Shown: one piece after another, positions 1 through 64,000 of the stretch
Layout: the number at the start of each line of letters is the position of its first letter
Numbering within the stretch: position 1 is the stretch's first letter
Source: a bacterium
GTDB taxonomy: Bacteria > SZUA-182 > DTGQ01
DNA: 64,000 nucleotides
Direction: 5' to 3'
Assembly (NCBI GenBank): GCA_040752695.1
Contig: JBFMGO010000008.1
Location: 26,184-90,183, forward strand
Notes under the pieces: generated by a model
Databases searched by the model: none
Told to the model about the DNA's origin: nothing
What the model saw: the letters and a program-made list of their open reading frames with translations, nothing else
Program-made: the position numbers and the translations under genes

Positions 1-189
1 GAACAGGTTTAACTGGGGATCAGCCTTGATACGCAGTTGAATGGCCTCTTTTTCGTACCGCCATTCCGGCGGAGCAGGGGCGACATACTGCCGGGGGGGA
101 GTAGAAGTTGTCGCGGCCTTCCGTTTGCGGGCACAGCAGGTCATAATGGTGATAACAATAAGAAAAAGCGCTATAAAGGATTTTTTCAT
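1..189 (-). CDS. tssJ: Probable T6SS outer-membrane lipoprotein TssJ (N-terminal part; runs off window)
   Basis: Not in the ORF track. Minus-strand ATG at 189 follows an AGGGGG RBS and reads MKKSFIALFLIVITIMTCCARK...PPEWRYEKEAIQLRIKADPQLNLF. This is a lipoprotein-type signal ending in Cys, followed by the L-x-I-x-A-x-x-x-L-N strand typical of TssJ/VasD. It sits next to FHA, PP2C and kinase genes. Confidence 0.65.
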   Translation of the reverse strand, partial: MKKSFIALFLIVITIMTCCARKRKAATTSTPPRQYVAPAPPEWRYEKEAIQLRIKADPQLNLF

Positions 190-216
190 CTTGTCCCCCT
201 ATTCAAAAATAGGTCT

Positions 217-1071
217 TTAATATATCTTTTGACAAACCTTTTCGAATTCCCGTAAGAGTTCTTCCATCAGACGGCCTGATTCGAGCCAGCGCATACAGGC
301 CTGATGTCTTTCTTTGTAGGATTCGTAGAGTTCAGCCTTGCGGAGCGGGCCAAATTTGAAGCCATGCGCTATCCCGGACCCCTTTGCTGCCGCTTCGATC
401 TGATCGGGACTCAACTCGGACAGGATTTCTCTTATCTTGGTACTGGCAGCCTGTTGAAAAGCCTGATGAGCAGCGAAAAAAGCTTTCTTAATCTGATCCA
501 GATAATTTTTCAGGGAAGTAGAGCAATTCTCCCCCTCAAGAGTGGAGCCGATGATCTGTCTGATTGTCTCCAGTTCGGGCTTCCGGCCAAGGAGGGTGGT
601 GTTGATAACCCCGATGATCTGATTAAGCGTATCAAAGATGACAGTCAGAGAAGAAGTCAGTTTTGCCAGAAGTTCGGTGGAGGAGAGATCCTCCCTGGCC
701 ACGGGTATCCCTACCAGTTGGGAAAATAACCGCGAAAACTCGGATGACTCATGTCCGGTTCGAGTGTCCGGGCCGGTGTGAGGGGCAATACCGGTTTGAG
801 GGACCATACCAGGTTGAAGAACCATACCGGCTTGAGGGGCCGTACCGATTTTGGGAGCCATACCGGCTTGAGTGTCCGAGCCGGTTTGAATGGCCGGATC
901 TTCCAGGCTCTTGATGAGTTGTTCCAAAAGGGCCTGTTTTTCCGCAGATGAGTGTTCCCGAAACCGCTCCACCAGGTATTGTCGAGTCAATAGTTCGGCC
1001 TGCGAAGGGTCCGTCCGGTAGATATTCCTGATGTCATCGGCTAACTCTGATAAAGAAATCCGGTCTGTCAT
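217..1071 (-). CDS. Hypothetical protein with TagH/Fha C-terminal-like helical domain
   Basis: 284-aa ORF. The C-terminus (AHQAFQQAA...LSPDQIE...RKAELYESYKERH...REFEKVC) resembles the T6SS FHA C-terminal domain. There is a central hexapeptide repeat linker (PQAGMV-like). Confidence 0.55.
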   Translation of the reverse strand: MTDRISLSELADDIRNIYRTDPSQAELLTRQYLVERFREHSSAEKQALLEQLIKSLEDPAIQTGSDTQAGMAPKIGTAPQAGMVLQPGMVPQTGIAPHTGPDTRTGHESSEFSRLFSQLVGIPVAREDLSSTELLAKLTSSLTVIFDTLNQIIGVINTTLLGRKPELETIRQIIGSTLEGENCSTSLKNYLDQIKKAFFAAHQAFQQAASTKIREILSELSPDQIEAAAKGSGIAHGFKFGPLRKAELYESYKERHQACMRWLESGRLMEELLREFEKVCQKIY

Positions 1072-1180
1072 GGTATCATGAACTCTCTTTTATCGTGGTA
1101 TCTATCTGCTACGGTATCTATCCACGGTATTGATCTGACATGGTATCTATCTGCCACGGTTTCTATCTGACACAGTATCA
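1069..1180. repeat. Degenerate 15-17 bp tandem repeat (cacggtatctatctg-like), about 6 copies, intergenic
   Basis: ggtatctatctg / ggtatctatcc / ggtattgatctg / ggtttctatctg recur between the two CDSs. Confidence 0.75.
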
Positions 1181-3379
1181 TGGACTGTCTTTTTTACGGT
1201 AATCTTCATTCGAACTCAGGATAACTGTTTCAGTAAGAAAATCATCACATTCCGAGTCAGGCTCTGACTCCGATACCGGCTCAGGCTCCGGGGCAGGCTC
1301 TGACACTGACTCAGGCTCTGGGGCAGGAGCCGGTTTTTCAGCCTCTTTGGCCTTTCCCCCTGCCCAAGGGATTCTCCGTACTCCGGGGGCTCCCCTGTCT
1401 TGAGGAGAGATGATAACCGTCTCAGGGATGTCATTATCATCTTCTTTATCTTCTTCTGCCCCGGCAGGTATAGTGTGGCTGTTAGCGGCCTGAGAAAAGG
1501 TGTTTTCCATCATGTTTTCGGATGAGATCATCACGGTTTCTTCGAGTTCGGTTGATATATCCTGCTTCTCATCAATTTCTGCCCGCCATTGGTTTAAAAC
1601 CTTGGTAAGGAGATCACGGATGGCCTTATTTTCGCCTGGATCATGCAAGAGGCTCTTCGTTTCCAGGTGGGAGTTTTCGGTATTTTTATCCATACCTGAT
1701 AACCGTAAGCAGTCACCGACATCTTCCTTTCCCTGAAGAAAGGCGTCTTTTACCTCTTCTTGCAGGGCCTTGAACTGCTCCCAAAATGCCTCCTTTGACC
1801 ATCGAGAGGAAGCATGACAGCCTGCATGGAGCAAAGACCACCCCAGACTGAGGCATCTTTCCCAGAAGATGCGGCCGTTTTCGGGAATTGCCCCTCTTTC
1901 AGGATTCCAGAAAATATTTTCAGGCATGAAGGTTTGGTTTCTCTGTGCCAGATCAAAACCAGATTGATGCTCACAGAAACCCGAGGAGGCGCTTACAGCT
2001 TCATCCATTGCCTTGAACACGAGAGCAGCATCCTGCTTTTGGTTGACCAGGAAAGTGGAGAACCAGACCAGTCCCAAAGATGAGAGACTTGATATTTGAG
2101 GGATTCGGGAAAATGGTGAGGTGCCAAGGTGACTTATTCCATTGATGCTATTGATTCCATTGATCCCATTGATTCCCAGGTCTATGGTCCCTACCGAGAA
2201 GCTCCAGAAGGGAGGAAGAAAGCTGGATTTGCCAGCCAGTCTGACCCATGTCCGGTCAAGGGAAAAATTCCGCTCCGGCTGCCGGTCAAGAGCGAACGCC
2301 GGAAGGGCCGTTTGCAGAAATTCACCAAGGAAGGAAAGCTTAAGATATAAAACTTCGTAAAAATGCCTTTCTCCCTGATTGTAAAAGGTAAACCTTTGTG
2401 CCGGGTATCTCTGACGGATCGCTTTCAAACACTGTGCCCTCCCTGATTCCAGGCCGTCCGTGAGCCCTGATTCACGTTCCTCAAAAGATGCCCCTGAGAC
2501 GAGGGCCAGAAAGTCGAGGGCATGAAGTGACATGGCATCAAAAACAAGCATGAAAAAGGAGTAAAACGCGAAGGGCAAAACCCGTGAAAGGCAACGGCTG
2601 TCCCTTCCATAGCACTCCTTTTTTTCAGTGCATTCGATGCAGGGGAATTGTCCGGGATGAATCTCATCTTCAAGCAATTGTCCGGGACGAATCTTATCTT
2701 CAAGCAGATGACCAAATCTCCGTATTAAATCCCGCCGGTCCATAAGATGTGGAGGGTCAGAGCTTTCCAAAGCAAAAGTATAGAAATTGCATTCCTCGCT
2801 CGATGCAGCGGCACACGCGGGACAATATACATACCGTCTCAGAGAGGTTGAATAAGGCCAAAGCCCTGATCTGATCAGAAGATCATCGTCATAGCATTGC
2901 TGAAGGGGACGTCCGCATCCGGGACATAGTGGATCGAAAAAGAGGTGTTTGTACCTGCAATAAAACAACGGTTGAAAGGGCACGAGCCATTCTTTTTTTT
3001 CCTGGAGATGAATTTGATGCGCGAGAATCATAACGGAACCATCGCCCTTATTCCTTCTCGTTTCGGAAAAAGCATTCTGCCAGGCATCGTCAATATCCCG
3101 GTTATTGAGCTGCTTTTGTATCTTCAGGATATCCCCGGAGAGGGAATAATCATCCTTTTGAATCAGGAGAAACACCCTCTTTATTTCACTTTCAGCACCG
3201 GTTAACAGCCGGGCCTCGATCAGGCGCGTAAAAGGCTCTGCATCACCGATAATCCGGAAAGGGAAAGAAGTGTTTTCCAGTCGTCCCTGGGAGTCCTCAC
3301 CGATGGGTGCAAACTGGATGGAGAAAGGTACTTTTTGAGTCTCAAGATAAGGGCGTAAGGAGGATAGGATATTTCCCAT
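1178..3379 (-). CDS. Hypothetical 733-aa Cys-rich protein, possible Zn-finger/pseudokinase with acidic Pro-rich tail
   Basis: Long ORF with CPGC, CPAC and CIEC-x4-C motifs, kinase-like remnants (NFSLDRTWV; SSLGLVWF), and a tail with ETVMIS, ETVIIS and ETVILS. Confidence 0.6.
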   Translation of the reverse strand: MGNILSSLRPYLETQKVPFSIQFAPIGEDSQGRLENTSFPFRIIGDAEPFTRLIEARLLTGAESEIKRVFLLIQKDDYSLSGDILKIQKQLNNRDIDDAWQNAFSETRRNKGDGSVMILAHQIHLQEKKEWLVPFQPLFYCRYKHLFFDPLCPGCGRPLQQCYDDDLLIRSGLWPYSTSLRRYVYCPACAAASSEECNFYTFALESSDPPHLMDRRDLIRRFGHLLEDKIRPGQLLEDEIHPGQFPCIECTEKKECYGRDSRCLSRVLPFAFYSFFMLVFDAMSLHALDFLALVSGASFEERESGLTDGLESGRAQCLKAIRQRYPAQRFTFYNQGERHFYEVLYLKLSFLGEFLQTALPAFALDRQPERNFSLDRTWVRLAGKSSFLPPFWSFSVGTIDLGINGINGINSINGISHLGTSPFSRIPQISSLSSLGLVWFSTFLVNQKQDAALVFKAMDEAVSASSGFCEHQSGFDLAQRNQTFMPENIFWNPERGAIPENGRIFWERCLSLGWSLLHAGCHASSRWSKEAFWEQFKALQEEVKDAFLQGKEDVGDCLRLSGMDKNTENSHLETKSLLHDPGENKAIRDLLTKVLNQWRAEIDEKQDISTELEETVMISSENMMENTFSQAANSHTIPAGAEEDKEDDNDIPETVIISPQDRGAPGVRRIPWAGGKAKEAEKPAPAPEPESVSEPAPEPEPVSESEPDSECDDFLTETVILSSNEDYRKKDSP

Positions 3380-3711
3380 TCTATCAGGATCCTTCGCGGC
3401 AAAAGAGGTAATGGGGCGCTCTATGACTTATGAGATTTTCCTGCCTGCCCCGTATAAAATGATGCCCTTTTCGGGCACAATTTGGAAGGTAATTCCCTCA
3501 TTCTGTTTCTTTAACCATTCTTATAACATATATTCCAGCCTTAAGTCAACGATAACTTATCCGAAAACGGGAATATTTTGGAATATTTAAAACTGGAATA
3601 GTATGGAATGTTAACGGAAATAGTACGAAATGTTAATTGAAGATATTGTTCATATATCGAAACAAAGGGAATACTACTATCGAAACAAGGGGAAAACTGC
3701 CCGATGGCGGT

Positions 3712-4839
3712 TTAATGTTTCCAGAGTTTCCTTAGAATTGAAAGTGAGCCTTTGATGTTTTTCTTTTCAGGGACATCCAGGGATTCTTTCTCCTCCGGTT
3801 TCTCTTTTTGATCTGCGGAGATTGAACGCTCATCGATGGGCTCTTGTATTTCTGCCAGACGGCCATCACCGAGAAAGCGAAATACAGGGCCCCGGGGACT
3901 GAGAGCCAATTCATCGCCGGGATTGAGAGGTGACTTGAGGTTGATGGTCTTTCGATTGACGGCAACTGATTTTTGTCCTGTGAGATCCTTGACCCAGTAA
4001 TGATCCTGGTTATAGAAAACCTGGACATGGTGACTATGGATGCCGGGATAGTCAAGCTGAAAATCGCCTTCCTTTCCAATAGTGACCGGTACCTCTTTGA
4101 AGGAACGAAGAGTAGGACCATACTGGATAATCAGAGGGACTCTCATGCTATGCACGGCGATCTCATCTATCTCGCCTGGTTCGGGTTGGATTGGACCGGA
4201 TTTTTGACCGGAAAGGTCAGGCTCTTGACTGGAAAGGCCAGGCTCCTGACACGAAAGGCCGGGCTCTTGACCGCAAATGCCGGGCTCCTGACTGAAAGAA
4301 ACGGGTGTATGTCCGGAAAGGTCAAGATCCCGAGGTGAAGAAGGTTTTAGCTTATCTTCCCCATAGGGCGAAGGTGGAAATGACGATGGCGGGGCGCATG
4401 ATGGCTGAGTGGCCGGGAACACGTTTTCCTGCCCCGGTTGACTTTCGCGTAACGGCTGATTTTCGAGTGCCGGTTGATTATCCAGTACCGGCTGATTTTC
4501 GGACACCGGCTGGTTTTCGAGTATCTGGGTCAGGAAGCTAACCTTGGGCCCGCCTTCTGAAAAGGACAATACATCTCCGCTTTTCAGATAAGCCTCTTTC
4601 ATCCTCTTACCATTGACGAAGGTGCCGTTGGTGCTGAGATCAATCAATTTAAAGCGATTTCCTTCGCGAATGATTTCAGCATGATTACGTGAAACTACGG
4701 TCAGGTCGGCAGGGAATCTCAGCAGGCTCGATGGATTGCGACCGATAGAGATGCTGCCCGCGGAAAACTCCTGAATTGTGCCTTTGAAAGGCCCCTGAAT
4801 ATGGACAAGTTGGATGACAATAACTGGCTGTTGCTTCAT
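3712..4839 (-). CDS. Double FHA-domain protein
   Basis: N-terminal FHA with GR...SRNH...STNGTFVNG, a repeat-rich linker (ENQPV, QEPGLS), and a second degenerate FHA (IGK...HSHH...VKDL). Confidence 0.9.
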   Translation of the reverse strand: MKQQPVIVIQLVHIQGPFKGTIQEFSAGSISIGRNPSSLLRFPADLTVVSRNHAEIIREGNRFKLIDLSTNGTFVNGKRMKEAYLKSGDVLSFSEGGPKVSFLTQILENQPVSENQPVLDNQPALENQPLRESQPGQENVFPATQPSCAPPSSFPPSPYGEDKLKPSSPRDLDLSGHTPVSFSQEPGICGQEPGLSCQEPGLSSQEPDLSGQKSGPIQPEPGEIDEIAVHSMRVPLIIQYGPTLRSFKEVPVTIGKEGDFQLDYPGIHSHHVQVFYNQDHYWVKDLTGQKSVAVNRKTINLKSPLNPGDELALSPRGPVFRFLGDGRLAEIQEPIDERSISADQKEKPEEKESLDVPEKKNIKGSLSILRKLWKH

Positions 4840-5081
4840 ATGGGTTTCGTCACAGTCTTTGCTGTCAGTCGAAGGCTCGGTTCATTTTTCAATTATAGCC
4901 CGAGCCTGATGGTTTTTGCAACAACAATGATAAAAAAATAATTATTTATAACACATTATCCAATATCATAAAATAGATTGACTTTTATTCTTTCTCGTGA
5001 GAAGATCAAATGTTATTATCCGTATTGGAACAAGTACCTAACTTTTATGCTCCTGGTTAATGCATACCGGTTGCATACGCG

Positions 5082-5816
5082 ATGCCTATGATAGCCTCTT
5101 TTGGACAATCAGATCCCGGCCTCATACGTCCTCATAATGAAGACAGCTTCGTAATCGTGCCAGAGGCAGATCTTCTTGCAGTGGCCGATGGAATGGGCGG
5201 GGCTGCGGCCGGGGAGGTGGCCAGCCGGATCTTCATCGAAACAGCTTCGATGCGTTCCTCCGGTTCCAGGTGTCAATCTGGGTGTCAATCTGAACAGGAA
5301 ACCCTTTTGAGGGATATCTTTCGATCAGCCAATGAAAATATCCTTAACCATACCAGGGCTAATCCTCACTGCCGGGGAATGGGATGTACGGCTGAACTTA
5401 TCATCTTCACCGGCCAGGGTTACATTCTGGGCCATGTAGGAGACAGCCGTACTTACCTGCTGAGGGCAGGACACCTGAAACAACTGACCCGGGACCACTC
5501 TTTAGTGCAGGATCAGCTAGACCAGGGTCTCATCAAACCTGATGAGGTCAGGAAGCATCCTTTCAAACATGTTATCCTCAGGGCCGTGGGTATCGAAGAA
5601 CGGCTGGCCCTCGATGTGGTAAGGGGCAAGACTTTACCAGGGGACCTTTTTCTCCTGTGCACTGACGGCCTGACGGATATGATCGACGATTCCCTTATCA
5701 AGGAAATACTTTTGCTTCCCCTGACTCTGGCCCAAAAAGGAAACAAGCTCATCGAGTCCGCCAAAGCAGCCGGAGGGCGTGACAACATAACCGTGGTTCT
5801 CGGTGAAATAACGTGA
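5082..5816 (+). CDS. PP2C-type (Stp1/PppA) Ser/Thr phosphatase
   Basis: RPHNED, VADGMGG, HVGDSR, LCTDGL and GGRDN motifs. Confidence 0.95.
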   Translation: MPMIASFGQSDPGLIRPHNEDSFVIVPEADLLAVADGMGGAAAGEVASRIFIETASMRSSGSRCQSGCQSEQETLLRDIFRSANENILNHTRANPHCRGMGCTAELIIFTGQGYILGHVGDSRTYLLRAGHLKQLTRDHSLVQDQLDQGLIKPDEVRKHPFKHVILRAVGIEERLALDVVRGKTLPGDLFLLCTDGLTDMIDDSLIKEILLLPLTLAQKGNKLIESAKAAGGRDNITVVLGEIT

Positions 5817-5893
5817 TTGACAGTGATATAACATGACTGGCTGGCAAGGTCTGGCTGGCAAGTAACCTGATTGGCAGGGTGATGTGATTTTCA

Positions 5894-6982
5894 ATGGATA
5901 AGTTCACAATTTGCTGGATAGTTCCGCTTATTCTCGCAGGTGCAGTGTTTTTAGCCGGTGCAGCACAACCTCCTGATTTATCCAAAGCCTACCCTTTTCC
6001 TCTTTTGGAGATGGAGGAAGTTATTTCACGATGGTTATTGCATAACAACTTTGAAGTTGCCCGCACTCCCCTCAAGGGCGGGCAGGTTCGGCTCGGGGCA
6101 GTGAGAGAAGACCAAAAGTGGCAGATAACGCTCAAACCTCGCTCTCCCCTTGCCTCTGAGGTCCATGCAGAATATACTCGCCAGGAAGGTCAGCCTGATC
6201 CGGCTGCCAATAAAGAATTGTGGGATCATTTACGAAGATATGCTCAAGATCCCTCTGCCGAAAGAGAGGATTTTGGAGTGCCGGCGCAGGTTTTGTCCCA
6301 GGGCACATCTGTCGTTTGTATCAGGGCCGGGCGGGATGGTACCGGGCAGGATGGGGCTGGCTGGCATGGCACCAGGCAGGATGGGGCTGGACAGAATGGT
6401 GCCGGGCAGGGCAAGTCAGGGTGCGATGGTGCCGGGCAGGACAAGTCAGAGCAGAACAGGGCCGGGAGGGAGACAAAACCCATTCAGTTTTCCGGTTTTA
6501 TCATTGACCGGGATGGTTTTATTTTGGCTACAGCCCATGACCTTGAAGGCATCCATGAGGTGAGAGTAATTCTGGACAATGGCCGCGAGCTGAAAGGGAG
6601 CATACGCAAGATCGATCATGACCGGGACCTTGCTCTCATTAGCGTCGGGGCCAAATTCGATACCTTTATCCCTCTGGCGAGGGGGCGAAACATCCTTGAC
6701 ATCGGGGAAAAGGTATATTCGATTGGCTGGCCCCTCAATCTGAGAGGAACAGTCCATGCCGGTTTCATTAATGGGCCACCCAGAAAGGTGAATACCCTGC
6801 CACTGTGGCAGGTGAACATGGAAATTCTTCCGGGAAGCAGCGGAAGTCCGGTATTCGATGCCAGGGGACAGATAGTTGCAGTCGTGAAAGGCAGGTACCG
6901 TGGAACGGATTCGGTGGGTTTTCTGATCCCGCTGGGAACGGTCAGGGAATTTTTAAGAGAAGGACACGCTTTAGATCAGTGA
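5894..6982 (+). CDS. Exported trypsin-like (S1C) serine protease without PDZ
   Basis: Signal peptide; catalytic triad TAH / DLAL / GSSGSP; pentapeptide GQDGA repeat insert. Confidence 0.9.
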   Translation: MDKFTICWIVPLILAGAVFLAGAAQPPDLSKAYPFPLLEMEEVISRWLLHNNFEVARTPLKGGQVRLGAVREDQKWQITLKPRSPLASEVHAEYTRQEGQPDPAANKELWDHLRRYAQDPSAEREDFGVPAQVLSQGTSVVCIRAGRDGTGQDGAGWHGTRQDGAGQNGAGQGKSGCDGAGQDKSEQNRAGRETKPIQFSGFIIDRDGFILATAHDLEGIHEVRVILDNGRELKGSIRKIDHDRDLALISVGAKFDTFIPLARGRNILDIGEKVYSIGWPLNLRGTVHAGFINGPPRKVNTLPLWQVNMEILPGSSGSPVFDARGQIVAVVKGRYRGTDSVGFLIPLGTVREFLREGHALDQ

Positions 6983-7063
6983 GGCGTACATCAGCAAAAA
7001 AGGAGGCAGGGCGGGAAAAGACCGCTCCAAAGACCCTCCCCCCTAAAAAAGGCGTACATTACC

Positions 7064-8449
7064 ATGTTATTACAATACAGTCGGTATCAGATAAAACGAG
7101 AGATTGGAAAAGGGGCTATGGGAGTGGTTTATCAGGCTCATGACCCCCAGATCGATCGGTTGGTCGCGTTAAAGGTCCTGCGCCCTGACCGGGTCACCAA
7201 CGAGGATTTTGTTCAGAGATTTTTCAAGGAGGCCAAAGCGATTGGCAGGCTTTCTCATCCCGGCATCGTTACCGTCTACGATGTGGGTCAGGATCAGGAC
7301 ACAGTATTTATCGCCATGGAATTTCTGGAGGGAAAGCCTTTGCATAAGGTCATTCAGGAGGCGAAGCCGGATCTTGAAACCATAGTCGATTTCGGCATCC
7401 AGGTGGCCTGTGCTCTTGATTATGCCCACCAGAAGGGAATAGTGCACCGGGATATCAAACCCGGCAATATCATCGTCCAGCCCGATGGCAGGTTGAAATT
7501 AACCGATTTCGGGATTGCCCGGATCGAAGATTCCACGGCAACGCAACAGACCAAAGTGGGAGAGATTCTTGGCAGCCCGGCCTATATGTCTCCCGAACAG
7601 GTGATGGGGCATTCCGTGGACGGACGATCCGACCTCTATTCACTGGGCATTATCCTCTATGAACTGTGCAGCGGGAAAAGGCCCTTCCATGGCGATAATC
7701 TGGCTGTCATCTTCAGGGCCATTACTCAGGACAATCCCGCTGAACCTTCAGCCATCGATCCGGCCATTCCGCATAAACTTTCGCAGGTAATCATGAAGTG
7801 CCTGAGCAAACAGCCCGAGATGCGCTTTCAGACCGGCAATGAACTGGCCGATGCCCTGAAAGCCTGCTTGAGGAAGGGTCCAGTCACCCACCCTGGGCCT
7901 GAGGGATCGAAAAGTTCAGCTTCGCCGCCTGACGAACCCAAAAGATCAGGGGACTCAAGCACAACCCTTGCCGAACCCAAAAGGTCAAAAGGACTGCCCC
8001 TTTTACTCCTTGTCGTGGTTATCCTGGCCAGTATAACGGCAGGATTCACCTTCTATCTCTTGCGCTCGCGAAAAGAAGCCCACCGCCTGCCTCCACAGGT
8101 TATGGAAGAGCAAAAAGCTCAGCCACCCGGGCCGGTTGCGGAAGAGGAGAAGGCACAACAGCCTCCTGGCCAGGTCACAGAAGAGCAGAAAGCGCAGCCT
8201 CCTGGCCAGGTCGTGAAAGAGCATCCGGTCATGGCTTTTCTCAAAGTCGAAAGTACTCCTTTGGGGGCTCAAATCTTCGTGGATGGAACCTTTCAGGGGA
8301 AAACGCCTGTTCGGTTTGACCTGTCACCGGGAAAACACGAAGTTCGGCTTACTTTGGCCGGGTATTACGATTGGGAAGCCCAGATCCAATTATCGGAAAA
8401 GGTCGAGACTCCTCTCCAGGTTCGATTGTTGCCTGCCGATGAGCAATAA
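7064..8449 (+). CDS. Membrane Ser/Thr protein kinase with C-terminal PEGA domain (PpkA/PknB-like)
   Basis: GKGAMG, VALK, HRDIKPGN, DFG, SPE and DLYSLG motifs; one TM segment; PEGA (VESTPLGAQIFVDG...G-H-V). Confidence 0.95.
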   Translation: MLLQYSRYQIKREIGKGAMGVVYQAHDPQIDRLVALKVLRPDRVTNEDFVQRFFKEAKAIGRLSHPGIVTVYDVGQDQDTVFIAMEFLEGKPLHKVIQEAKPDLETIVDFGIQVACALDYAHQKGIVHRDIKPGNIIVQPDGRLKLTDFGIARIEDSTATQQTKVGEILGSPAYMSPEQVMGHSVDGRSDLYSLGIILYELCSGKRPFHGDNLAVIFRAITQDNPAEPSAIDPAIPHKLSQVIMKCLSKQPEMRFQTGNELADALKACLRKGPVTHPGPEGSKSSASPPDEPKRSGDSSTTLAEPKRSKGLPLLLLVVVILASITAGFTFYLLRSRKEAHRLPPQVMEEQKAQPPGPVAEEEKAQQPPGQVTEEQKAQPPGQVVKEHPVMAFLKVESTPLGAQIFVDGTFQGKTPVRFDLSPGKHEVRLTLAGYYDWEAQIQLSEKVETPLQVRLLPADEQ

Positions 8450-8565
8450 AGAGAAGCGGCGGAAAAAAATGAGGAATAAGGGAAAAATGAGGAAAAACGG
8501 GGAAAAATAAGAAGGGATAAAAAGAAATGAGAAGGAATGAGAAGAAGTGAGAAGAAATAAAGGAG
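8447..8565. repeat. Polypurine degenerate ~10-bp repeat tract (aatgagaaga-like)
   Basis: Intergenic run that is almost all A/G, with recurring aatgag/agaag units. Confidence 0.7.
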
Positions 8566-8572
8566 CAATCGG

Positions 8573-10549
8573 ATGAAGATTATAACTAAGTGTCTTGCTT
8601 TCAGTTTGATCCTTACGGTTGGTTTGCTGCTTTTGGGAATGGAGGTGAGCTCCGGCCAGATTGCTCCAGGCCAGCCAGCCCCGCTCTTTTCCTTGAAAGA
8701 TATCACGGGAAAGACCTATGATCTGGCCTCGATGAAAGAGCGGCCCATGGTCATTCTTTATTTTTTCGATGCAGAATCAAGGCCGAGCCAGGAAGGTATC
8801 CTGAGTCTTAATCAATTAGCCGGACAATACAAAGATTATGACCTCTATTCACTGGCCATTACCCTCTCCCCGCGGGAAAAGATCGATCAGTTCAGAAAAC
8901 AGACCGAGCTTGGCTTTCCCCTTATCCAGGACACAGCCGGTGTCAGCGATCTCTATCAAGCCAGGCTGATTTTGCCGACTGTTTGCATTACCGGGCCGGG
9001 CCTGCGGGTTCTTGACTACTTTCAGGGCGGGGGGAAAACAACCGAAGTGATGCTGGTCAGGGTGGCCGAGCGGGAACTGCAAAGGAAACATACTGCCCTG
9101 GCCAAAGCTATCAGCGCGGAAGTGGTGAAAAAGGACCCGAAAAATGTCAAGGCCAGGACAGTGACCGGTTATGCAGCTCTCAAGGAGGGGAATCTCAAAC
9201 AGGCGGAAGAGGTTTTCCAGAATCTGGCTGAAGGGAGCGGCCAGGCCGAGATACTCGGCAAAGAGGGACTGGCCAGCGTTCATGTTCAAAAGGGAGAAAC
9301 TGCAAAAGCCATCGAACTGGCCGCGGAAGTGGAGAAAAAGGCCCCTGACAGAGCCTATGTCCATGTCATCAAAGGAGATCTCCTCTACAGCCAGGATAAA
9401 AAGAAGGAGGCCGAGGCGGAATATCAAAAGGCCATGAAAAAGAAGGAATCCGAGTCCTATCAGGAAGCGGTCAAACATAACCAGCTCGGACGGCTGTACG
9501 CAAGTACGGGCCAGTACCAGAAGGCGCGGGAGCTCTACGATCAGGCCGTGGCCATCGATCCCTATTACATAGAGGGAACGACCAACAAGGGGATAACCTA
9601 CCAGAAAGAGGGCAATTGGGATAAGGCGCTGGAAGCCTTCCAGCAGGCTGTAGCTGTCGACAAGAGCGATACCTTTGCCCTGGTCCTGTCCAAAAAGGCC
9701 CAGGAGATGCTGGAATTCCAAAAAGACACCGAGCGGAAAAAACGCATGGACCAAATGGTGAAGGATCTGGCAGCCAGATTCCGCAGCCAGCAAGAGACCA
9801 GGCCAATAGACGAAGATACCTGGACTTCCCGGCCTATGATCCTCACCTTTGTCGATTTTCAGGAAAAGGGCGGCCTGGCCGAGCGGGATGGTTTCTCGAC
9901 CGTGCTGACCACTCAATTGAGTGATTATCTTACTGCCTCAGGGAGGGTTCAGGTGGTGGAGCGCGTTTTGATCGAGCGTCTCATGGAAGAGTTGAACCTT
10001 GGTTCCTCGGATCTGGCTGACCAGGAAACCGCTCTCAAACTTGGCAGGGTGCTGGCTGCCAAATTAATCGGGACCGGCTCTCTTTTCTACCTGCCCGGCG
10101 GGACTCTCCTGAGTCTTCGGCTCATCGATAGTGAAACCTCGGCCATTCCCCTGGTAATTACCAGGCAATGCAGCCTCCAGGTTTCTCTGGAGAAAGAACT
10201 CTACGCGCTGAACCGGCAGATCCTCAGGACAGTCATGGAAAAGTACCCCCTGCATGGTTATCTGGTAGAAATCACGGGTGATGAGGCTCTGGTTAACCTT
10301 GGCTCCAGACAGGGAGTGGTTATGGGTACCCTTTTTGAAGTACTGGAAGAAGGCAAGACAATCAAATACAAGGGAAAGACGCTCCGGAGCGCACCGAAAT
10401 CCATCGCTCAGGCTGAAGTTGTCCGGGTTGAGCCTGACCTGTGCTATGTCCGGATTCTCAGCAAGGAAAGACCCCTGAAAACCGATGACAAGGTTCAGGA
10501 GAAAATTGCCGAAGCTGCGGCTTTGGGAGGAAGCGATGAATCTGAATAA
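8573..10549 (+). CDS. Exported thioredoxin-fold + TPR + CsgG/HfaB(FlgO)-like + FlgT-C-like protein
   Basis: Signal peptide; AhpC/TSA-like start (PGQPAPLFSLKD) lacking CxxC; several TPRs; VQVVER..IERLMEELNLG..LAD..TALKLGRVL; VNLGSRQGV..G..FEV. Confidence 0.8.
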   Translation: MKIITKCLAFSLILTVGLLLLGMEVSSGQIAPGQPAPLFSLKDITGKTYDLASMKERPMVILYFFDAESRPSQEGILSLNQLAGQYKDYDLYSLAITLSPREKIDQFRKQTELGFPLIQDTAGVSDLYQARLILPTVCITGPGLRVLDYFQGGGKTTEVMLVRVAERELQRKHTALAKAISAEVVKKDPKNVKARTVTGYAALKEGNLKQAEEVFQNLAEGSGQAEILGKEGLASVHVQKGETAKAIELAAEVEKKAPDRAYVHVIKGDLLYSQDKKKEAEAEYQKAMKKKESESYQEAVKHNQLGRLYASTGQYQKARELYDQAVAIDPYYIEGTTNKGITYQKEGNWDKALEAFQQAVAVDKSDTFALVLSKKAQEMLEFQKDTERKKRMDQMVKDLAARFRSQQETRPIDEDTWTSRPMILTFVDFQEKGGLAERDGFSTVLTTQLSDYLTASGRVQVVERVLIERLMEELNLGSSDLADQETALKLGRVLAAKLIGTGSLFYLPGGTLLSLRLIDSETSAIPLVITRQCSLQVSLEKELYALNRQILRTVMEKYPLHGYLVEITGDEALVNLGSRQGVVMGTLFEVLEEGKTIKYKGKTLRSAPKSIAQAEVVRVEPDLCYVRILSKERPLKTDDKVQEKIAEAAALGGSDESE

Positions 10550-11114
10550 AAGAGTATGGGTGGTTGTTATTCTCCTTTTGCTCGGTATTTCTTCTGCGTC
10601 CTGTGGGCCTGGCCGCCAATCCATGCCCATTGCAAATGGCCTTGCTGCTGGAAAGGGCGCTGCGACTGAAAAGGGGAACGCGATCGAAAAGGGCATCACG
10701 ATTGAAAAAGGGACTGCGGCAGCGGTTTGGGATTTCGATGACTTAAGCCCCTCTGCCGGTGACCGGCCCCCGCTGGGAGAACTTCTCTCCGCTCAGGTCA
10801 TGGAAGTACTCGCATCGAGTGGGGATGTCGTAGTCATCGAGCGGGAGCGGCTGCATCTGGCCCTTGAGGAACTCAAGCTGGGAACGACCTCGCTGGCAGA
10901 TGAGGCCACGCGCTTACAGCTTGGCAGACTGGCGGGAGCCCGGTTGATGGTCTTTGGAGCCTACCAGTCGATAGCCGGTACGATGCGCCTCGATCTGCGG
11001 CTGGTTGAGGTGGAAACAGGCAGGGTGCTCAAGGCAGTCAAAAGGGCAGCTTCGTCCGCTGATTTTTCCGCATGGCTTAAGGCCGCCCGGGAGGCCGCTG
11101 CCGACTTGCTGTAA
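10536..11114 (+). CDS. CsgG/HfaB-family lipoprotein
   Basis: ATG at 10536 overlaps the upstream gene end; lipobox-like SASC; AVWDFD, VIERERL..ALEELKLG, LGRLAGA and LRLVEVETG motifs. Confidence 0.8.
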   Translation: MNLNKRVWVVVILLLLGISSASCGPGRQSMPIANGLAAGKGAATEKGNAIEKGITIEKGTAAAVWDFDDLSPSAGDRPPLGELLSAQVMEVLASSGDVVVIERERLHLALEELKLGTTSLADEATRLQLGRLAGARLMVFGAYQSIAGTMRLDLRLVEVETGRVLKAVKRAASSADFSAWLKAAREAAADLL

Positions 11115-11158
11115 CTAGCTGTAACTAATGCCTTGTCACCTCTATCTTGAGGGGTAAC

Positions 11159-11186
11159 CTGGATTCCCGTTTTCGCGGGAATGACG
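11159..11186 (-). repeat. CGTC-type REP / dRS3-like palindrome
   Basis: Minus strand CGTCATTCCCGCGAAAACGGGAATCCAG = ATTCCC-N8-GGGAAT, between convergent genes. Confidence 0.8.
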
Positions 11187-11287
11187 TAGGGATGGATCCC
11201 ACGGATCATTATTTTACCCATCAATTGGGGCTTGCTAGGGTTTGCGGAAAAAACAAGCCGGTCGATGATGTCTAAAGTTGATGATGT

Positions 11288-12469
11288 CTAAAATAGAGCG
11301 GTCAGCAGCGCGGTGAGAGAAATCCCTTCATAATCGCGGTCATTCTGATTCAGGACAAACCCCTTGACCAGAACATCCGCGTCGAAGCGGGAACTTATCT
11401 GTCTACTCGCACCGACTCCCAGAGAGAATTTTTGCTTCTTCCCTTGATACAGGGGGTCTTGGGAGGGATAGTCGTTCTCGTCCGCCCACAGAAATTCCAC
11501 CTGAGGTTTGAGAGAAGTCCGGGTGTTTAGTGCATATCGGTAGGAAAGACCGGCTATCCATTCGCTGCCGTGGCTGTTTTTATCTTCGGTCGAAAGGGCC
11601 GGAGTATAAGCCGCTCCTTCGGCTAATTTGCTTTTTCCCCGCAGGATGCTTTGCAGGTTGGCGCTCACATCCCACGCGCTCTGGTTATAGGTTATTCCCA
11701 GCCCCAGGAGAAAGAAATCCCCCTCCTGAAACGAATCTTTTCCTTTTACCGTATCTTTGCTGAAATAAGCATAGTCGGTGAAAAAGCGGGCCTGATAACG
11801 GCTGAGGAAATCGTATCTCAATTGTGCCGTGAAATTGAGAATGTCACCTGGATCATATTCTTTGAGCGTTGAGCAATAGTCGTACTTGCCCCGGAAGACA
11901 TAGCCGAGCCCAAAGCCATAAGCCCAATTCTCCCACTCTCTGGCCAGGGAAACAGTCGGGTTGAGGTTCAGACCCTCTCCAAAGCTGGTAACCGAAACAA
12001 GATCCTGTCCTTCAAGGAGAACCAGATCCTCTTCCTTCAGGCTGGTCCGGCCTGTAGGTAAATTGAGATCCAGGCCGAGAAGAAGATCGAAGGGCAGAGG
12101 CAATTGGCCGGAAACCGGGTAGGCGAAATTGAGCTTCGTGTCGAGGCTGGTGGCCAGAGACCGTGTTCCTCCACCTGAGAGCGTAAACTGGGTGTTGGCA
12201 AATCCTGCTAAAATATCAATGGAGAAATCCGAAAAGGTAAGCCCGATTTTGACCGGGAGAGTGAACTGATACCCTTTGGTCGCTTCTTTTGGCTGGTCAT
12301 CAGCCGGGCTATGGCCGCTGCTGGTAAACCAGTCGAACGTAAGGCCCGTTCGGGCCTCGATCTCGGCTGCCGAACATATCCATGTATTGGTATTCCGGGC
12401 CGTATTCAGAACGATAGCCGTACCCAGGATAACAGCCGACAAAACCATGATGAGCCGGTATCTTTTCAC
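11288..12469 (-). CDS. Probable outer-membrane beta-barrel protein
   Basis: Signal peptide, alternating aromatic/hydrophobic strands, C-terminal Phe. Confidence 0.7.
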   Translation of the reverse strand: MKRYRLIMVLSAVILGTAIVLNTARNTNTWICSAAEIEARTGLTFDWFTSSGHSPADDQPKEATKGYQFTLPVKIGLTFSDFSIDILAGFANTQFTLSGGGTRSLATSLDTKLNFAYPVSGQLPLPFDLLLGLDLNLPTGRTSLKEEDLVLLEGQDLVSVTSFGEGLNLNPTVSLAREWENWAYGFGLGYVFRGKYDYCSTLKEYDPGDILNFTAQLRYDFLSRYQARFFTDYAYFSKDTVKGKDSFQEGDFFLLGLGITYNQSAWDVSANLQSILRGKSKLAEGAAYTPALSTEDKNSHGSEWIAGLSYRYALNTRTSLKPQVEFLWADENDYPSQDPLYQGKKQKFSLGVGASRQISSRFDADVLVKGFVLNQNDRDYEGISLTALLTALF

Positions 12470-12537
12470 AGCTTTTTATACTCCTTATATCATAAGTTTC
12501 GACGATATCATGAACTTGCAGAAATATCATACATCCT

Positions 12538-13524
12538 TTAGGGAAATTCGACAGGCGGAAATTCAACAGGATTAGTTTGACCGGGGCCATTTCCACTGCT
12601 TCTGACACCCGCTCGTTCTGCCCGTTTTATCACGTCTTCGGGCGTCAGTTGATCGGTGAGTGAAGTCTGATCCTTGATTGAGCGAAGGAAAGAATCACTG
12701 CTCTTCGCACGGGGGACCAGGCCAAGGTCCTGCAACTCTAAAAGAGACTCACGGGCACGACTGATCCCAGGGTCTGTTTTCAACGCCTGTTTATAAAATC
12801 TTGCCGCTTTGCGGTAATCCCCGCTGTCACTGGCTGCAATGCCCTGGAAAAAGGCCATGGCAGCTTTTATACTCGTGGTCAATGGCCTTTGTATCCTTTT
12901 TTCTTCCTCAGGAGTAAGTTCAACCATTAAAAAGGTAAGGATATCGGAAACAAGCTCTTTCTCCAAATCGAATAATCCGGCCAGATCACCTTCAGCGATC
13001 TTTTGTTTCAGAATTTCGGCGGTTGGAACATCCAAAAAGAGCGCCTTGATCTGCATCGCATGAGTTTGTCCATTCTGGAGATCTCCACCGATCAGGTGCT
13101 GCGCGCCCAATAATTTTCCGATCCGGGGGGCTTGATCCATATCCACAAGCCCGGACTTCCCAAGCTCCATTTCATCCACGAGCGCCTGGAGCTTAACCCT
13201 TTCCACAACCTGGATACTCTCGACCTGGGAAAGATCGGTAATGAGCATCAGGGCCAGCCCTTTTTGCAAGGGGTCCAGTTCCTGTTTTCCCGTCGTGTTC
13301 CGGAACGAGAGAACAGCAAGGGTATTGGACGCACCAGGTGCCCCAAGGCCCTTTTCTCCGGCCAGAACACTCTTGGCCCATGCTCTGTCTTCGTTCGTAA
13401 TTACCTGCCCAGCCCACGAGGATGAGAAAGAGGCAAGAATAATCCAAACCACGATACCGTAAAACAGGACATCAATACCGTAAAACAGGACATCGTATAA
13501 AGAGATAGATAACCGTCTATTCAT
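12538..13524 (-). CDS. CsgG/HfaB-family protein with TPR
   Basis: LAVLSFRN, LQKGLALMLITDL, VVERVKLQALVDEMELG, IGKLLGA; C-terminal TPR (AARFYKQALKTDP). Confidence 0.8.
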   Translation of the reverse strand: MNRRLSISLYDVLFYGIDVLFYGIVVWIILASFSSSWAGQVITNEDRAWAKSVLAGEKGLGAPGASNTLAVLSFRNTTGKQELDPLQKGLALMLITDLSQVESIQVVERVKLQALVDEMELGKSGLVDMDQAPRIGKLLGAQHLIGGDLQNGQTHAMQIKALFLDVPTAEILKQKIAEGDLAGLFDLEKELVSDILTFLMVELTPEEEKRIQRPLTTSIKAAMAFFQGIAASDSGDYRKAARFYKQALKTDPGISRARESLLELQDLGLVPRAKSSDSFLRSIKDQTSLTDQLTPEDVIKRAERAGVRSSGNGPGQTNPVEFPPVEFP

Positions 13525-16500
13525 TTTGCCTGCCCCGGCATGTGATTACCAGCCCCGCCATGAGATTCAGATACCTTCGCACTGAACTGCTGAAACAGCC
13601 TCCTCGCACTGAATTGATAAAACAGCCCCCTCCGGAAGAACCGGACTTACCCGGTATCTGGTCATCCTTGTACATGCTAATGTCTTCTTCGGGAGTTTCA
13701 GCACCGAGGGCATACACCAGGCCATCGCTGCTGCCGATATAGATCAGGCCGTTCTTTATGGCAGCAGAGGAAGCGACCCGGCCTCCGGTTTGATATCTCC
13801 ATTTCAGATTGCCGTTCTGTGGTGAAAGGGCATAAATCCATCCGTCGTTACTCCCTATGTAGACCGTGCCATCAGCCCCAATGGCTGGCGAAGACCAGAC
13901 ACTGCCTTCGGTCTGGTATCTCCATTTCACCCGGTCATTGGGGTCGGTGGCACCCGGATCGAGGGCATAGACACTGCCATTATCACTTCCCACATAGACC
14001 GTGCCGTCAGCCCCTATGGCCGGGGAGGAATCGATATCTCCGCACGTTCGATAGCTCCACTTCAGGCTGCCGTTGGGATCGAGGGCGTAGATACTGTTAT
14101 TGCTGCTGCCTATGTAGACCGTACCATCATTTCCTATGGCCGGTGAAGAGTAGAATCCGCCATTCACCTGAAATTTCCATTTCAGGCGGGTTGCGGGGTC
14201 TAAATCAATGCCTGATTTCAGTGCATAGACTATGCCGCCAGTACTTCCGACGTAGAGCGTACTGTCATCATTTCCTATGGCCGGTGAAGAGTAAACCTCA
14301 CCTTGTGCCTGATAATTCCATTTCATGGTACCGTTCGGATCGATGGCATATATCCTGCCAGACTCGCTGCCAACGTAAATCGTACCATCAGCCCCGAGAG
14401 CCGGAGAGGAGAATACATCGTCCATATCCGTGTTCATCGGTTGGCTATCACTGGCAGTATCGCTGATGACAGCAGGCGGGAAAATCCATCTCAGGCTGCC
14501 ATTTTCAGGTCTGAGGGCATAAATCCTGCCATCATTACTACCCGCATAGACAGTGCCGTCAGCCCCTATGGCCGGCGAGGAACAGACCTCGCCGCCGGTT
14601 TGACAGCTCCACTGCAGGTTGCCATCCGGATGAATAGCATATATTCTCTGATCGTCGCTGCCGATATAGATCGTTCCGTCAACACCGATAGCTGCCGAGG
14701 ACTCGACCGGACCTTCCGTCTTGAACTTCCATTGAAGAGTATTGACCTGCGCACCAGAGTATGGGCTCTGGCCGGTATGCCGGGCATCATGCCCCCGGCA
14801 TGGCCAGGCACTGTTGGCCAGTCCGCCCTCCGGCTCCAGCCTGGTATAGGTTTCTGTGGCTGTATCACTGGGTATCCATTCGCTTTTGAATCCTCTGGCC
14901 GCGATAGTGGTTGTATCGTTTAGAACCAGGGGAGCGGTATAAACCTCTGAATTTTCATCCGGCTCACTTCCATCGGTGGTGTAGTGGATAGTAACATCGG
15001 GAGTATCGCAACTGATTGAAACCGTTATTGATTCAGTGAAGCTGCCAGATACGGGGGATAATGAGGGCGTGGCTACTTTTTCCGGTGCAGGTGTATATGT
15101 ATAGATTTCTATTGCCGTATCACTCGGTATCCATCCGCTTTTGAATCCCCTGGCCTCGATAGTGGCGGTACCGGTTAGTTGGATGGGAGCGGTATAAACC
15201 GGTGAATTTTCATCCGGCTCACTTTCATCGGTGGTGTAGTGGATAGTAACATCGGGAGTATCGCAACTGATTGAAACCGTTATTGATTCAGTGAAGCTGC
15301 CAGATACGGGGGATAATGAGGGCGTGGCTACTTTACCTGCAAAGGCATAGACAGAGCCATCAGAACTTGCGATATAAACCGTGCCGTCAGCCCCTATGGC
15401 AGGCGAGGAAACAATCCCTCCGGTCTGGTAGCTCCATTTCAGACTGCCGTTCGGATCAAGAGCAATGACCTCGCCGCTTTGACTCAGAGAACTTCCGAAA
15501 TAAACCGTGCCATCAGCCCCTATGGCAGGTGCGGAAACGATCTCGCCCCCGGTCTGGTAACTCCATTTCGGATTGCCGTTCGGATCGAGAGCAGCGAGAT
15601 TATTCCCGGACATGCCGATATACATCGTGCCGTCAGTCCCTATGGCAAGTGAGGAAAAGGTCCCATACCCGTCCAGGAAGTGGTCCCATTTCAGAACGCC
15701 ATTAGGATCGACAGCATAAAGATCCCCACCTTCGCCGTAAGACCTTGCAACATAAATTGTGCCGTCTGCCCCGAGAGCCGGAGAGGAAACGGTCTCATTC
15801 CCTGCAAGATAATAGCTCCATTTCAGGCTGCCATTCGGATCGAGAGCAGTGAGATTGCTATCAGAACCCACGATATAAATCGTACCGTCAGCCCCTATGG
15901 CCGGTGAAGACCAGGTCAACCCGATTTCAAGCGGGTAGCTCCATCTAACGTTGCCATTCGGATCAAGAACATAGAATTTGTCATACAGGCCTCCGACATA
16001 AATGGTGCCATCAGCCCCTATAACGGGCGAAGAATCGATCCCGTTCCCGGTCAGATAGCTCCATTTCTTGCTGCCGTTCGGATTGAGGGCATAGAGATTG
16101 TGGTCCAGACTTCCGACATAAATGGTGCCATCAGCCCCTATGGCCGGGGAGGAAACAACCCCGCCTCCGATGGTCTGGTAGCTCCATTTCTTGCTGCCAT
16201 TCGGATCGAGAGCGAAGACCTCGCCGGTTTCACCGTAAGAAATTCCGATATACATGGTGCCATCAACCCCTATGGCCGGCGAGGACCAAACCCCGCTCCC
16301 GGTCTGATAACTCCACTTCAGGGTATTGGTTTGCGCTCCAAGGTATGGACTTTGACCGGTATGCCGCACATCATGCCCCAGGCATGGCCAGGCACTATTG
16401 GCTAATCCGCCTGACTGGGCAGAGCTTACTGCCGGTGCGTACATGAATGTACCGAAAAATACAAGGATAACCAGGAGAAGAGAGCATAAGGGATAAGAGT

Positions 16501-16549
16501 ATACAGAAAAGAAGAGACTCCTGGGACGGAAACAAGAAACTTTCTTCAT
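13517..16549 (-). CDS. Large surface protein: two PQQ-like beta-propeller blocks, two Fn3-associated/CHB_HEX_C domains, GGGCFI-type C-terminal motif
   Basis: Many SSPAIGADGTxYxGS...YALDP.G.LKW repeats; two VATPSLSP..IHYTTDGSEP units; C-terminal SGGGCFINS. The likely start is ATG 16549 (GAGGA RBS) rather than TTG 16603. Confidence 0.85.
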   Translation of the reverse strand: MKKVSCFRPRSLFFSVYSYPLCSLLLVILVFFGTFMYAPAVSSAQSGGLANSAWPCLGHDVRHTGQSPYLGAQTNTLKWSYQTGSGVWSSPAIGVDGTMYIGISYGETGEVFALDPNGSKKWSYQTIGGGVVSSPAIGADGTIYVGSLDHNLYALNPNGSKKWSYLTGNGIDSSPVIGADGTIYVGGLYDKFYVLDPNGNVRWSYPLEIGLTWSSPAIGADGTIYIVGSDSNLTALDPNGSLKWSYYLAGNETVSSPALGADGTIYVARSYGEGGDLYAVDPNGVLKWDHFLDGYGTFSSLAIGTDGTMYIGMSGNNLAALDPNGNPKWSYQTGGEIVSAPAIGADGTVYFGSSLSQSGEVIALDPNGSLKWSYQTGGIVSSPAIGADGTVYIASSDGSVYAFAGKVATPSLSPVSGSFTESITVSISCDTPDVTIHYTTDESEPDENSPVYTAPIQLTGTATIEARGFKSGWIPSDTAIEIYTYTPAPEKVATPSLSPVSGSFTESITVSISCDTPDVTIHYTTDGSEPDENSEVYTAPLVLNDTTTIAARGFKSEWIPSDTATETYTRLEPEGGLANSAWPCRGHDARHTGQSPYSGAQVNTLQWKFKTEGPVESSAAIGVDGTIYIGSDDQRIYAIHPDGNLQWSCQTGGEVCSSPAIGADGTVYAGSNDGRIYALRPENGSLRWIFPPAVISDTASDSQPMNTDMDDVFSSPALGADGTIYVGSESGRIYAIDPNGTMKWNYQAQGEVYSSPAIGNDDSTLYVGSTGGIVYALKSGIDLDPATRLKWKFQVNGGFYSSPAIGNDGTVYIGSSNNSIYALDPNGSLKWSYRTCGDIDSSPAIGADGTVYVGSDNGSVYALDPGATDPNDRVKWRYQTEGSVWSSPAIGADGTVYIGSNDGWIYALSPQNGNLKWRYQTGGRVASSAAIKNGLIYIGSSDGLVYALGAETPEEDISMYKDDQIPGKSGSSGGGCFINSVRGGCFSSSVRRYLNLMAGLVITCRGRQNE
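14860..15334. repeat. 255-bp-period near-identical direct repeat encoding the two Fn3-associated domains
   Basis: 14951-15079 and ~15206-15334 differ at only about one position by eye; the flanking parts are more diverged. Confidence 0.9.
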
Positions 16550-16712
16550 AACAGCATCCTCATGAGAATTGGCCTGTGATTCACAGACTCTATTTTCATC
16601 CAAGCGTACCTTTCAAGGAATGAAACGAAGGCTTTTTTCCTTCCAAAATGAATAGCGATATTTTTAATGGTGATATTTCCAAGCGGTATGATACCAGGAC
16701 ACGGATGGCGGG

Positions 16713-16922
16713 TTACTCGGTCAAAACAATCACATCCTCTGCCTGCAAGCCTTTCTTTCCCTGTTTCAATTTATACTCAACCCGGTCACCTTCGTTCAGC
16801 CAGCGAGCCTCAAGGAGACCACTATGGTGGACAAAGATATCTTTCCCATAATCAGGGGTGATAAAACCAAAGCCCTTATCTTTATTAAACCACTTGACGG
16901 TACCAGTCTCGCGTTTTTCCAC
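16713..16922 (-). CDS. csp: Cold-shock protein
   Basis: GTVKWFN..KGFGFI (RNP1) and DIFVHHS (RNP2). Confidence 0.95.
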   Translation of the reverse strand: MEKRETGTVKWFNKDKGFGFITPDYGKDIFVHHSGLLEARWLNEGDRVEYKLKQGKKGLQAEDVIVLTE

Positions 16923-17093
16923 GCTTTTCTATCCTTTCCGATTAAAATAATCGATAAATTAATGGTTAAGAATATTCTATTCCAAAAGCACGGTCTTTTG
17001 CAATAAAAAACGCTGAGGTTTGATTGGCAAGAACCTTCATATTCCTTCGTCTTGCGAATTCCCTGTCATATCATTCTTCTCATTCTTCCGCTC

Positions 17094-17639
17094 TCAGAAT
17101 AAGCAGTACACTCCTATCAGGATGAACAATACCCCGGCAACAATGGAGATTATTCTCTTGTCCAGTCTGCTCAGGAGATATTTCCCCAGGTATACTGCGA
17201 TAAGGGATAAAACAGCCAAAGCAGTAATGACGCCAAGGAAGACCATGAAGGGATTGTATTTTGCAGCGAACAGAGCGGAAGCGATCTGGGTCTTGTCACC
17301 CATTTCAGAGAGCAGCACGATTCCAAGTCCTGATAAGAAGGGATTCTTGAGCCTGCATTCAGATTCCTCCTCCTTCCTGCTGGCAAGGGTCAGTATTCCA
17401 AATAGGATAAATACAGCACCGGAGATGATCCTGATATACCGTATAGGGATAAGATTGGCTATGAAATCGCCGAAAATGACAGCCAGGCCGTCAGCGATAA
17501 TAAAGGCTGCTATCACACCGGATAAGAGCTGAAAATATTTTTTGGTGTTGGACGCCAGGCAGAAGATTGCCAGTTGGGTTTTGTCACCTAATTCAGCTAT
17601 TCCGATCGTTAAGAAAGGTATGATAAAGTCTTTGAGCAT
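17094..17639 (-). CDS. TMEM165/GDT1 (UPF0016) Mn2+/Ca2+ transporter
   Basis: Two E-x-G-D-K-T-Q motifs (ELGDKTQ, EMGDKTQ); 6 TM segments. Confidence 0.95.
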   Translation of the reverse strand: MLKDFIIPFLTIGIAELGDKTQLAIFCLASNTKKYFQLLSGVIAAFIIADGLAVIFGDFIANLIPIRYIRIISGAVFILFGILTLASRKEEESECRLKNPFLSGLGIVLLSEMGDKTQIASALFAAKYNPFMVFLGVITALAVLSLIAVYLGKYLLSRLDKRIISIVAGVLFILIGVYCLF

Positions 17640-17705
17640 GGTGCGTATACTCTCGCCATCAGCTATCAGCTACCCGCTATCAGCCATCAGATTGATCTGC
17701 TTACC

Positions 17706-17722
17706 TGGATTATGATAATCCA
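17706..17722. promoter_or_regulatory. Palindromic Fur-box-like operator upstream of the GDT1 gene
   Basis: tggattat-g-ataatcca is a perfect palindrome; GATTATGATAATC differs at one position from the first 13 nt of the Fur consensus. Confidence 0.4.
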
Positions 17723-17906
17723 TTAGGCTTGAAAAGGAAAGGAAAAACAAAGGAAGCCATAGAACAGGCCACTCTGGGGCCGGCCATGCGCCTTTAGAGC
17801 CCCGGCGAGATCCTCCGGGTGACACTTTCATGGAAAGGAGACAGGGTGTCAGGGAAAAACCATAGCATTGTCACAAGCCTGCATCACGAGCCTGAGAACC
17901 GCTCGT

Positions 17907-18350
17907 CTATGGTACCAGCAGTCCAAAACCGGTCTTGGGATCGAGAACGCGCACTCCGGTGGATTCGATCAGTTCAAAGAGAATGACTTCCATAATATGC
18001 CATACCTTTACGCCCTTGCGGACACATCCGGTGACTGATGAGGTACCTCTGCCACAGGCAACGTGCATGTGTAATACGGGATTGCCCTGCTCGTCCGGAA
18101 AAAGCGTTCCTGTACCGGCTATTTCGTGAACGTTATCAAGAACATGTTCCATAGGCTGAACAGGTCTTACGCGTCCATGTTCCGGTCCGACCACAAGCCT
18201 GCTGCCTGCGTCAGCTCCTCCGATTATAATCAGAGAGGCGCATGAAATGGCCTGCTCGCGGGCAAATTGCTCAATCTTCTCATGAATAACTTCCCCGTCC
18301 TCTAAGCGTATGATAAATATACGCCCTTGCTTTGCTTGTGAATATTTCAT
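17907..18350 (-). CDS. PPC/DUF296 domain protein
   Basis: IIRLEDGE..., EIAGTGT and LHMHVACG motifs; start at MKYSQAKQG. Confidence 0.85.
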   Translation of the reverse strand: MKYSQAKQGRIFIIRLEDGEVIHEKIEQFAREQAISCASLIIIGGADAGSRLVVGPEHGRVRPVQPMEHVLDNVHEIAGTGTLFPDEQGNPVLHMHVACGRGTSSVTGCVRKGVKVWHIMEVILFELIESTGVRVLDPKTGFGLLVP

Positions 18351-18480
18351 GTCAAGCCTCCATGAATTCTCTTTCACTTTCCTCATTCATCGTTATTCAT
18401 CCAGGCGACAATTCCACGATAAGGGTAAATTCCCCCCTCGCATCCTTTTTAGATCAGGGTGTGAGGGAGGATATTCACGC

Positions 18481-18610
18481 TATCACATCAAACCTGATTG
18501 TATTCATATCCAACCAGTTGCATTCATATCAGACCCGTTGCATTCATAATCAAACCTGTTATATTCACATCAAGCCTGTTATATTCATATCAGACCTGTC
18601 ACATCATATC
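18481..18610. repeat. Degenerate 20-bp tandem repeat (attcatatcaaacctgttgc-like), about 6 copies
   Basis: Units abut the sufB-like stop codon and have no spacers. Confidence 0.85.
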
Positions 18611-19894
18611 CTTATCGCTTTGCCCCACGGCACGGTCGATCTGTGCTTTGAGCTCAGGCGGCAGACCAGGGATATCGACGTTCAGAAAGCCCCGCACGAT
18701 GGTGGAGGTGGCTTCATCCTCGCTCAGGCCCCGGGACATGAGGTAGAGAATTTCCTCCTGCGCGATCTTGCCCACCGCTGCCTCGTGTGACATCTCTACG
18801 CCATCGGCTTTTCCTTCCAGTTCCGGTATGGCGTGAATGCTTCCTCCGTTCAGGATAAGGCCGCGGCACTCAAGATGAGCCTTTACGCCCGGGACTTCGC
18901 CGATCAGGTCTCCACGGGCAATGATGGACCCGCCATTGGTAATGGCCCTGGAAATAATCTCCGCCCTGGTATCGGCTTCTTTCAGGTAGACGCGGCCGCC
19001 AATGTCCAGTTCGGATTTCGGGCTGCCAACCAAGAGGTTATAAAAGCGGGCTACAGCACCCTTTCCCAGAAGGTGAGTGGTTGGATACATCTGAACGGAC
19101 CTGACGGGCATCATGCTGATATAATTGCTCAGGAAAAGGCCATCTTCCTCAACCACACCGACTGACCGGGATCTGGCCATTACCTCTTCGGCCCAGGTGT
19201 GGATCATGGTGAAGCTCAATCGGGCTCTCTTCCTGACATAGAATTCAGTTACGCCAATATGGATGGCCCGCCGCACATGAGAAGCAGTAGCACAACCCGT
19301 GATGAGATGAAGCTCCGAATCCTCTTCGGCAATAATCAGATTATGGACGTTCTGATCTGAGCCCTCCCTGCCAAGATACATGCATGCCTGCACCGGATAG
19401 ACGACCTTACTGCCGGAAAGTGCCCTGATAACGTAACCGTTATGCAGATCGAGCTGTACCCTGGCCGTGTATTTATCCATATCTACCTCAACCAGTTTCC
19501 AGTAGTAATCCGAAACCCAGGGGTAGCGGGCCAGTGCCTCCTTGATCGGCATTACTTCCAGCCCTTCCTGCTTTGAAAAGGCATGGAGCACGGATGCATC
19601 CTTTTGCAGATACGTTCCTGATCTTCCGGCTCCAGCAGTGTCTATGCCGGATAGAATCATCCGTTTTTTATCAGCTTCCGACAGACCTGTTCCTGAAAGG
19701 TCAGCGCCCGAAAGATCCACCCCCCGATTCTCATGGGCAGGGACATCACGGGCAGTGGCGTCATGCCGGCGGGCATCATGGACAGGGGCATCGATACCAG
19801 GGGCTTGCGACTGAAAGGTGTCAAGATCGATATCCTGGCCAAACTGGGCCTTTTTCTCTTTGGCCTGTAAAGCCTTTTCGTCTAGATCGCGCAT
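18599..19894 (-). CDS. sufB: SufB-like Fe-S scaffold (SmsB)
   Basis: QNVHN, IITGC-like LITGC, HLECRGL, IPEL, MSHEAAVGKI, YLMSRGL; RBS AGGAG before ATG 19894. Confidence 0.9.
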   Translation of the reverse strand: MRDLDEKALQAKEKKAQFGQDIDLDTFQSQAPGIDAPVHDARRHDATARDVPAHENRGVDLSGADLSGTGLSEADKKRMILSGIDTAGAGRSGTYLQKDASVLHAFSKQEGLEVMPIKEALARYPWVSDYYWKLVEVDMDKYTARVQLDLHNGYVIRALSGSKVVYPVQACMYLGREGSDQNVHNLIIAEEDSELHLITGCATASHVRRAIHIGVTEFYVRKRARLSFTMIHTWAEEVMARSRSVGVVEEDGLFLSNYISMMPVRSVQMYPTTHLLGKGAVARFYNLLVGSPKSELDIGGRVYLKEADTRAEIISRAITNGGSIIARGDLIGEVPGVKAHLECRGLILNGGSIHAIPELEGKADGVEMSHEAAVGKIAQEEILYLMSRGLSEDEATSTIVRGFLNVDIPGLPPELKAQIDRAVGQSDKDMM

Positions 19895-20637
19895 CGTATG
19901 CACTCCTCGTATCCAACCTCACTGATGCACTTGAAGATTTCCCTCGGGTTGCTCGTACAGGTCAATACCCCCGAGTAGAGAACCTGTCCTTTGTCAGCGG
20001 TAATATAGTCCAGAATAAATCCTGTATGAGTGATAATGAGTCCCATCCTGGTTCGCTCCGCTCGAAGCTCCTTCAGAGTCTTGCCGGGGTCCACGTGCAG
20101 ATCCCTTTGAAGCAACTGGCTGATGGCGAGGCCGATCAGCGAAATGTTCTCCAGATCAACACCTGACTCCGGCTCGTCAAAGAGCAAAAGGTCAGGATTC
20201 TGGGCCATCAGTTGAAGGAGCTCAGACCGCTTGATTTCGCCGCCCGAAAACCCGGCATTGATATCACGGTCGAGGAATTCGGAAAAATTCACCCTTTTGG
20301 CCAGGTCCTCTGCATCCACCTTCCCCTGTCCGCAGATCTGAACGATCTGCCGGATCTTTACTCCGTTTATGGTAGGCGGCCGCTGGTAAGATATGCCTAT
20401 GCCCAGTCTGGCCCGCTCATTGACAGGCATATAGGTGATATCCTCCCCTTTGAAAAGTATCCTGCCGCCGGTGATTTTATATTGCGGGTAACCCATGATG
20501 GTCATGAGCAAGGATGTCTTGCCCGACCCATTCGGGCCAAACAGAATGTGTGTTTCTCCTGGATGAATTTCCAGATCAATATGTTCCAGGATTTTTTTGT
20601 CACCGACCTTGACCTGTAAATCCTCGATTTGGAGCAT
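19882..20637 (-). CDS. sufC: SufC-like ABC ATPase (SmsC) with C-terminal CxxC
   Basis: GPNGSGKT, FSGGEIKRSE, DEPESGVD; C-terminal GYEECIRC. Confidence 0.9.
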   Translation of the reverse strand: MLQIEDLQVKVGDKKILEHIDLEIHPGETHILFGPNGSGKTSLLMTIMGYPQYKITGGRILFKGEDITYMPVNERARLGIGISYQRPPTINGVKIRQIVQICGQGKVDAEDLAKRVNFSEFLDRDINAGFSGGEIKRSELLQLMAQNPDLLLFDEPESGVDLENISLIGLAISQLLQRDLHVDPGKTLKELRAERTRMGLIITHTGFILDYITADKGQVLYSGVLTCTSNPREIFKCISEVGYEECIRCAI

Positions 20638-20709
20638 CTTCCTCTCTTTCTCCTTGATACATCTTGCATGCATCCGGCATTACCGGCTGTCGGGACTACC
20701 ACAGGATAG

Positions 20710-21189
20710 TCACTGGTGACAGAGACCTTCGTGCGGCCGGACAATGACGACCGGGCACGGCGCAGTCTTAATCACCTCTTCGGTAACACTTCCAGCTAAA
20801 AGTCGGGTTATTCCCGAATGACCATGAGTTCCCATAACGATCAAATCAATCTTTACGTCAGCGGCCATCCTGGTGATCTGCTGGTGCGGTGTGCCGAGAT
20901 TGGCTACCGTGATAATACTTTGCATTCCCATGTCCTTTGCCTTTTTCTCCGCTTCCACGAGCATCCCGTTAACCAGGGAAAATGTTTTTAATTTCCGTTG
21001 AGCCAGGAGGGTCTGGTCTTCATATGCATCGTAAATACTCTGATTGTTCTCTATAACAGTCATCAGATAAACGGTAATGTCTGATTCTCTGACCAGAGAA
21101 CTTGTATAGTTCAGGGCCTCCAGAGATACATCTGATAAGGATACATCAGAGCCACTAATGGGTACAAGAATTTTTTTTATGGGCAGCAT
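20710..21189 (-). CDS. Universal stress protein (UspA family)
   Basis: KKILVP..., DLIVMGTHGHSG..LLAGSV.E.V...APCPVVIV. Confidence 0.92.
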   Translation of the reverse strand: MLPIKKILVPISGSDVSLSDVSLEALNYTSSLVRESDITVYLMTVIENNQSIYDAYEDQTLLAQRKLKTFSLVNGMLVEAEKKAKDMGMQSIITVANLGTPHQQITRMAADVKIDLIVMGTHGHSGITRLLAGSVTEEVIKTAPCPVVIVRPHEGLCHQ

Positions 21190-21349
21190 AGTTTTTTCCT
21201 TCTTTTTTGGCCTAATCGCACGGGTTTTAAAACTCACTCATACTGCACGTGCACGCAGCCGCCAGATTAGCTGTACCCACAGCACAAAAGAATATGAGCC
21301 TATCTCTCAATCCCCCTCTCACGCTCTATTCACAATACTTCATCTCACT

Positions 21350-21381
21350 CCCCACCCCGCTTTTTTCAAAGCGGGGTGGGG
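21350..21381. terminator. GC-rich hairpin (terminator or REP-like)
   Basis: ccccaccccgcttt-tttc-aaagcggggtgggg has perfect 14-bp arms. Confidence 0.5.
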
Positions 21382-21872
21382 AATCCTGTTAGCGACCGGA
21401 GAAGTGGTCAGGCAATTCTCTTTTGATCAGGCAATTCTCTTTTGGTCTTTAGGCTTATCTTTATTCTCCTGGATGCACACTCTCAAGGCTACTGAATATA
21501 GTCATGTATAAACAGATTGGCTGTGCTGGGGTTTGCTGCATAGGGCGAGCCCATGTGCAGTTGTGTTACCACTGCCAATTGGAACTATTGACACCTCCTT
21601 TCATCCTTAAAAAAAGTGTCCTTCGATTATGACGTGGCGAGTATGTGTATCGGATTTCCCCAGGGTATGGGATTTTCCTTGGGTGCTGGGTGCTTTCCTT
21701 GCGTGCCGGAGTTTCGTAAGGAAGAAGCTGCTTTGATTTGCCGGAAAGAACAAATAACGTGAGGTTGATATTTCATCTGAATAGAATATACCCTATTATA
21801 TACAGATATGTCAAAAGGAAGTTCTCATCGCTCTCATTTTTTAAAGAATTACCCGACCCGAAAAAATCCTTC

Positions 21873-22823
21873 TCACCTTTGTCGCAGTTCAAAAACCAGA
21901 GGTATTTCGAACCACAAAGAGGATTCGCGGATGCTTTCGGGAAAGGGAGGAAATGGATCTCCATCTTTGACTGTCTGTATGGCTGCTTCATCCAAAAAAG
22001 CGATGGAAGAACTGCCGGTGATCCGGACCTTCCCGACCCGACCGTCGCGGTAAAGTAAAAAGCCGACATTGACACTTCCTTCCCATCCCTTTTTTCTGGC
22101 CAGAGAGGGGAATTTTTGGTGAACTGCAATATGACGCCGGACCTTCCCCTCGTAGACTTGAAAAGCACGGGCAGGATCAAAGCGGTCATGAGGATTAAGA
22201 TGGCCAGGGCGATCAGAGCGATCATGGCCTTCACGGGCCGATGATTCGATCTTGAGTGGCAAAGAGGAAATGGAAACATCCGCAGTCAGAGCGGCTGCAT
22301 TTTCTGCAACCCGGCCAGCCATGGCTTCACCGGCTGACCTCAGAGAGTCAGGCAGGGGCACATACACCCCTGCACCAGCATCGGGGCTGTTGCCCGTAAA
22401 GCCCATCGCTTTCGGCTTTGCGGACTGCAAAGACGCGGCCTGGGGTTGACTCTCCGTGTATCGGGGTTGAGATATCGCAAATCGGGGTTGAGCCATCGCG
22501 GAACGCGACTGAGACACCGCGAAACGCGACTGAGACACCGCGAAACGCGACTGAGACACCGCACATCGTGGCTGTGGAAATTCCCTGGAGCGCATATAAG
22601 GTCTTGGAATCTCTTTCATCTGTCTTTGCGGGAGAGAAACCCGAAGGGTTACAAGATCGACTTTCATCCTCTGCTCGATGCAGGGGCGGGGGGCTGATCG
22701 GTCCTGGGGAAGAAGCGAAAGAACATGAATAAGGAGGGAGAGAAAAAACGCGCAGTACAGCGCCCAGTCCCCGGTTTTTCCCCGGGGTGACAATCCAAGA
22801 TCCTTTTTTTTCTGCATTGCCAT
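21873..22823 (-). CDS. TonB-family energy transducer
   Basis: N-terminal TM with SLLIH; repeat linker; TonB-C (FPSLARKKGWEGSV.V.F...DG...SSS..LDEAAI). Confidence 0.85.
   Translation of the reverse strand: MAMQKKKDLGLSPRGKTGDWALYCAFFLSLLIHVLSLLPQDRSAPRPCIEQRMKVDLVTLRVSLPQRQMKEIPRPYMRSREFPQPRCAVSQSRFAVSQSRFAVSQSRSAMAQPRFAISQPRYTESQPQAASLQSAKPKAMGFTGNSPDAGAGVYVPLPDSLRSAGEAMAGRVAENAAALTADVSISSLPLKIESSAREGHDRSDRPGHLNPHDRFDPARAFQVYEGKVRRHIAVHQKFPSLARKKGWEGSVNVGFLLYRDGRVGKVRITGSSSIAFLDEAAIQTVKDGDPFPPFPESIRESSLWFEIPLVFELRQR
22460..22562. repeat. 21-bp tandem repeat (cgcgaaacgcgactgagacac) in the TonB linker
   Basis: About three near-exact copies plus degenerate flanks, encoding AVSQSRF. Confidence 0.9.
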
Positions 22824-23073
22824 ACCAGCCTGCTCTTGTTCCTGGACGCTTATTGCCCAACCGGCGACTTTGCACGCCGTCAGGCCCTTCTCTTTTTGTC
22901 GAGGTTGAAAAGTCCGTATCTTTTTTCAGAAAACTGAGCCTTGAATTTTCTTGAAAATACGAGCAACTTCATATACACTGCCGCACAAGATCATTGTTTT
23001 AAACTACTCTTTCGTATCCTCTGCACGATACTTTTTATAATTAGTATTATACTTCTTATATTCCGGAGTATCA

Positions 23074-24801
<1,728 letters not shown>

Positions 24802-24847
24802 TTTTTAACTCTTGGAGTAGTTTTAACTCTTGGAGTAGTTTCTAACC

Positions 24848-26143
24848 ATGCAAACAGACAGCTACCTTTTGGAACTTCAGCATATCAATCAGGCATACGG
24901 CAGTGGAGACCGGCGTTTCACCGCTGTCCAGAACGTAAACCTTGCCCTCTCCGAGGGCGAATTCGTTGCCCTTTTAGGACCGTCAGGCTGCGGGAAGAGC
25001 ACCCTTTTGCGCATTATCACCGGGCTCCAGCATCCAACCGAAGGCCAGGTGATCTACCGCAATGTGCCCCTTAAGGGAGTCAATCCCTACGCAACCATTG
25101 TTTTTCAAACCTTTGCCCTTTTCCCCTGGCTGACCGTGCAGGAAAATGTGGAAATCGCCCTGAAGGCCCGCGGCATTCCCCCGAAATTGCGCACACCCCG
25201 TGCCCTGGATCTTTTGGACAGGGTCGGGCTGGATGGATTCGAGACCGCCTATCCCCGCGAGCTGTCAGGAGGCATGCGCCAGAAGGTCGGCTTTGCCAGG
25301 GCTATGGCTGTGGAGCCTGAGTTGCTTTGCCTTGATGAACCCTTCTCTGCCCTCGATGTTCTCAGCGCAGACTCTTTGCGCGGCGAGCTTTTGGAGCTGT
25401 GGTCCAGCGGCAGCATTCCGACCAAAGCCATCCTTCTGGTTTCTCACAATATCGAGGAAGCCGTCTTCATGGCCGACCGCATTATCGTCATGGAAAAAAA
25501 TCCGGGCAGGATCGTGAGCACCCTGAAACTGAGGCTGCCCCATCCGCGCCAGCGAAAAGCTGCCGCATTTCTGTCCGTGGTGGACCGGGTCTACAGTATC
25601 CTGGCCGGCCAGACTCAGCCCGAACACGTAGAGCTGGGTGCAGCACCAGGTGAGCCCGGCGGGAAAACCCGTGCCCTGCCCCACATCGGCATCACTAACC
25701 TGGCCAGCATGCTGGAGCGCCTCGACGAAATGGCCAATAACCGGGCCGATATCTACCGCCTGGCCGAAGAATTGAAAGTCGATTCCGACCACCTGTTGCG
25801 GCTGACCGAAGCAGCGGAGCTTCTGGGATTCGCCACCATTGCCCAGGGCGATATTACCCTGACACCCCTTGGAGAAACCTTTGCCGAGGCCAGTATCTCG
25901 GCCCGCAAGGAAATCTTTGCCACCCGCATCCGCAGGCTGCCGATTTTCAAGTGGCTGATGGCTATGCTGTACGTTGCCGATAGAAGGCAGGTGGAGTGGG
26001 ATATCGTTCAATCAGAGCTGGAAGTGGAGTTCCCCCGTGAGGAAGCCGAGCGCCAGCTCGAGACTGCCATTAACTGGGGCCGGTATGCAGAGCTCTTAGC
26101 CTACGATGACAGCGCGGCCGTAATCTACCTTGAACCAGGCTGA
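24848..26143 (+). CDS. NitT/TauT-family ABC ATP-binding protein with AAA-associated C-terminal domain
   Basis: GPSGCGKST, LSGGMRQ, LDEPFSALD; C-terminal WGRYAEL. Confidence 0.93.
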   Translation: MQTDSYLLELQHINQAYGSGDRRFTAVQNVNLALSEGEFVALLGPSGCGKSTLLRIITGLQHPTEGQVIYRNVPLKGVNPYATIVFQTFALFPWLTVQENVEIALKARGIPPKLRTPRALDLLDRVGLDGFETAYPRELSGGMRQKVGFARAMAVEPELLCLDEPFSALDVLSADSLRGELLELWSSGSIPTKAILLVSHNIEEAVFMADRIIVMEKNPGRIVSTLKLRLPHPRQRKAAAFLSVVDRVYSILAGQTQPEHVELGAAPGEPGGKTRALPHIGITNLASMLERLDEMANNRADIYRLAEELKVDSDHLLRLTEAAELLGFATIAQGDITLTPLGETFAEASISARKEIFATRIRRLPIFKWLMAMLYVADRRQVEWDIVQSELEVEFPREEAERQLETAINWGRYAELLAYDDSAAVIYLEPG

Positions 26144-26177
26144 TGCCGGGGCTCTTTTTATCTGCCGGGGAAAATTA

Positions 26178-26292
26178 TTCACCCTCATTCCCCCTCCATA
26201 TGAAGAGGAGAAGAGGGTGGTATGGGAGACTGCATGAGATTCAGTCTTCCCCCCTTCTCCTCCCGGCTGGAGAGAGAGTGAGGGTGATGCGT
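26178..26292. repeat. REP-like pyrimidine/purine palindromes
   Basis: accctc..ccctc...gaggagaagagggt and ccttctcctcccggctggagagagagtgagggtga resemble the widespread 'PLPxGERVRVRG' palindromic repeats. Confidence 0.45.
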
Positions 26293-26411
26293 GAGAACGT
26301 TACCCCAAAAAGCTCAAACGATGGTGACAAGAGGCTTCCTGATCTGTTTTAGGGACGCCCCCTTTTTGATCAGGCACTGACATGCCCTGGACAAAAAGTG
26401 TGGAAAGAAGT

Positions 26412-26876
26412 CTAAATTCTCAGGACTGGAAAGCTTGGAGTAAGGAGTAGAGAGGATATGCGATCGGATTTTTCAGCAAACATGGTTAAGAGGCTTTTCA
26501 CCTTGACAAGGCTTAACTTTTCCTGCTTGAGGTCTTGTTGGTAGCTGCCATTCCACTGAAGATCATGCCTCCTGATTTCAGCAGCGCAGTAAAGGCATTC
26601 TTGAGAGTATCCTGGTGATATACGCTTTTTATCGGCAATTAAATAACTTCCCCTCTTGTCAAAAGAAGGTGACAGGATCAGCATCCCCTTCAGGATCTGG
26701 ATTTTTTCACTATGAAATTCAGCATGTAATTGATTTCCATCAGTCAGCACGCGGGGAATATCATATATTTCATCCGGAATAGAGTAGTTACAGATGATAA
26801 ATTCGGGGGCATCCAGGCCGAGCAGAAGCAAAAATACGATGACAATTAAACCCGCCTTCAGCTTTGCGTTCGTCAT
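26412..26876 (-). CDS. Hypothetical protein with N-terminal TM/signal
   Basis: 154-aa ORF with AGGAG RBS and hydrophobic N-terminus; no motif recognised. Confidence 0.5.
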   Translation of the reverse strand: MTNAKLKAGLIVIVFLLLLGLDAPEFIICNYSIPDEIYDIPRVLTDGNQLHAEFHSEKIQILKGMLILSPSFDKRGSYLIADKKRISPGYSQECLYCAAEIRRHDLQWNGSYQQDLKQEKLSLVKVKSLLTMFAEKSDRISSLLLTPSFPVLRI

Positions 26877-27258
26877 CTTAAGAATCTCCTGCCTCTCGGT
26901 ATTTCTCCCGCATCTTGAAATTTCCTGCCTACTAACGATACATTAGCCATTAAACAATACGCCGTATGATGCTTTATTTTTGCTTGAACCATAATTTGCT
27001 TAAACCATAAAAGGAAGCATTCCCCGTGCCACTCAAGGCAGGGCCAGCTCTTAGAATGATGTTTCTTTGGGTTTAAAGGAGGCAAGCCCCTGTCCTGAGG
27101 AGGGGTTTTCAGTCTCTCAGGGCAGCACCTATAAGCCATAGTTTTTATGAGAAAAAATGATCTCTCTGCAGCAATACTTTGTAAGATCAGACAATTAGGA
27201 TATACATAAATATTGGCGAAGACTCATATTTTTTGGGAAACGGCCTGCCACCGGCAGA

Positions 27259-27618
27259 CTAAAGACCGAATATCCCCCTGACCCGAAAGAAGGCGAATGA
27301 CATAATAGTCCATATTACCAATGCCAGAACAATTGAAACATTTACATTAAGGTGCATTTTTTTTAACAGGAGATAAAGAGGAATGAGGTAAACAAACATA
27401 AGCGGTAAAAAAAGGATATCGCTTTTGATAGTCCCTATCAAAGCATTCCGGCCACTTTCATTGCCCACGATACAGGAACTGATCACCGTAGTGATCGGTG
27501 CAGCAAGTAAAATCCCTGCCAGGACGGCATTACCCTTTTCAGCCAGGTATGAAACCAAAACAACAATACTGCCCCCCGCAATAAACTTCAATATATATTC
27601 CAAAACGGGAATTTCCAT
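27259..27618 (-). CDS. Small 4-TM membrane protein (GlpM/DUF3147-like)
   Basis: KFIAGG.IVVLVS...LAGILLAAP; AGGAG RBS before ATG 27618. Confidence 0.7.
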   Translation of the reverse strand: MEIPVLEYILKFIAGGSIVVLVSYLAEKGNAVLAGILLAAPITTVISSCIVGNESGRNALIGTIKSDILFLPLMFVYLIPLYLLLKKMHLNVNVSIVLALVIWTIMSFAFFRVRGIFGL

Positions 27619-27912
27619 GGTTAATACTCCTGTCATCAATGCCTCCGCTCCTCATCATCCGAGCACCTCGTTTGGACCTGTCCCATGAATGATAGTCATT
27701 ATTCGGTCTTATGAAAATTTTCATGCAGCCATGAGTTCATGTTTCCAGCTAAACTGAACCAGTACTGCCACTCAATGTACAAGGTGTGAAGGGAAAGTAC
27801 AAGGTGTGAAGGGAAAAAGCAAGACACCTGTGCTGATTTTATGGGGGCGAACGGATTATGCCTGGAGGGTAAGCCTTGTAGAATCAAAAAGTTAGCGATC
27901 GGTAGTAGAAGT

Positions 27913-27964
27913 GTCTTCAATGGCCCGGCAAGGTCTTGGCCTATAAGACCAGGCCATTGAAGAC
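27913..27964 (-). terminator. Stem-loop downstream of the repeat-protein gene
   Basis: gtcttcaatggcc...ggccattgaagac (13-bp arms) enclosing ggtctt/aagacc. Confidence 0.55.
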
Positions 27965-27993
27965 CGATAACTCACCTCACCTCTTTTTGACTT

Positions 27994-29097
27994 CTATGGG
28001 AAGACAGGTGGATAAGGAAAAGGTGGAGGAAGAATAGGACGGATAGGTGGTTCATAATAATATATTTCGTAATCGCTTCCATCATAGTCACTCCAGGTCA
28101 CCCATCCATTGTCACTTACAGTAGGGTCATAGCAATAAGAGGTACTGGCGATAAATTCAGTTTCTTCAGAATATGTATAATAGATAAATATTCCAGCATA
28201 CCGTGCTTTCCAAGCTACTACTTCGTCACCTATTACGGGGTACTCGTTATAATAATCTGGACTGCTGATCTGAACAGGGATGCCACTTGCCTTATAAAGG
28301 TATATATCATGGTCATAAAATCCATACCAAGCTACCCATCCATTTTTATTTATAGTAGGATTTGTGCCATTAATGCTATTTGGTATGACAATGGGAGTGC
28401 CGCTTGCCTTATAGAGGTATATTCCATTGGTGAGGCTTCCATTCCAAGTAACCCACCCGTTGTCGCCTATCTCGGGCCCATAATCATTAGAGGAGTTATT
28501 GGTAAGCCGAATTGGGCTGCCGTTTCCTTTATAGAGGTATACCTCGTAATCATGTCCATCCCACATCTCCCAGGTTATCCATCCATTGCTATTTATCCGG
28601 CAATAGTTGTCATTATAACTATTATAGGTAAGCCGAATGGGCGTACCGCTTCCTTTATAGAGATATACCTCGTAATCATGTCCATCATATCCAGACCAGG
28701 CCACCCATCCATTGTCACCTATAACAGGATTTATGCCATTATTGCTATTAGGTATTACAATGGGAGTGCCGCTTCCCTTGTAGAGGCGTATCCCATCCGT
28801 ATTCTCGTTACCCCAAACCACCCATCCATTGTTATTCATTTGTGGGATATAATCCCTGTAAGAATTATTGGAAAGTGGAATGGGAGTGCCGCTCCCTTTA
28901 TAGAGATATACCTCATAATCAGTTCCATCATATCCAGACCAGGCCACCCATTTATTGTTATTCATTATGGGGCTATAGTCATTATAAGAGTTGTCGCTAA
29001 CCTGAATTACTTCTCCAAAAATGGAAGAATAGGATGGTCTTGTAACGATAAAAGAAGCAGTTACGCAAAGTGTTAAAATTAGAAGTAACTTTTTCAT
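27994..29097 (-). CDS. Secreted repeat protein (probable beta-propeller) with Pro-rich tail
   Basis: Signal peptide; about 8 repeats of WVxW.GYDG.DYEVYLYKGSGTPI.L.NNS; tail PPIRPILPPPFPYPPVFP. Confidence 0.8.
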   Translation of the reverse strand: MKKLLLILTLCVTASFIVTRPSYSSIFGEVIQVSDNSYNDYSPIMNNNKWVAWSGYDGTDYEVYLYKGSGTPIPLSNNSYRDYIPQMNNNGWVVWGNENTDGIRLYKGSGTPIVIPNSNNGINPVIGDNGWVAWSGYDGHDYEVYLYKGSGTPIRLTYNSYNDNYCRINSNGWITWEMWDGHDYEVYLYKGNGSPIRLTNNSSNDYGPEIGDNGWVTWNGSLTNGIYLYKASGTPIVIPNSINGTNPTINKNGWVAWYGFYDHDIYLYKASGIPVQISSPDYYNEYPVIGDEVVAWKARYAGIFIYYTYSEETEFIASTSYCYDPTVSDNGWVTWSDYDGSDYEIYYYEPPIRPILPPPFPYPPVFP

Positions 29098-29764
29098 TTT
29101 CTTTCTCCTCATTAATAAAGATAATTCTTTTTCATCGATACTCCCCTTAAGGCTAATATTTAATTATTTATTACTGAATCCCCCCTTTCTTAACAACAAC
29201 CTGAACTATGGTATGTTTTTGAGCATCTTATGATCTTTTTAGATAAATTAATTCTCGTTTTGCCCGTTGTTGGTTAAGTAATTTTTTGGCTAATCTATTT
29301 AAGGCTTATACAGTTGGAACATACCACATACTCAGGAAATAATTCGCAATCTATAAATATCTAATATTTAATAAATATTATATATTATATTATATATATA
29401 ATATAACGATGTTATATATAATATACATCTCTTGCTTTTTCATTGTCAAATTTTTGAAGAGACAAGAAATGGTCATGATAAAAACAGCCAATATTGTCCA
29501 GGAGTAGGATCGATGCGGGAATCCAATGAAGAAAGCGGGCGTAGTTAACTCACTGGGGGAATTTCAGGAAGTTTATTGAGTTACAGGCTATAGACTGCAC
29601 AGGTGCGGGACCCCGGGCTGGCCAGGCGTTTTTTGGTAGGCCCAAGCAGGAGTTATCACGACGATTCTTATGATTTTTCACAAGGCGCTTTGTGAAAGGT
29701 TCCGGCCACACCATCTGAAACTTGCCTGCACATGGTTTTCATGGTATCCTTTTTCAGGATTTGC

Positions 29765-30181
29765 CTAGTTTGATCTTTCGGACAGCAGCTTAGCCGTGAT
29801 ACCTGGCAAATTGCACAAATCGCCTTTGTCTACAAACCTGTCGATGATACCGTCTTCAATGGTCGCCTTGATCTCACCTTCGGCTACACCGAGATGATAC
29901 CCCGAGATGAGGACAACCATGGTGTTCGGATTAACCTTTTTTATCCGGTTTGAAATAGCCGAACTGTTCAACTGCGGCATCTCAAGATCCACATAGACAA
30001 GATCAACGCTCTGTTGAGTGATAACGGAGAGAACATCCTCCTCGTTCTGGGCTATAAAGGTCTGATACCCGCTTTGATCGAGAATGTCCTTAAATACGCT
30101 ACACAATGTTATATCATCATCGATAATTAAAATCTTCTGGTCCTTCTTCCTCACCGGGTTATCTAAAAATATGGCTTTCAT
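29765..30181 (-). CDS. Single-domain response regulator (receiver)
   Basis: ILIIDDD, VDLEMP, LISG and VDK motifs. Confidence 0.9.
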   Translation of the reverse strand: MKAIFLDNPVRKKDQKILIIDDDITLCSVFKDILDQSGYQTFIAQNEEDVLSVITQQSVDLVYVDLEMPQLNSSAISNRIKKVNPNTMVVLISGYHLGVAEGEIKATIEDGIIDRFVDKGDLCNLPGITAKLLSERSN

Positions 30182-30297
30182 GCTTATCCTTTACGCTTTA
30201 ACCTGACAATAAAAATGTACGCTTTAACCTGACAATGAAAATGCATGGGAACAGATCCCGATTTATAAATCCTTAATAATCTTAAAAAAACAACAGG

Positions 30298-30609
30298 TTA
30301 ACCGAACAAATCGATTAAACGCTGTTTATCTTCATCCGTAGCCCTGTCCACTTCCTTGAGTTGACTATCAATTTCTTCACGAAATTCAATTCTATCGAGC
30401 TGATCGCCCGGTTCAATGATCTTTTTCATGAGATCATTGAGCAGTTCTCTTTTTTCCTGCAGGTTTTTCATCTGTTCCAGGTATCTCGCCTTGGCCAGAC
30501 CTACAGCTTTATCCGCCCTGGCCTGAAAAACGCTTATTTCCAAACTGAGCTTCTGCACTTTGAAAGATAATTTTTCCAGGTATTCATCCTGGAGAGATCT
30601 GGTTCCCAT
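30298..30609 (-). CDS. Hypothetical coiled-coil protein
   Basis: Helical charged ORF; GGGAG RBS before ATG 30609. Confidence 0.6.
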   Translation of the reverse strand: MGTRSLQDEYLEKLSFKVQKLSLEISVFQARADKAVGLAKARYLEQMKNLQEKRELLNDLMKKIIEPGDQLDRIEFREEIDSQLKEVDRATDEDKQRLIDLFG

Positions 30610-30865
30610 GGGGAATCTCCCTGCCCCGCCCGCATTGGGCAAGCTCGTATGGCCGGCCTATGAAAACAGGAGTTGCACGCTGCGGGGCCATGTGCTATAC
30701 ATAATGAATTATACTCTTAACTATGTATCGATCCGATTGTCCTAACTCTTTACCTCTTTCGGCAAGATTCAAAAGATTTGTTCATCTGAATTTTGCTTTA
30801 ACTTGCTCATCGTTTCTGATATACTTTAACCGTTACTGCACAATCTATTACAGAAAGGGACATTT

Positions 30866-31429
30866 ATGTACGAAGTCAGTGATATCAGGAAAAATCTTAA
30901 AATACAAATAGATGGTGAACCATATATTGTCGTCGATTTCCAATTCGTAAAACCCGGTAAAGGAAATGCCTTTACCAGAACAAGATTAAAAAACATGATT
31001 ACCGGAAACGTTCTTGACCGGACCTACAAGTCGGGTGAAAAGCTCGAACCGGCCGGGTTGGAAGAGCATCCCATGCAATTCCTCTATGCACTTGAAGGAA
31101 TGTATCATTTTATGAATACGGAAAACTACGAGCAGATCGCGATGGATGAATCCCAGGTCGGGGACGCCAGGGATTACCTGATTGAAAATCTCAATGTCAA
31201 TGTCCTTGTTTTCAATAATCGGCCCATTGCCATAAATCTGCCCAACTTCGTCGAACTGGAGGTAGTCGAGACAGAGCCCGGCTTCAAGGGAGACACCGTC
31301 AGCGGAGGCAATAAGCCAGCCATCATGAATACCGGGGCCAAGATCAATGTACCGATTTTCGTCAACAGCGGTGATGTGATCGTGGTAGATACCCGGACCG
31401 GCCAATACGTCGAGCGAGCCAAAAAATAG
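30866..31429 (+). CDS. efp: Elongation factor P
   Basis: VKPGKG loop, PGFKGDT, VDTRTGQY. Confidence 0.98.
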   Translation: MYEVSDIRKNLKIQIDGEPYIVVDFQFVKPGKGNAFTRTRLKNMITGNVLDRTYKSGEKLEPAGLEEHPMQFLYALEGMYHFMNTENYEQIAMDESQVGDARDYLIENLNVNVLVFNNRPIAINLPNFVELEVVETEPGFKGDTVSGGNKPAIMNTGAKINVPIFVNSGDVIVVDTRTGQYVERAKK

Positions 31430-31469
31430 GAATCTAAAAAGCAGGCACTTTCAGGCAAGGATATATCCT

Positions 31470-32381
31470 TTGTTTTCGATGAGTATGATCCAACCCGATA
31501 TGCATTCTTTCCGGCACCGGCTTTTGCGGGCTATCCGCGACTTTTTTGATGAGCGGGAATATCTGGAGGTTACCACTCCCATCCTGGTCCGTTGTCCGGG
31601 GATTGATCCCTATATCGACGCCATCCCTGCAGGAGAGAACTTTTACCTGGCAACTTCTCCGGAGCTCCACATGAAGCGGCTGCTTGGCTGCGGTCTGAAA
31701 AAAATCTATCAAATCACGCATGCCTTTCGAGCGGAGGAAACCGGCAGGCACCATAATTGTGAATTTTCCATTCTGGAATGGTATGAGACTGGAATAGACT
31801 ATCAAACCCTCATGGAATTGACCGAATCTTTCATTCAGACTATAGATCAGAAGATGTGCAGATATCTGGATAGAGATGCTCTTTTCCACTCGCCGTTCCC
31901 GAGGATTTCCGTGGATGATGCTTTCTTGCAGTACGCTGATTGGCAGCCTTCAAAGGAATGGAATGAAGAGCGGTTCTTCATCGATTTGATCGAAATCGTC
32001 GAGCCAGCCTTAAAAAACATACCTGCCTTTTTCCTCTATGATTTTCCGGCTCCTTTAGCCAGCCTGGCCAGGTTGAAGCCGGAAGATCCTGATCTGTGCG
32101 AGAGATTCGAGCTTTACCTTAAGGGAGTGGAGATTGCCAACGGCTTTTCCGAATTGACCTGCGTAAAGGAACAAAAGGAGCGATTCGAGCGAGACCGCGC
32201 TAAACGGGCAGCCATGAACAAAGAGCCCTACCCGCTGGACAGCCAGTTTCTCTTAACCCTGGAAAAGGGGCTTTTGCCGGATTGCGCAGGAATCGCCGCA
32301 GGGATTGACCGCATCCTGATGGTGCTCACTGAATCCTCCGATATTTCAGAGGTAATGGCTTTCCCCTCCAGCCGGTTATAG
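31470..32381 (+). CDS. epmA: EF-P lysine aminoacylase EpmA (GenX/PoxA)
   Basis: YLATSPELHMKRLL, FRAEE..HHNCEF, ERFELY..G.EIANGF.EL, GIDR; adjacent to efp. Exact start uncertain. Confidence 0.93.
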   Translation: MFSMSMIQPDMHSFRHRLLRAIRDFFDEREYLEVTTPILVRCPGIDPYIDAIPAGENFYLATSPELHMKRLLGCGLKKIYQITHAFRAEETGRHHNCEFSILEWYETGIDYQTLMELTESFIQTIDQKMCRYLDRDALFHSPFPRISVDDAFLQYADWQPSKEWNEERFFIDLIEIVEPALKNIPAFFLYDFPAPLASLARLKPEDPDLCERFELYLKGVEIANGFSELTCVKEQKERFERDRAKRAAMNKEPYPLDSQFLLTLEKGLLPDCAGIAAGIDRILMVLTESSDISEVMAFPSSRL

Positions 32382-32439
32382 GTAATATGCGGGTATATGA
32401 CGGGCATCCTCGACAGGCATTTATTACATTTCACGGTAC

Positions 32440-33309
32440 ATGAAAATGGTGAGAGGGATTGCAGCAGTGAGCCTTTATTTGACCTTATGGGGGTGCGGCG
32501 GTATCCATGTGCGGCCTATTTCACCTCTTTGCAAACGCAAAACCAGTTGTAAGGCAGGAGAGTCGTATACTGCCAATACCGGCTCACCGATACTTGTTGC
32601 AAGCTATAACATCTGTTCATATCCAACCTTCAAGCCAAGAATGTATTATCAGCCCCCGGGTATCGAGATGCCTTCTGCAACCTTCAACGTCCAGTTTACA
32701 GCAACGCTGCCACCCATAACTCCGGATCAAAAATGGGCGGCGCGCTACGTACATGGTGGCAATTATATCGTCATTTGCTCTCAAAATTACAGCCCGACAT
32801 TGGGAATAGAAATAACGCCCAATGGTGAACTGGCGGATGAAGAAGCATGGGTATCTATTGAAAATTATGACCCGAACATAGAGGAGCCTGGCCGGGATTA
32901 TTCCAAAATTCCGGACTGGATGAAGTCTCAGAGGTTATTTACACAATGGATGTGGAGCATAGGAGCGAAAATCTTGGATATCAGCTCAAGCAGCGCAGTC
33001 AGAGAAAAGGGAAAATGGCAGCCGCCAACTCTTCAGTTATTTGAAGAGGTTGACGGTGATATCATTGAGTATCATGAAGGTTCTTTCAAGGCCGAATTAA
33101 TCTATACCGGCAAGATGGATAATATCATAAGGATATCTTACAGGGAGTATATTGATAACATGGCCAGGCCGGCATTCAGCCAGGAACTGCGATATGACTT
33201 GAGCGAAGGAAATGAGATTTCCTTTCAGTCATTAAGGATGAAAGTATTAGAGGCAACCAACACAAAAATCACCATCCAGGTGATAGATGGTGAGCTGCCT
33301 TCGATATAA
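32440..33309 (+). CDS. Hypothetical lipoprotein
   Basis: Lipobox LWGC; conserved-looking C-terminal block ELIYTG...ISYREY..NMARPAF..ELRYDL. Confidence 0.7.
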   Translation: MKMVRGIAAVSLYLTLWGCGGIHVRPISPLCKRKTSCKAGESYTANTGSPILVASYNICSYPTFKPRMYYQPPGIEMPSATFNVQFTATLPPITPDQKWAARYVHGGNYIVICSQNYSPTLGIEITPNGELADEEAWVSIENYDPNIEEPGRDYSKIPDWMKSQRLFTQWMWSIGAKILDISSSSAVREKGKWQPPTLQLFEEVDGDIIEYHEGSFKAELIYTGKMDNIIRISYREYIDNMARPAFSQELRYDLSEGNEISFQSLRMKVLEATNTKITIQVIDGELPSI

Positions 33310-33386
33310 AGACAACTGCCTTGACGGCATTTCATTGGCAGTGAGAGCGTATCGGGAACAGTATCCCGTAGTTATGGAGATCAATC

Positions 33387-34301
33387 ATGAAATATAATAC
33401 CCTGATCTGGTATGACGGAAAATTCGTGGAATGGGAAAGTGCCACTACCAGCATTATGTCGCATGTTGTTCACTATGGAAGCTCCATTTTCGAGAGCCTG
33501 CGCTGCTATAAAAGTTGCCGGGGCCCGGCCATTCTGAGACTTAAAGCCCATGTGGAAAGGCTGTTTGATTCCGCCAGGGTGTACCGCATGGTTATCCCGT
33601 ATTCGAAACAGGAGTTCAGTGAAGCCATCATCCAGACAGTGAAAAAAAATAACCTTGAGGAATGCTATATTCGCCCCTTTGTTTTCCGCGGCTTCAAGGA
33701 GATGGGGGTCAACCCGCTTAAGAACCCGCTTCACTGCGCTATTGCCGCCTGGGAATGGGGAGAATACCTCGGAGAAGGGGTTTTGGAGAAAGGCATACGG
33801 GTTTGTGTTTCCTCCTGGAACCGTTTCGCTCCCAATACTATGCCGTCCCTGGCCAAAGCCGGCGGTAATTATCTCAACTCCCAGTTAATCAAGATCGAGG
33901 CGCTGGAGAACGGTTTTGACGAGGGGATCGCACTGGACAGCATGGGCTATGTTTCCGAAGGGTCCGGGGAAAACATCTTCCTGGTCAGAAATGGTGTATT
34001 GTATACTCCTCCCACCAGTTCCTCGATTCTGGCAGGGATTACCAGACACTGCATATTTTTAATCGCCAGAGATCTTCAAATCAGGATCGAGCAGCATACC
34101 GTTCCAAGAGAGGCTCTCTATATCGCTGATGAAGCCTTTTTTACCGGTACAGCGGCGGAAATCACCCCCATTACCTCAATTGACAGGAGGCAAATCGGAG
34201 AGGGAAAAGTCGGCCCGGTTACGAAAAAAATTCAAGAGCAGTTTTTCAACATCATCAGGGGCAAGTCCGAGGATAAATACAACTGGCTGACGTATATATA
34301 G
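33387..34301 (+). CDS. ilvE: Branched-chain amino acid aminotransferase
   Basis: [18 protein letters not shown] (PLP Lys), [24 protein letters not shown]. Confidence 0.97.
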
Positions 34302-34326
34302 GTTAACAATCCTATCATAAACAACC

Positions 34327-35694
34327 ATGAGGCATTCTCTTTCCTTAGCAGTATTACTCACTCTCGTCATTTTTATCGGCGTGAGCCGGGCGCAAGTCCC
34401 CCTTTCTCTGCCCGGGGCGGTTAATCGCGCTTTAAAAGCGCATCCCGACGTGTTGATGGCTGAAAGAGATGTGGCCAGGTCCCGGGCTGTTTTCAAGAAT
34501 GTCCGGTCTTCACGGTTCCCGAAAATAGATTTTCTCTTTGAGAATCAGTACACAAAAACTATCGAAAAATTTGAGCCGACCAAGATACACCTTACCTTTG
34601 ATGATGGCACGGACAAAGTCATTTCCCCCACAAAGGATGTTCCCGAATACCAGAGCGAAATAGCAGTTCAGGCCACGGAGAAGCTCTTTTCCGGCGGACG
34701 GATCTTCTCGGCGATCAAGGGAGCAAGGGCCGGGATCAGGAGCGCTGAAAGAGCCAGACACACCAGCCGGCGAGGGATCGCCCTGGCAGCCACAAGGGCC
34801 TATTGGGAATTGAAGCGGGCACAAGAGGTTCTCCGGATAGACCAGGAGAAAGTCGAACATGCCGAGGACATCCTGAAAGCAGCCAAGAGCAGGCACGCAC
34901 AAGGAGCTATCTCAAAGCTTGAGAGAGAGAAAGCACAGGTCGATTTTCTTAATCATCAGGGAGATCTTTCGCAGTCTCAAACAGCGAGAAAAATTGCCGA
35001 AGATACCTTATGGCTGGAGATGGGCCAACTCGAGGCAGAAAAGCGCGAGCTTGTGCATGCCCAGGACGAGCCCTCCTTTCAGCCGGTGACCTTCGATGAT
35101 GAAGAGCTCAAAAGAGGCATCCACGATGCCCTTCGCCTGCGGCCTGAGATGCAATCCGCTGCCGCGAAAATTGAAGCCGGGGAAGCGGGAGTAGGGGCAG
35201 CCAGGTCAGGCTGTTTTCCACAGGTCGAGCTGTTTGGTCGCTACAGTTGGATTGGATACGGCCAAGACGAGGCAGGTGATGCCTGGAAAGACATTGACCG
35301 GAATTACTGGGTGGCAGGAGTGAATATTACGCTCAATCTCTTTGAGGGATTGGCCACTCTCAGCAAAATCGAGGAGGAAAAAGCAGTGCTGGCCAACTCT
35401 CTGCTTGAGCGGGAGAAGATGCGGCAGTCTATTATCCGGCAGGTACGCAAGGCGTATAATTCCCTGATCGGTGCTGCCAAAAGGGTTACCCTGTTACAGC
35501 AGAGCATAGGGCTGGCCGAGAGGAATCTAGAGGCAGCCAAGAAGCAGTTTGCTCTTGGAGCTGCCACTATTCATGAAGTTGCCGAGTACAATGTCAGTAT
35601 GGCTGAAACAAAAAAAGAATATATCAATGCCCTCATAGATTACGAAATGGCGAAGGCCGAGCTTGCATGGGCCAGGGGGGAGGCATGGCCATGA
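34327..35694 (+). CDS. TolC-family outer membrane channel
   Basis: Signal peptide; two OEP repeats (FPKI..., RPE..., FPQV...). Confidence 0.9.
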   Translation: MRHSLSLAVLLTLVIFIGVSRAQVPLSLPGAVNRALKAHPDVLMAERDVARSRAVFKNVRSSRFPKIDFLFENQYTKTIEKFEPTKIHLTFDDGTDKVISPTKDVPEYQSEIAVQATEKLFSGGRIFSAIKGARAGIRSAERARHTSRRGIALAATRAYWELKRAQEVLRIDQEKVEHAEDILKAAKSRHAQGAISKLEREKAQVDFLNHQGDLSQSQTARKIAEDTLWLEMGQLEAEKRELVHAQDEPSFQPVTFDDEELKRGIHDALRLRPEMQSAAAKIEAGEAGVGAARSGCFPQVELFGRYSWIGYGQDEAGDAWKDIDRNYWVAGVNITLNLFEGLATLSKIEEEKAVLANSLLEREKMRQSIIRQVRKAYNSLIGAAKRVTLLQQSIGLAERNLEAAKKQFALGAATIHEVAEYNVSMAETKKEYINALIDYEMAKAELAWARGEAWP

Positions 35695-37007
35695 AAAAAA
35701 TTATCTTCCCTATTGCCCTGGCGGCCGTAGTGGCGGCTGGTTTTATCCTTGTCCTCGGCAATACCTCGAATTCACCCGCCATCGAGACCATCAAGCTTGG
35801 GCGAGGCGACATCAGTGATTCTGTCAAGGCTACCGGAAGAGTCGAGGCAGTGGTGGAAAGGGTCCTGAGGGCTGAGGCAGAGGGGAAGATCGTTCAGGTT
35901 CTGAAGGAAGAAGGCGACAAGGTCAGGATCGGGGAAGAGCTTGTCCTTTTTGATCTGGCCGACCTCGACGATGCCGTGGCCAGGGCCGGGCTTGAGATTG
36001 AGCAGGCGGAAATTGCCATGCGTCTGGCACGCACCAAACTTGACGCCTCCGAGCGCACCTATGAGGACCCGATCGAGCGTGCCTCCTATCTGAAGGACAG
36101 GGAAGACGGATACCGGCAGGCTGTCCTGAGCAGGGAGGCAGCCGAGCGTGAACTGGCCATCAGCCGTGAACTGTATGCAGCGCAGGCAGAATCGCTCCTT
36201 AGTTTAAAAGCCAAAGAGGACCGCCTCAAAAAGGCGCTCATCGACCAGCAGCAGGCTGAGCGTGAGCTTGATCAGGCCAGGGAGTATGTTACCGGTAAAG
36301 AAAAATCGGCCATCAACCTGTCCATGCTCAAGGCAGAGTATGAGAAGGCAGTGAATCAAAAGAAATTGGCCGAGGTAACCTTACGGGAGATCCTTCGCCG
36401 GCGGAAGCGGCTTTCCCCCACTTCTCCCCTCAACGGACAGGTAACGATGTGTGAATTGAAGGAAGGAATGATCGTCACCGTGGGGCAGGCTCTCATGACC
36501 CTTGCCGATACGGAAAATCTGCGGGTGCGGGCTGAAATTGACGAGTTGGATGCAGGCCGCATACAAAAGGGACATCTGGCGGCGATTACCTTTGATGCCT
36601 TCCCCGATCGTACCTTTACCGGCAGGGTGAGCAGCGTCGCTCCCCAGGCCCGGATTAAGGAAAATCGGACCATCGTTGAAACCGTTATTCTGCTGGATGC
36701 GGGCACGGATATTCTGCTGGATGCGGGCACGGAGCTTTTAAAGATCGCCAACCAGGTGGACGTCAAAATCATTCGGGAGAGAAAGTGCAATGTGCTTGTT
36801 CTGCCTCTTTCCGCCATACAGAGGGATACAACCCCTTTTGTCTGGCTTTATCATGGCGGCGCTGCCAGGAAAATGGAAGTGAGCCTGGGATTATCCGATA
36901 TGGACTCCATTGAAGTCACTCGCGGCCTTAAGGAGGGAGATGAAGTGATTATCTCAAGCAGCAGGGCGTTGAAGGATGGAGAGAAGGTAAGAGCGGCCTT
37001 ACGATAA
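35691..37007 (+). CDS. Efflux periplasmic adaptor (MacA/HlyD family)
   Basis: ATGA overlap with the TolC stop; lipoyl half-motifs (GKIVQV..EGDKV; SPLNG), coiled coil, beta-barrel. Confidence 0.9.
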   Translation: MKKIIFPIALAAVVAAGFILVLGNTSNSPAIETIKLGRGDISDSVKATGRVEAVVERVLRAEAEGKIVQVLKEEGDKVRIGEELVLFDLADLDDAVARAGLEIEQAEIAMRLARTKLDASERTYEDPIERASYLKDREDGYRQAVLSREAAERELAISRELYAAQAESLLSLKAKEDRLKKALIDQQQAERELDQAREYVTGKEKSAINLSMLKAEYEKAVNQKKLAEVTLREILRRRKRLSPTSPLNGQVTMCELKEGMIVTVGQALMTLADTENLRVRAEIDELDAGRIQKGHLAAITFDAFPDRTFTGRVSSVAPQARIKENRTIVETVILLDAGTDILLDAGTELLKIANQVDVKIIRERKCNVLVLPLSAIQRDTTPFVWLYHGGAARKMEVSLGLSDMDSIEVTRGLKEGDEVIISSSRALKDGEKVRAALR

Positions 37008-37014
37008 CAAGATT

Positions 37015-37692
37015 ATGATACATCTGGAAAATGTAAGTCGGACTTATGCCATGAAATCAGGGCTGGTGTATGCGCTCAAAAGGATCACTCTCACGGTTGA
37101 CCACGGCGAATTTATAGCTGTAATGGGGCCATCAGGCTCGGGCAAGTCCACTTTGATGAATATCGTCGGCTGCCTTGACCAGCCGACCTCAGGCCGGTAC
37201 TCACTTGAAAATGTCGATGTATCCAAATTGAACGATAATGATCTTGCGGCCATAAGGAACCGGAAAATCGGTTTTGTCTTCCAGAACTTCAACCTTCTGC
37301 CCAGGATGAGCATCCTCAAAAATGTCGAGCTGGCCCTTTTGTATGCAGGATTTCCACGGGGTGCCAGGCGGGAGGCGGCAGCCAGGGCTGCACTCGAATC
37401 GGTTGGCCTGGCGCAGCGGGTAAGCCACAGGCCCTGGGAGCTTTCTGGAGGGCAGCAGCAGCGGGCGGCCATTGCCAGGGCACTGGCCACTGACCCTGCG
37501 CTTCTGCTGGCCGATGAGCCCACCGGAAGCCTTGATTCAGTCACGGGAAACGAGATTATGAAAATCTTTTGCGAGTTGAACAAGAAGGGAAAGACCATTG
37601 TTCTCGTCACCCATGAGCACGGTATGACCAGGTATGTGCACCGCATCGTCCGGCTGAAAGACGGTACTATTGACACAAAAGGCCGCTTTTGA
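37015..37692 (+). CDS. ABC transporter ATP-binding protein (LolD/MacB-type)
   Basis: GPSGSGKST, LSGGQQQR, ADEPTG. Confidence 0.95.
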   Translation: MIHLENVSRTYAMKSGLVYALKRITLTVDHGEFIAVMGPSGSGKSTLMNIVGCLDQPTSGRYSLENVDVSKLNDNDLAAIRNRKIGFVFQNFNLLPRMSILKNVELALLYAGFPRGARREAAARAALESVGLAQRVSHRPWELSGGQQQRAAIARALATDPALLLADEPTGSLDSVTGNEIMKIFCELNKKGKTIVLVTHEHGMTRYVHRIVRLKDGTIDTKGRF

Positions 37693-37719
37693 GCAGTTCC
37701 ACCTCGGCAGGGAGTGCCC

Positions 37720-38946
37720 ATGGTTAATAACCTCGAAAATGTTCTCAGCGCCTTTGAGGCACTGAAGGTCAATCGTTTCAGGACCTTTTTAACACTCCTG
37801 GGGATTGTTATCGGTGTGGCTGCCGTTATCATGGTTGGTGCTGCTGTTCAGAGCGGGAAATCTATTATCTTTGACGAACTTCAAACCTTCGGCCTGAAGT
37901 CGCTCTGGGTCTTCAGATCCTTTACTGACGATCAACCGGGCACGACCGTGGCTTCAGGAAGCGGCATCGATGCCGACGATATTACTGCCATAAGGAAGAG
38001 TACCCGTCAGGTGAGGAGATTAGCGCCGATTTGTGACCAACGGAGACTCTGGGCCAAATATGTCAATAGCTATATTAAAATTCAGTTTATTGCCAGCAGC
38101 CCCGATTATGAACCGATCAATAACGATGCCACCAGCAGGGGAAGATTCCTCATCACCGAAGATCTTGAGTTCAGGCGCGATGTCTGTGTCATTGGTATCA
38201 AGGTAGTGAATAAGCTCTTTGGCAGCGAAGATCCCCTGGGGAAGGAAATCAAGATAGGACAGGACAAGTATACAGTCATTGGCATCCTCAAGGAGAAAAA
38301 CAGGGACTTTCTGGCCAGCATCGGCTCTGCGGGCGGTCAGGACGCCAATAACAGGATCATTGTTCCGATCACCACGTATCAGCGAAAAATGAACACCAAA
38401 CAGATAGGGCATATCCAGGCCGAAGCCATGAGCGTATCATCAGCTAAACCAGCGGCAGAGGAGATCAAGAACATTCTTTACTTTCGCCATAGGGGGCAAT
38501 ACACCTATGACTCTGAAACCATGCAGCAATACATCGAAACAGCCGACCGGATTGTGCAGGGAGTATCCTGGATCGGCGCCATTGCCGCCATTGTTTCCTT
38601 AGTGGTGGGCGGTATCGGCATCATGAATATCATGACCGTGTCCGTGGTGGAGAGGATCAGGGAGATTGGACTTCGTAAGGCCCTTGGGGCCACTCAGTCG
38701 GATATATTAATTCAATTCCTGTCAGAATCCATCTGTATCAGTCTCCTGGGCGGTATACTCGGCACACTCCTGGGCACAGGACTCATCTGGGTTATTCAGA
38801 TCCTGAGCCATAAACCAAGGCTGCTTGCGATGGAATATATTGCGGCAGCCCTGGCGGTTTCCATCCTGACCGGTGTCTTTTCCGGCCTCTATCCGGCTCA
38901 TCGGGCAGCTTCCCTGGATCCTGTCGAAGCCCTGCGGCATGAGTGA
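37720..38946 (+). CDS. MacB/FtsX-type ABC permease
   Basis: RTFLTLLGIVIGV, GGIGIMNIM.VSV.ER.REIG.RKALGA, DPVEALR. Confidence 0.95.
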   Translation: MVNNLENVLSAFEALKVNRFRTFLTLLGIVIGVAAVIMVGAAVQSGKSIIFDELQTFGLKSLWVFRSFTDDQPGTTVASGSGIDADDITAIRKSTRQVRRLAPICDQRRLWAKYVNSYIKIQFIASSPDYEPINNDATSRGRFLITEDLEFRRDVCVIGIKVVNKLFGSEDPLGKEIKIGQDKYTVIGILKEKNRDFLASIGSAGGQDANNRIIVPITTYQRKMNTKQIGHIQAEAMSVSSAKPAAEEIKNILYFRHRGQYTYDSETMQQYIETADRIVQGVSWIGAIAAIVSLVVGGIGIMNIMTVSVVERIREIGLRKALGATQSDILIQFLSESICISLLGGILGTLLGTGLIWVIQILSHKPRLLAMEYIAAALAVSILTGVFSGLYPAHRAASLDPVEALRHE

Positions 38947-38973
38947 TTTTACGCGTTCATGCAAAAACCGTGG

Positions 38974-41487
38974 TTATACATCTTTGTGGTGCCGCTCGCG
39001 TATAACCTGAGACAGGGCTTCGCTCAACTCTCTTATTTCATATGGTTTGGCCACTACGGCATTGAAACCGTGCTCCCGATATTCAGACATGATAGGATCA
39101 TTGGCATAACCGCTCGAGACAATCGTTTTCACCGCAGGATCAAGTTCGTGAAGCTTCCTGACAGCTTCCTCTCCCCCCATACCTCCCGGTACGGTCAGGT
39201 CCAGAATGACGGCAGCGAAGGATTGTCCCGATTTCATGGCTTTTTCATAGAGCTCGACCGCCTCACTTCCATCCCCGGCGAGCACAACCTCATAGCCGAG
39301 ACTGGTCAGCATCCTTGCTACCATGTCTCTCATGAGTTTTTGGTCATCCATGAATAGAATCTTCCCCTGGCCAGTAGATATTCTTTCCTCAGCCTCATTT
39401 TTCACTGTCCACCGTGCCTCCCTCTCCAGGGCAGGGAGATAGATATGGAACGCGGTTCCAACTCCCAGTCTGGACTCTACGCGTATGTATCCCCCGTGCT
39501 TTTTGATTACGGAATAGGTCGTAGCTAAACCAAGACCGCTTCCGGTTTGCTTGGTAGTAAAATAGGGATCAAATATCTTTGGCAGGTCTTCCTCCCTGAT
39601 ACCGATCCCATGGTCTTTTACCGATACCTTGATGTATTTGCCCGCTTTGAGGGGCAGATTGTCCCTTACACTGACTGTTATATTTTCGGCATATATCTCG
39701 ATTATCCCGCCTCCGGCCATGGCCTGGTCAGCATTGATAATCAGATTATTGATGACCTGCCCGATCTGCCCCTCATCGATATATGCCCAGCGAAGATCAT
39801 CCGGGAGCGAAAACTCACACCTTGTTTTGGAGCCGCTCAGGGCAAAGATGGCCGCGTTCCTGACTAATTCTGAGAGACAGACGGCCCTTCTCACCGGCGT
39901 CCCCCCTTTGGCGAAGGTAAGGAGCTGCTGCGTCAAGTTTTTGGCCTGCCTGATTGCATTCCGGGTTTCTTTCAACAGGGGTGAAAGGTCATCCCCTGAT
40001 TGGACATACCATTGTACCAGGGATAAATTGCCGCTCACAGCGCCTAACAGATTATTAAAGTCATGAGCAATGCCGCCAGCCAGAACACCGAGGGATTCGA
40101 GTTTCTGGATTTTCTGCAACTCTTCTTCTTTTTTCTTATGCTCGGTAATGTCGCGGACAAAAATCATTACCACGGTTTTCCCACGATAATGGACAGGACT
40201 GCCGGAAATCTCCACATCCATGGGTGTTCCGTCCTTACAGATAAGCTTGATCTCATACGATGAAATATATTCACCGGCCATGCATGCCATATACTTTTGG
40301 ATGCTTGTTTCCTTAAACTCGGGCACAACGAAGTCAAAATACGGTTTTCCGATCAGGTCCTCAACCTCATAGTCACCCATTTTGGCCAAAGACTTATTGA
40401 CGAACCGGACAATTCCCCCGTCAATGATAGCTACACCATCTTTGGCCTGCTCGACCAGGGCCGAATACTTTTCCTCCGACTCACGCACCGATTCCTCCAT
40501 TCGCCTGTACCCCGACATATCCCTGAAATTTTCGACTATGCCAATCAGCTTTCCATCAGGTCCTCGAAAGGGGACTGCCGTCAAAATGAGAGATATCCTG
40601 CTCCCGTCACTGCGTTCTATTTCCAGGTCTCGTTCATAGCGGTCCACCTCACCGCTGCAGATGGTTGAAAGAGGACAGGCGGAAACCCCGCAGAAAGGAC
40701 ACGGGCAATGAAGTACCTTACGGCAGTGTCTTCCCTCCACTTCTTCCCTGCTTACACCGAAGAGCCTGCAAAAGGTATCATTAACCCGCAGCACACGGGA
40801 TGTTGTATCAATCACGCACATCCCGTCAACTGCAGCGTTGAATATCTGATTAAGTTCCTCATAGGCACTCATGGCCCTGTCCTCCGCCTGCTTCCGGTCG
40901 CTGACCTGCTGCCTGAGCTGTGCGTTGGTTGCGCCTAATTGGGTTGTGCGCTCTTTCACCAGTTCTTCGAGGTGGGAACGGTAACGCATCAATTCCTCCT
41001 CATTCTTTTTGCGCTCAGTTATGTCTAAAATGAGCCCGTCAATATAGAGTGGCTTTCCATCCCTCCCCTGGACCGGCCATCCCCGTTCCCAAAAGTGTCG
41101 TATGTCTCCCTCCTTGGACCTCATACGATACTCAATCTCGAAAGTCTGATTGTAAGCGAGAGCATGTTTTACCACCGCTACCACTTCGCACCGCTCTTCA
41201 GGTAAGATAAGAGGCTCGATACTGCATACGTCTCCTGCGCAAAGCTCATCAACCGCGTAGCCGGTCATTGGTTTCAGCATGTCATTGAAAAACTGCATCC
41301 GGTTATTTTCTCTTACGAATACCCTGTAGACGATTCCGGGAAGATTTCGGGCAAATATACTGTACGATTCTTCACTCTCGGGCAAGAGCTCTTCTCTTCG
41401 TTTATTCCTTTGCTTATCCTTATGCTTATCCTGTATGGGGTCACCCGTGCTGTCTGCGCCTGTCATGATTACCGCCTTCATTTTCAA
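38974..41487 (-). CDS. Hybrid sensor histidine kinase (3 PAS, HisKA, HATPase, REC)
   Basis: GGIAHDFNN, NLIINADQAM, DHGIGI, FFTTK-like YFTTK, GLGL, receiver (MDD, DLTVPG). Confidence 0.95.
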   Translation of the reverse strand: MKMKAVIMTGADSTGDPIQDKHKDKQRNKRREELLPESEESYSIFARNLPGIVYRVFVRENNRMQFFNDMLKPMTGYAVDELCAGDVCSIEPLILPEERCEVVAVVKHALAYNQTFEIEYRMRSKEGDIRHFWERGWPVQGRDGKPLYIDGLILDITERKKNEEELMRYRSHLEELVKERTTQLGATNAQLRQQVSDRKQAEDRAMSAYEELNQIFNAAVDGMCVIDTTSRVLRVNDTFCRLFGVSREEVEGRHCRKVLHCPCPFCGVSACPLSTICSGEVDRYERDLEIERSDGSRISLILTAVPFRGPDGKLIGIVENFRDMSGYRRMEESVRESEEKYSALVEQAKDGVAIIDGGIVRFVNKSLAKMGDYEVEDLIGKPYFDFVVPEFKETSIQKYMACMAGEYISSYEIKLICKDGTPMDVEISGSPVHYRGKTVVMIFVRDITEHKKKEEELQKIQKLESLGVLAGGIAHDFNNLLGAVSGNLSLVQWYVQSGDDLSPLLKETRNAIRQAKNLTQQLLTFAKGGTPVRRAVCLSELVRNAAIFALSGSKTRCEFSLPDDLRWAYIDEGQIGQVINNLIINADQAMAGGGIIEIYAENITVSVRDNLPLKAGKYIKVSVKDHGIGIREEDLPKIFDPYFTTKQTGSGLGLATTYSVIKKHGGYIRVESRLGVGTAFHIYLPALEREARWTVKNEAEERISTGQGKILFMDDQKLMRDMVARMLTSLGYEVVLAGDGSEAVELYEKAMKSGQSFAAVILDLTVPGGMGGEEAVRKLHELDPAVKTIVSSGYANDPIMSEYREHGFNAVVAKPYEIRELSEALSQVIRERHHKDV

Positions 41488-44345
41488 AGATGCTTCTCTC
41501 TCTTGTGTATAATCTGAGACAGGGTTTCGCTCAACTCTCTCATTTCATATGGCTTGGCAACTACAGCATTGAATCCGTGTTCCCTGTATTCAGACATGAT
41601 AGGATCATTGGCATAGCCGCTGGAGACAATCGTTTTCACTTCAGGATCAAGGTCGTGGAGCTTGCGGGCAGCCTCCTCTCCCCCCATACCTCCCGGTACG
41701 GTCAGGTCCAGGATGACGGCAGCAAAGGTTTGTCCTGATTCTATGGCTTTTCCATAGAGTTCGACCGCCTCACTCCCATCCCTGGCAAGAATAACCTCAT
41801 AGCCGAGACTGGTCAGCATTCTCGCTACCATGTCCCTCATGAGCTTTTGGTCATCCATGAATAAAATCTTCCCCTGGCCGGTAGGTATTCTTTCTTCCTC
41901 CTCGTCTTTCACCGTCCACCGTGCCTCTCTCTCCAGGGCAGGGAGATAAATATGGAAAGTGGTTCCAACTCCCGGCCTGGACTCCACACTGATATATCCC
42001 CCATGCTTTTTGATTACGGAATAGGTTGTAGCCAAACCAAGACCGCTTCCTCTTTGCTTGGTGGTAAAATAAGGGTCAAATATCTTCGGAAGGTTTTCTT
42101 CCCTGATACCGATCCCATGGTCTTTTACCGATACCTTGATATATTTCCCCTCTTTGAGGGGCAAATTGTCCTTTGCCCTGACGGTAACATTTTCGGCATG
42201 TATTTCGATTATCCCGCCTCCGGCCATGGCCTGGTCGGCATTGATAATCAAATTATTGAAGACCTGCCCGATCTGCCCTTCATCGATCCAGGCCCACAGC
42301 AGATCGTCCGGGAGAGTAAACTCGCATCTTGTTTTAGAGCCGCTCAAGGCAAAGATAGCCGTGTTCTTGATGAGCTCCGAAAGGTGGATGGCTTTTTTGA
42401 CCGGCGTCCCGCCTTTGGCGAAGGTAAGCAGTTGTTGCGTCAAACTCTTGGCCTGCCCGATTGCATTCTGGATTTCTTTCACTATGGACAAAAGGTTATA
42501 TCCTGATTGAGCATACCTTTGTATCAGGGATAAATTGCCGCTCATAGCGCCTAACAGATTGTTGAAGTCATGAGCAATGCCGCCGGCCAGAACACCGAGG
42601 GATTCGAGTTTCTGGATTTTCTGCAACTCCTCTTCCCTCTTCTTCAGTTCTGTGACATTGTGAAGAATAATCATCATAACGGTTTTCCCCCGATAATGAA
42701 CAGGATTGCCGGAAGCCTCTACATCCTTGATGTTCCCCTTTTTATCTACAAGCTTTGTCTCAAGGTAGGGAAAATATTCACCGGCTAGACACGCTCTGAA
42801 TCTTCGAGCGGCCGCCTCTCTCAACTCCGGGAGAACGAAGTCAATAAAGGGCCTGCCGATCAGATCTTCGGCAGTATAGCCACTGGTTTCTGTCAGAGCC
42901 CTGTTAACGAACCGGATGATTCCCTCTTCAATAATAACTACTCCATCTTTGGCCTGCTCAACCAGGGCCGAATACTTTTCCTCCGACTCACGCACCGATT
43001 CCTCCATCCGCTTGTATCCCGACATATCCCTGAAATTTTCGACCACGCCAATCAGTTCTCCATCAGGCCCCCGAAAAGGAACGGCTGTCAAAACAAGAGG
43101 TATTCTGGTGCCATCAGTGAGTACTATTTCAGGGTTGTACATAAGATACTCTTTTTCCCCGTTTCGTACTGCCGAGATCGGACAGCCGGAGGGCTCCCTG
43201 CAAAAGGGACAGTTCAGCACATCACAACAGTGCCTGCCTTCAACTTCTTCCCTTCTTACCTTAAAGAGCCTGCAGAGGGTGTTGTTAACCCGCAGCACAC
43301 GGCCCTCTTTATCAATCACGCACATCCCGTCAACTGCCGCGTTGAATAACTGGTCAAGTTCCACGTAGGCGCGGCGGATTTTCTCTTCAGCCTGCTTCTG
43401 GTCGCTGATATCGACCATGCAGCCGACAATCTCCATGGGATTACCGTTCCGGTCGCGCACCAGCCTCAACTCATCCCGTATCCACCGGTAGTTTCCATCC
43501 TTGTGCTGAAAACGGTACTCATGGGTGTAACGGTCCTTCTCGAATACCTTAGGCATATCATCACGGATACGCTGACTGTCCTCTGGATGAAGATGCTCGT
43601 CCCAAAAGCGCGGGTTTTCGATGAATTCCCGGGCCTCATAGCCAAGCTGCGCTTTTACGTTTTCACTGATGGAAGTGGTGCCGTAATCACCCGATGGCCT
43701 GCAACTGTAAATTACAGCAGGATTGGAAATGAGCAGATGATGAAGTCGCTCCCTGCTCATTTCGGTTTCCTTCTCAGCCTGCCTGCACCTGTATTCGGCC
43801 TGGTCGCGTTCATAAATCTGCTGTTGTTCGTTGGTTGAAGCCATCTGGCTGGTACGCTCTTGCACTACATCCTCAAGATGCTGGCGGTACTGGAGCAATT
43901 CCATTTCCGCCTTCTTATGCCTGGTTATATCGAAAATGACGCCATCGATGAAAATTGGCATTCCATCCGTTCCATAAACAGGCATCCCCCTCTCCAGGAA
44001 GTGTCGCACGCTTCCCTCTCTGGTCCTTATCCGGTACTCGACCTCAAAGGCCTGATTATGATCGACAGCGTTCTTTATCGCCGTTACCACACAAGGCCGG
44101 TCTTCGGGGAAAATGAGAGGCTCGATGCGGCATACGCCACTCTCAGGTAACTCATCAGCCATATAGCCGGTCATCGACTGAAGCATAGTATTAAAAAACT
44201 GTACGCGGTTTTTTTCTCTGATGTGCACTCTATAGACAATCCCGCGGAGATTCTGAAAAACTGCGCTGCAGCCCGTTTCCATTTCGTGCCTATGTCCTTT
44301 CGGATCGTATCCGTTTGTCTTATCTTCACTGTCTGCGTCTGGCAT
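41484..44345 (-). CDS. Hybrid sensor histidine kinase (4 PAS, HisKA, HATPase, REC), paralog of the downstream gene
   Basis: Same motifs plus one extra PAS; kinase/receiver DNA nearly identical to the neighbour. Confidence 0.95.
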   Translation of the reverse strand: MPDADSEDKTNGYDPKGHRHEMETGCSAVFQNLRGIVYRVHIREKNRVQFFNTMLQSMTGYMADELPESGVCRIEPLIFPEDRPCVVTAIKNAVDHNQAFEVEYRIRTREGSVRHFLERGMPVYGTDGMPIFIDGVIFDITRHKKAEMELLQYRQHLEDVVQERTSQMASTNEQQQIYERDQAEYRCRQAEKETEMSRERLHHLLISNPAVIYSCRPSGDYGTTSISENVKAQLGYEAREFIENPRFWDEHLHPEDSQRIRDDMPKVFEKDRYTHEYRFQHKDGNYRWIRDELRLVRDRNGNPMEIVGCMVDISDQKQAEEKIRRAYVELDQLFNAAVDGMCVIDKEGRVLRVNNTLCRLFKVRREEVEGRHCCDVLNCPFCREPSGCPISAVRNGEKEYLMYNPEIVLTDGTRIPLVLTAVPFRGPDGELIGVVENFRDMSGYKRMEESVRESEEKYSALVEQAKDGVVIIEEGIIRFVNRALTETSGYTAEDLIGRPFIDFVLPELREAAARRFRACLAGEYFPYLETKLVDKKGNIKDVEASGNPVHYRGKTVMMIILHNVTELKKREEELQKIQKLESLGVLAGGIAHDFNNLLGAMSGNLSLIQRYAQSGYNLLSIVKEIQNAIGQAKSLTQQLLTFAKGGTPVKKAIHLSELIKNTAIFALSGSKTRCEFTLPDDLLWAWIDEGQIGQVFNNLIINADQAMAGGGIIEIHAENVTVRAKDNLPLKEGKYIKVSVKDHGIGIREENLPKIFDPYFTTKQRGSGLGLATTYSVIKKHGGYISVESRPGVGTTFHIYLPALEREARWTVKDEEEERIPTGQGKILFMDDQKLMRDMVARMLTSLGYEVILARDGSEAVELYGKAIESGQTFAAVILDLTVPGGMGGEEAARKLHDLDPEVKTIVSSGYANDPIMSEYREHGFNAVVAKPYEMRELSETLSQIIHKREKHL

Positions 44346-44492
44346 GATAGAAGTACCTTACTCGATTTTAAGAATAAAATTTATATATGCTTAATTTAGG
44401 CAATACATAATTTATATTATACAGTAAAAAACTTAGGATTCCAAGGCAGAAATTGCAGGAGGGTCTAAGAATGAGGAAATAGTTTCAGATCT

Positions 44493-47400
44493 TTAATCCA
44501 AAGCCAGTTCCAGGGGGAGCCGGACCCGGCCATGATTCTTGTTTTCATAGAGGAGGTAGCCATGATCGAGGATATGGTCAAAAAGGCGGGCCGTAAGTTC
44601 GACGTCCATCCGGCAGTAGCGCTCGATTTCTTCGATTTTTCCCTCTTTCCACCACCGTAAGGCGGCCAGGCCGTTACCGCACTTTGAAGTGCCGAACGTG
44701 GCCGAGACAATGGCCTCCAGACTGAGGCGAAAACCATAGCGCCTGTAGATTTCCTCAAGAAGGTCAATGCTTGGCAAGTTACCGAGATTACGGCCTGTAT
44801 AGGCCTTCAGTACTGCGTAGTCAAAGCACTTCTGGTTAAAGCCGACGACCAGTTCAGCCACTGCCATCCGCTGTAAAAGGTCCTTGACCCTGTCCTCCCG
44901 GTAGGTCTGATAGCGGCCGGTGCTGCGCTCATAAACGACGCCGACGGAGAGGCGCATCAGGTGTGCATTGTGCCAGCCGCCCACCTCCTGTGCCGAGAGC
45001 TGTGTTTCAAGATCAAAAACAATAACGTCGCGGCCTTCGGCCAGATGCAGCCTGCTCTGATAGGGAGCTAAAGGACCGGCGGTTCCGCTGCTGTCAGGGC
45101 CGCCGGAAATTCCAGCTTTTTCCCCCTCCCCTGCCCTGCCTGCCAGGCCAGTGGTCGGGGCGGGAGCAGCAAGCGAGCCATCAGCGGCAAATGGCCCGGA
45201 TGAGGCAGATGCGCCGCCACCTGTTCCGGCGCTCACCAGCTTGCCTGATAATTCCTTCTTGCCGGTCAGATGCTGAAGCAGGCGAAGGCATCCCTCCTTG
45301 TCAAGGGGTGTGTTCCCATTTCCGCACTTAGGCGAATGGATGCAGGACGGACACCCCTCCTGGCAGGTGCATCCTTCGACCATGGCCAGCACTTTGGTGA
45401 AAAGCTCATCCAGCACCTGATAGGCCCTGGCTGAAAGACCGACACCGCCGGGGTGGCCGTCGTAGAGAAACACCGCTGCACCGCACGTCTTTGGATGGCT
45501 GGTAAAGCTGATCCCGCCCACATCGGTTCGGTCGCAGAGGGCAAAGAGAGGCAAAAGGGCCAGGCAGGCATGTTCGATAGCGTGCAAGGAGCCCATCAGA
45601 TGATACTTTTCATCGGTAAGACCTGCCACGCTCAAAGCGGATGGCTGGAGCCAGAGGCCGACAGTCTCGAATATCACCGGCGGCAGGTCAAGCGTGTGCT
45701 CACTGATCTTCTGCCGGTTTGAGACCGAGCGCTTTTCATACCCGATCACCCACTCGGTGACCTTAAGCCTTCCCAGGCTGACTGAAAAGCGTTTGTTTTC
45801 CCGGCGGTCCAGGACCTCGAGAATTTCGGTCTCTTTCTGCGTGCGGGCCATGGTGTAGTAACCGACCTCCCCTGCCCTCGCTGCCACAATGTCCCTGCTG
45901 CCAACGTCGAGGGATACGACGCGGTACATCTGGCCTGCATGCAGGTAGATTGCACCAGGGTGAGCTTCGGTGAGTGCCTGAAGCCCGCTGACCCTGCCGA
46001 TGAGCCTGCGGCTTTCCTCCTCCATGATGGCATAGCTTGCACCCGCACCCCGGATATCCACCTCATGGTGGGGCCGCTTGCGGTTGCTGAACCATACCGC
46101 CCCATCGGCAGCCTCGATCAGTTCCCTGCTCCCGGTCAGTTCCCTGATGACCGCCTTAAGGGCATCCATCTGATAAACCTGATCATCGGGCCGAAGCGGC
46201 ACTTCCTGGGCCGCACAAACCAGATGACTCTTCAAAAGATAGGGATTGACGGCATCGACCACTCCTGCCTCCGCTCCCCGCTGGAAGAAATCCTGCGGGT
46301 AGCGCATGAAATACTGATCGAGTGCATCCGGCTGGGCAATCAGAAATATGGCGGATTCGCGGGCCAGTCTCCCGACGCGGCCAGCCCGCTGCCAGGTGGC
46401 GGTTATCGTGCCGGGGTAGCCGACCAGGATACAGATGTCGAGCCCGCCGATATCGATGCCCATCTCAAGAGCGCTGGTGGAAATCACGCCATCCAGAATA
46501 CCGGACTGGAGCTTGTGCTCGATTTCCCGGCGCTCCGCAGGCAGATATCCTGAGCGGTAAGCGCTGATTTTGCCCGACAGGTCTGGATTGGACAAAAGGG
46601 TCCAGCGGTGGATCAGTTCGGTAATTTTTCGCGCCTTGGTGAAGAGAATGGTCTTCTGGCCTGCCTTGACCGCTTCGGTAAATAGATGCGTGGCCACGGT
46701 GTAAAGGCTTCTGGCCGTGGGGTTGACCAGGAAAATGCGGCGGCCGGACGAGGGCGCGCCATTTTCCTCCACCAGGTCAAAGGGCAGCCCGGTCAGTTGC
46801 TCGGCCAACTCACGGGGATTGGCTATGGTGGCCGAGGTAGCCAGAAACTGCGGCCTGGCCTGGTAAAAGAGGGCCACCCGCCGCAACCTTCGCAGGATCT
46901 GAAGCACATGACTGCCAAAGACACCTTTGTAGGCGTGCAGCTCATCGATAACCACGAAACGAAGGTACCTGAACAGGTTCTCCCAGTTGGCATGAAAAGG
47001 TAAAATGCCCTGGTGCAGCATATCCGGGTTGGTCAGGAGCAGATTGGGAGGGTTCTTTCTGATTCTGGTGCGAAAATAGGGAGTGGTATCACCGTCATAA
47101 ATGGCAACCGCTGACTGAGGCAGCCCAAGGCAGGCGGCAAGGTCACGGAGGCGCTTGAGCTGGTCCTGGGCCAGTGCCTTGAGAGGGAAAAGCAAAAGGG
47201 CACGGGTATCGGGCTCATAGAGAATCCGCTCCAGTATGGGCAGGGTATATCCCAGTGTCTTGCCGCTGGCCGTAGGAGTGACCGTGACCACGTGGAGCCC
47301 CTGCCTGGCGCGGTGAATCCCTTCGGCCTGGTGCAGATACAGGCTCCCTGCCCCGTGTGCAATGAGCGCTTGCTGCAGCGGCCCTGGCAGCGGCGGATCG

Positions 47401-47528
47401 ATCCGGCCGAAGCGGGCGCATCTGCCTGCCAGTACCTCGCAGTGAACAATATCCTGCGCCATACGGCTATCACGTAAGGTGTCGGAGAGAAAATCCTTAA
47501 GGTCCAAGACGATTTCCAAACAGCACAA
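44493..47528 (-). CDS. DEAH helicase with DUF1998 (MrfA/YprA/Hrq1-like) fused to an RNase H-like exonuclease (MrfB/YprB-like)
   Basis: TPTASGKT, DELH, SAT, QRAGRVGR; HAIEH..C..., CTCQEGCPSC; C-terminal FDLETQ..GFN...FD...YCRMDV. Start uncertain. Confidence 0.9.
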   Translation of the reverse strand: MCCLEIVLDLKDFLSDTLRDSRMAQDIVHCEVLAGRCARFGRIDPPLPGPLQQALIAHGAGSLYLHQAEGIHRARQGLHVVTVTPTASGKTLGYTLPILERILYEPDTRALLLFPLKALAQDQLKRLRDLAACLGLPQSAVAIYDGDTTPYFRTRIRKNPPNLLLTNPDMLHQGILPFHANWENLFRYLRFVVIDELHAYKGVFGSHVLQILRRLRRVALFYQARPQFLATSATIANPRELAEQLTGLPFDLVEENGAPSSGRRIFLVNPTARSLYTVATHLFTEAVKAGQKTILFTKARKITELIHRWTLLSNPDLSGKISAYRSGYLPAERREIEHKLQSGILDGVISTSALEMGIDIGGLDICILVGYPGTITATWQRAGRVGRLARESAIFLIAQPDALDQYFMRYPQDFFQRGAEAGVVDAVNPYLLKSHLVCAAQEVPLRPDDQVYQMDALKAVIRELTGSRELIEAADGAVWFSNRKRPHHEVDIRGAGASYAIMEEESRRLIGRVSGLQALTEAHPGAIYLHAGQMYRVVSLDVGSRDIVAARAGEVGYYTMARTQKETEILEVLDRRENKRFSVSLGRLKVTEWVIGYEKRSVSNRQKISEHTLDLPPVIFETVGLWLQPSALSVAGLTDEKYHLMGSLHAIEHACLALLPLFALCDRTDVGGISFTSHPKTCGAAVFLYDGHPGGVGLSARAYQVLDELFTKVLAMVEGCTCQEGCPSCIHSPKCGNGNTPLDKEGCLRLLQHLTGKKELSGKLVSAGTGGGASASSGPFAADGSLAAPAPTTGLAGRAGEGEKAGISGGPDSSGTAGPLAPYQSRLHLAEGRDVIVFDLETQLSAQEVGGWHNAHLMRLSVGVVYERSTGRYQTYREDRVKDLLQRMAVAELVVGFNQKCFDYAVLKAYTGRNLGNLPSIDLLEEIYRRYGFRLSLEAIVSATFGTSKCGNGLAALRWWKEGKIEEIERYCRMDVELTARLFDHILDHGYLLYENKNHGRVRLPLELALD

Positions 47529-47641
47529 TAAAGAACATGTTAGTTCCCCTCGAGCACAAATTCCCCCGCCCCTTTAATGAACGGGAAAGTTTGATAGACT
47601 ACCCCTCCCAAGGTGAGGGGTGATTTCTCATCCCCCCTCAC

Positions 47642-50600
47642 TTAAGCCAGGTTTTTCCCGCAATTCGGACAGAATTTGAACCCTTCACCGGTAACAGGGG
47701 ATGAGCATCCTTTGCACACCAGAGAAATCGGGCCAAGCTCCACGATCAGTTCACCTTCCCTGACCGGCACCATCTTCTTGTCTTCCTTGTAGTTGGCAAA
47801 TTTGAGAATTCTCCTGACCACTCCATCCATGGGAGAGAGGACCGCCTTTTCCTGCTTCATGATGGTGATGTTGAAAAGCTCTTCACCCTTTTTGACCGTA
47901 TCACCGGCATTGACATACATGATCCACAGATCACCGTTACTCGGTGAGGCCACATGACAGGGGTTATTCTTATCAGCCATCTCTACGGCTCCGGCCTTCC
48001 CTTTGACCGCTTCGGTCACTTTGACCGGATAGGTAAACAATTCACTATCCAAAAGATAGCGGACCAGGCTCATGCCCTGATCGCCAGGAGCCGATATATC
48101 CACAATAGACATAAGGTGCGGTTTCCCGTTGCTGTCATTGAAATACATCTCCTGTCTGGGGACCAGGCCCTCGAACCAGACGTCCAGGGGCAGGAGGTTC
48201 GGATTGCCGAACTGCTGCTGGAACTGGATGGTCTTGAGAGCGTCGCCGGGATGGTTCAGATACATTACCAGTTCTTCAGCCGATGGCTCCCGTTTGAGAA
48301 TGGAAAGATGAACTGCGAGTGCTTTTCGCTCGGCTTCGATATCGATGTCTTCAAGAGAGCTTAAGGGAGAGCATTCGGTCCTGTTGGCTATGGCCTCTTT
48401 CCAGGCGGAGCCAAAGGCGCTTTCATACACCCAGTCAGGCGGAAAACCAAGAGGCAGGGGTCCGAACTGACCAAGCAGAAGCTGGCGGAAGGCGTCATTG
48501 CTCTCCCGGTAGAGGAGCAGGCGCTCTTTTTTCAGATCACTGCTAACCTCTCCTTCGGGGATATTGACTGCCCTGTCCAGAACGCCGAGCAGGTGTCGCA
48601 CTTCCGGTTCACCACCCCGCTTAAAGGCGCTGGTTACGGCCAGAAAGGCGGTATTCCAGGTAATCTGGGAGCCTGGCGTAACATCATGGTAGCGGACAAT
48701 GTTCCTTGTCCCTGCCAGAAAGCGGAGCATGGAGGGCAGAAGGTGAATGTAGTTTTGCTTCATGGCACCTTCCTGCGAAGAAGATGTGGCTCCGCCCGGC
48801 ATACCGTGGAGAACCACCTCATGATCGATACCCTGGAAAAAGGGTGCAGCATACCGGTCATAATAGGGCATGATCTGCTTCAGGATAAATCCGCAGGCCT
48901 GGATCATTTTTTTGTCAAGATTGGTGGCGAGGCCGAGCTCACCCTCGATATAGGAGGCAGTAGCCAGGACGTCCCCCTGCCCGTACCAGCGAACGGCAGG
49001 CCCAAGGCCGGTATCCACGATCTGAGTCCCTGCCTCGACCGCAGCACCCACAGCGGGAACGAACAGACCATCCGTATAGTGGCGGTGGTAGTGAGTGATC
49101 AGATCAGGATAGCGCTTCCTTATGGCACTGACCAGTTCTTTCATGAACCGGGGCGGACAGATCCCTGCCATATCCTTCAATCCCAGGATAAAGACAGTGG
49201 TGGCTTTTTCTTTGCTCATGCCGGTGACCTTAGCTGCCAGTCCCACGATTTTTTCCAGCACGCCAAGGTAATGGGGCACATCGAACCCCCTGGCCCAGGT
49301 CAGGGATATGGCAGGCTCGAAGATGGTGCAGCAGGAATTGAGGGCAACCTCGGCAAAGGGCCGCATGTTCTCGATGTGGTTCAAAAAATCGAAACAGCGG
49401 ATAACATCATAGTGCTCGCAGATCATCTCTCCGGTCAGCCTCATCAGATTCCCCGGCTGAGGCTTATAGCCGAGCACATTGGTCGAGCGGATCAGGATCT
49501 GCTTGGCGGTATGGGGTGCAAACTGGTTCCATTCCCTGGCCTCCTGAAAAGGATAGGTCATATTGGCCATCATGGCCACATGAAAATGCGCACCTCCGCC
49601 GTTCTCCAGGGAAAAGAAGCCGCAATGGTCAAGATACGGCCCTATGAGCATGTCTTCGGCCAGACGGAAGCGGTTGCCGCTGTTCGACTGGGTAATGTCC
49701 CGGGTGGTCGTATCCGTGAAATGTACATACTTGGAATCACGGATATAATCTAAAAGTGCCTGGCGGTCTTTTCTCGGATAGGGATGGCGGTAGTGATCGA
49801 AGTTCTTCTCGGGCAGAACCGGCGAAAAAATACCCAGCCTCTTATCGTGCCGCCCCCTGTATTCGCCAAGCTGGACAAAGGGATTATAGCCCCTGGCCGA
49901 AATTTCAGCCACCAGCCGCGACAGCCGCAAGTGTTCCGGCTCGTGTTCCCGATAGGTTAAAAGCGAGGGGGTTTTGGCGATAAAATTGGTATCGAAATCC
50001 CCTGCCCTGAAGGCTGGATGGTCAATAATCTGCAAATGGAAGGGTATGGTGGTTTTAACACCGCTGACAATGTATTCGCGCAGGGCCCGGTCCATGATTC
50101 CCAGCACCTTGGGCCAGGATTTCCCATAGGCGATCAGCAAAGAAGCTGCCGAATCGTATTCGGAGGGGAATTCATAGCCGGACGAAACGCAGGAGTCTAC
50201 CCGTATTCCCTGACCTCCGGGGGATATATACCGGGTGATCTTCCCTGCATTCGGAGCAAAATTGTCCTGCGGGTCCTCGCAGTTAATACGCACCTGCATG
50301 GCATGGTTAAAGGCCACGGTCTTTTTTTTGTTGAACCTGAGGGCCGCACCAAAGGCAATGGCAATCTGCTCTTCCACCAGATCCACACCATAGCGGCACT
50401 CGGTGATGCCATGTTCCACCTGAAGCCGGGTATTGACCTCGATGAGGTACGGATTCCCTTCGCCATCCACCAAGAACTCCACCGTAGCCAGGGAATAATA
50501 GTCTACCTCCCTGATCAGGCTCTCGGCATACTGCTTCAACCGGTCGCGGAGCGTCTGGATCATGCCTGGCCAGGGCGATGGCGTGATTTCAATAAGTTTC

Positions 50601-51343
50601 TGATGCTTTCTTTGTACCGTACAATCACGCTCGTCAAAGGTGAAGATATTCCCGTAATGATCGGCCACAACCTGGATCTCGAGATGACGGATACTGGTCA
50701 AAAGCCGCTCCACATACAGACGGGGATTGCCGAACGTTGCCTGGGCAAGGGCCTGAGCCTTGCCGAAAGCCTTCTCCAGTTGATCCTCACTGTATACCTC
50801 GTAAATACCTCTGCCTCCACCGCCCCCTTCGGCCTTGAGCATGATCGGAAAACCAATCTCTCTGGCCACCTGCCTGGCCTCCTCCACACTCACCGCACCC
50901 TGCGATCCGGGCACGACCGGAATGCCCAGCTTCCGGGCCAGAGCCCTGACCTCAACCTTGTTCCCTAAAAGCCGCATGGCTTCTGTGCACGGGCCGATGA
51001 ACAGGATGCCTTCCTGCTCGCACTTCATGGGGAAGGAATCATCCTCGGACATGAATCCCCAGCCAGGGTGGATGGCGCAGATGCCCCGCGCTTTGGCCAT
51101 CGAAATGATCAGATCCATATCCAGATAAGCCCTGGTGTTCTCCCCCAGAAGGAGCAACTCCTGGGCTACGGAGGTAAAGGGCGCGGTTTTATCGACATCC
51201 GTAGCTGTCAAGATCGGGACTGCATTGAAAACCTCTCGGATAGACCGGACGATTCGCCGGGCCGGGATGCCCCGGTTGGCAACCAGTATTCTTTTTCCTT
51301 GTATACTTTCGAGCACCTGATCGAATGTTTTTCTTTTTTTCAT
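47642..51343 (-). CDS. pyc: Pyruvate carboxylase (single chain, Desulfobacterota-type)
   Basis: ANRG, HPGWGF, GGGGRG, RDCTVQR, EVNTRLQVEH; CT domain (DTTTRD, HYHRH, MPGG, VTPGS); biotin Lys in IMKQE. Confidence 0.93.
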   Translation of the reverse strand: MKKRKTFDQVLESIQGKRILVANRGIPARRIVRSIREVFNAVPILTATDVDKTAPFTSVAQELLLLGENTRAYLDMDLIISMAKARGICAIHPGWGFMSEDDSFPMKCEQEGILFIGPCTEAMRLLGNKVEVRALARKLGIPVVPGSQGAVSVEEARQVAREIGFPIMLKAEGGGGGRGIYEVYSEDQLEKAFGKAQALAQATFGNPRLYVERLLTSIRHLEIQVVADHYGNIFTFDERDCTVQRKHQKLIEITPSPWPGMIQTLRDRLKQYAESLIREVDYYSLATVEFLVDGEGNPYLIEVNTRLQVEHGITECRYGVDLVEEQIAIAFGAALRFNKKKTVAFNHAMQVRINCEDPQDNFAPNAGKITRYISPGGQGIRVDSCVSSGYEFPSEYDSAASLLIAYGKSWPKVLGIMDRALREYIVSGVKTTIPFHLQIIDHPAFRAGDFDTNFIAKTPSLLTYREHEPEHLRLSRLVAEISARGYNPFVQLGEYRGRHDKRLGIFSPVLPEKNFDHYRHPYPRKDRQALLDYIRDSKYVHFTDTTTRDITQSNSGNRFRLAEDMLIGPYLDHCGFFSLENGGGAHFHVAMMANMTYPFQEAREWNQFAPHTAKQILIRSTNVLGYKPQPGNLMRLTGEMICEHYDVIRCFDFLNHIENMRPFAEVALNSCCTIFEPAISLTWARGFDVPHYLGVLEKIVGLAAKVTGMSKEKATTVFILGLKDMAGICPPRFMKELVSAIRKRYPDLITHYHRHYTDGLFVPAVGAAVEAGTQIVDTGLGPAVRWYGQGDVLATASYIEGELGLATNLDKKMIQACGFILKQIMPYYDRYAAPFFQGIDHEVVLHGMPGGATSSSQEGAMKQNYIHLLPSMLRFLAGTRNIVRYHDVTPGSQITWNTAFLAVTSAFKRGGEPEVRHLLGVLDRAVNIPEGEVSSDLKKERLLLYRESNDAFRQLLLGQFGPLPLGFPPDWVYESAFGSAWKEAIANRTECSPLSSLEDIDIEAERKALAVHLSILKREPSAEELVMYLNHPGDALKTIQFQQQFGNPNLLPLDVWFEGLVPRQEMYFNDSNGKPHLMSIVDISAPGDQGMSLVRYLLDSELFTYPVKVTEAVKGKAGAVEMADKNNPCHVASPSNGDLWIMYVNAGDTVKKGEELFNITIMKQEKAVLSPMDGVVRRILKFANYKEDKKMVPVREGELIVELGPISLVCKGCSSPVTGEGFKFCPNCGKNLA

Positions 51344-51489
51344 GCTATCCTTTCCATTCTCCTGGTCCATTCTCCTGGATTTTTGAATCACGCCTTGTAT
51401 TTTCTGAATTTTTATTCTATTGTGCAATGATGCGCTATTGAGCTATGGTACGCTGTTCACGTGGTCAGGTTGTTCAGTTGTTTGGTTGT

Positions 51490-52443
51490 TCAAAGGGGGT
51501 AGATCCTTCCGGAGCGGATTACCCTCTCCCGGCCCGATGTCCATATCCGGAGGCCGCCGCTTTGATCCATACCCATGATCCGTGCATGATAGAGCCCGGA
51601 ACCACCCTTGTGGTAATCATCAATGGCAACCTCTTCACCCATAAATGCCATGTGAGGCTCGATACGGGAAATAAACCTCTGTGCCGGGCCGCAGGAGACG
51701 ATTTCGTGATAGCAGGACTTGCCTGCATCCACCAGCCTGGTCCAAAGAGCCAGAGGCTTTGCCGAAAAGCCGGCTGCCGCCTTCAGTGATGCCGGGGGGA
51801 GCGCAAGAGGATCACCGAGCTGAAATTTTTCCGGGCTTGAAACCAGGTTGATGCCCACACCGGCAATAAACATATCGCCCTTCGCTTCAATCAGGATGCC
51901 GCCGACTTTTTTCCCTCGTATCACCAGATCATTCGGCCACTTAAGCTGCACATCGATCCCAGCAATCTCAAGGCCCTTAATAATCATATACCCTGTCACC
52001 AGGGAGAGCATTTCAACCCATGGTCTCGGAGGATTGGGCAGACGCCAGGATGCATAGATATTTCCCGGCGGAGATTGCCAGGTGCGGCCAAACTGCCCCC
52101 TCCCTGCCCATTGGCTCAAGGCCAGGACTGAAGCCCAATCCGGAAAAAAGCCCGCCCGGTGAAAATACCAGGCCAGATCGAGGCTGGACGAACAGGCACC
52201 GCTGAGGATCAGGGGAGCGCACACCCCTTGTTTTGCCGATATCCAGCACTTGCTTTGTGGCCCCTCGCAGACGAGAGAGAACTCAAACCATGGTGACAGT
52301 TCCGAAATATCAAATGCCTCATTTAATGAAATATCAAATGCCTCATTTGATATTGACGAAACCGGTTTTTGCAGCAGACCGGGACTGGTTTCTTCGGCTA
52401 TACCGCCAAGGCCAGTTCCCCAGAGGAATATACCCGACATCAC
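51490..52443 (-). CDS. birA: Biotin--protein ligase
   Basis: QWAGRGQFGRTW.SP, LKWPND, KKVGGIL.E, GVGIN; upstream of pyc. Start uncertain. Confidence 0.9.
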   Translation of the reverse strand: MMSGIFLWGTGLGGIAEETSPGLLQKPVSSISNEAFDISLNEAFDISELSPWFEFSLVCEGPQSKCWISAKQGVCAPLILSGACSSSLDLAWYFHRAGFFPDWASVLALSQWAGRGQFGRTWQSPPGNIYASWRLPNPPRPWVEMLSLVTGYMIIKGLEIAGIDVQLKWPNDLVIRGKKVGGILIEAKGDMFIAGVGINLVSSPEKFQLGDPLALPPASLKAAAGFSAKPLALWTRLVDAGKSCYHEIVSCGPAQRFISRIEPHMAFMGEEVAIDDYHKGGSGLYHARIMGMDQSGGLRIWTSGRERVIRSGRIYPL

Positions 52444-52692
52444 TAAGAAGCCATTATCATCTTTACTTTACCATTTTAATTTCTATGGCTGATCAATGTG
52501 TGCAGTCTTTTTTCATGCCATGAAAAAGTATAATCCATTTTCCCTAAAAAAAGCCAGTACTATTTTGGCAGGGAAGCACCAAAATAGTACCTTTCGTATG
52601 GAGGGGAAAAAGTCAGTTCCTAATTTTTAAGGAGATGCTCAGAAGGGGGGCAGCAGGCAGGTCTGAAATGCCGGCACTTTGGCCTGCAAGAG

Positions 52693-53250
52693 TTAAAACT
52701 CTTCAAACACCTTTTTCAGATTCACTTTCAGGCCGGGAAAAAGAGGGGATGTCAATTCCCCTTCCTCTTCCTGAACGACTTTGAACAGGGTCAGTCCGGT
52801 TTTATCCTTTCGAAAGACCTCGATTTGATTGATGGCCGGATCAATCACCCAATATTCCTCCACTCCAAACTTGCCATAGGTCTTCATTTTTATAAGCCGG
52901 TCCAGTTTCCGTGAAGATTCCGACATAATTTCGATGAGCAAATCCGGAGCGCCCTGAATATTCTGAGTCGTAATAATTCCATAATTTTTTTTGGAAATAA
53001 ACAGGATATCAGGTTGGACAATATTTTCGTAGGATAAGATCACATCCATCGGGGCATTATATATCTTTCCCAGATCATGTTTTTCAACGTATTGGTTAAG
53101 GATGAATCCAAGATTTCTGGAAATACTCTGGTGCCGGACATTCGGAGATGGGGCCATGTAGTGCTCTCCCTCAATAATTTCATGCCGCTTCCCATCTTCA
53201 GGGAACAAAAGATAATCATCATAATTCAATCTTAAGCTCTTGGGTAACAT
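52693..53250 (-). CDS. Uma2 (DUF820) family endonuclease
   Basis: RHEIIEG..PSP..HQ, QPDI, APDLLIEI.S, K..Y...GV.EYWVIDP. Confidence 0.93.
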   Translation of the reverse strand: MLPKSLRLNYDDYLLFPEDGKRHEIIEGEHYMAPSPNVRHQSISRNLGFILNQYVEKHDLGKIYNAPMDVILSYENIVQPDILFISKKNYGIITTQNIQGAPDLLIEIMSESSRKLDRLIKMKTYGKFGVEEYWVIDPAINQIEVFRKDKTGLTLFKVVQEEEGELTSPLFPGLKVNLKKVFEEF

Positions 53251-53419
53251 TTGGTGCTCTGCCTCTTTTGCATTACCGGCTGTTATCTTATCTGGCTTGC
53301 TGGTGTATTACAACACCCGTATTACGTCTTCATAAGCCTTGAAAACTACCCAATTTATTATATGACCATGAGTGATCCTCTGTCAATTTTTTAAGGGTAT
53401 TTTGGCAGGGCTAACGCAT

Positions 53420-53878
53420 CTAAACCAATTTGATTACCCTTGGCTTTACGAGGTCAGTAAAATCCTTAGAGGCCATTTTAATCAGTTCTGAATGGGTGCC
53501 TGCATTAAAGGCAATTTCTTCGTCCCTGGTTAAAGTTTCCGATACAATCACCTCAAGTCCATAAAGATTGCCAAAAGGCGGCATGGCTCCGATCTCCGAT
53601 TCCGGAAACCTGTCTTTAAATTCCTCCTCACTTGCAAGCTCAGCCTTCTTGGCTCCTACGAGGCATGCGAGAAGGTCGAAATTGATCTGGGCACATGCGG
53701 GCAGAACTACCAAAGCCATCTTATCATCAATTCTCACTACTACCGTCTTTGCCACCTCCCTGCCGGGAATGTGAGCAGATGCTGCAATCTCCTGAGCAGT
53801 ATAAGCAGGCGAATGACTAATAGTTACATACTTAACGTCATTGCTATCTAAAAAATCTTTTAATTTCCTCATCGGCAT
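53420..53878 (-). CDS. YbaK/ProX aminoacyl-tRNA deacylase family
   Basis: AKTVVV, GAMPPFG, FNAGTH. Confidence 0.92.
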   Translation of the reverse strand: MPMRKLKDFLDSNDVKYVTISHSPAYTAQEIAASAHIPGREVAKTVVVRIDDKMALVVLPACAQINFDLLACLVGAKKAELASEEEFKDRFPESEIGAMPPFGNLYGLEVIVSETLTRDEEIAFNAGTHSELIKMASKDFTDLVKPRVIKLV

Positions 53879-54389
53879 AACTATTTCCTTATAGTAAGGC
53901 AGATCAGTTCATCTTCCGTTCTTACATATCTGATACCGGAAAGAACTCTCTACCGTGAACTGCTGGATTTGTCCCTTTATCTCCTCTCAGAATGTATGAT
54001 CGGACAGTCTCTCCCTCTTTGGCTACCTGAATCCAAAGGCAAAAGCAGTAATCGATGTGAAGGGAAATGGTAGAGAATCATCACCCCGAATACAGAAGAG
54101 AAAAAAGGAGGACAGGTCGGTTTTTCCTATCGAGCGGCTATTTTACCTGCCACTGATGTCATATCATGGAGGGGGAATCCTTTACCGGTCCGGAAATCGT
54201 CCGGATTCCCAATGAGTATTTTATACCGATCAAGATTGACCGGATGGAGGCGGTACAGTTTTATAGCGGTTTGCAGTCGCATGCACTACATATCATACGC
54301 TATCATTGCCGGTTTAGCTGCAACGAATGTAGTCCAGTCAAGCGAAAACTGCTCTGGAAGCCGTTTTATTCTTTCATTTCGAAAATGGA

Positions 54390-54791
54390 TTAGATATAGT
54401 CCTCTAAGAATTTAAAATAATCTGCAAGCTCTTCTTCAAGAGTTTCCCTGGATATCACATTCATTTCAACCAGTAATTCTCCAAGAAGAGGACGAGATTT
54501 TTGTTGTATTGCAAGTAGGTAATCTACATCTTTCTTGTTCAGGTAGCCAAGTTCAATTGCCATTTCTCCAAACATCCTGGAACTCTTCCCCTGCTCATTG
54601 AGAATTGTAAAGACCTGCTTTATAGAAAGGAGTCTTTCCTGAAGAGCTATTTTGCCAATAGGTATGGTTCGTTTTCTTTGTAAGTCCAGAGCTCTAATGA
54701 TATCTTCTTCACAGGCAATGTGTTTACTCACCAAAAACTGGCCAAATTTTAATACCGGTTCTTGATGATCCGTATTCTGTTTTTCAGCCAT
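54390..54791 (-). CDS. Hypothetical protein with MshEN/GspE-N-like repeats
   Basis: Four repeats: KFGQFLV, PIGKIAL, MFGEMAI..G, LLGELLV. Confidence 0.65.
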   Translation of the reverse strand: MAEKQNTDHQEPVLKFGQFLVSKHIACEEDIIRALDLQRKRTIPIGKIALQERLLSIKQVFTILNEQGKSSRMFGEMAIELGYLNKKDVDYLLAIQQKSRPLLGELLVEMNVISRETLEEELADYFKFLEDYI

Positions 54792-55042
54792 AATTTGAAC
54801 TCCTTTTTTAACTTATCGGATACAGAAAAGCCTGCCTTCGAAAAAAGACGATTGGAAAATTTCCTCGATGCGAATCTGCTCTTGGCTGAGAAGCAGCGGT
54901 GAATCCGGGGGATAGGGATAGAGATAAGATACTGAAATTGCTGCCATTCTTCTCGGATAAGGCCGCTAGAGGGGGGCACTCGTATAATCCGAAGTCTCCC
55001 CCCTTTTTACGTATTATTCAGTGTATCTGCCTCGTGTTGCCA

Positions 55043-56329
55043 TTAATGCTTAAAGGCCCTCTGGCCCGTATAGACCATCGTAACCTGAGGGGTGGCCTCA
55101 TTGCAGGCCTGGATGGATTCAAAGTCCTTCAGGGAGCCGCCGGGCTGAACAATGCCGGAGATTCCCTCTTTGATGGCTACATCCACGCCGTCACGGAAAG
55201 GGAAGAAAGCATCGGAAACCATCACCGACCCGATCAGGTTTCCTTTGTCTTCCCGCACCTTGTGATCGATCTCTTCCTTTTCGCCGACCGGACGCCGATC
55301 CTGTGCAATTTCCATCTCAAGTGTCTTGTAGGGAATGCCATATCTTTGAAAACACAAAGCATCGGCATACTTAGTGTAAGCCTTGAAAATGGCGATTTCA
55401 GCCACACCCACCCGGTCCTGCTCGCCGGTGCCGATTCCTACGGTCACGCCATTCTTGACATAAATGACCGAGTTGGAGGTAATCCCCTGCTCCACACCCC
55501 AGCCAAAGAGCATATCATCGTATTCCCGGTCAACGGGCTTGCGCTCGATTGAATACTCTTTACCCTGATATCTGGCTGTAGCCAGCTTCAAATCGTCCCT
55601 GGTATAAATGGCATTGAGCGGAGACTGCTGGACAATGATGCCACCATCGATCAGGCTCTTGAAATCAACAAATCGCAGGTTCCGGTATTTTTCCAGTTTA
55701 TCTATCCGGTCGAGGCGGACAATGCGCAAATTCTTCCACTGCCTTAAAACCTCTATACTGCCCTCTTCATATTCGGGTGCCACTACTACCTCAAGATAGT
55801 TCCTGCCGATCTGCTCGGCCAAAGCCTTGTCGATCGGCCGGTTGAAGGCAGCGCAGCCGCCGAAGGCTGCAATCCGGTCAGCCATGTTGGCCCTGGCATA
55901 GGCTGCGGCGATCGTTTCACCATAGGCCGCGCCGCAGGGGTTATTATGCTTCATGATGCATACGGCAGGCTTTTGGTTGATATAGCGCAGGATATTCAGG
56001 GCATTGTCGAGGTCGGTAAGGTTGGTTTTGCCCGGATGTTTGCCGAACTGCAAAAGGTCCTCCTCACTCAGCGAACTGACCAGCCCGTTATGGGGATCGA
56101 TGAATTTACACTCTCCAAGCACCAGATTTCCATTGACCAATTCATATAAGGCCGCCTCCTGGCCGGGGTTTTCACCATAACGCAGTCCTTTTTCGATCAA
56201 TTCACCATCATCGGGAATCTTCCAGGTTCTTTTTTCGTATACCAGCGTCTGGTCACCAAAGGTAATGGTCATCTCTTCCGGAAAGTGATCATCCATGATT
56301 GTTTTATAGGCTTGCCGGTAATCCGCCAT
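55043..56329 (-). CDS. purH: PurH-family AICAR transformylase (short form without the N-terminal MGS domain)
   Basis: LRYGENP.Q.A, KHNNPCG, AFGG, TSNSV, GIGTGEQDRV, SDAFFPFRDG, QPGGS. Confidence 0.9.
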   Translation of the reverse strand: MADYRQAYKTIMDDHFPEEMTITFGDQTLVYEKRTWKIPDDGELIEKGLRYGENPGQEAALYELVNGNLVLGECKFIDPHNGLVSSLSEEDLLQFGKHPGKTNLTDLDNALNILRYINQKPAVCIMKHNNPCGAAYGETIAAAYARANMADRIAAFGGCAAFNRPIDKALAEQIGRNYLEVVVAPEYEEGSIEVLRQWKNLRIVRLDRIDKLEKYRNLRFVDFKSLIDGGIIVQQSPLNAIYTRDDLKLATARYQGKEYSIERKPVDREYDDMLFGWGVEQGITSNSVIYVKNGVTVGIGTGEQDRVGVAEIAIFKAYTKYADALCFQRYGIPYKTLEMEIAQDRRPVGEKEEIDHKVREDKGNLIGSVMVSDAFFPFRDGVDVAIKEGISGIVQPGGSLKDFESIQACNEATPQVTMVYTGQRAFKH

Positions 56330-56590
56330 AATCTGTACCTCCTTAAGGTTTAATGGGCAATAGAAAGGTTTTATCACACATAGCATAAAACCGAAATTCC
56401 CGTCAAGGAAAAGAAACAAAGGGAAAGTCTCTCAACCGATAATCATTACACATACGGCACACAACAACACACGCACACGATACAAAAGCGGCATCCGGTT
56501 CGCACCATACATCCGGTTCATTCCCTGCAAGCCGGCACCCTGCAGCCAATTCATACCGCCGATACATAACTCTACAGCCAGTATACAACT

Positions 56591-58063
56591 CTACAGCCGG
56601 TATACAAGGGATAGATAATCCTGCCAGCAGTTGCCGTCTCCCGTATGGTCGTTTTCCACCGTGTACTGAATATATCCGTACAGGGAGATTTGCCGGTTGA
56701 TGCGGGCTTGAAAGTTCAGGTTGTATTCGTTGGAGTCAGGAGGCGAAATGATGGTTGATTCTTTCTCTACGAATTCGAAGGTATAATTGGAGTAGTTAAG
56801 GCCCACGGTAAGTCGCTCGTTTATTTCACCATTCACCTCTACAGAGAGCATGTTCCGGACGGTTTGGGATTCCATGGTTCTGGTAAGGCGTATCCCTCCT
56901 CCTGCTCTGTCCCCCAAAAGACCGTCAATGAAATAGCTGCCCCCATAGCGGGGTAAAAGGTCTCCATCCACCTTCTTCTGGACTATCGAAGCATAGCCTG
57001 CGATCCTCTGCCTCTGGCTCAGCCTGAGACTGGCCCGAAGGCCCAGGTTCTGATACCAATAGAACGGCTCAAGATCCCCGGTGGAGGGTGTCTGCCCGGA
57101 TTTGATATTTTCAAGAATCATCCGATGGTAATCATACCCCTGACCGTAGTAATAGGAGCCGGTCATGGAAATGGATTGGGTTACATCGAGACGGGTATTG
57201 ATGAAAAACCGGGTCAGGTGGCTTTTTCCCACCAGCGGCCCAAGTTCGTATTCTATATGCTGATAGCTGTACACTCGCTTCCAGAGTGGCAAAAAGGCCT
57301 GTCCGTAAAGAAAGGTCCTCTCGGTAAGCCCCTGAAACCGGATCTGGTTGCAGGAAAAAAGAGCCCTTAGTCCGCCCGGCCTCTGGCAGTTAAGAAATAG
57401 TCCTGCCTTTTGGTAATGGGAGTCCGTTTTTATCTCAGCCAGATTCGGCTCACATCCAAGATAAAGGCCGGCGAGAAAATTTTTGGAAAAGCACCAGCCT
57501 GCTGCACCGCCGTCCAGTTCGCCGACACCGGAAAGATCGTAGAGATTGAACCGCCCGACCTTCAGATAGATACCCTGCCCATCACGTTCCTGCCTCCGGC
57601 CCTGACTCACCTTCTGTCCATCGCGCTCCTGCCCACTTCGCCCCTGCCCGCCATGGCCATGATCAGGTGACCGGTAGAACACGGCCAATTCATAGAGTGA
57701 TTTCAAACTGCTCCTCCACTGGCTGTTATAATGCCGGTACCGGAAATCCGTTTCCATACCCAGTCCTTCGGCCAAAAATGAAGTTGACTTAAGATCACAC
57801 CTCATACCGGCGTGCCAATTGCTGCCCCCGATACCCGTGTAGGTGTACTGAGAAAAATCCGCCCTCAGATGGCCGCGGAATCGTACCGCCGGTTTATCCC
57901 TGTCCGCAGCGGCTGCTGCCGCCTCCCCCCCCTCCTCAGCGGCCAGGCAGGGAGACGGTGCCTCCCCAATGGGGACGATAAGAACCAAAAGGACCGCTAT
58001 GGTCACTATAATCAAAAGGAATGACGGTATCGAAGGGCCGGACTGCGTTGAGACTCTGCCCAT
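56591..58063 (-). CDS. Probable outer-membrane beta-barrel (porin partner of the cytochrome)
   Basis: Signal peptide, many amphipathic strands, C-terminal YLSLVYRL; starts 6 bp after the cytochrome stop. Confidence 0.7.
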   Translation of the reverse strand: MGRVSTQSGPSIPSFLLIIVTIAVLLVLIVPIGEAPSPCLAAEEGGEAAAAAADRDKPAVRFRGHLRADFSQYTYTGIGGSNWHAGMRCDLKSTSFLAEGLGMETDFRYRHYNSQWRSSLKSLYELAVFYRSPDHGHGGQGRSGQERDGQKVSQGRRQERDGQGIYLKVGRFNLYDLSGVGELDGGAAGWCFSKNFLAGLYLGCEPNLAEIKTDSHYQKAGLFLNCQRPGGLRALFSCNQIRFQGLTERTFLYGQAFLPLWKRVYSYQHIEYELGPLVGKSHLTRFFINTRLDVTQSISMTGSYYYGQGYDYHRMILENIKSGQTPSTGDLEPFYWYQNLGLRASLRLSQRQRIAGYASIVQKKVDGDLLPRYGGSYFIDGLLGDRAGGGIRLTRTMESQTVRNMLSVEVNGEINERLTVGLNYSNYTFEFVEKESTIISPPDSNEYNLNFQARINRQISLYGYIQYTVENDHTGDGNCWQDYLSLVYRL

Positions 58064-58069
58064 TTTGTG

Positions 58070-59425
58070 TCACCTCTGACCTTGAGGATGGCATCCATAG
58101 CAGGATTCGCTGGCATAGTTGTATCCGGCAATTCCCCGATGAATGAAATTCGTATTCTGGCGCAGGTGGCAGTCGGTACAGACAAAGACAGCATAATTGG
58201 CTGGCTCCTTGTGGCATTCTGTACAGGCGATGCCTGCATGGTTAGAGGTCAGAGGCAGGGGATGATCGAAGATTACCTGCTCCCAGGATGTGTGGCTGTC
58301 CTGATGGCACTGGTCACAGCCTGTGGGGTAGCCTGCTGCCTGGTGATCCGGGTCTGTTGTACCTGCATAATCAGCTTGATGGCAGCTCAGGCAGTCTGTG
58401 CTTTTGCCGGCATAGACGCCGTCCCCGTGGCATTCAGAGCAATCGAGAGTTTTGTGCATCCCTCGAAGCGGCCACCAGGTGTGGTTTTTCCCGCCGCTTT
58501 CCCAGGACGGGTCTTTAGGATCATGGCATACGGTACAGTCGAGAGAAAAGCCATTTTGTGCATGATTGGGGCTGGCAGTGCTGGCATAATCTTTCTGGTG
58601 GCAGGATTGGCACTCATCGCTGAGGCCTTGGAAAATGGCCTTTTTATGGCAATCCCGACAGGCTGCACCGTGATGATTCCCCTCGGAAATAAGCCCCGAC
58701 GGATGGTCCCGGTAGGAGGCAGGCGGGGAAAATGAATACATGGTGTGGCACAGGAGGCAGTCGTAGGGGAGCCCCGCTGCGGCATGGTCGAGCCCTGCGC
58801 CTCCGTGAAATTCCCGTTTATGGCAACTGTAACAAAAAGACTGGACTCCCTCGAATGTATAGTCAGGGTGGCAATCCAGACAATGAAGGTTCCGGTGGGC
58901 TGCCCGCAAAGTGAAACCGGAGTGCTGATGCTTGACCGGCTGCCAGCCATTGGGAGTGTGGCACTCCTGACAATCCCCGCCCAGCTTCAGGCCGTGCGGA
59001 GCGTCCTGCCTCCTTTCCATGTGACAGTGAACACACTCTCTGGGATTCCCCTTAAACTGGCCGTTCGGGTGGCACTCACGACAGGAGAGAGTCTTATGGA
59101 CACCGACCCGAAAAAAATCGTTCAAAAGATGACGGTAATTTTTGATCTGCGAGAAAGACTCTATGGTGTGACAGGTTGTGCAGGTTACTCCTTTCGGGAG
59201 ATCGTGCCGGTAGTCATGACAAGAGCCGCACCCCCCTCTCCTGCGGCGACCTTGAGCTTTCGGATGGCAGCTCACGCAGCCATTTGCCCGGTGATCTTTA
59301 TTGAGCAAATAGCCTTCCCTGCGATGGATAAAGGTTTCCTTTCGGTCGGATGCTGATATCCGTTCACCAGACTGGATGGAGAAAATCAATAAAAGACTCA
59401 GCACGATAACCCAGAGTCGAGGCAT
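58070..59425 (-). CDS. Periplasmic multiheme cytochrome c with 18 CxxCH motifs
   Basis: Signal peptide; 18 CxxCH counted, arranged as about six triheme repeats with extra His residues. Confidence 0.95.
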   Translation of the reverse strand: MPRLWVIVLSLLLIFSIQSGERISASDRKETFIHRREGYLLNKDHRANGCVSCHPKAQGRRRRGGCGSCHDYRHDLPKGVTCTTCHTIESFSQIKNYRHLLNDFFRVGVHKTLSCRECHPNGQFKGNPRECVHCHMERRQDAPHGLKLGGDCQECHTPNGWQPVKHQHSGFTLRAAHRNLHCLDCHPDYTFEGVQSFCYSCHKREFHGGAGLDHAAAGLPYDCLLCHTMYSFSPPASYRDHPSGLISEGNHHGAACRDCHKKAIFQGLSDECQSCHQKDYASTASPNHAQNGFSLDCTVCHDPKDPSWESGGKNHTWWPLRGMHKTLDCSECHGDGVYAGKSTDCLSCHQADYAGTTDPDHQAAGYPTGCDQCHQDSHTSWEQVIFDHPLPLTSNHAGIACTECHKEPANYAVFVCTDCHLRQNTNFIHRGIAGYNYASESCYGCHPQGQR

Positions 59426-59639
59426 ATGCAGCCGATGCTCCTTTACCAGAATCCCAATAGGTACACCGCTTGCCGAGTCCCTGATAGTTTTTATCAGGGA
59501 CTTTACCAGGGAGTAAGGTCAATTTTGAGAAAAATCTACCTCCTTTCTTCTTTTCGATCATCTTATATTTCCCCTTCCCTGCTTTCTTTTTTTTTCTTCC
59601 ATCATCAGATCACTTTCATCTTCAAAAACCTGCATAGCG

Positions 59640-60718
59640 ATTTGTACCATCCCTGCTTTTTTTTATCGATCCACTGTTTGATACGTTCTGCATTTTGATC
59701 GCCTGTCAACTTCTTTACCCCTTCTACGAAGTGACGAAGCCTTTGACCGACTTCAAACACAGGAATCAGGGCCAGCTTCGGGACTTGAGAGAATATCCTA
59801 TAAAATTGTCCCGCTAGGAATTGCCTGGTATGGGTAGCAGTTTGCTGGAGCTTACTTGGGACCTTTTTGGTAGCATGCATAAGGCAATTTCCCAGTTTGA
59901 TTTTTGGAAAAATAGTCAGCAGGCTCTTTCGAGTGCTCTCAAAACCGTCTGTAAGAGCAGCTTTGGATTCATAGCCAGGGGCAATCTCTTCGGCTTGCTG
60001 CTTAAAAATGCCATAGGAACGGGCAAAATCACTGGCATTCTTGGTCTGGGTATAGCCCATATGCCAGATAACCCGCCCCACCACTATGGTTGGAAGATAT
60101 ACCTTACTGGTCAGGCAATAGCTGTGTTTTTCGTCTGCCACAAAGTAAGCAGGTAGTTTTATCCCACACTTGGCTAAAGGAAGCACTATCCCCCCTTTGC
60201 CCAAGGCACAGACTAAGCGGAAGATGCACATGACAGACACCGCAAAGAGCAGATGGCAATTCTCCAAACTCAATCCTCCATGTGTTGCCAGTAAGGCTTT
60301 CTTTGCCACCTCCGGTGGTAGGCTTGAATAGCGAAGCACAAAGTGAGGAAGCACAGTAAAGACCGCTCCACACTCCATGCACTGAACCCGCCTTATCACC
60401 ACGTTGTTTAGCCGTACCCGATGATAATGAGAATGCCTTGCCAATCCCTTCTCCTCACAGCATCCTTGTTTATGACGCAGATGCAATCCCGCAAATACAA
60501 TAAAGGTAACAATACATTCGATAAACTTCTTTCCATCCTGGCACACATGCTCATACAGGCTCTCTGTTTGAAAATCAACTACATATGGTACGGTTCTGAT
60601 TCCTCCTCCGCTTCTTTTCTCCCATGACCATGTCCCCCCTTTACTAATTCCTTCGATGGAGGATAGCTCATGCCTCAATCTAACGCCAGAAAAAAAACTT
60701 ACCACAAAATCCGGGGGA
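59640..60718 (-). pseudogene. Truncated and frameshifted DDE transposase (IS relic)
   Basis: QCMECGAVFTVLP zinc ribbon, ADEK and TDG acidic motifs, NCLMH. The RBS-preceded ATG at 60631 (MVMGEKKRRRNQNRTIC) is out of frame with the body, and the ORF appears to break after GWYK. Confidence 0.65.
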
Positions 60719-60942
60719 ATCTGGTGTATCCGGATCATTTCGAACTGGTGGATGTCAAGGCCAGAGGCGAAGTGCAGGAGAAAATCAGTAAAAAGACCGG
60801 GCGGAAATACAAGACGCAGTGGAGCAGCAAATGGGACGATGCGGCCGTAAAGATTAAGTGCGCGACGGAACGCTTCCCCTATTTGCGCTGGGCGTATTAC
60901 TTCCGGGAGGCTGACGGACGCTGGACTCGGGAGGATGTATAA
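60719..60942 (+). pseudogene. C-terminal fragment of a DUF1064-like phage PD-(D/E)xK protein
   Basis: ELVDVK...WDDAAVKIKCATERFP resembles DUF1064 (EVKG..DDARVKIK.A...P); the N-terminus is apparently replaced by the IS relic. Confidence 0.45.
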
Positions 60943-61031
60943 AGGTAATCGAAGAAAACGTTAAAATAGAATTATTTTTTAACTTTAGTTAGAAGTTAGT
61001 CAGACGTTTTCATCTTTGTGGAAGGATAGTA

Positions 61032-61084
61032 AAAACGAACGTTTATTTTTGTGGTGTGGTTAGAAGAAATATAATTTCTTCTAA
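61032..61084. repeat. 53-bp direct repeat, copy 1 (res/operator-like, TTAGAAGAAA-N5-TTTCTTCTAA)
   Basis: 42/53 identical to 63355-63407, same length, perfect 10-bp palindromic arms. Confidence 0.85.
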
Positions 61085-61299
61085 TTGGCATCTTATTGCG
61101 GTTCATAATTCAAATATTGAGGTTACCTTGCTTGGAAATAGTAAGAAAGTCCTTTTGGTATAACTATCGGCTACTGTCCCCGACAGCAAAGGATATGCCA
61201 ATTATCCTTGCAATAATGTTTGAACTTATTGAACATTAAGCATAAAGCCCATTACATTCTTTGCTGTCGATCGCTATAGTTAAGGAAGGGGTTCGCATT

Positions 61300-61926
61300 T
61301 CACTTACAGATCAATGATGAACCTCTCCCAATATATTCCCATATGCTGTGGTCGAGGTAAGCGCGTGGAATCCTCATTATATCTGCAGTCGAATTAATAA
61401 TTGACTTAGCCTCATGGTAATCAGATGTCTCGATACCAGCCTTTTTCAGGAAATCAAAGAGACGACGGTCTATTGCGCAAGTCTGAATTCCCGTCAGAAT
61501 CTTAAAGTAGTCAATGGTCTTAGGGCCAATTCCTTGTATCGTATCGAGTTTCATCAAGTTCCTGTCGTTCATCAACCAGTTTTTCAGGTCCTCCTCGGAG
61601 TCAATTCCTTCCGAAGAAAAAAGGTTGACAATATCTTGAAAGCGTTTCGCGCGATCCATTCCTCTCCAATTCAAGAAGTCATTAACTGTTTGCTCTGACA
61701 ACAACTTCCTTAGTCCTGTAATGGTCGCTGCTTTAGGAAAAATGTTCCTTATTCGAGTTACGCGGGGACGTACATGGGTTTCATAGTGCATATTGGCCTG
61801 CAAGACAGCATCTGCAATAGTTGCACCTATGTGTTGATAGTTTCCACCAATTTCATCAACGACAGTAAAGTCTGTCAAGCACCGGATAAACACTGCCAAC
61901 TTAGATGCCTTATCCTCTATTGCCAT
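61300..61926 (-). CDS. Helix-hairpin-helix (HhH-GPD glycosylase-like) protein
   Basis: LDTIQGIGPKTIDYF HhH motif followed by AIDRR (catalytic Asp position); LDHSIW; AAGGAG RBS. Confidence 0.75.
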   Translation of the reverse strand: MAIEDKASKLAVFIRCLTDFTVVDEIGGNYQHIGATIADAVLQANMHYETHVRPRVTRIRNIFPKAATITGLRKLLSEQTVNDFLNWRGMDRAKRFQDIVNLFSSEGIDSEEDLKNWLMNDRNLMKLDTIQGIGPKTIDYFKILTGIQTCAIDRRLFDFLKKAGIETSDYHEAKSIINSTADIMRIPRAYLDHSIWEYIGRGSSLICK

Positions 61927-61975
61927 GCCTTATCTCCTTTAAATATTAGAAAGAAAAAAAAGTATGAATACCACG

Positions 61976-62533
61976 CTATAATGATAGTTGTACTTGTTTT
62001 GGACTTGATATCTCTTTAATAACATTAGAATAAGCAATTTTTTTATCGATCTTAGCTAAACTATCATGCGCGCATAAGGACAAAATTTTTTGTAAATCTT
62101 CTGTGCTAGAAATAGTATAAAAATCTTTTTTAGGAGAAAAGTAAATCAACAGTTCTTTATTTTTCTTTATTAAATTCAAAATGTTATTTAAAGTCCCTGC
62201 GCTCTTTCCATCCCAAAGCATAAATCCATAATCGGCATCTACTGCCATTCTATCATCTTTGACCATATAAAACTTCAGACCATGTGCGCCAACAGGTGTC
62301 TCTACTTTGGTAGTTTTCCAACTGCCAAGATTATTTCTACATGTTTCTCCTGAACAATAAACCACTAACGAATTATATTTGTTTTCTAAAAAATATTTTT
62401 GAACAGCTTTATCTGCACCATTAGCATCCCCTATTAAGACATCGAACCCTTGTTTAACTATGTTATGTAACCTTTTTCGTATTTTATCATTTAGTCTATT
62501 TATATTTCTTGAACCACCAATAAAAACTTTCAT
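61976..62533 (-). CDS. SLOG/DprA-like (YspA-like) nucleotide-binding protein
   Basis: MKVFIGGSR, GDANGAD, KD..M..DADYG...WDGKSAGT. Confidence 0.75.
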   Translation of the reverse strand: MKVFIGGSRNINRLNDKIRKRLHNIVKQGFDVLIGDANGADKAVQKYFLENKYNSLVVYCSGETCRNNLGSWKTTKVETPVGAHGLKFYMVKDDRMAVDADYGFMLWDGKSAGTLNNILNLIKKNKELLIYFSPKKDFYTISSTEDLQKILSLCAHDSLAKIDKKIAYSNVIKEISSPKQVQLSL

Positions 62534-63112
62534 TTAGCATCGGCTCCTCGTTTTAGTTAGGGCTATAACATAGACGTTTTTGACCCTTGCTTTGTTGTAT
62601 AAAATTGATGTTATTACCTTCAGCGTCGTACCAGACCTATAAAGATCATCTATAACTAATACATTCATTCCAGAAAAGTTATAATTTTTGTTGATCTCAA
62701 ATGCATCAGCTAAAATTCGCTCTCTTTCAGATAGATCTTCTATTTCTTTCAACTGGGGAGTCGATTTGGTTTTTAATATGGCGTCTTGAAAGAACGGCAC
62801 TCTGGTTTCCTTGCTTAATTCATGACCCACCACAAATACAGGCTGCAATTGCCGGTTGATATTTGATGGCGGGACAGGAATGATGCAACCCGCCTTTTGT
62901 ATTCCTTTAATTTCCAGTATGTAATTAATAATATCCGGAATAACCGTCAAGTCAGATCGATACTTCAGCCTATATACAAGCTCGCCAATTTTAGTACGAG
63001 TGGTATCGAAACGATCTCTACCTGTTTCATCAACTCCGAGATATTCACTACTTTGAGTGTGTAGATCTAAGGCGTATCCTTTTTTCCAGTTACCGTGAAT
63101 TTCAATTGCCAC
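62534..63112 (-). CDS. ComF-like phosphoribosyltransferase
   Basis: IIPVPPS, PRPP-binding VLVIDDLYRSGTTL, GELVYRLKY; likely GTG start at 63112; stop abuts the next ATG. Confidence 0.85.
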   Translation of the reverse strand: MAIEIHGNWKKGYALDLHTQSSEYLGVDETGRDRFDTTRTKIGELVYRLKYRSDLTVIPDIINYILEIKGIQKAGCIIPVPPSNINRQLQPVFVVGHELSKETRVPFFQDAILKTKSTPQLKEIEDLSERERILADAFEINKNYNFSGMNVLVIDDLYRSGTTLKVITSILYNKARVKNVYVIALTKTRSRC

Positions 63113-63354
63113 CGCATCTTCCTCATCTATACGGTATTTAAGACCTGGGATATTATAATTTAACCTTTTCCAATAGAGGTAAAGGCACAACTTTCGCCTG
63201 CTCTTAATATTAACCCGATCTTAATCAGTAGTCAAAATATATATTAAAAATTCATTGTAAAGTACATTGAAAGGCAAAAATTGTATTATTATCTATTATA
63301 GTAAATCCGCATGAATATTCGTGATATCCTCCTTTCATGAGGTGCAATTCGAAG

Positions 63355-63407
63355 AAAACGATCGTTTATTTTTACGTTAGGATTAGAAGAAAAGGACTTT
63401 CTTCTAA
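63355..63407. repeat. 53-bp direct repeat, copy 2
   Basis: See copy 1. Confidence 0.85.
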
Positions 63408-63549
63408 CCAGGATATTCATAAACCTCGCCAAAAGTAAGATTTATAACATTATTTCAAGATGTTAGGCCTAAGCCACTTTAAAACAAAGTCTTTTCCGTG
63501 ATCGCAATAATCACAAGGCATGTAGGGACTTTATGAATAATCCGGGCTA
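63405..63549. mobile_element. MITE-like element (~145 bp) with imperfect terminal inverted repeats
   Basis: Left TAACCAGGA-TATTCATAAA versus right reverse complement TAGCCCGGATTATTCATAAA; both ends are TA. Confidence 0.5.
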
Positions 63550-63719
63550 AAAATGTGCAATTTTACCCATCTTGGATCGGGCATGCACTCTTGAACGTGC
63601 AGAGCCTTTGGACGGAGATTTCGGCAATGGCGGATGAGTTCTAGGCTCACTCACATCTCGGCGAGCCATCACCTGATGCGCGGCACAGCCGTTGACAATC
63701 CGCCGGATGCCACAACTCA

Positions 63720-64000
63720 TCACCGCGTCATCAGCGCGAACACACCCCAGCCCAGGTATTCACGCGTGTACGCGGCGTAGCGCTCGGGTTCCGAGGTCAG
63801 TTCGGCTCGAACATCTTTCGCTAACTCGTCGTCGGGATTGGCTTCAAGCCATCGGCGCATGGTGAGCCATTTGGCCGCCTCGTATCTGTCCCAGCCGTCT
63901 TGGTCTGCCAAAACCATTTCCACGACGTCGTAGTCAAGGTGGCCGAAAGACGCGAGAAGTTCTGGAAGCGTGAGAAAGTCGGAGATTGAGCCGGCACCAC
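63720..64000 (-). CDS. YjhP-like class I SAM methyltransferase (C-terminal part; runs off window)
   Basis: Frame is open to the window edge (…SISDFLTLPELLASF.HLDYDVVEMVLADQDGWDRYEAAKWLTMRRWL…GWGVFAL), matching the YjhP C-terminus. Confidence 0.8.
   Translation of the reverse strand, partial: GAGSISDFLTLPELLASFGHLDYDVVEMVLADQDGWDRYEAAKWLTMRRWLEANPDDELAKDVRAELTSEPERYAAYTREYLGWGVFALMTR

Follow-up and report, generated by a model that had tools for sequence, protein, structure and literature searches.

A type VI secretion system in which Fha is probably split over three genes and rejoined by threonine phosphorylation

The left edge of the window (the whole 64,000-nucleotide stretch of DNA analysed here) belongs to a type VI secretion system (T6SS) in which Fha is probably split over three genes, the products of which would be rejoined by threonine phosphorylation of predicted sites. 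The preliminary description of this DNA had already proposed a split Fha; the functions do lie on separate genes, but the split is probably three-way, and the part encoded by the 733-aa gene had been missed. The genes that carry this reading, together with the adjoining tssJ, are as follows:

1..189, minus strand: 5′ part of tssJ, which runs off the window (full product 214 aa)
217..1071, minus strand: 284-aa protein like the Fha/TagH C-terminal domain, without an FHA domain (PF20232)
1178..3379, minus strand: 733-aa predicted pseudokinase (structure model, fold match, conservation, motifs, and synteny)
3712..4839, minus strand: 375-aa tandem-FHA protein (PF00498, E 2.5e-26)

The preliminary description placed the window at the edge of a T6SS locus and depended on a neighbouring tss core, on TssJ similarity of the ORF starting at 189, and on T6SS_FHA_C similarity of the 284-aa protein. 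The contig left of position 1 was inspected, and Pfam and NCBIfam profiles identified all 13 core genes (tssA–M) as well as tagF and tagJ. Leftward, their order is tssJ, tssK, tssL, tssM, tagF, tagJ/impE, tssA, tssB, tssC, hcp, tssE, tssF, tssG, clpV, vgrG, and a PAAR-like gene, over a span of 26 kb. TssJ itself matched PF12790 (E 1.8e-18) and TIGR03352 (37.9 bits, cut-off 31.6); TssM scored 347 bits, below the TIGR03348 cut-off of 388, yet matched PF14331 with an E-value of 1.2e-64. With all 13 core genes found, the locus is a T6SS (Proteobacteria-like, subtype i), and the profiles of both TssJ and T6SS_FHA_C match where expected. The other ORFs listed beforehand (FHA, PP2C, protease, kinase-PEGA, TPR/CsgG, and so on) all lie where they had been placed. 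Acetyl-CoA synthase was found in the host genome and no COX1 match was; for these two reasons, the host is likely anaerobic, as had been supposed. It probably falls outside Desulfobacterota: a search for related genomes gave 19 of its class and then widened to the whole domain. A promoter scan of the DNA was uninformative (12 sites, 10.8 expected by chance).

The 284-aa protein had been called TagH-C-like, and this label holds: PF20232 (T6SS_FHA_C) scored 25.9 bits over a cut-off of 23.7, although the match covers profile positions 99–173 of 180 only and the N-terminal half is unmatched. Profile comparison of the family with fused TagH returned an E-value of 0.0018 at a probability of 14.7%, and in the 12 genomes with the family, PF20232 matched at E ≤ 0.001 in 8 and over the cut-off in 6. 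The protein thus appears to be a relative of the Fha/TagH C-terminal domain, with weak and partial homology. A fold search of its model was uninformative (best Z 6.5, generic helical matches only), and no longer, fused form of the family was found among 7993 candidates of 551–2000 aa, which is weak evidence. Against TIGR03354 (Fha/TagH, cut-off 120.25), the 375-aa protein scored 65.7 bits and the 284-aa protein 13.5 bits, and the 733-aa gene stands between the two genes. The locus therefore encodes no single-chain Fha/TagH, that is, an FHA domain, a disordered linker, and a C-terminal helical domain in one protein. In 78 of 80 loci compared, tssJ follows the 284-aa gene. Co-occurrence was counted in 251 genomes of one phylum, 28 of them with TssK; fused TagH is present in three, all without the split pair.

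The preliminary description had named a double-FHA gene, and its product does contain two FHA-fold domains, though the residues that bind phosphothreonine survive in the first alone. FHA1 is intact and is followed by a disordered linker, a degenerate FHA2, and a basic/aromatic C-terminal helix. According to a published study (PMC5549992), phosphothreonine readers share a conserved Gly-Arg, Ser-x-x-His, and Asn. In FHA1, residues G33, R34, S50, R51, and H53 are conserved in 30/30 orthologs and N71 in 29/30, while the R/S/N equivalents of FHA2 are lost; as judged from its residues, FHA1 has the reader signature and FHA2 does not.

The 733-aa gene, formerly an unknown, lies where it was reported, but its product is not featureless: it has a predicted pseudokinase fold, conserved cysteines, and a tail of Thr motifs. 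In the structure model, the kinase-fold part (residues 6–547) includes a cysteine-rich insert and precedes a conserved helix (581–612) and a disordered tail. The model matched the kinase fold over both lobes (Z 15.1, rmsd 3.6, 262 aligned), and all of the best 50 matches listed were kinase-fold chains; the best Foldseek E-value was 0.027. Sequence-profile comparison of the family with 35 kinase domains gave a probability <1%, no Pfam or NCBIfam profile matched, and a PDB sequence search found nothing under E 0.46. The ESM Atlas yielded no usable match, its own model of the protein being poor, and a plasmid collection held no match to the query. Grouped at 50% identity, homologs with E ≤ 1e-30 form 576 clusters; nine cysteines are invariant in the family. 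The protein is soluble; its one marginal hydrophobic segment is put in a strand by the model.

An active Hanks-type site consists of the β3 Lys, the catalytic-loop Asp and Asn, and the DFG Asp. We mapped these positions by the secondary-structure order of the model and not by residue-level superposition; mapped in this way, the catalytic loop has Asp in 8 of 223 members and Asn in 7, never both together, the β3 position holds Leu or Gln, and the DFG-like position holds Asp in 144 of 223. The 733-aa protein is thus predicted to have a kinase fold with its catalytic residues apparently lost, and, going by the model, it lacks the site of an active Hanks-type kinase. It might instead be an active atypical kinase acting on its own tail or on T6SS parts, as a fold spanning both lobes, four invariant polar residues (N93, E342, K347, and N446), and a partly kept DFG-like Asp would allow; however, the state of the catalytic loop and β3 position, and the whole or partial deletion of the domain in 17 of 75 loci, make this very improbable.

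The tail carries three Thr motifs, at T615, T654, and T718, and the tails of the family have 2–5 sites each. The motif, a pattern defined after being seen, is [DEK]-T followed by three hydrophobic residues (E-T-V-I-L type). Counted over the C-terminal 140 residues in 250 homologs, it occurs 689 times, compared with a mean of 6.4 in 200 shuffles (sd 2.6, maximum 15); with Ser in place of Thr, the same pattern occurs once in these tails. Hydrophobic residues at pT+3 are determinants of FHA binding (PMC5549992). These repeats are likely phospho-acceptor sites. A phosphorylation-independent role is unlikely, though it has some appeal: the repeats would serve as docking motifs, short β-strands bound by the degenerate FHA2 or by some component of the T6SS, with the kinase directed at TssL, at the 284-aa protein, or at itself. 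A Thr with three hydrophobic residues behind it is well suited to strand addition; FHA2, lacking phosphate-binding residues, resembles the FHA domains of EssC, whose binding to the EssB pseudokinase needs no phosphothreonine (PMC10765036); and Vibrio cholerae Fha functions without a cognate kinase (PMC13389060). Yet the requirement for Thr over Ser fits the phosphothreonine specificity of FHA domains, FHA1 is intact in all 30 orthologs, and the motif is absent from this genome's own TssL, TssM, TagF, and 284-aa protein. Tail-only genes of 124–169 aa occur in 8 loci, and 8 further loci have internal deletions that spare the tail. A paralogous 733/284 pair on contig C31 has neither adjoining tss genes nor Thr motifs.

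Seven further genes make up the kinase, phosphatase, and envelope part of the module, which runs past 10549 to take in a CsgG-like lipoprotein, a β-barrel, and a CsgG-TPR protein:

5082..5816, plus strand: PP2C-type Ser/Thr phosphatase, divergent from the FHA gene (NF033484, 237 bits, cut-off 230)
5894..6982, plus strand: exported trypsin-like protease with an extra N-terminal domain (PF13365, E 2.6e-18)
7064..8449, plus strand: inner-membrane Hanks-type Ser/Thr kinase with a TM helix and C-terminal PEGA domain (PF00069, E 5.4e-55; PF08308, E 3.8e-14)
8573..10549, plus strand: exported thioredoxin-like (without CxxC)/TPR/CsgG-like/FlgT_C-like protein (Pfam)
10536..11114, plus strand: small CsgG-like predicted lipoprotein (PF03783, E 1.1e-12; Cys after a hydrophobic leader in orthologs)
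11288..12469, minus strand: predicted outer-membrane β-barrel of an unnamed family (PF13505, E 2e-5, under cut-off)
12538..13524, minus strand: exported CsgG-like/TPR protein, the barrel's partner gene, adjoining it across loci (PF03783, E 4e-11)

The phosphatase has its metal-binding motifs. In the kinase, K37, E56, D130, N135, and D148 are present in 12/12, and a single TM helix lies at about 310; with these catalytic residues intact, it is a predicted active membrane Ser/Thr kinase tied to the T6SS. The phosphorylation module had been called expanded, which does not apply to active enzymes: there is one kinase and one phosphatase. In 6 of 80 loci, another kinase (CHASE2-kinase) immediately precedes the 733-aa gene, so the cognate kinase of the tail is not certain. 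The protease has an N-terminal hydrophobic segment and a His-Asp-Ser triad (H215, D245, S316) in 11/11. The lipoprotein likely starts at 10536 (the ORF caller gives 10485), and the Atlas structure neighbours of the β-barrel are barrels. Among 31 cluster proteins scanned with Pfam and NCBIfam, no match to the TagQRST, RtkS, or TssW families was found. The preliminary description had the protease and the CsgG/TPR proteins replace such a sensing arm; their role as sensors is putative. Redox sensing by the thioredoxin-like domain was considered and ruled out, CxxC being absent in 11/11.

Of the 80 loci, drawn from five phyla, 75 have a member of the 733-aa family immediately before the 284-aa gene and tssJ; four of the five exceptions are contig edges and one (L077) is real. 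Records with the split-type T6SS come from Desulfobacterota, Nitrospirota, anammox Brocadia, Methylomirabilota, and Deferribacterota. Within the 251 genomes, the 284-aa family occurs in 12 and the 733-aa family in the identical 12, of which 11 have the tandem FHA, 10 the full-length TPR-CsgG protein, and 9 the barrel; the other 239 have none of these three. The protease is found in 9/12 and the full-length kinase-PEGA in 10/12, versus 0/35 controls. When 50 genomes were picked by the 284-aa gene, 45 had the tandem FHA, and the five without it are incomplete assemblies. The contiguous gene order of the window was rejected as the typical layout, the double-FHA gene being directly upstream in just 3 of 80 loci. 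Nor is the protease an obligatory sensor: besides its partial presence in the 12 genomes, three of 20 regions read (L126, L135, and L140) have no protease gene between PP2C and kinase.

In a quick TssK tree, T6SSs of the split type fall into a single clade (99% SH-aLRT), so the co-occurrence of the module parts is partly, and can for the most part be, co-inheritance. Nested in that clade are three T6SSs without any of the parts searched, which amounts to at least two losses. Inheritance in one clade would also suit a general signalling cassette of kinase, phosphatase, and envelope proteins that merely shares the island, with no control over the T6SS and only the 733- and 284-aa proteins as T6SS accessories, as would the few loci in which the cassette adjoins that pair and the occurrence of similar barrels in Gemmatimonadota, Rhodothermota, and Zixiibacteriota. 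We consider this quite improbable, given that the cassette is retained at distances of 30–50 kb, 220 kb, and about 530 kb or on other scaffolds, and that its parts are absent both from the other genomes searched (FHA, TPR-CsgG, and barrel 0/239; protease and kinase 0/35) and from the three nested T6SSs. The earlier assignment of kinase, phosphatase, and TPR-CsgG protein to this T6SS type agrees with their distribution across genomes; of 20 regions read around the FHA gene, 18 contain PP2C.

In the proposed three-part switch, the β-barrel, the CsgG-like lipoprotein, and the TPR proteins would convey an envelope cue to the membrane kinase, whose PEGA domain would receive it; the protease may or may not take part. 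The kinase would phosphorylate the E-T-V-I-L threonines of the 733-aa tail. The intact FHA1 would then bind phosphorylated sites, several simultaneously, and so concentrate at the membrane the co-transcribed 284-aa protein, for which the conserved helix preceding the tail is the probable anchor. There the 284-aa protein may engage TssL/baseplate parts and overcome TagF, like full-length Fha elsewhere, and PP2C would reset the switch. Because some lineages drop the pseudokinase/cysteine part and spare the helix and tail, we read that part as a non-catalytic modulator. We tentatively suggest, further, a widespread and undescribed T6SS subtype of anaerobes with Fha built in trans, in which the tail of a metal-binding pseudokinase, with its several phosphothreonine sites, might act as a threshold switch that condenses the tandem-FHA reader and Fha-C effector; the barrel/CsgG/TPR envelope relay would drive it, and the cysteine-rich pseudokinase might supply a second (metal or redox) input.

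The preliminary description had also called the architecture uncharacterised, and no account of such an arrangement was found in the searched literature; subscription papers and supplementary tables (e.g., the Fha lists of an Acidovorax preprint) could mention the genes. The word "pseudokinase" is absent from a 2026 review of T6SS accessory factors, and neither "FHA" nor "kinase" occurs in a paper on the G. metallireducens T6SS. How Fha phosphorylation triggers T6SS assembly is described as still unclear (PMC13584744). A system that encodes reader, phospho-acceptor, and effector separately makes each step accessible to a test of its own, and the tail-only versions of 130 aa offer a minimal substrate. 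The unannotated 733-aa family gains a predicted role as a T6SS pseudokinase, and the envelope genes point to a third kind of input beside TagQRST and RtkS. The hosts are sulfate reducers, syntrophs, and anammox bacteria, in which T6SS control is little studied.

The nearest known arrangement is PpkA/PppA/Fha (TagE/TagG/TagH) with TagF of P. aeruginosa H1, S. marcescens, and A. citrulli, which shares a membrane Ser/Thr kinase, a PP2C, an FHA protein, tagF after tssM, and an Fha-C-like gene just before tssJ (PMC13584744, PMC6082577, PMC12607579). Here, in contrast, there is no single-chain Fha, the likely phospho-sites form repeats in a protein of their own with a predicted pseudokinase fold, the kinase has a PEGA domain, and the envelope genes encode a barrel, CsgG-like/TPR proteins, and a protease. 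In Agrobacterium tumefaciens, the phosphothreonine recognised by the FHA domain of Fha sits on a different protein, at Thr14 of TssL, and is followed by hydrophobic residues (PMC3953482). The switch proposed here is alike in this respect, but in that system a full-length Fha recognises a single site in a core component, whereas here 2–5 sites would lie on an accessory tail and TssL has no motif. Vibrio cholerae Fha-S is likewise an FHA-less C-terminal Fha product; it begins at Met262, has a role in assembly, and binds TssE (PMC13389060), and Fha-C binds TssL/TssE (bioRxiv 2023.12.21.572528). Fha-S, however, arises by internal translation of one gene alongside full-length Fha-L and without a kinase, whereas here the C-terminal part has its own gene and full-length Fha was not found in genomes with the split pair. 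The T7SSb pair EssB/YukC and EssC offers an analogy, not a claim of homology, since there too a secretion machine has a protein of pseudokinase fold as the partner of tandem FHA domains (PMC10765036). The hallmarks of EssB/YukC, a pseudokinase with one TM helix and an extracellular domain in a T7SSb locus, are not predicted for the 733-aa protein, and its locus is a T6SS. EssB is a membrane protein and the EssC FHA domains have no phosphate-binding residues, whereas the 733-aa protein is soluble and cysteine-rich and carries a tail of Thr repeats.

The preliminary description had placed the edge of a T6SS locus at the left end of the window. Every ORF it named was recovered by an ORF check, and inspection of the contig to the left for T6SS core genes bore the assignment out: tss genes, hcp, and vgrG were found within 26 kb on the same strand. 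Leftward, the order is tssJ (start at window position 189), tssK, tssL, tssM, tagF, tagJ, tssA, tssB, tssC, hcp, tssE, tssF, tssG, clpV, an M35-like peptidase gene, vgrG, and genes for DUF6484, DUF2169, a PAAR-like protein, and an AHH-like nuclease. The peptidase gene between clpV and vgrG and the four genes downstream of vgrG form a putative effector region (L001:441-1052, L002:450-4613; L numbers denote the loci and regions read). The host assembly (6.0 Mb, 96.6% complete; the window is contig C8:26184-90183) has no other full T6SS. Contig C110:2397-16200 (L093) carries divergent ClpV-, TssC-, and TssE-like genes (25–37% identical) without a second tssJKLM, which we report as a partial or different contractile system. 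No COX1 match was found in the host genome, and acetyl-CoA synthase was found, consistent with an anaerobe. Window positions 18599–63190 look ordinary (Suf, TonB, ABC and MacAB-TolC transporters, two PAS hybrid kinases, an MrfA-like helicase, pyruvate carboxylase, a multiheme cytochrome, and six ORFs without a Pfam match at E 1e-6). The genes beside tssJ are as follows:

217–1071, minus: 284-aa protein resembling the Fha/TagH C-domain
1178–3379, minus: 733-aa predicted pseudokinase with threonine-motif tail
3712–4839, minus: tandem-FHA protein
5082–5816, plus: PP2C phosphatase
5894–6982, plus: protease
7064–8449, plus: kinase-PEGA
8573–10549, plus: TPR-CsgG protein
10536–11114, plus: CsgG-like predicted lipoprotein
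11288–12469, minus: predicted outer-membrane beta-barrel (the barrel)
12538–13524, minus: CsgG-TPR protein
13517–16603, minus: 1028-aa beta-propeller/Fn3-like exported protein, its gene overlapping the start of the CsgG-TPR gene

According to one preprint (bioRxiv 2023.12.21.572528), canonical Fha comprises an FHA domain, a disordered region, and a helical C-domain that binds TssL and TssE. The 284-aa protein narrowly passed PF20232 (25.9 bits vs. a cut-off of 23.7; profile positions 99–173 of 180), and profile comparison aligned it with the final 81 columns of three fused (single-chain) TagH proteins (E 0.0018, probability 14.7%). Its model is all-helical, a fold search with this model gave no telling match, and 382 homologs have a similar length. 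Its gene immediately precedes tssJ, the slot of fha in other T6SSs. The protein is likely homologous, in part, to the Fha C-domain. Because only 106 bases separate the 733-aa and 284-aa genes and 27 the latter and tssJ, the three genes likely form one operon.

A search with the 284-aa alignment yielded 163 loci, and this arrangement was followed in the best 80, some of which share a genome; the records name Desulfobacterota, Nitrospirota, Brocadia, Methylomirabilis, and Deferribacteres, among others, two names being doubtful. The tssJ gene directly follows the 284-aa gene in 78 loci (the remaining two stop at a contig edge), and a 733-aa-family gene lies upstream in 75 (four misses are contig edges, one is true). 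This gene is reduced to helix and tail (124–169 aa) in eight loci, has internal deletions in eight, and lacks the N-lobe in one; every shortened version retains helix and tail. The constant part of the family is the tail, not the kinase fold. A second pair in the host genome (L089:13072-16175, contig C31; 42–45% identical) has no tss genes within the 20 kb read and no threonine motifs in its tail, and is divergent from Hsp70- and GrpE-like genes. In L009, L022, L026, L027, L055, and L056, the slot upstream of the 733-aa gene is taken by a Ser/Thr kinase with a CHASE2 domain, in most cases accompanied by a LysM-FecR gene; this is a second candidate kinase. Downstream of tagF, loci L009–L088 combine the same membrane-complex block with either tagJ, a ~450-aa TssA, and a ~175-aa TssB, or, without tagJ, a ~520-aa TssA and a 161-aa TssB, which suggests recombination at tagF.

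The 733-aa protein matched no family profile (Pfam/NCBIfam) or PDB sequence, although it belongs to a large family. In its AlphaFold model (84 sequences, pLDDT 75, pTM 0.74), residues 6–547 match protein kinases (best Z 15.1, with 262 residues aligned at rmsd 3.6); the fold search listed 50 chains, every one with the kinase fold, and Foldseek was weakly concordant (best E 0.027). Sequence-profile comparison of the family with kinases did not detect the relationship. Catalytic positions (beta-3, catalytic loop, DFG) were assigned by secondary-structure order in the model. So mapped, the beta-3 position is Leu or Gln, the catalytic-loop Asp and Asn occur in 8 and 7 of 223 sequences, never together, and 144 retain the DFG-like Asp. 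Since the mapped catalytic residues are mostly lost, the model predicts a pseudokinase; by the same counts, an active atypical kinase is very improbable. Nine cysteines, each present in 220–223 of the 223 sequences, are likely metal sites.

A conserved helix (581–612) leads into a disordered tail whose repeats follow the consensus L-x-E-T-V-I-L-S-P. Scanning the C-terminal 140 residues of 250 homologs at least 600 aa long (259 examined, nine shorter dropped) with a pattern defined after inspecting the sequences gave 689 threonine motifs, vs. 6.4 ± 2.6 in shuffled tails (200 shuffles) and a single serine version; one or more threonine motifs are present in 236 of the 250. Of 4315 host reading frames, two contain three of these motifs inside a 120-residue span, one of them the 733-aa protein. 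That the repeats instead serve phospho-independent docking seems unlikely.

The three parts of Fha are likely distributed here over three genes. We think it somewhat probable that they are joined through threonine phosphorylation, driven by a kinase and reset by a phosphatase. The PEGA kinase would phosphorylate the tail threonines, FHA1 of the tandem-FHA protein would bind them multivalently, and the Fha-C-like 284-aa protein would be gathered with tail and FHA at the membrane, starting assembly against TagF; PP2C would reset the switch. The barrel, CsgG-like lipoprotein, TPR proteins, and, optionally, the protease are likely the envelope input, as judged only from location and co-occurrence. 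In all 30 orthologs compared, FHA1 retains its binding residues (FHA2 is without them), and catalytic residues are retained in the kinase-PEGA, PP2C, and protease. Short tandem peptide repeats in linkers of the host 284-aa, tandem-FHA, protease, and kinase proteins are absent from orthologs. A beta-helix (DUF1565) protein gene lies between the CsgG-TPR gene and the barrel in two relatives (L030:3535, L038:4456); its product and the beta-propeller/Fn3-like protein are possibly variable surface cargo or a sensor of the barrel.

The tandem-FHA gene is immediately upstream of the 733-aa gene in only 3 of the 80 loci. It was found in 45 of 50 genomes searched (from 50 of these loci), often 30–50 kb off at the far end of the T6SS cluster and sometimes unlinked. 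In 20 regions around it, picked from the 45 for long contigs, PP2C occurs in 18, kinase-PEGA in 14, TPR-CsgG in 11, and the protease in 10. Directly after it, seven regions (L124, L126, L132, L133, L135, L137, L139) carry a gene that fuses TssB to TssC (VipA and VipB domains in a single 520–580-aa chain; L124:10537-12117). LysM-TPR, LysM-polysaccharide deacetylase, and Cache-guanylate-cyclase genes, plus another kinase, recur beside it in up to 8 of the 20 (L129, L131, L135–L140).

In a sample of 251 genomes, all of the phylum to which a Desulfobacterium record belongs, 28 have TssK and 12 the 284-aa family; the same 12 have the 733-aa family (three tail-only). Tandem FHA (11), full-length TPR-CsgG (10), and the barrel (9) all fall inside these 12; ten other genomes have partial TPR-CsgG matches in different, longer proteins. 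The protease and full-length kinase-PEGA were compared in 47 genomes: the 12, 16 further genomes with TssK, and 19 lacking it. Nine of the 12 have the protease and ten the full-length kinase-PEGA; the other 35 have neither. Other kinases match in many genomes. Fused TagH occurs in three of the 16, and in a fourth an FHA protein gene precedes tssJ. Five kin of the host were also compared: FHA and TPR-CsgG genes accompany the 733-aa gene in three of them, and the other two carry none of these. A quick TssK tree (84 rows) unites all 69 rows of split-type T6SSs (those bearing the 733-aa/284-aa pair) in a single clade (99%), so these counts do not treat independent lineages where kin are concerned. 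Three T6SSs nested in this clade lack all parts searched, which amounts to at least two losses. The independent signal is these three T6SSs together with retention of the cassette (FHA, kinase, phosphatase, and envelope genes) when unlinked; a cassette unrelated to the T6SS and merely co-travelling is quite unlikely.

The gene arrangement is real and conserved. In the openly searchable literature, we found no description of an Fha divided over three genes, of a pseudokinase in a T6SS, or of an envelope cassette like this one. Published work describes an FHA-less Fha product in Vibrio, which arises from the gene for full Fha (PMC13389060), and a pseudokinase paired with tandem FHAs in T7SSb (PMC10765036). 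In known T6SSs, PpkA phosphorylates Fha or TssL, an effect that PppA reverses and TagF opposes (PMC13584744, PMC5995506, PMC6082577, PMC3953482, PMC12607579). By analogy, the system described here would work in the same mode as this threonine phosphorylation pathway, but its Fha is not a single chain.

Follow-up and report, generated by a model that had tools for sequence, protein, structure and literature searches.

A mobile PRTase–SLOG gene pair, resembling ShosTA and PsyrTA, beside an HhH-GPD gene

ShosTA is a toxin–antitoxin system of E. coli that acts against phage (PMC11961720, PMC12961424). Both ShosTA and PsyrTA are described as a phosphoribosyltransferase (PRTase) toxin with a DprA-like antitoxin that defend against phage. 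The ShosT double substitution D331A/D332A, equivalent to the Asp-Asp of the PRPP loop, is described as losing toxicity (PMC11961720), and the two proteins are reported to be a non-binding (type IV-like) pair. ComF-like PRTases are also associated with defence as the effectors of type III-A retrons and as OpnC of Ophion, and these are said to form one clade (10.1101/2025.09.30.679545). A SLOG branch of the YpsA family paired with a PRTase appears in a comparative-genomic note of Brzozowski et al. 2019 (PMC6459960), citing Burroughs et al. 2015. A literature search found no experiment on the PRTase–SLOG family described here.

The gene pair resembles ShosTA in its order, with a PRTase-domain protein, the proposed toxin, encoded ahead of a SLOG-superfamily (DprA-like) partner, in the conserved Asp-Asp of the PRPP loop, and in being mobile and accessory. 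However, ShosT is described as 424 aa with an N-terminal hydrolase/pyrophosphatase domain (residues 1-164; PMC11961720), whereas the PRTase here has 192 aa and lacks this domain. ShosA, as described, contains a SAM domain and an extended DprA Rossmann domain (structure residues 1-313); the SLOG protein here has 185 aa and neither of them. Because the SAM domain and the extended sheet are missing, ShosA-style neutralisation dependent on ssDNA and RecA may not apply. PsyrTA/RqlHI is likewise described as a PRTase-containing toxin with a DprA-like antitoxin, and PsyrT is the best PADLOC match of our PRTase, but only the last ~160 of the 689 profile positions match and the remainder has no counterpart in the 192-aa protein. 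PsyrT carries a helicase in this unmatched part. The PRTases of type III-A retrons and Ophion have other partners, in the one case a reverse transcriptase and an ncRNA, in the other an rSAM enzyme and a PHP protein, and no SLOG partner. The YpsA-family branch (PMC6459960) is compared by description only, and may or may not equal the SLOG family here.

Layout and setting of the locus

The locus consists of three genes between two copies of a repeat:

63355..63407, no strand assigned: dispersed 53-nt repeat with an internal hairpin, copy upstream of the cassette
62534..63112, minus strand: PRTase gene, GTG start, 192 aa; proposed toxin/effector
61976..62533, minus strand: SLOG gene, 185 aa; proposed antitoxin/neutraliser
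61300..61926, minus strand: HhH-GPD gene, 208 aa; a neighbour outside the module
61032..61084, no strand assigned: dispersed 53-nt repeat, copy downstream of the cassette, matched over 88 nt by the copy on contig C12

The original prediction of three co-oriented AT-rich genes is borne out. All three are on the minus strand, and their GC contents of 38.3% (PRTase), 30.3% (SLOG) and 42.6% (HhH), a range of 30–43%, compare with 49.8% for the window (the whole stretch of 64,000 nucleotides that was analysed) and 48.1% for the genome. The motifs it quoted (VIDDLYRSGTT, GGSR, GDANGAD and WDGKSAGT) are all present in the translations. The longest ORF of the PRTase gene spans 62534-63190; the GTG at 63112 is the likely start, because the resulting product of 192 aa agrees in length with nearly all homologues and with P0121, the database copy of this protein. 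The TAA stop of the PRTase gene abuts the ATG of the SLOG gene with a spacing of 0 nt, and the HhH gene follows 49 nt downstream of the SLOG gene. In a scan of 60900-63650, promoter-like sites (9, with 8.4 expected) and terminator-like sites (3, with 2.1 expected) are about as numerous as by chance.

The flanking direct repeat is real; the two copies are 79% identical and each contains a 10-bp hairpin. Since further copies lie on five other contigs of the same genome (C12, C37, C162, C134 and C140), the repeat is not confined to this cassette, and we rejected it as a unique boundary. That the region is a decayed mobile one is weakly backed by a 377-aa ORF at 59605-60738, whose matches to DUF6431 and to MULE transposase are both sub-threshold. 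The end of the window is also the end of the contig, so the island is visible from one side only.

Conservation, mobility and decay of the pair

The PRTase is a single-domain, ComF-like type I enzyme, and Pfam shows the PRTase domain only (PF00156, 21.1 bits, below the cut-off of 26.3). Its 313 homologues are mostly 192 aa long. In the PRPP loop VIDDLYRSGTT, residues D155, D156, S160, G161 and T163 are invariant. The protein also keeps PPSNxxR, in the PPi-loop region, and, towards its N-terminus, the motif GNWxKGxAxDxHT, which is specific to the family. PADLOC matches are to PsyrT (1.5e-15, profile positions 527-686 of 689) and ShosT (1.4e-10, 39.5 bits), with weak matches to the PRTase_III-A models (0.01-0.02). 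A search of PDB sequences with the PRTase profile gives weak matches to the PRTase domains of HPRT and PurF, and the ShosT chain is absent at E<=0.01.

The SLOG protein has a Rossmannoid core (residues 1-141) of SLOG type with Gly-rich nucleotide-binding loops, followed by three C-terminal helices. The highly conserved polar residues of the family's pocket lie in GGSR, GDANGADK, CRNNxGxW, KD and WDGKSxGT..N. ShosA is the best Foldseek match of the model and the fold resembles ShosA, DprA and YpsA, but a fold match alone cannot assign the protein to a SLOG clade. No PADLOC model matches it at E<=0.1, including those of ShosA and PsyrA, so that the earlier label of an undescribed variant is a fair one; the family has no model of its own in Pfam or PADLOC 2.0. 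Across the whole genome, the ShosA model PDLC03961 matches only the canonical dprA on contig C41, and the PsyrA model PDLC03927 also matches only the canonical dprA. Matches to Pfam families all stay below their cut-offs: PF02481 scores 13.4 bits with our protein (cut-off 29.6) and matches 18 of 32 family members, 0 above cut-off; YAcAr (PF10686) matches 5 of 32 (best E 4.1e-4) and YpsA (PF06908) 1 of 32 (E 0.18). The family is net basic (median pI 9.4), which is compatible with nucleic-acid binding and not diagnostic of it. The many invariant polar residues point to an enzyme or to a pocket for a small molecule more than to a protein that binds DNA in general. A complex prediction for the two proteins scores 0.01 against a mark of 0.32, and a score below the mark says nothing either way on binding.

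The pairing is conserved across many phyla. By tblastn the PRTase is found in 71 of 80 SLOG-seeded loci; in 68 of these it shares the strand of the SLOG gene and ends at most 60 nt ahead of it, and 66 have at least 80% of its length covered. Four of the nine loci without a PRTase have less than 300 nt of upstream DNA. Of the 62 loci in which both genes are called as ORFs, 53 show a 4-nt overlap between the end of the PRTase gene and the beginning of the SLOG gene. As for a third partner, any other gene family occurs in at most 6 of the 80 loci. The family comprises 523 confirmed loci in one-genome-per-species contigs and 2362 clusters at 50% identity, and the closest copy of the pair (P0001, 90%; P0122, 86%) is on a 36,416-nt contig. 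Taking the PRTase and the SLOG protein as a real unit thus holds up, on the 71 paired loci, the matches to PsyrT and ShosT and the ShosA/DprA/YpsA-like fold.

A full-length SLOG gene is present in 1 of 100 relatives and in 0 of 2 genomes of the same genus. Carriers include conjugative plasmids of enterobacteria and rhizobia, and individual plasmids show varied surroundings:

Methylorubrum pMPPM04: the pair adjoins a resolvase and parAB
Listeria pLI100: the pair directly follows rep
Acinetobacter 13.6-kb plasmid: carries the pair
E. coli IncFII plasmid: the pair adjoins a type II RM system and another restriction endonuclease

Homologues occur in 101 plasmid records for SLOG and 66 for the PRTase. 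We rejected an 'orphan antitoxin' reading of this asymmetry because the extra SLOG records (Mesorhizobium, Planktothrix and others) belong to a more distant subfamily, which matches residues 3-114 only and stands in other contexts, for example beside a DUF2493 gene. Of 5426 complete E. coli genomes, 8 carry the pair; in strain NCTC11121 it sits in a P2-like prophage, with tail genes on one side and ogr on the other. Viral collections rarely hold the pair, with 0 of 50,697 phage records and four candidate IMG/VR loci, and a viral origin was rejected. Among the nearest neighbours, 16 of 150 ORFs, in 15 of 53 loci, match PADLOC models at <=1e-10, a raw, uncontrolled count. Two of the 16 look spurious (IscS-like, TPR). 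Many neighbours are housekeeping genes (glmS, gyrA, ispDF, rpsF). On this distribution, the pair is a self-contained, horizontally mobile two-gene module that is patchy among relatives.

Several SLOG proteins are fused to domains of antitoxin type. The Agrobacterium protein has a C-terminal PF21716 'probable addiction module antidote' HTH (74.5 bits), and that of Methylorubrum has HTH_37 (68.4 bits). Among 30 long members scanned, PF21716/HTH_37 is found in 6, YhfG in 1 and Abi_alpha in 1, and one is a natural PRTase-SLOG fusion (hhalign 99.9%). The family is also fused to NADAR and DUF4326 domains. Decay affects the PRTase first, as seen on two Agrobacterium plasmids. In A. vitis pAtS4c the PRTase gene is frameshifted, and in pRvVAR0630b an IS481 element deletes its first ~86 codons; in both, the SLOG-HTH gene is intact. 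Since the other loci were seeded on SLOG, an intact SLOG gene beside a broken PRTase is partly expected there by construction, and these two plasmid cases alone are free of this bias.

Proposed activity of the pair

The pair is probably a minimal ShosTA/PsyrTA-like module of a PRTase toxin and a SLOG neutraliser; we give this reading a probability of about 0.6. It has the generic features of a toxin–antitoxin system (adjacent genes, mobility, patchy occurrence, fusion to antitoxin HTH domains and toxin-first decay), as judged from the genes alone, and from them we infer toxicity, neutralisation, a trigger and any anti-phage effect. The single-domain PRTase would use PRPP and make or deplete a nucleotide metabolite, and the altered metabolite would poison the cell or the infecting phage. 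The co-translated SLOG protein would keep the PRTase harmless in normal cells. When its supply or function fails, through plasmid loss, shut-off by a phage or the presence of phage DNA, the PRTase would act, and the freed enzyme would lead to growth arrest or abortive infection. Demonstrable defence against phage by the pair is a more tentative expectation, to which we give somewhat less than even odds.

A more specific and rather improbable form of this proposal makes the SLOG protein an enzymatic antitoxin that reverses the product of the toxin, following DarT/DarG-like logic with phosphoribose. It is prompted by the conserved polar pocket, by the NADAR, DUF4326 and PRTase fusions, and by the lack of ShosA/DprA-specific domains. 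The PRTase would attach PRPP-derived phosphoribose to a base that is free or part of a cofactor, or possibly to one within nucleic acid; the SLOG protein, being related to the LOG N-glycosidases, would bind the adduct and take it off again, and the cell would survive until infection or plasmid loss upset the balance.

The main alternative to a toxin–neutraliser module is a cooperative pair for nucleotide processing or signalling, in which an unusual nucleotide made by the PRTase is either processed further by the SLOG protein (as a LOG-like N-glycosidase/transferase) or sensed by it. We consider it unlikely. The fusions of SLOG with the PRTase and with NADAR or DUF4326 are as compatible with a nucleotide pathway of two steps as with a toxin–antitoxin pair. 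The LOG motif PGGxGTxxE holds the catalytic Glu; however, in a by-eye alignment to this motif, the Glu position is an invariant Asn in the SLOG family. In addition, no effector gene is conserved beside the pair, and the repeated antitoxin-type HTH fusions, the rep and par neighbours on plasmids and the PRTase-only decay suit addiction or a toxin–antitoxin pair better. A cooperative pair of this kind echoes the view of SLOG domains as parts of 'nucleotide-centric conflict systems'.

The HhH-GPD neighbour, the competence genes and significance

The third gene encodes a protein with the HhH-Gly/Pro loop GIGPKT ... AID, invariant K136 and D153, and an invariant C-terminal DHSIW. Lys136 and Asp153 align with the catalytic Lys and Asp of Ogg2/EndoIII-type glycosylase/lyases, and the C-terminal ~80 residues, and only these, match the Ogg2-type 8-oxoG glycosylase/AP lyase 9o00 (E 3.2e-4). 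The model (pLDDT 92.5) has MagIII, Ogg2, MutY and EndoIII as its top folds, and the best 50 Foldseek matches listed are all HhH-GPD glycosylases. The motif, the loop, the downstream Asp and the two-domain helical fold of the HhH-GPD superfamily are all present, and no Pfam or NCBIfam model scores above its cut-off. The protein shares the two-domain all-helical fold with Ogg2, MagIII and EndoIII (TM 0.62-0.66 to MagIII), but it belongs to a distinct family set apart by the DHSIW motif. It is thus a solitary HhH-GPD, DNA glycosylase-like protein of putative activity.

The original prediction had added this gene to the pair as a third component, with the PRTase possibly modifying bases or nucleotides for the other two to sense or excise, and had made recurrence of the trio in other genomes a test of the idea. 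In the window, the three genes are indeed co-oriented and AT-rich, with the close spacing and the enclosing repeats given above. However, the HhH gene is absent from 80 of 80 SLOG-seeded loci, and both the PRTase and the SLOG gene are absent from 80 of 80 HhH-seeded loci, by tblastn and profile HMMs. None of 99 HhH homologues is on a contig of a length recorded for PRTase or SLOG homologues, the 36,416 nt of the closest copy of the pair included, and the gene is found in 0 of 100 relatives. Its homologues have variable neighbourhoods of their own, and its GC content of 42.6% is unlike the 30–38% of the pair. A role for the glycosylase is unsupported because the gene never co-occurs with the pair elsewhere; the comparison speaks so strongly against a three-gene system, in which the HhH protein would excise or sense the modified base together with the SLOG protein, that we regard it as highly improbable. 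The HhH gene is, judging from its distribution, an independent accessory gene and a chance neighbour in the same AT-rich island.

It is equally improbable that the two genes are housekeeping or competence paralogues (ComF and DprA-like) for DNA uptake. RefSeq calls homologues 'ComF family protein' and there are weak matches to TIGR00201 comF (41.4 bits, cut-off 233.55) and TIGR00732 dprA (13.7 bits, cut-off 191.15), but both scores are far under the cut-offs. The canonical dprA of the genome (253.7 bits) is on contig C41, as is a gene that matches comF better (107.1 bits), so that the pair is outside the core competence loci, a location that the original prediction had named as counting against it. 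The pair occurs in variable contexts on plasmids and in a prophage, and among 100 relatives only 1 has it.

ShosTA and PsyrTA are proven anti-phage systems, and the chemistry of PRTase toxins is only partly understood. The PRTase–SLOG family reduces the theme of PRTase toxin and DprA antitoxin to two small single-domain proteins, and the glycosylase is removed from the system as a false lead. If the pair proves toxic and protective, it would represent a defence or addiction family missed by current annotation pipelines, and would offer a compact system of ~380 residues for the products of PRTase toxins and their neutralisation by SLOG proteins.

Layout of the locus and its dispersed repeat

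The window comprises the final 64 kb of contig C8 of the source genome (6.05 Mb in 239 contigs). The three genes are close to its right end, and a direct repeat flanks them.

61300-63190, minus strand: three ORFs
62534-63112, minus strand: PRTase gene, favoured form with GTG start; the longest form runs to 63190 (TTG start, 218 aa)
61976-62533, minus strand: SLOG gene, 185 aa
61300-61926, minus strand: HhH gene, 208 aa
61032-61084 and 63355-63407: 53-nt direct repeat, copies 79% identical, internal 10-bp hairpin
C12:72628-72715, C37:6151-6208, C134:4984-5009, C162:7674-7730, C140:11730-11762: repeat copies on other contigs of this genome

The GTG at 63112 has a GAGGA motif just before it and gives a PRTase of 192 aa. 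It fits as the probable start, since nearly all 313 PRTase homologues, together with P0121, the database copy of the window protein, have this size; the original prediction had used the same coordinate. The ATG of the SLOG gene directly follows the PRTase stop codon TAA, while the HhH gene starts 49 nt beyond the SLOG gene and is preceded by its own AAGGAG. The GC content is 38.3% for the PRTase, 30.3% for the SLOG and 42.6% for the HhH gene, against 48.1% for the genome. ORF calls, GC values and repeat comparison thus bear out the early description of three co-oriented AT-rich genes between direct repeats of 53 nt.

The repeat consists of an AAACGAxCGTTT-like palindromic box followed by the 10-bp hairpin and spans 53-88 nt. 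It is not an element special to the three-gene cassette, because further copies are found on five other contigs: BLAST within the same genome gives a copy of 88 nt with 91% identity on C12, and more on C37, C162, C134 and C140. Several copies sit at the border between AT-rich accessory DNA (33-40% GC) and DNA of normal composition (48-57% GC). Their cargo varies (WD40 protein, sigma-70 factor, LuxR, DUF6345, unknowns), and the C162 copy adjoins a serine-recombinase gene at the contig end. The repeat may mark where AT-rich islands insert or recombine, or may have a regulatory or terminator role in them. Past the upstream repeat, the GC content returns to 57-59% (63547-64000), and a 92-aa ORF there, open-ended and without a Pfam match, is cut off by the contig end; the far border of the island is beyond view because the contig stops at the window end. 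Adjoining the island, a 377-aa ORF (59605-60738, minus strand) has only sub-threshold matches, to DUF6431 and MULE-transposase, and may be a transposase that has degenerated or diverged. A few kb away are a 1011-aa DEAD/Helicase_C protein with MrfA Zn-binding, WHD_HRQ1 and C-terminal RNase_H_2-like domains (44493-47528, minus strand) and a Uma2-family putative restriction endonuclease (52693-53250, minus strand).

The PRTase-SLOG pair

Pairing and coupling of the two genes are established by the best 80 of 523 confirmed SLOG loci, drawn from one-genome-per-species contigs. The PRTase is detected in 71 of the 80 (tblastn at 1e-5), with at least 80% of its length covered in 66 of these and a partial match in five, including one that lies at a contig end. 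In 68 of the 71 it ends no more than 60 nt upstream of SLOG on the same strand, and a 4-nt overlap of stop and start is seen in 53 of the 62 loci with both genes called. Four of the nine misses (L026, L046, L057 and L066) have less than 300 nt of upstream DNA; the other five (L015, L027, L037, L070 and L075) contain no PRTase detectable by tblastn or profile HMMs. After all-against-all clustering of 1330 called ORFs, every other family is confined to at most 6 of these 80 loci. In L037, from an Acidobacteria MAG, a RecD-like SF1 helicase gene (4174-5826; AAA_30, UvrD_C_2, SH3_13) immediately precedes the SLOG gene, loosely reminiscent of the long toxin and SLOG-type partner of PsyrTA.

Among 100 relatives, a full-length SLOG match is present in one (G010, from the same taxonomic order, 49% identity) and absent from the two same-genus and three other same-family genomes searched; 84 of the 101 genomes surveyed are at least 90% complete, and absence means not found in those searched. 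The canonical dprA (253.7 bits, over cut-off) and a comF match of 107.1 bits, above that of the pair's PRTase, lie elsewhere, on contig C41. The pair is therefore not competence machinery, and the core competence location that the original prediction regarded as incompatible with a defence role does not apply.

The PRTase scores 21.1 bits with Pfam PF00156, slightly under the cut-off of 26.3, and 41.4 bits with NCBIfam comF (cut-off 233.55). Among PADLOC defence models it matches ShosT at 1.4e-10 and PsyrT at 1.5e-15, the latter restricted to profile positions 527-686 of 689. Searched against PDB sequences, its profile picks up nothing beyond generic PRTase domains of type I (HPRT, PurF). Conservation of the catalytic motif is established by an alignment of 30 family members, in which D155, D156, R159, S160, G161 and T163 of the PRPP loop are invariant or nearly so, as are a PPSxxR loop and the N-terminal GNWxKGxAxDxHT.

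The SLOG protein has no PADLOC match and only sub-threshold matches to DprA family models. Among 32 family members, DprA is matched by 18, YAcAr by 5 and YpsA by 1, all under cut-offs. The AlphaFold model (pLDDT 94.3) establishes the predicted fold as SLOG, because Foldseek returns ShosA (8zva, E 1.5e-4), then DprA, TRPM SLOG domains, ThsA-SLOG, LOG and YpsA; such a match does not assign a clade. The family has 30 invariant columns, many of them polar (R21, D36, D41, Q45, R66, N67, N68, K92, D93, D108, S111 and N117). By our own comparison with the LOG motif PGGxGTxxE, the position of the catalytic Glu is occupied here by the invariant Asn N117. The family is basic (median pI 9.4), a charge compatible with nucleic-acid binding. 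A distant SLOG subfamily, matched only over residues 3-114 and with no PRTase, occurs on a Planktothrix 5.3-kb plasmid (L193) and a Mesorhizobium huakuii plasmid (L194), in the latter adjoining DUF2493 (YAcAr SLOG), toprim-domain and DUF736 genes and parA.

The HhH neighbour

The HhH protein matches no curated family model over its cut-off. Its family profile matches Ogg2-type 8-oxoguanine glycosylase/AP lyases (9o00, E 3.2e-4), with K136 and D153 aligned to their catalytic Lys and Asp. The model (pLDDT 92.5) resembles MagIII (TM 0.62-0.66), Ogg2, MutY, EndoIII and Mag2. The protein is HhH-GPD glycosylase-like and belongs to a family of its own, marked by an invariant DHSIW motif at the C-terminus. 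We found 99 homologues and no match to the HhH query in the 100 relatives.

The original prediction had made this protein a component of the system, a view to be abandoned if it never co-occurs with the pair elsewhere. By tblastn at 1e-5, no SLOG locus among the 80 carries the HhH gene, and none of 80 HhH loci (the top-ranked 80 of 450 confirmed metagenome loci) carries a PRTase or SLOG gene; searching the called ORFs with profile HMMs confirms both negative results. Therefore the glycosylase is not part of the system, and the pair stands alone. The closest pair copy among the matches listed (90% and 86% identity) is on a single 36,416-nt contig, and none of the listed HhH homologues is on a contig of that length. 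In the all-against-all clustering (1330 called ORFs), other families each reach at most 4 of these 80 loci. The 87 ORFs flanking these loci include NERD (2), TIR-type (2), HNH, HD, DUF499, HsdM_N, ParE, BrnA, IS200-type transposases (3) and housekeeping genes; neighbours are variable and many are unknown. The HhH-GPD glycosylase-like gene is a solitary accessory gene.

Mobility, proposed partner roles and relation to known systems

The neighbours of the pair change from locus to locus. They include housekeeping genes (glmS, gyrA, ispDF, rpsF, radA-like), toxin-antitoxin genes (HipA with HTH, PIN, Fic), restriction-related genes (RAMA/HsdR_N, ResIII-PLD-DUF3427, HNH), transposases, an integrase and a caspase. 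PADLOC models match 16 of 150 nearest-neighbour ORFs at 1e-10, in 15 of 53 loci, among them type IV REase, SoFic, capP/capH and PDC candidates; two matches look spurious, and as a raw count this is only suggestive of a defence-like neighbourhood.

Mobility is established by plasmid and prophage copies. SLOG homologues occur on 101 of 72,556 plasmid records (55 conjugative) and PRTase homologues on 66. On an E. coli IncFII plasmid, recombinase genes flank the pair, which adjoins a type II restriction endonuclease, a cytosine methyltransferase and a second restriction endonuclease. The allele is present in 8 of 5426 complete E. coli genomes, seven times on the chromosome; in NCTC11121 the pair sits in a P2-like prophage, with the tail genes on one side and ogr on the other, and adjoins a Hok/Gef gene. 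It directly follows rep on Listeria innocua pLI100, adjoins a resolvase and parAB on Methylorubrum pMPPM04, and is carried by a 13.6-kb Acinetobacter plasmid. IMG/VR contains four loci, and the phage records searched gave no match.

Analogy, fusions and decay all suggest that the PRTase does the harm and that the SLOG protein neutralises or regulates it. Both ShosTA and PsyrTA have a PRTase protein as toxin and a DprA-like protein as antitoxin. ShosT toxicity depends on the PRPP-loop Asp pair (D331A/D332A; PMC11961720). Antitoxin-type fusions are established for the SLOG protein: the Agrobacterium plasmid form (288 aa) carries at its C-terminus the domain PF21716 ('probable addiction module antidote protein', 74.5 bits) and the Methylorubrum form bears HTH_37 (68.4 bits). 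At E<=0.001 an exhaustive profile search recovered 2362 representatives, of which 430 reach E<=1e-30. Thirty long forms chosen from the top 150 include PF21716 in three (one under cut-off), HTH_37 in three, and single cases of HEPN_AbiU2 (under cut-off) and, among proteins P0398, P0372, P0371, P0340 and P0455, of Abi_alpha, NADAR, DUF4326 (just under cut-off), YhfG and an N-terminal PRTase; 17 have an extension without a Pfam match at E<=0.001 and one more has an irrelevant weak match. YhfG is the Fic antitoxin. The fused PRTase belongs to the same family as that of the window (hhalign 99.9%, E 9e-32). Toxin-first decay is established on two Agrobacterium vitis plasmids with an intact SLOG-HTH gene: in pAtS4c the PRTase is split across two frames, and in pRvVAR0630b an IS481 replaces its first ~86 codons. 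A VapC module adjoins both loci.

The PRTase would use PRPP and make or deplete a nucleotide metabolite with toxic effect, which the SLOG protein would counter; plasmid loss or phage infection could cause SLOG supply or function to fail and so release the toxin. ShosA is reported to act via ssDNA binding and RecA with no direct ShosT binding. This mechanism may not carry over, because the SLOG protein has none of ShosA's additional domains and is recognised by neither the ShosA nor the PsyrA model. The invariant polar pocket and the NADAR, DUF4326 and PRTase fusions would suit a ligand-binding or product-reversing enzyme, which we consider improbable; the Asn at the LOG Glu position (N117) is a caveat to this reading.

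Known PRTase and DprA-like toxin-antitoxin or defence pairs include ShosTA, PsyrTA/RqlHI and a system from P2 hotspots named 'DprA-PRTase'. The present pair differs from ShosTA and PsyrTA in architecture and antitoxin models. PMC6459960 mentions a YpsA-family branch that forms a gene pair with a PRTase and may be this family. Searches of main texts turned up no experiments on a single-domain PRTase paired with a SLOG protein of ~185 aa. What stands of the original prediction, minus its glycosylase, is the pair as a candidate undescribed variant of PRTase/SLOG toxin-antitoxin defence systems, judged from sequence. The PRTase/DprA-like theme is already established; the PRTase-SLOG family is compact and widely distributed, escapes annotation and lends itself to direct tests.
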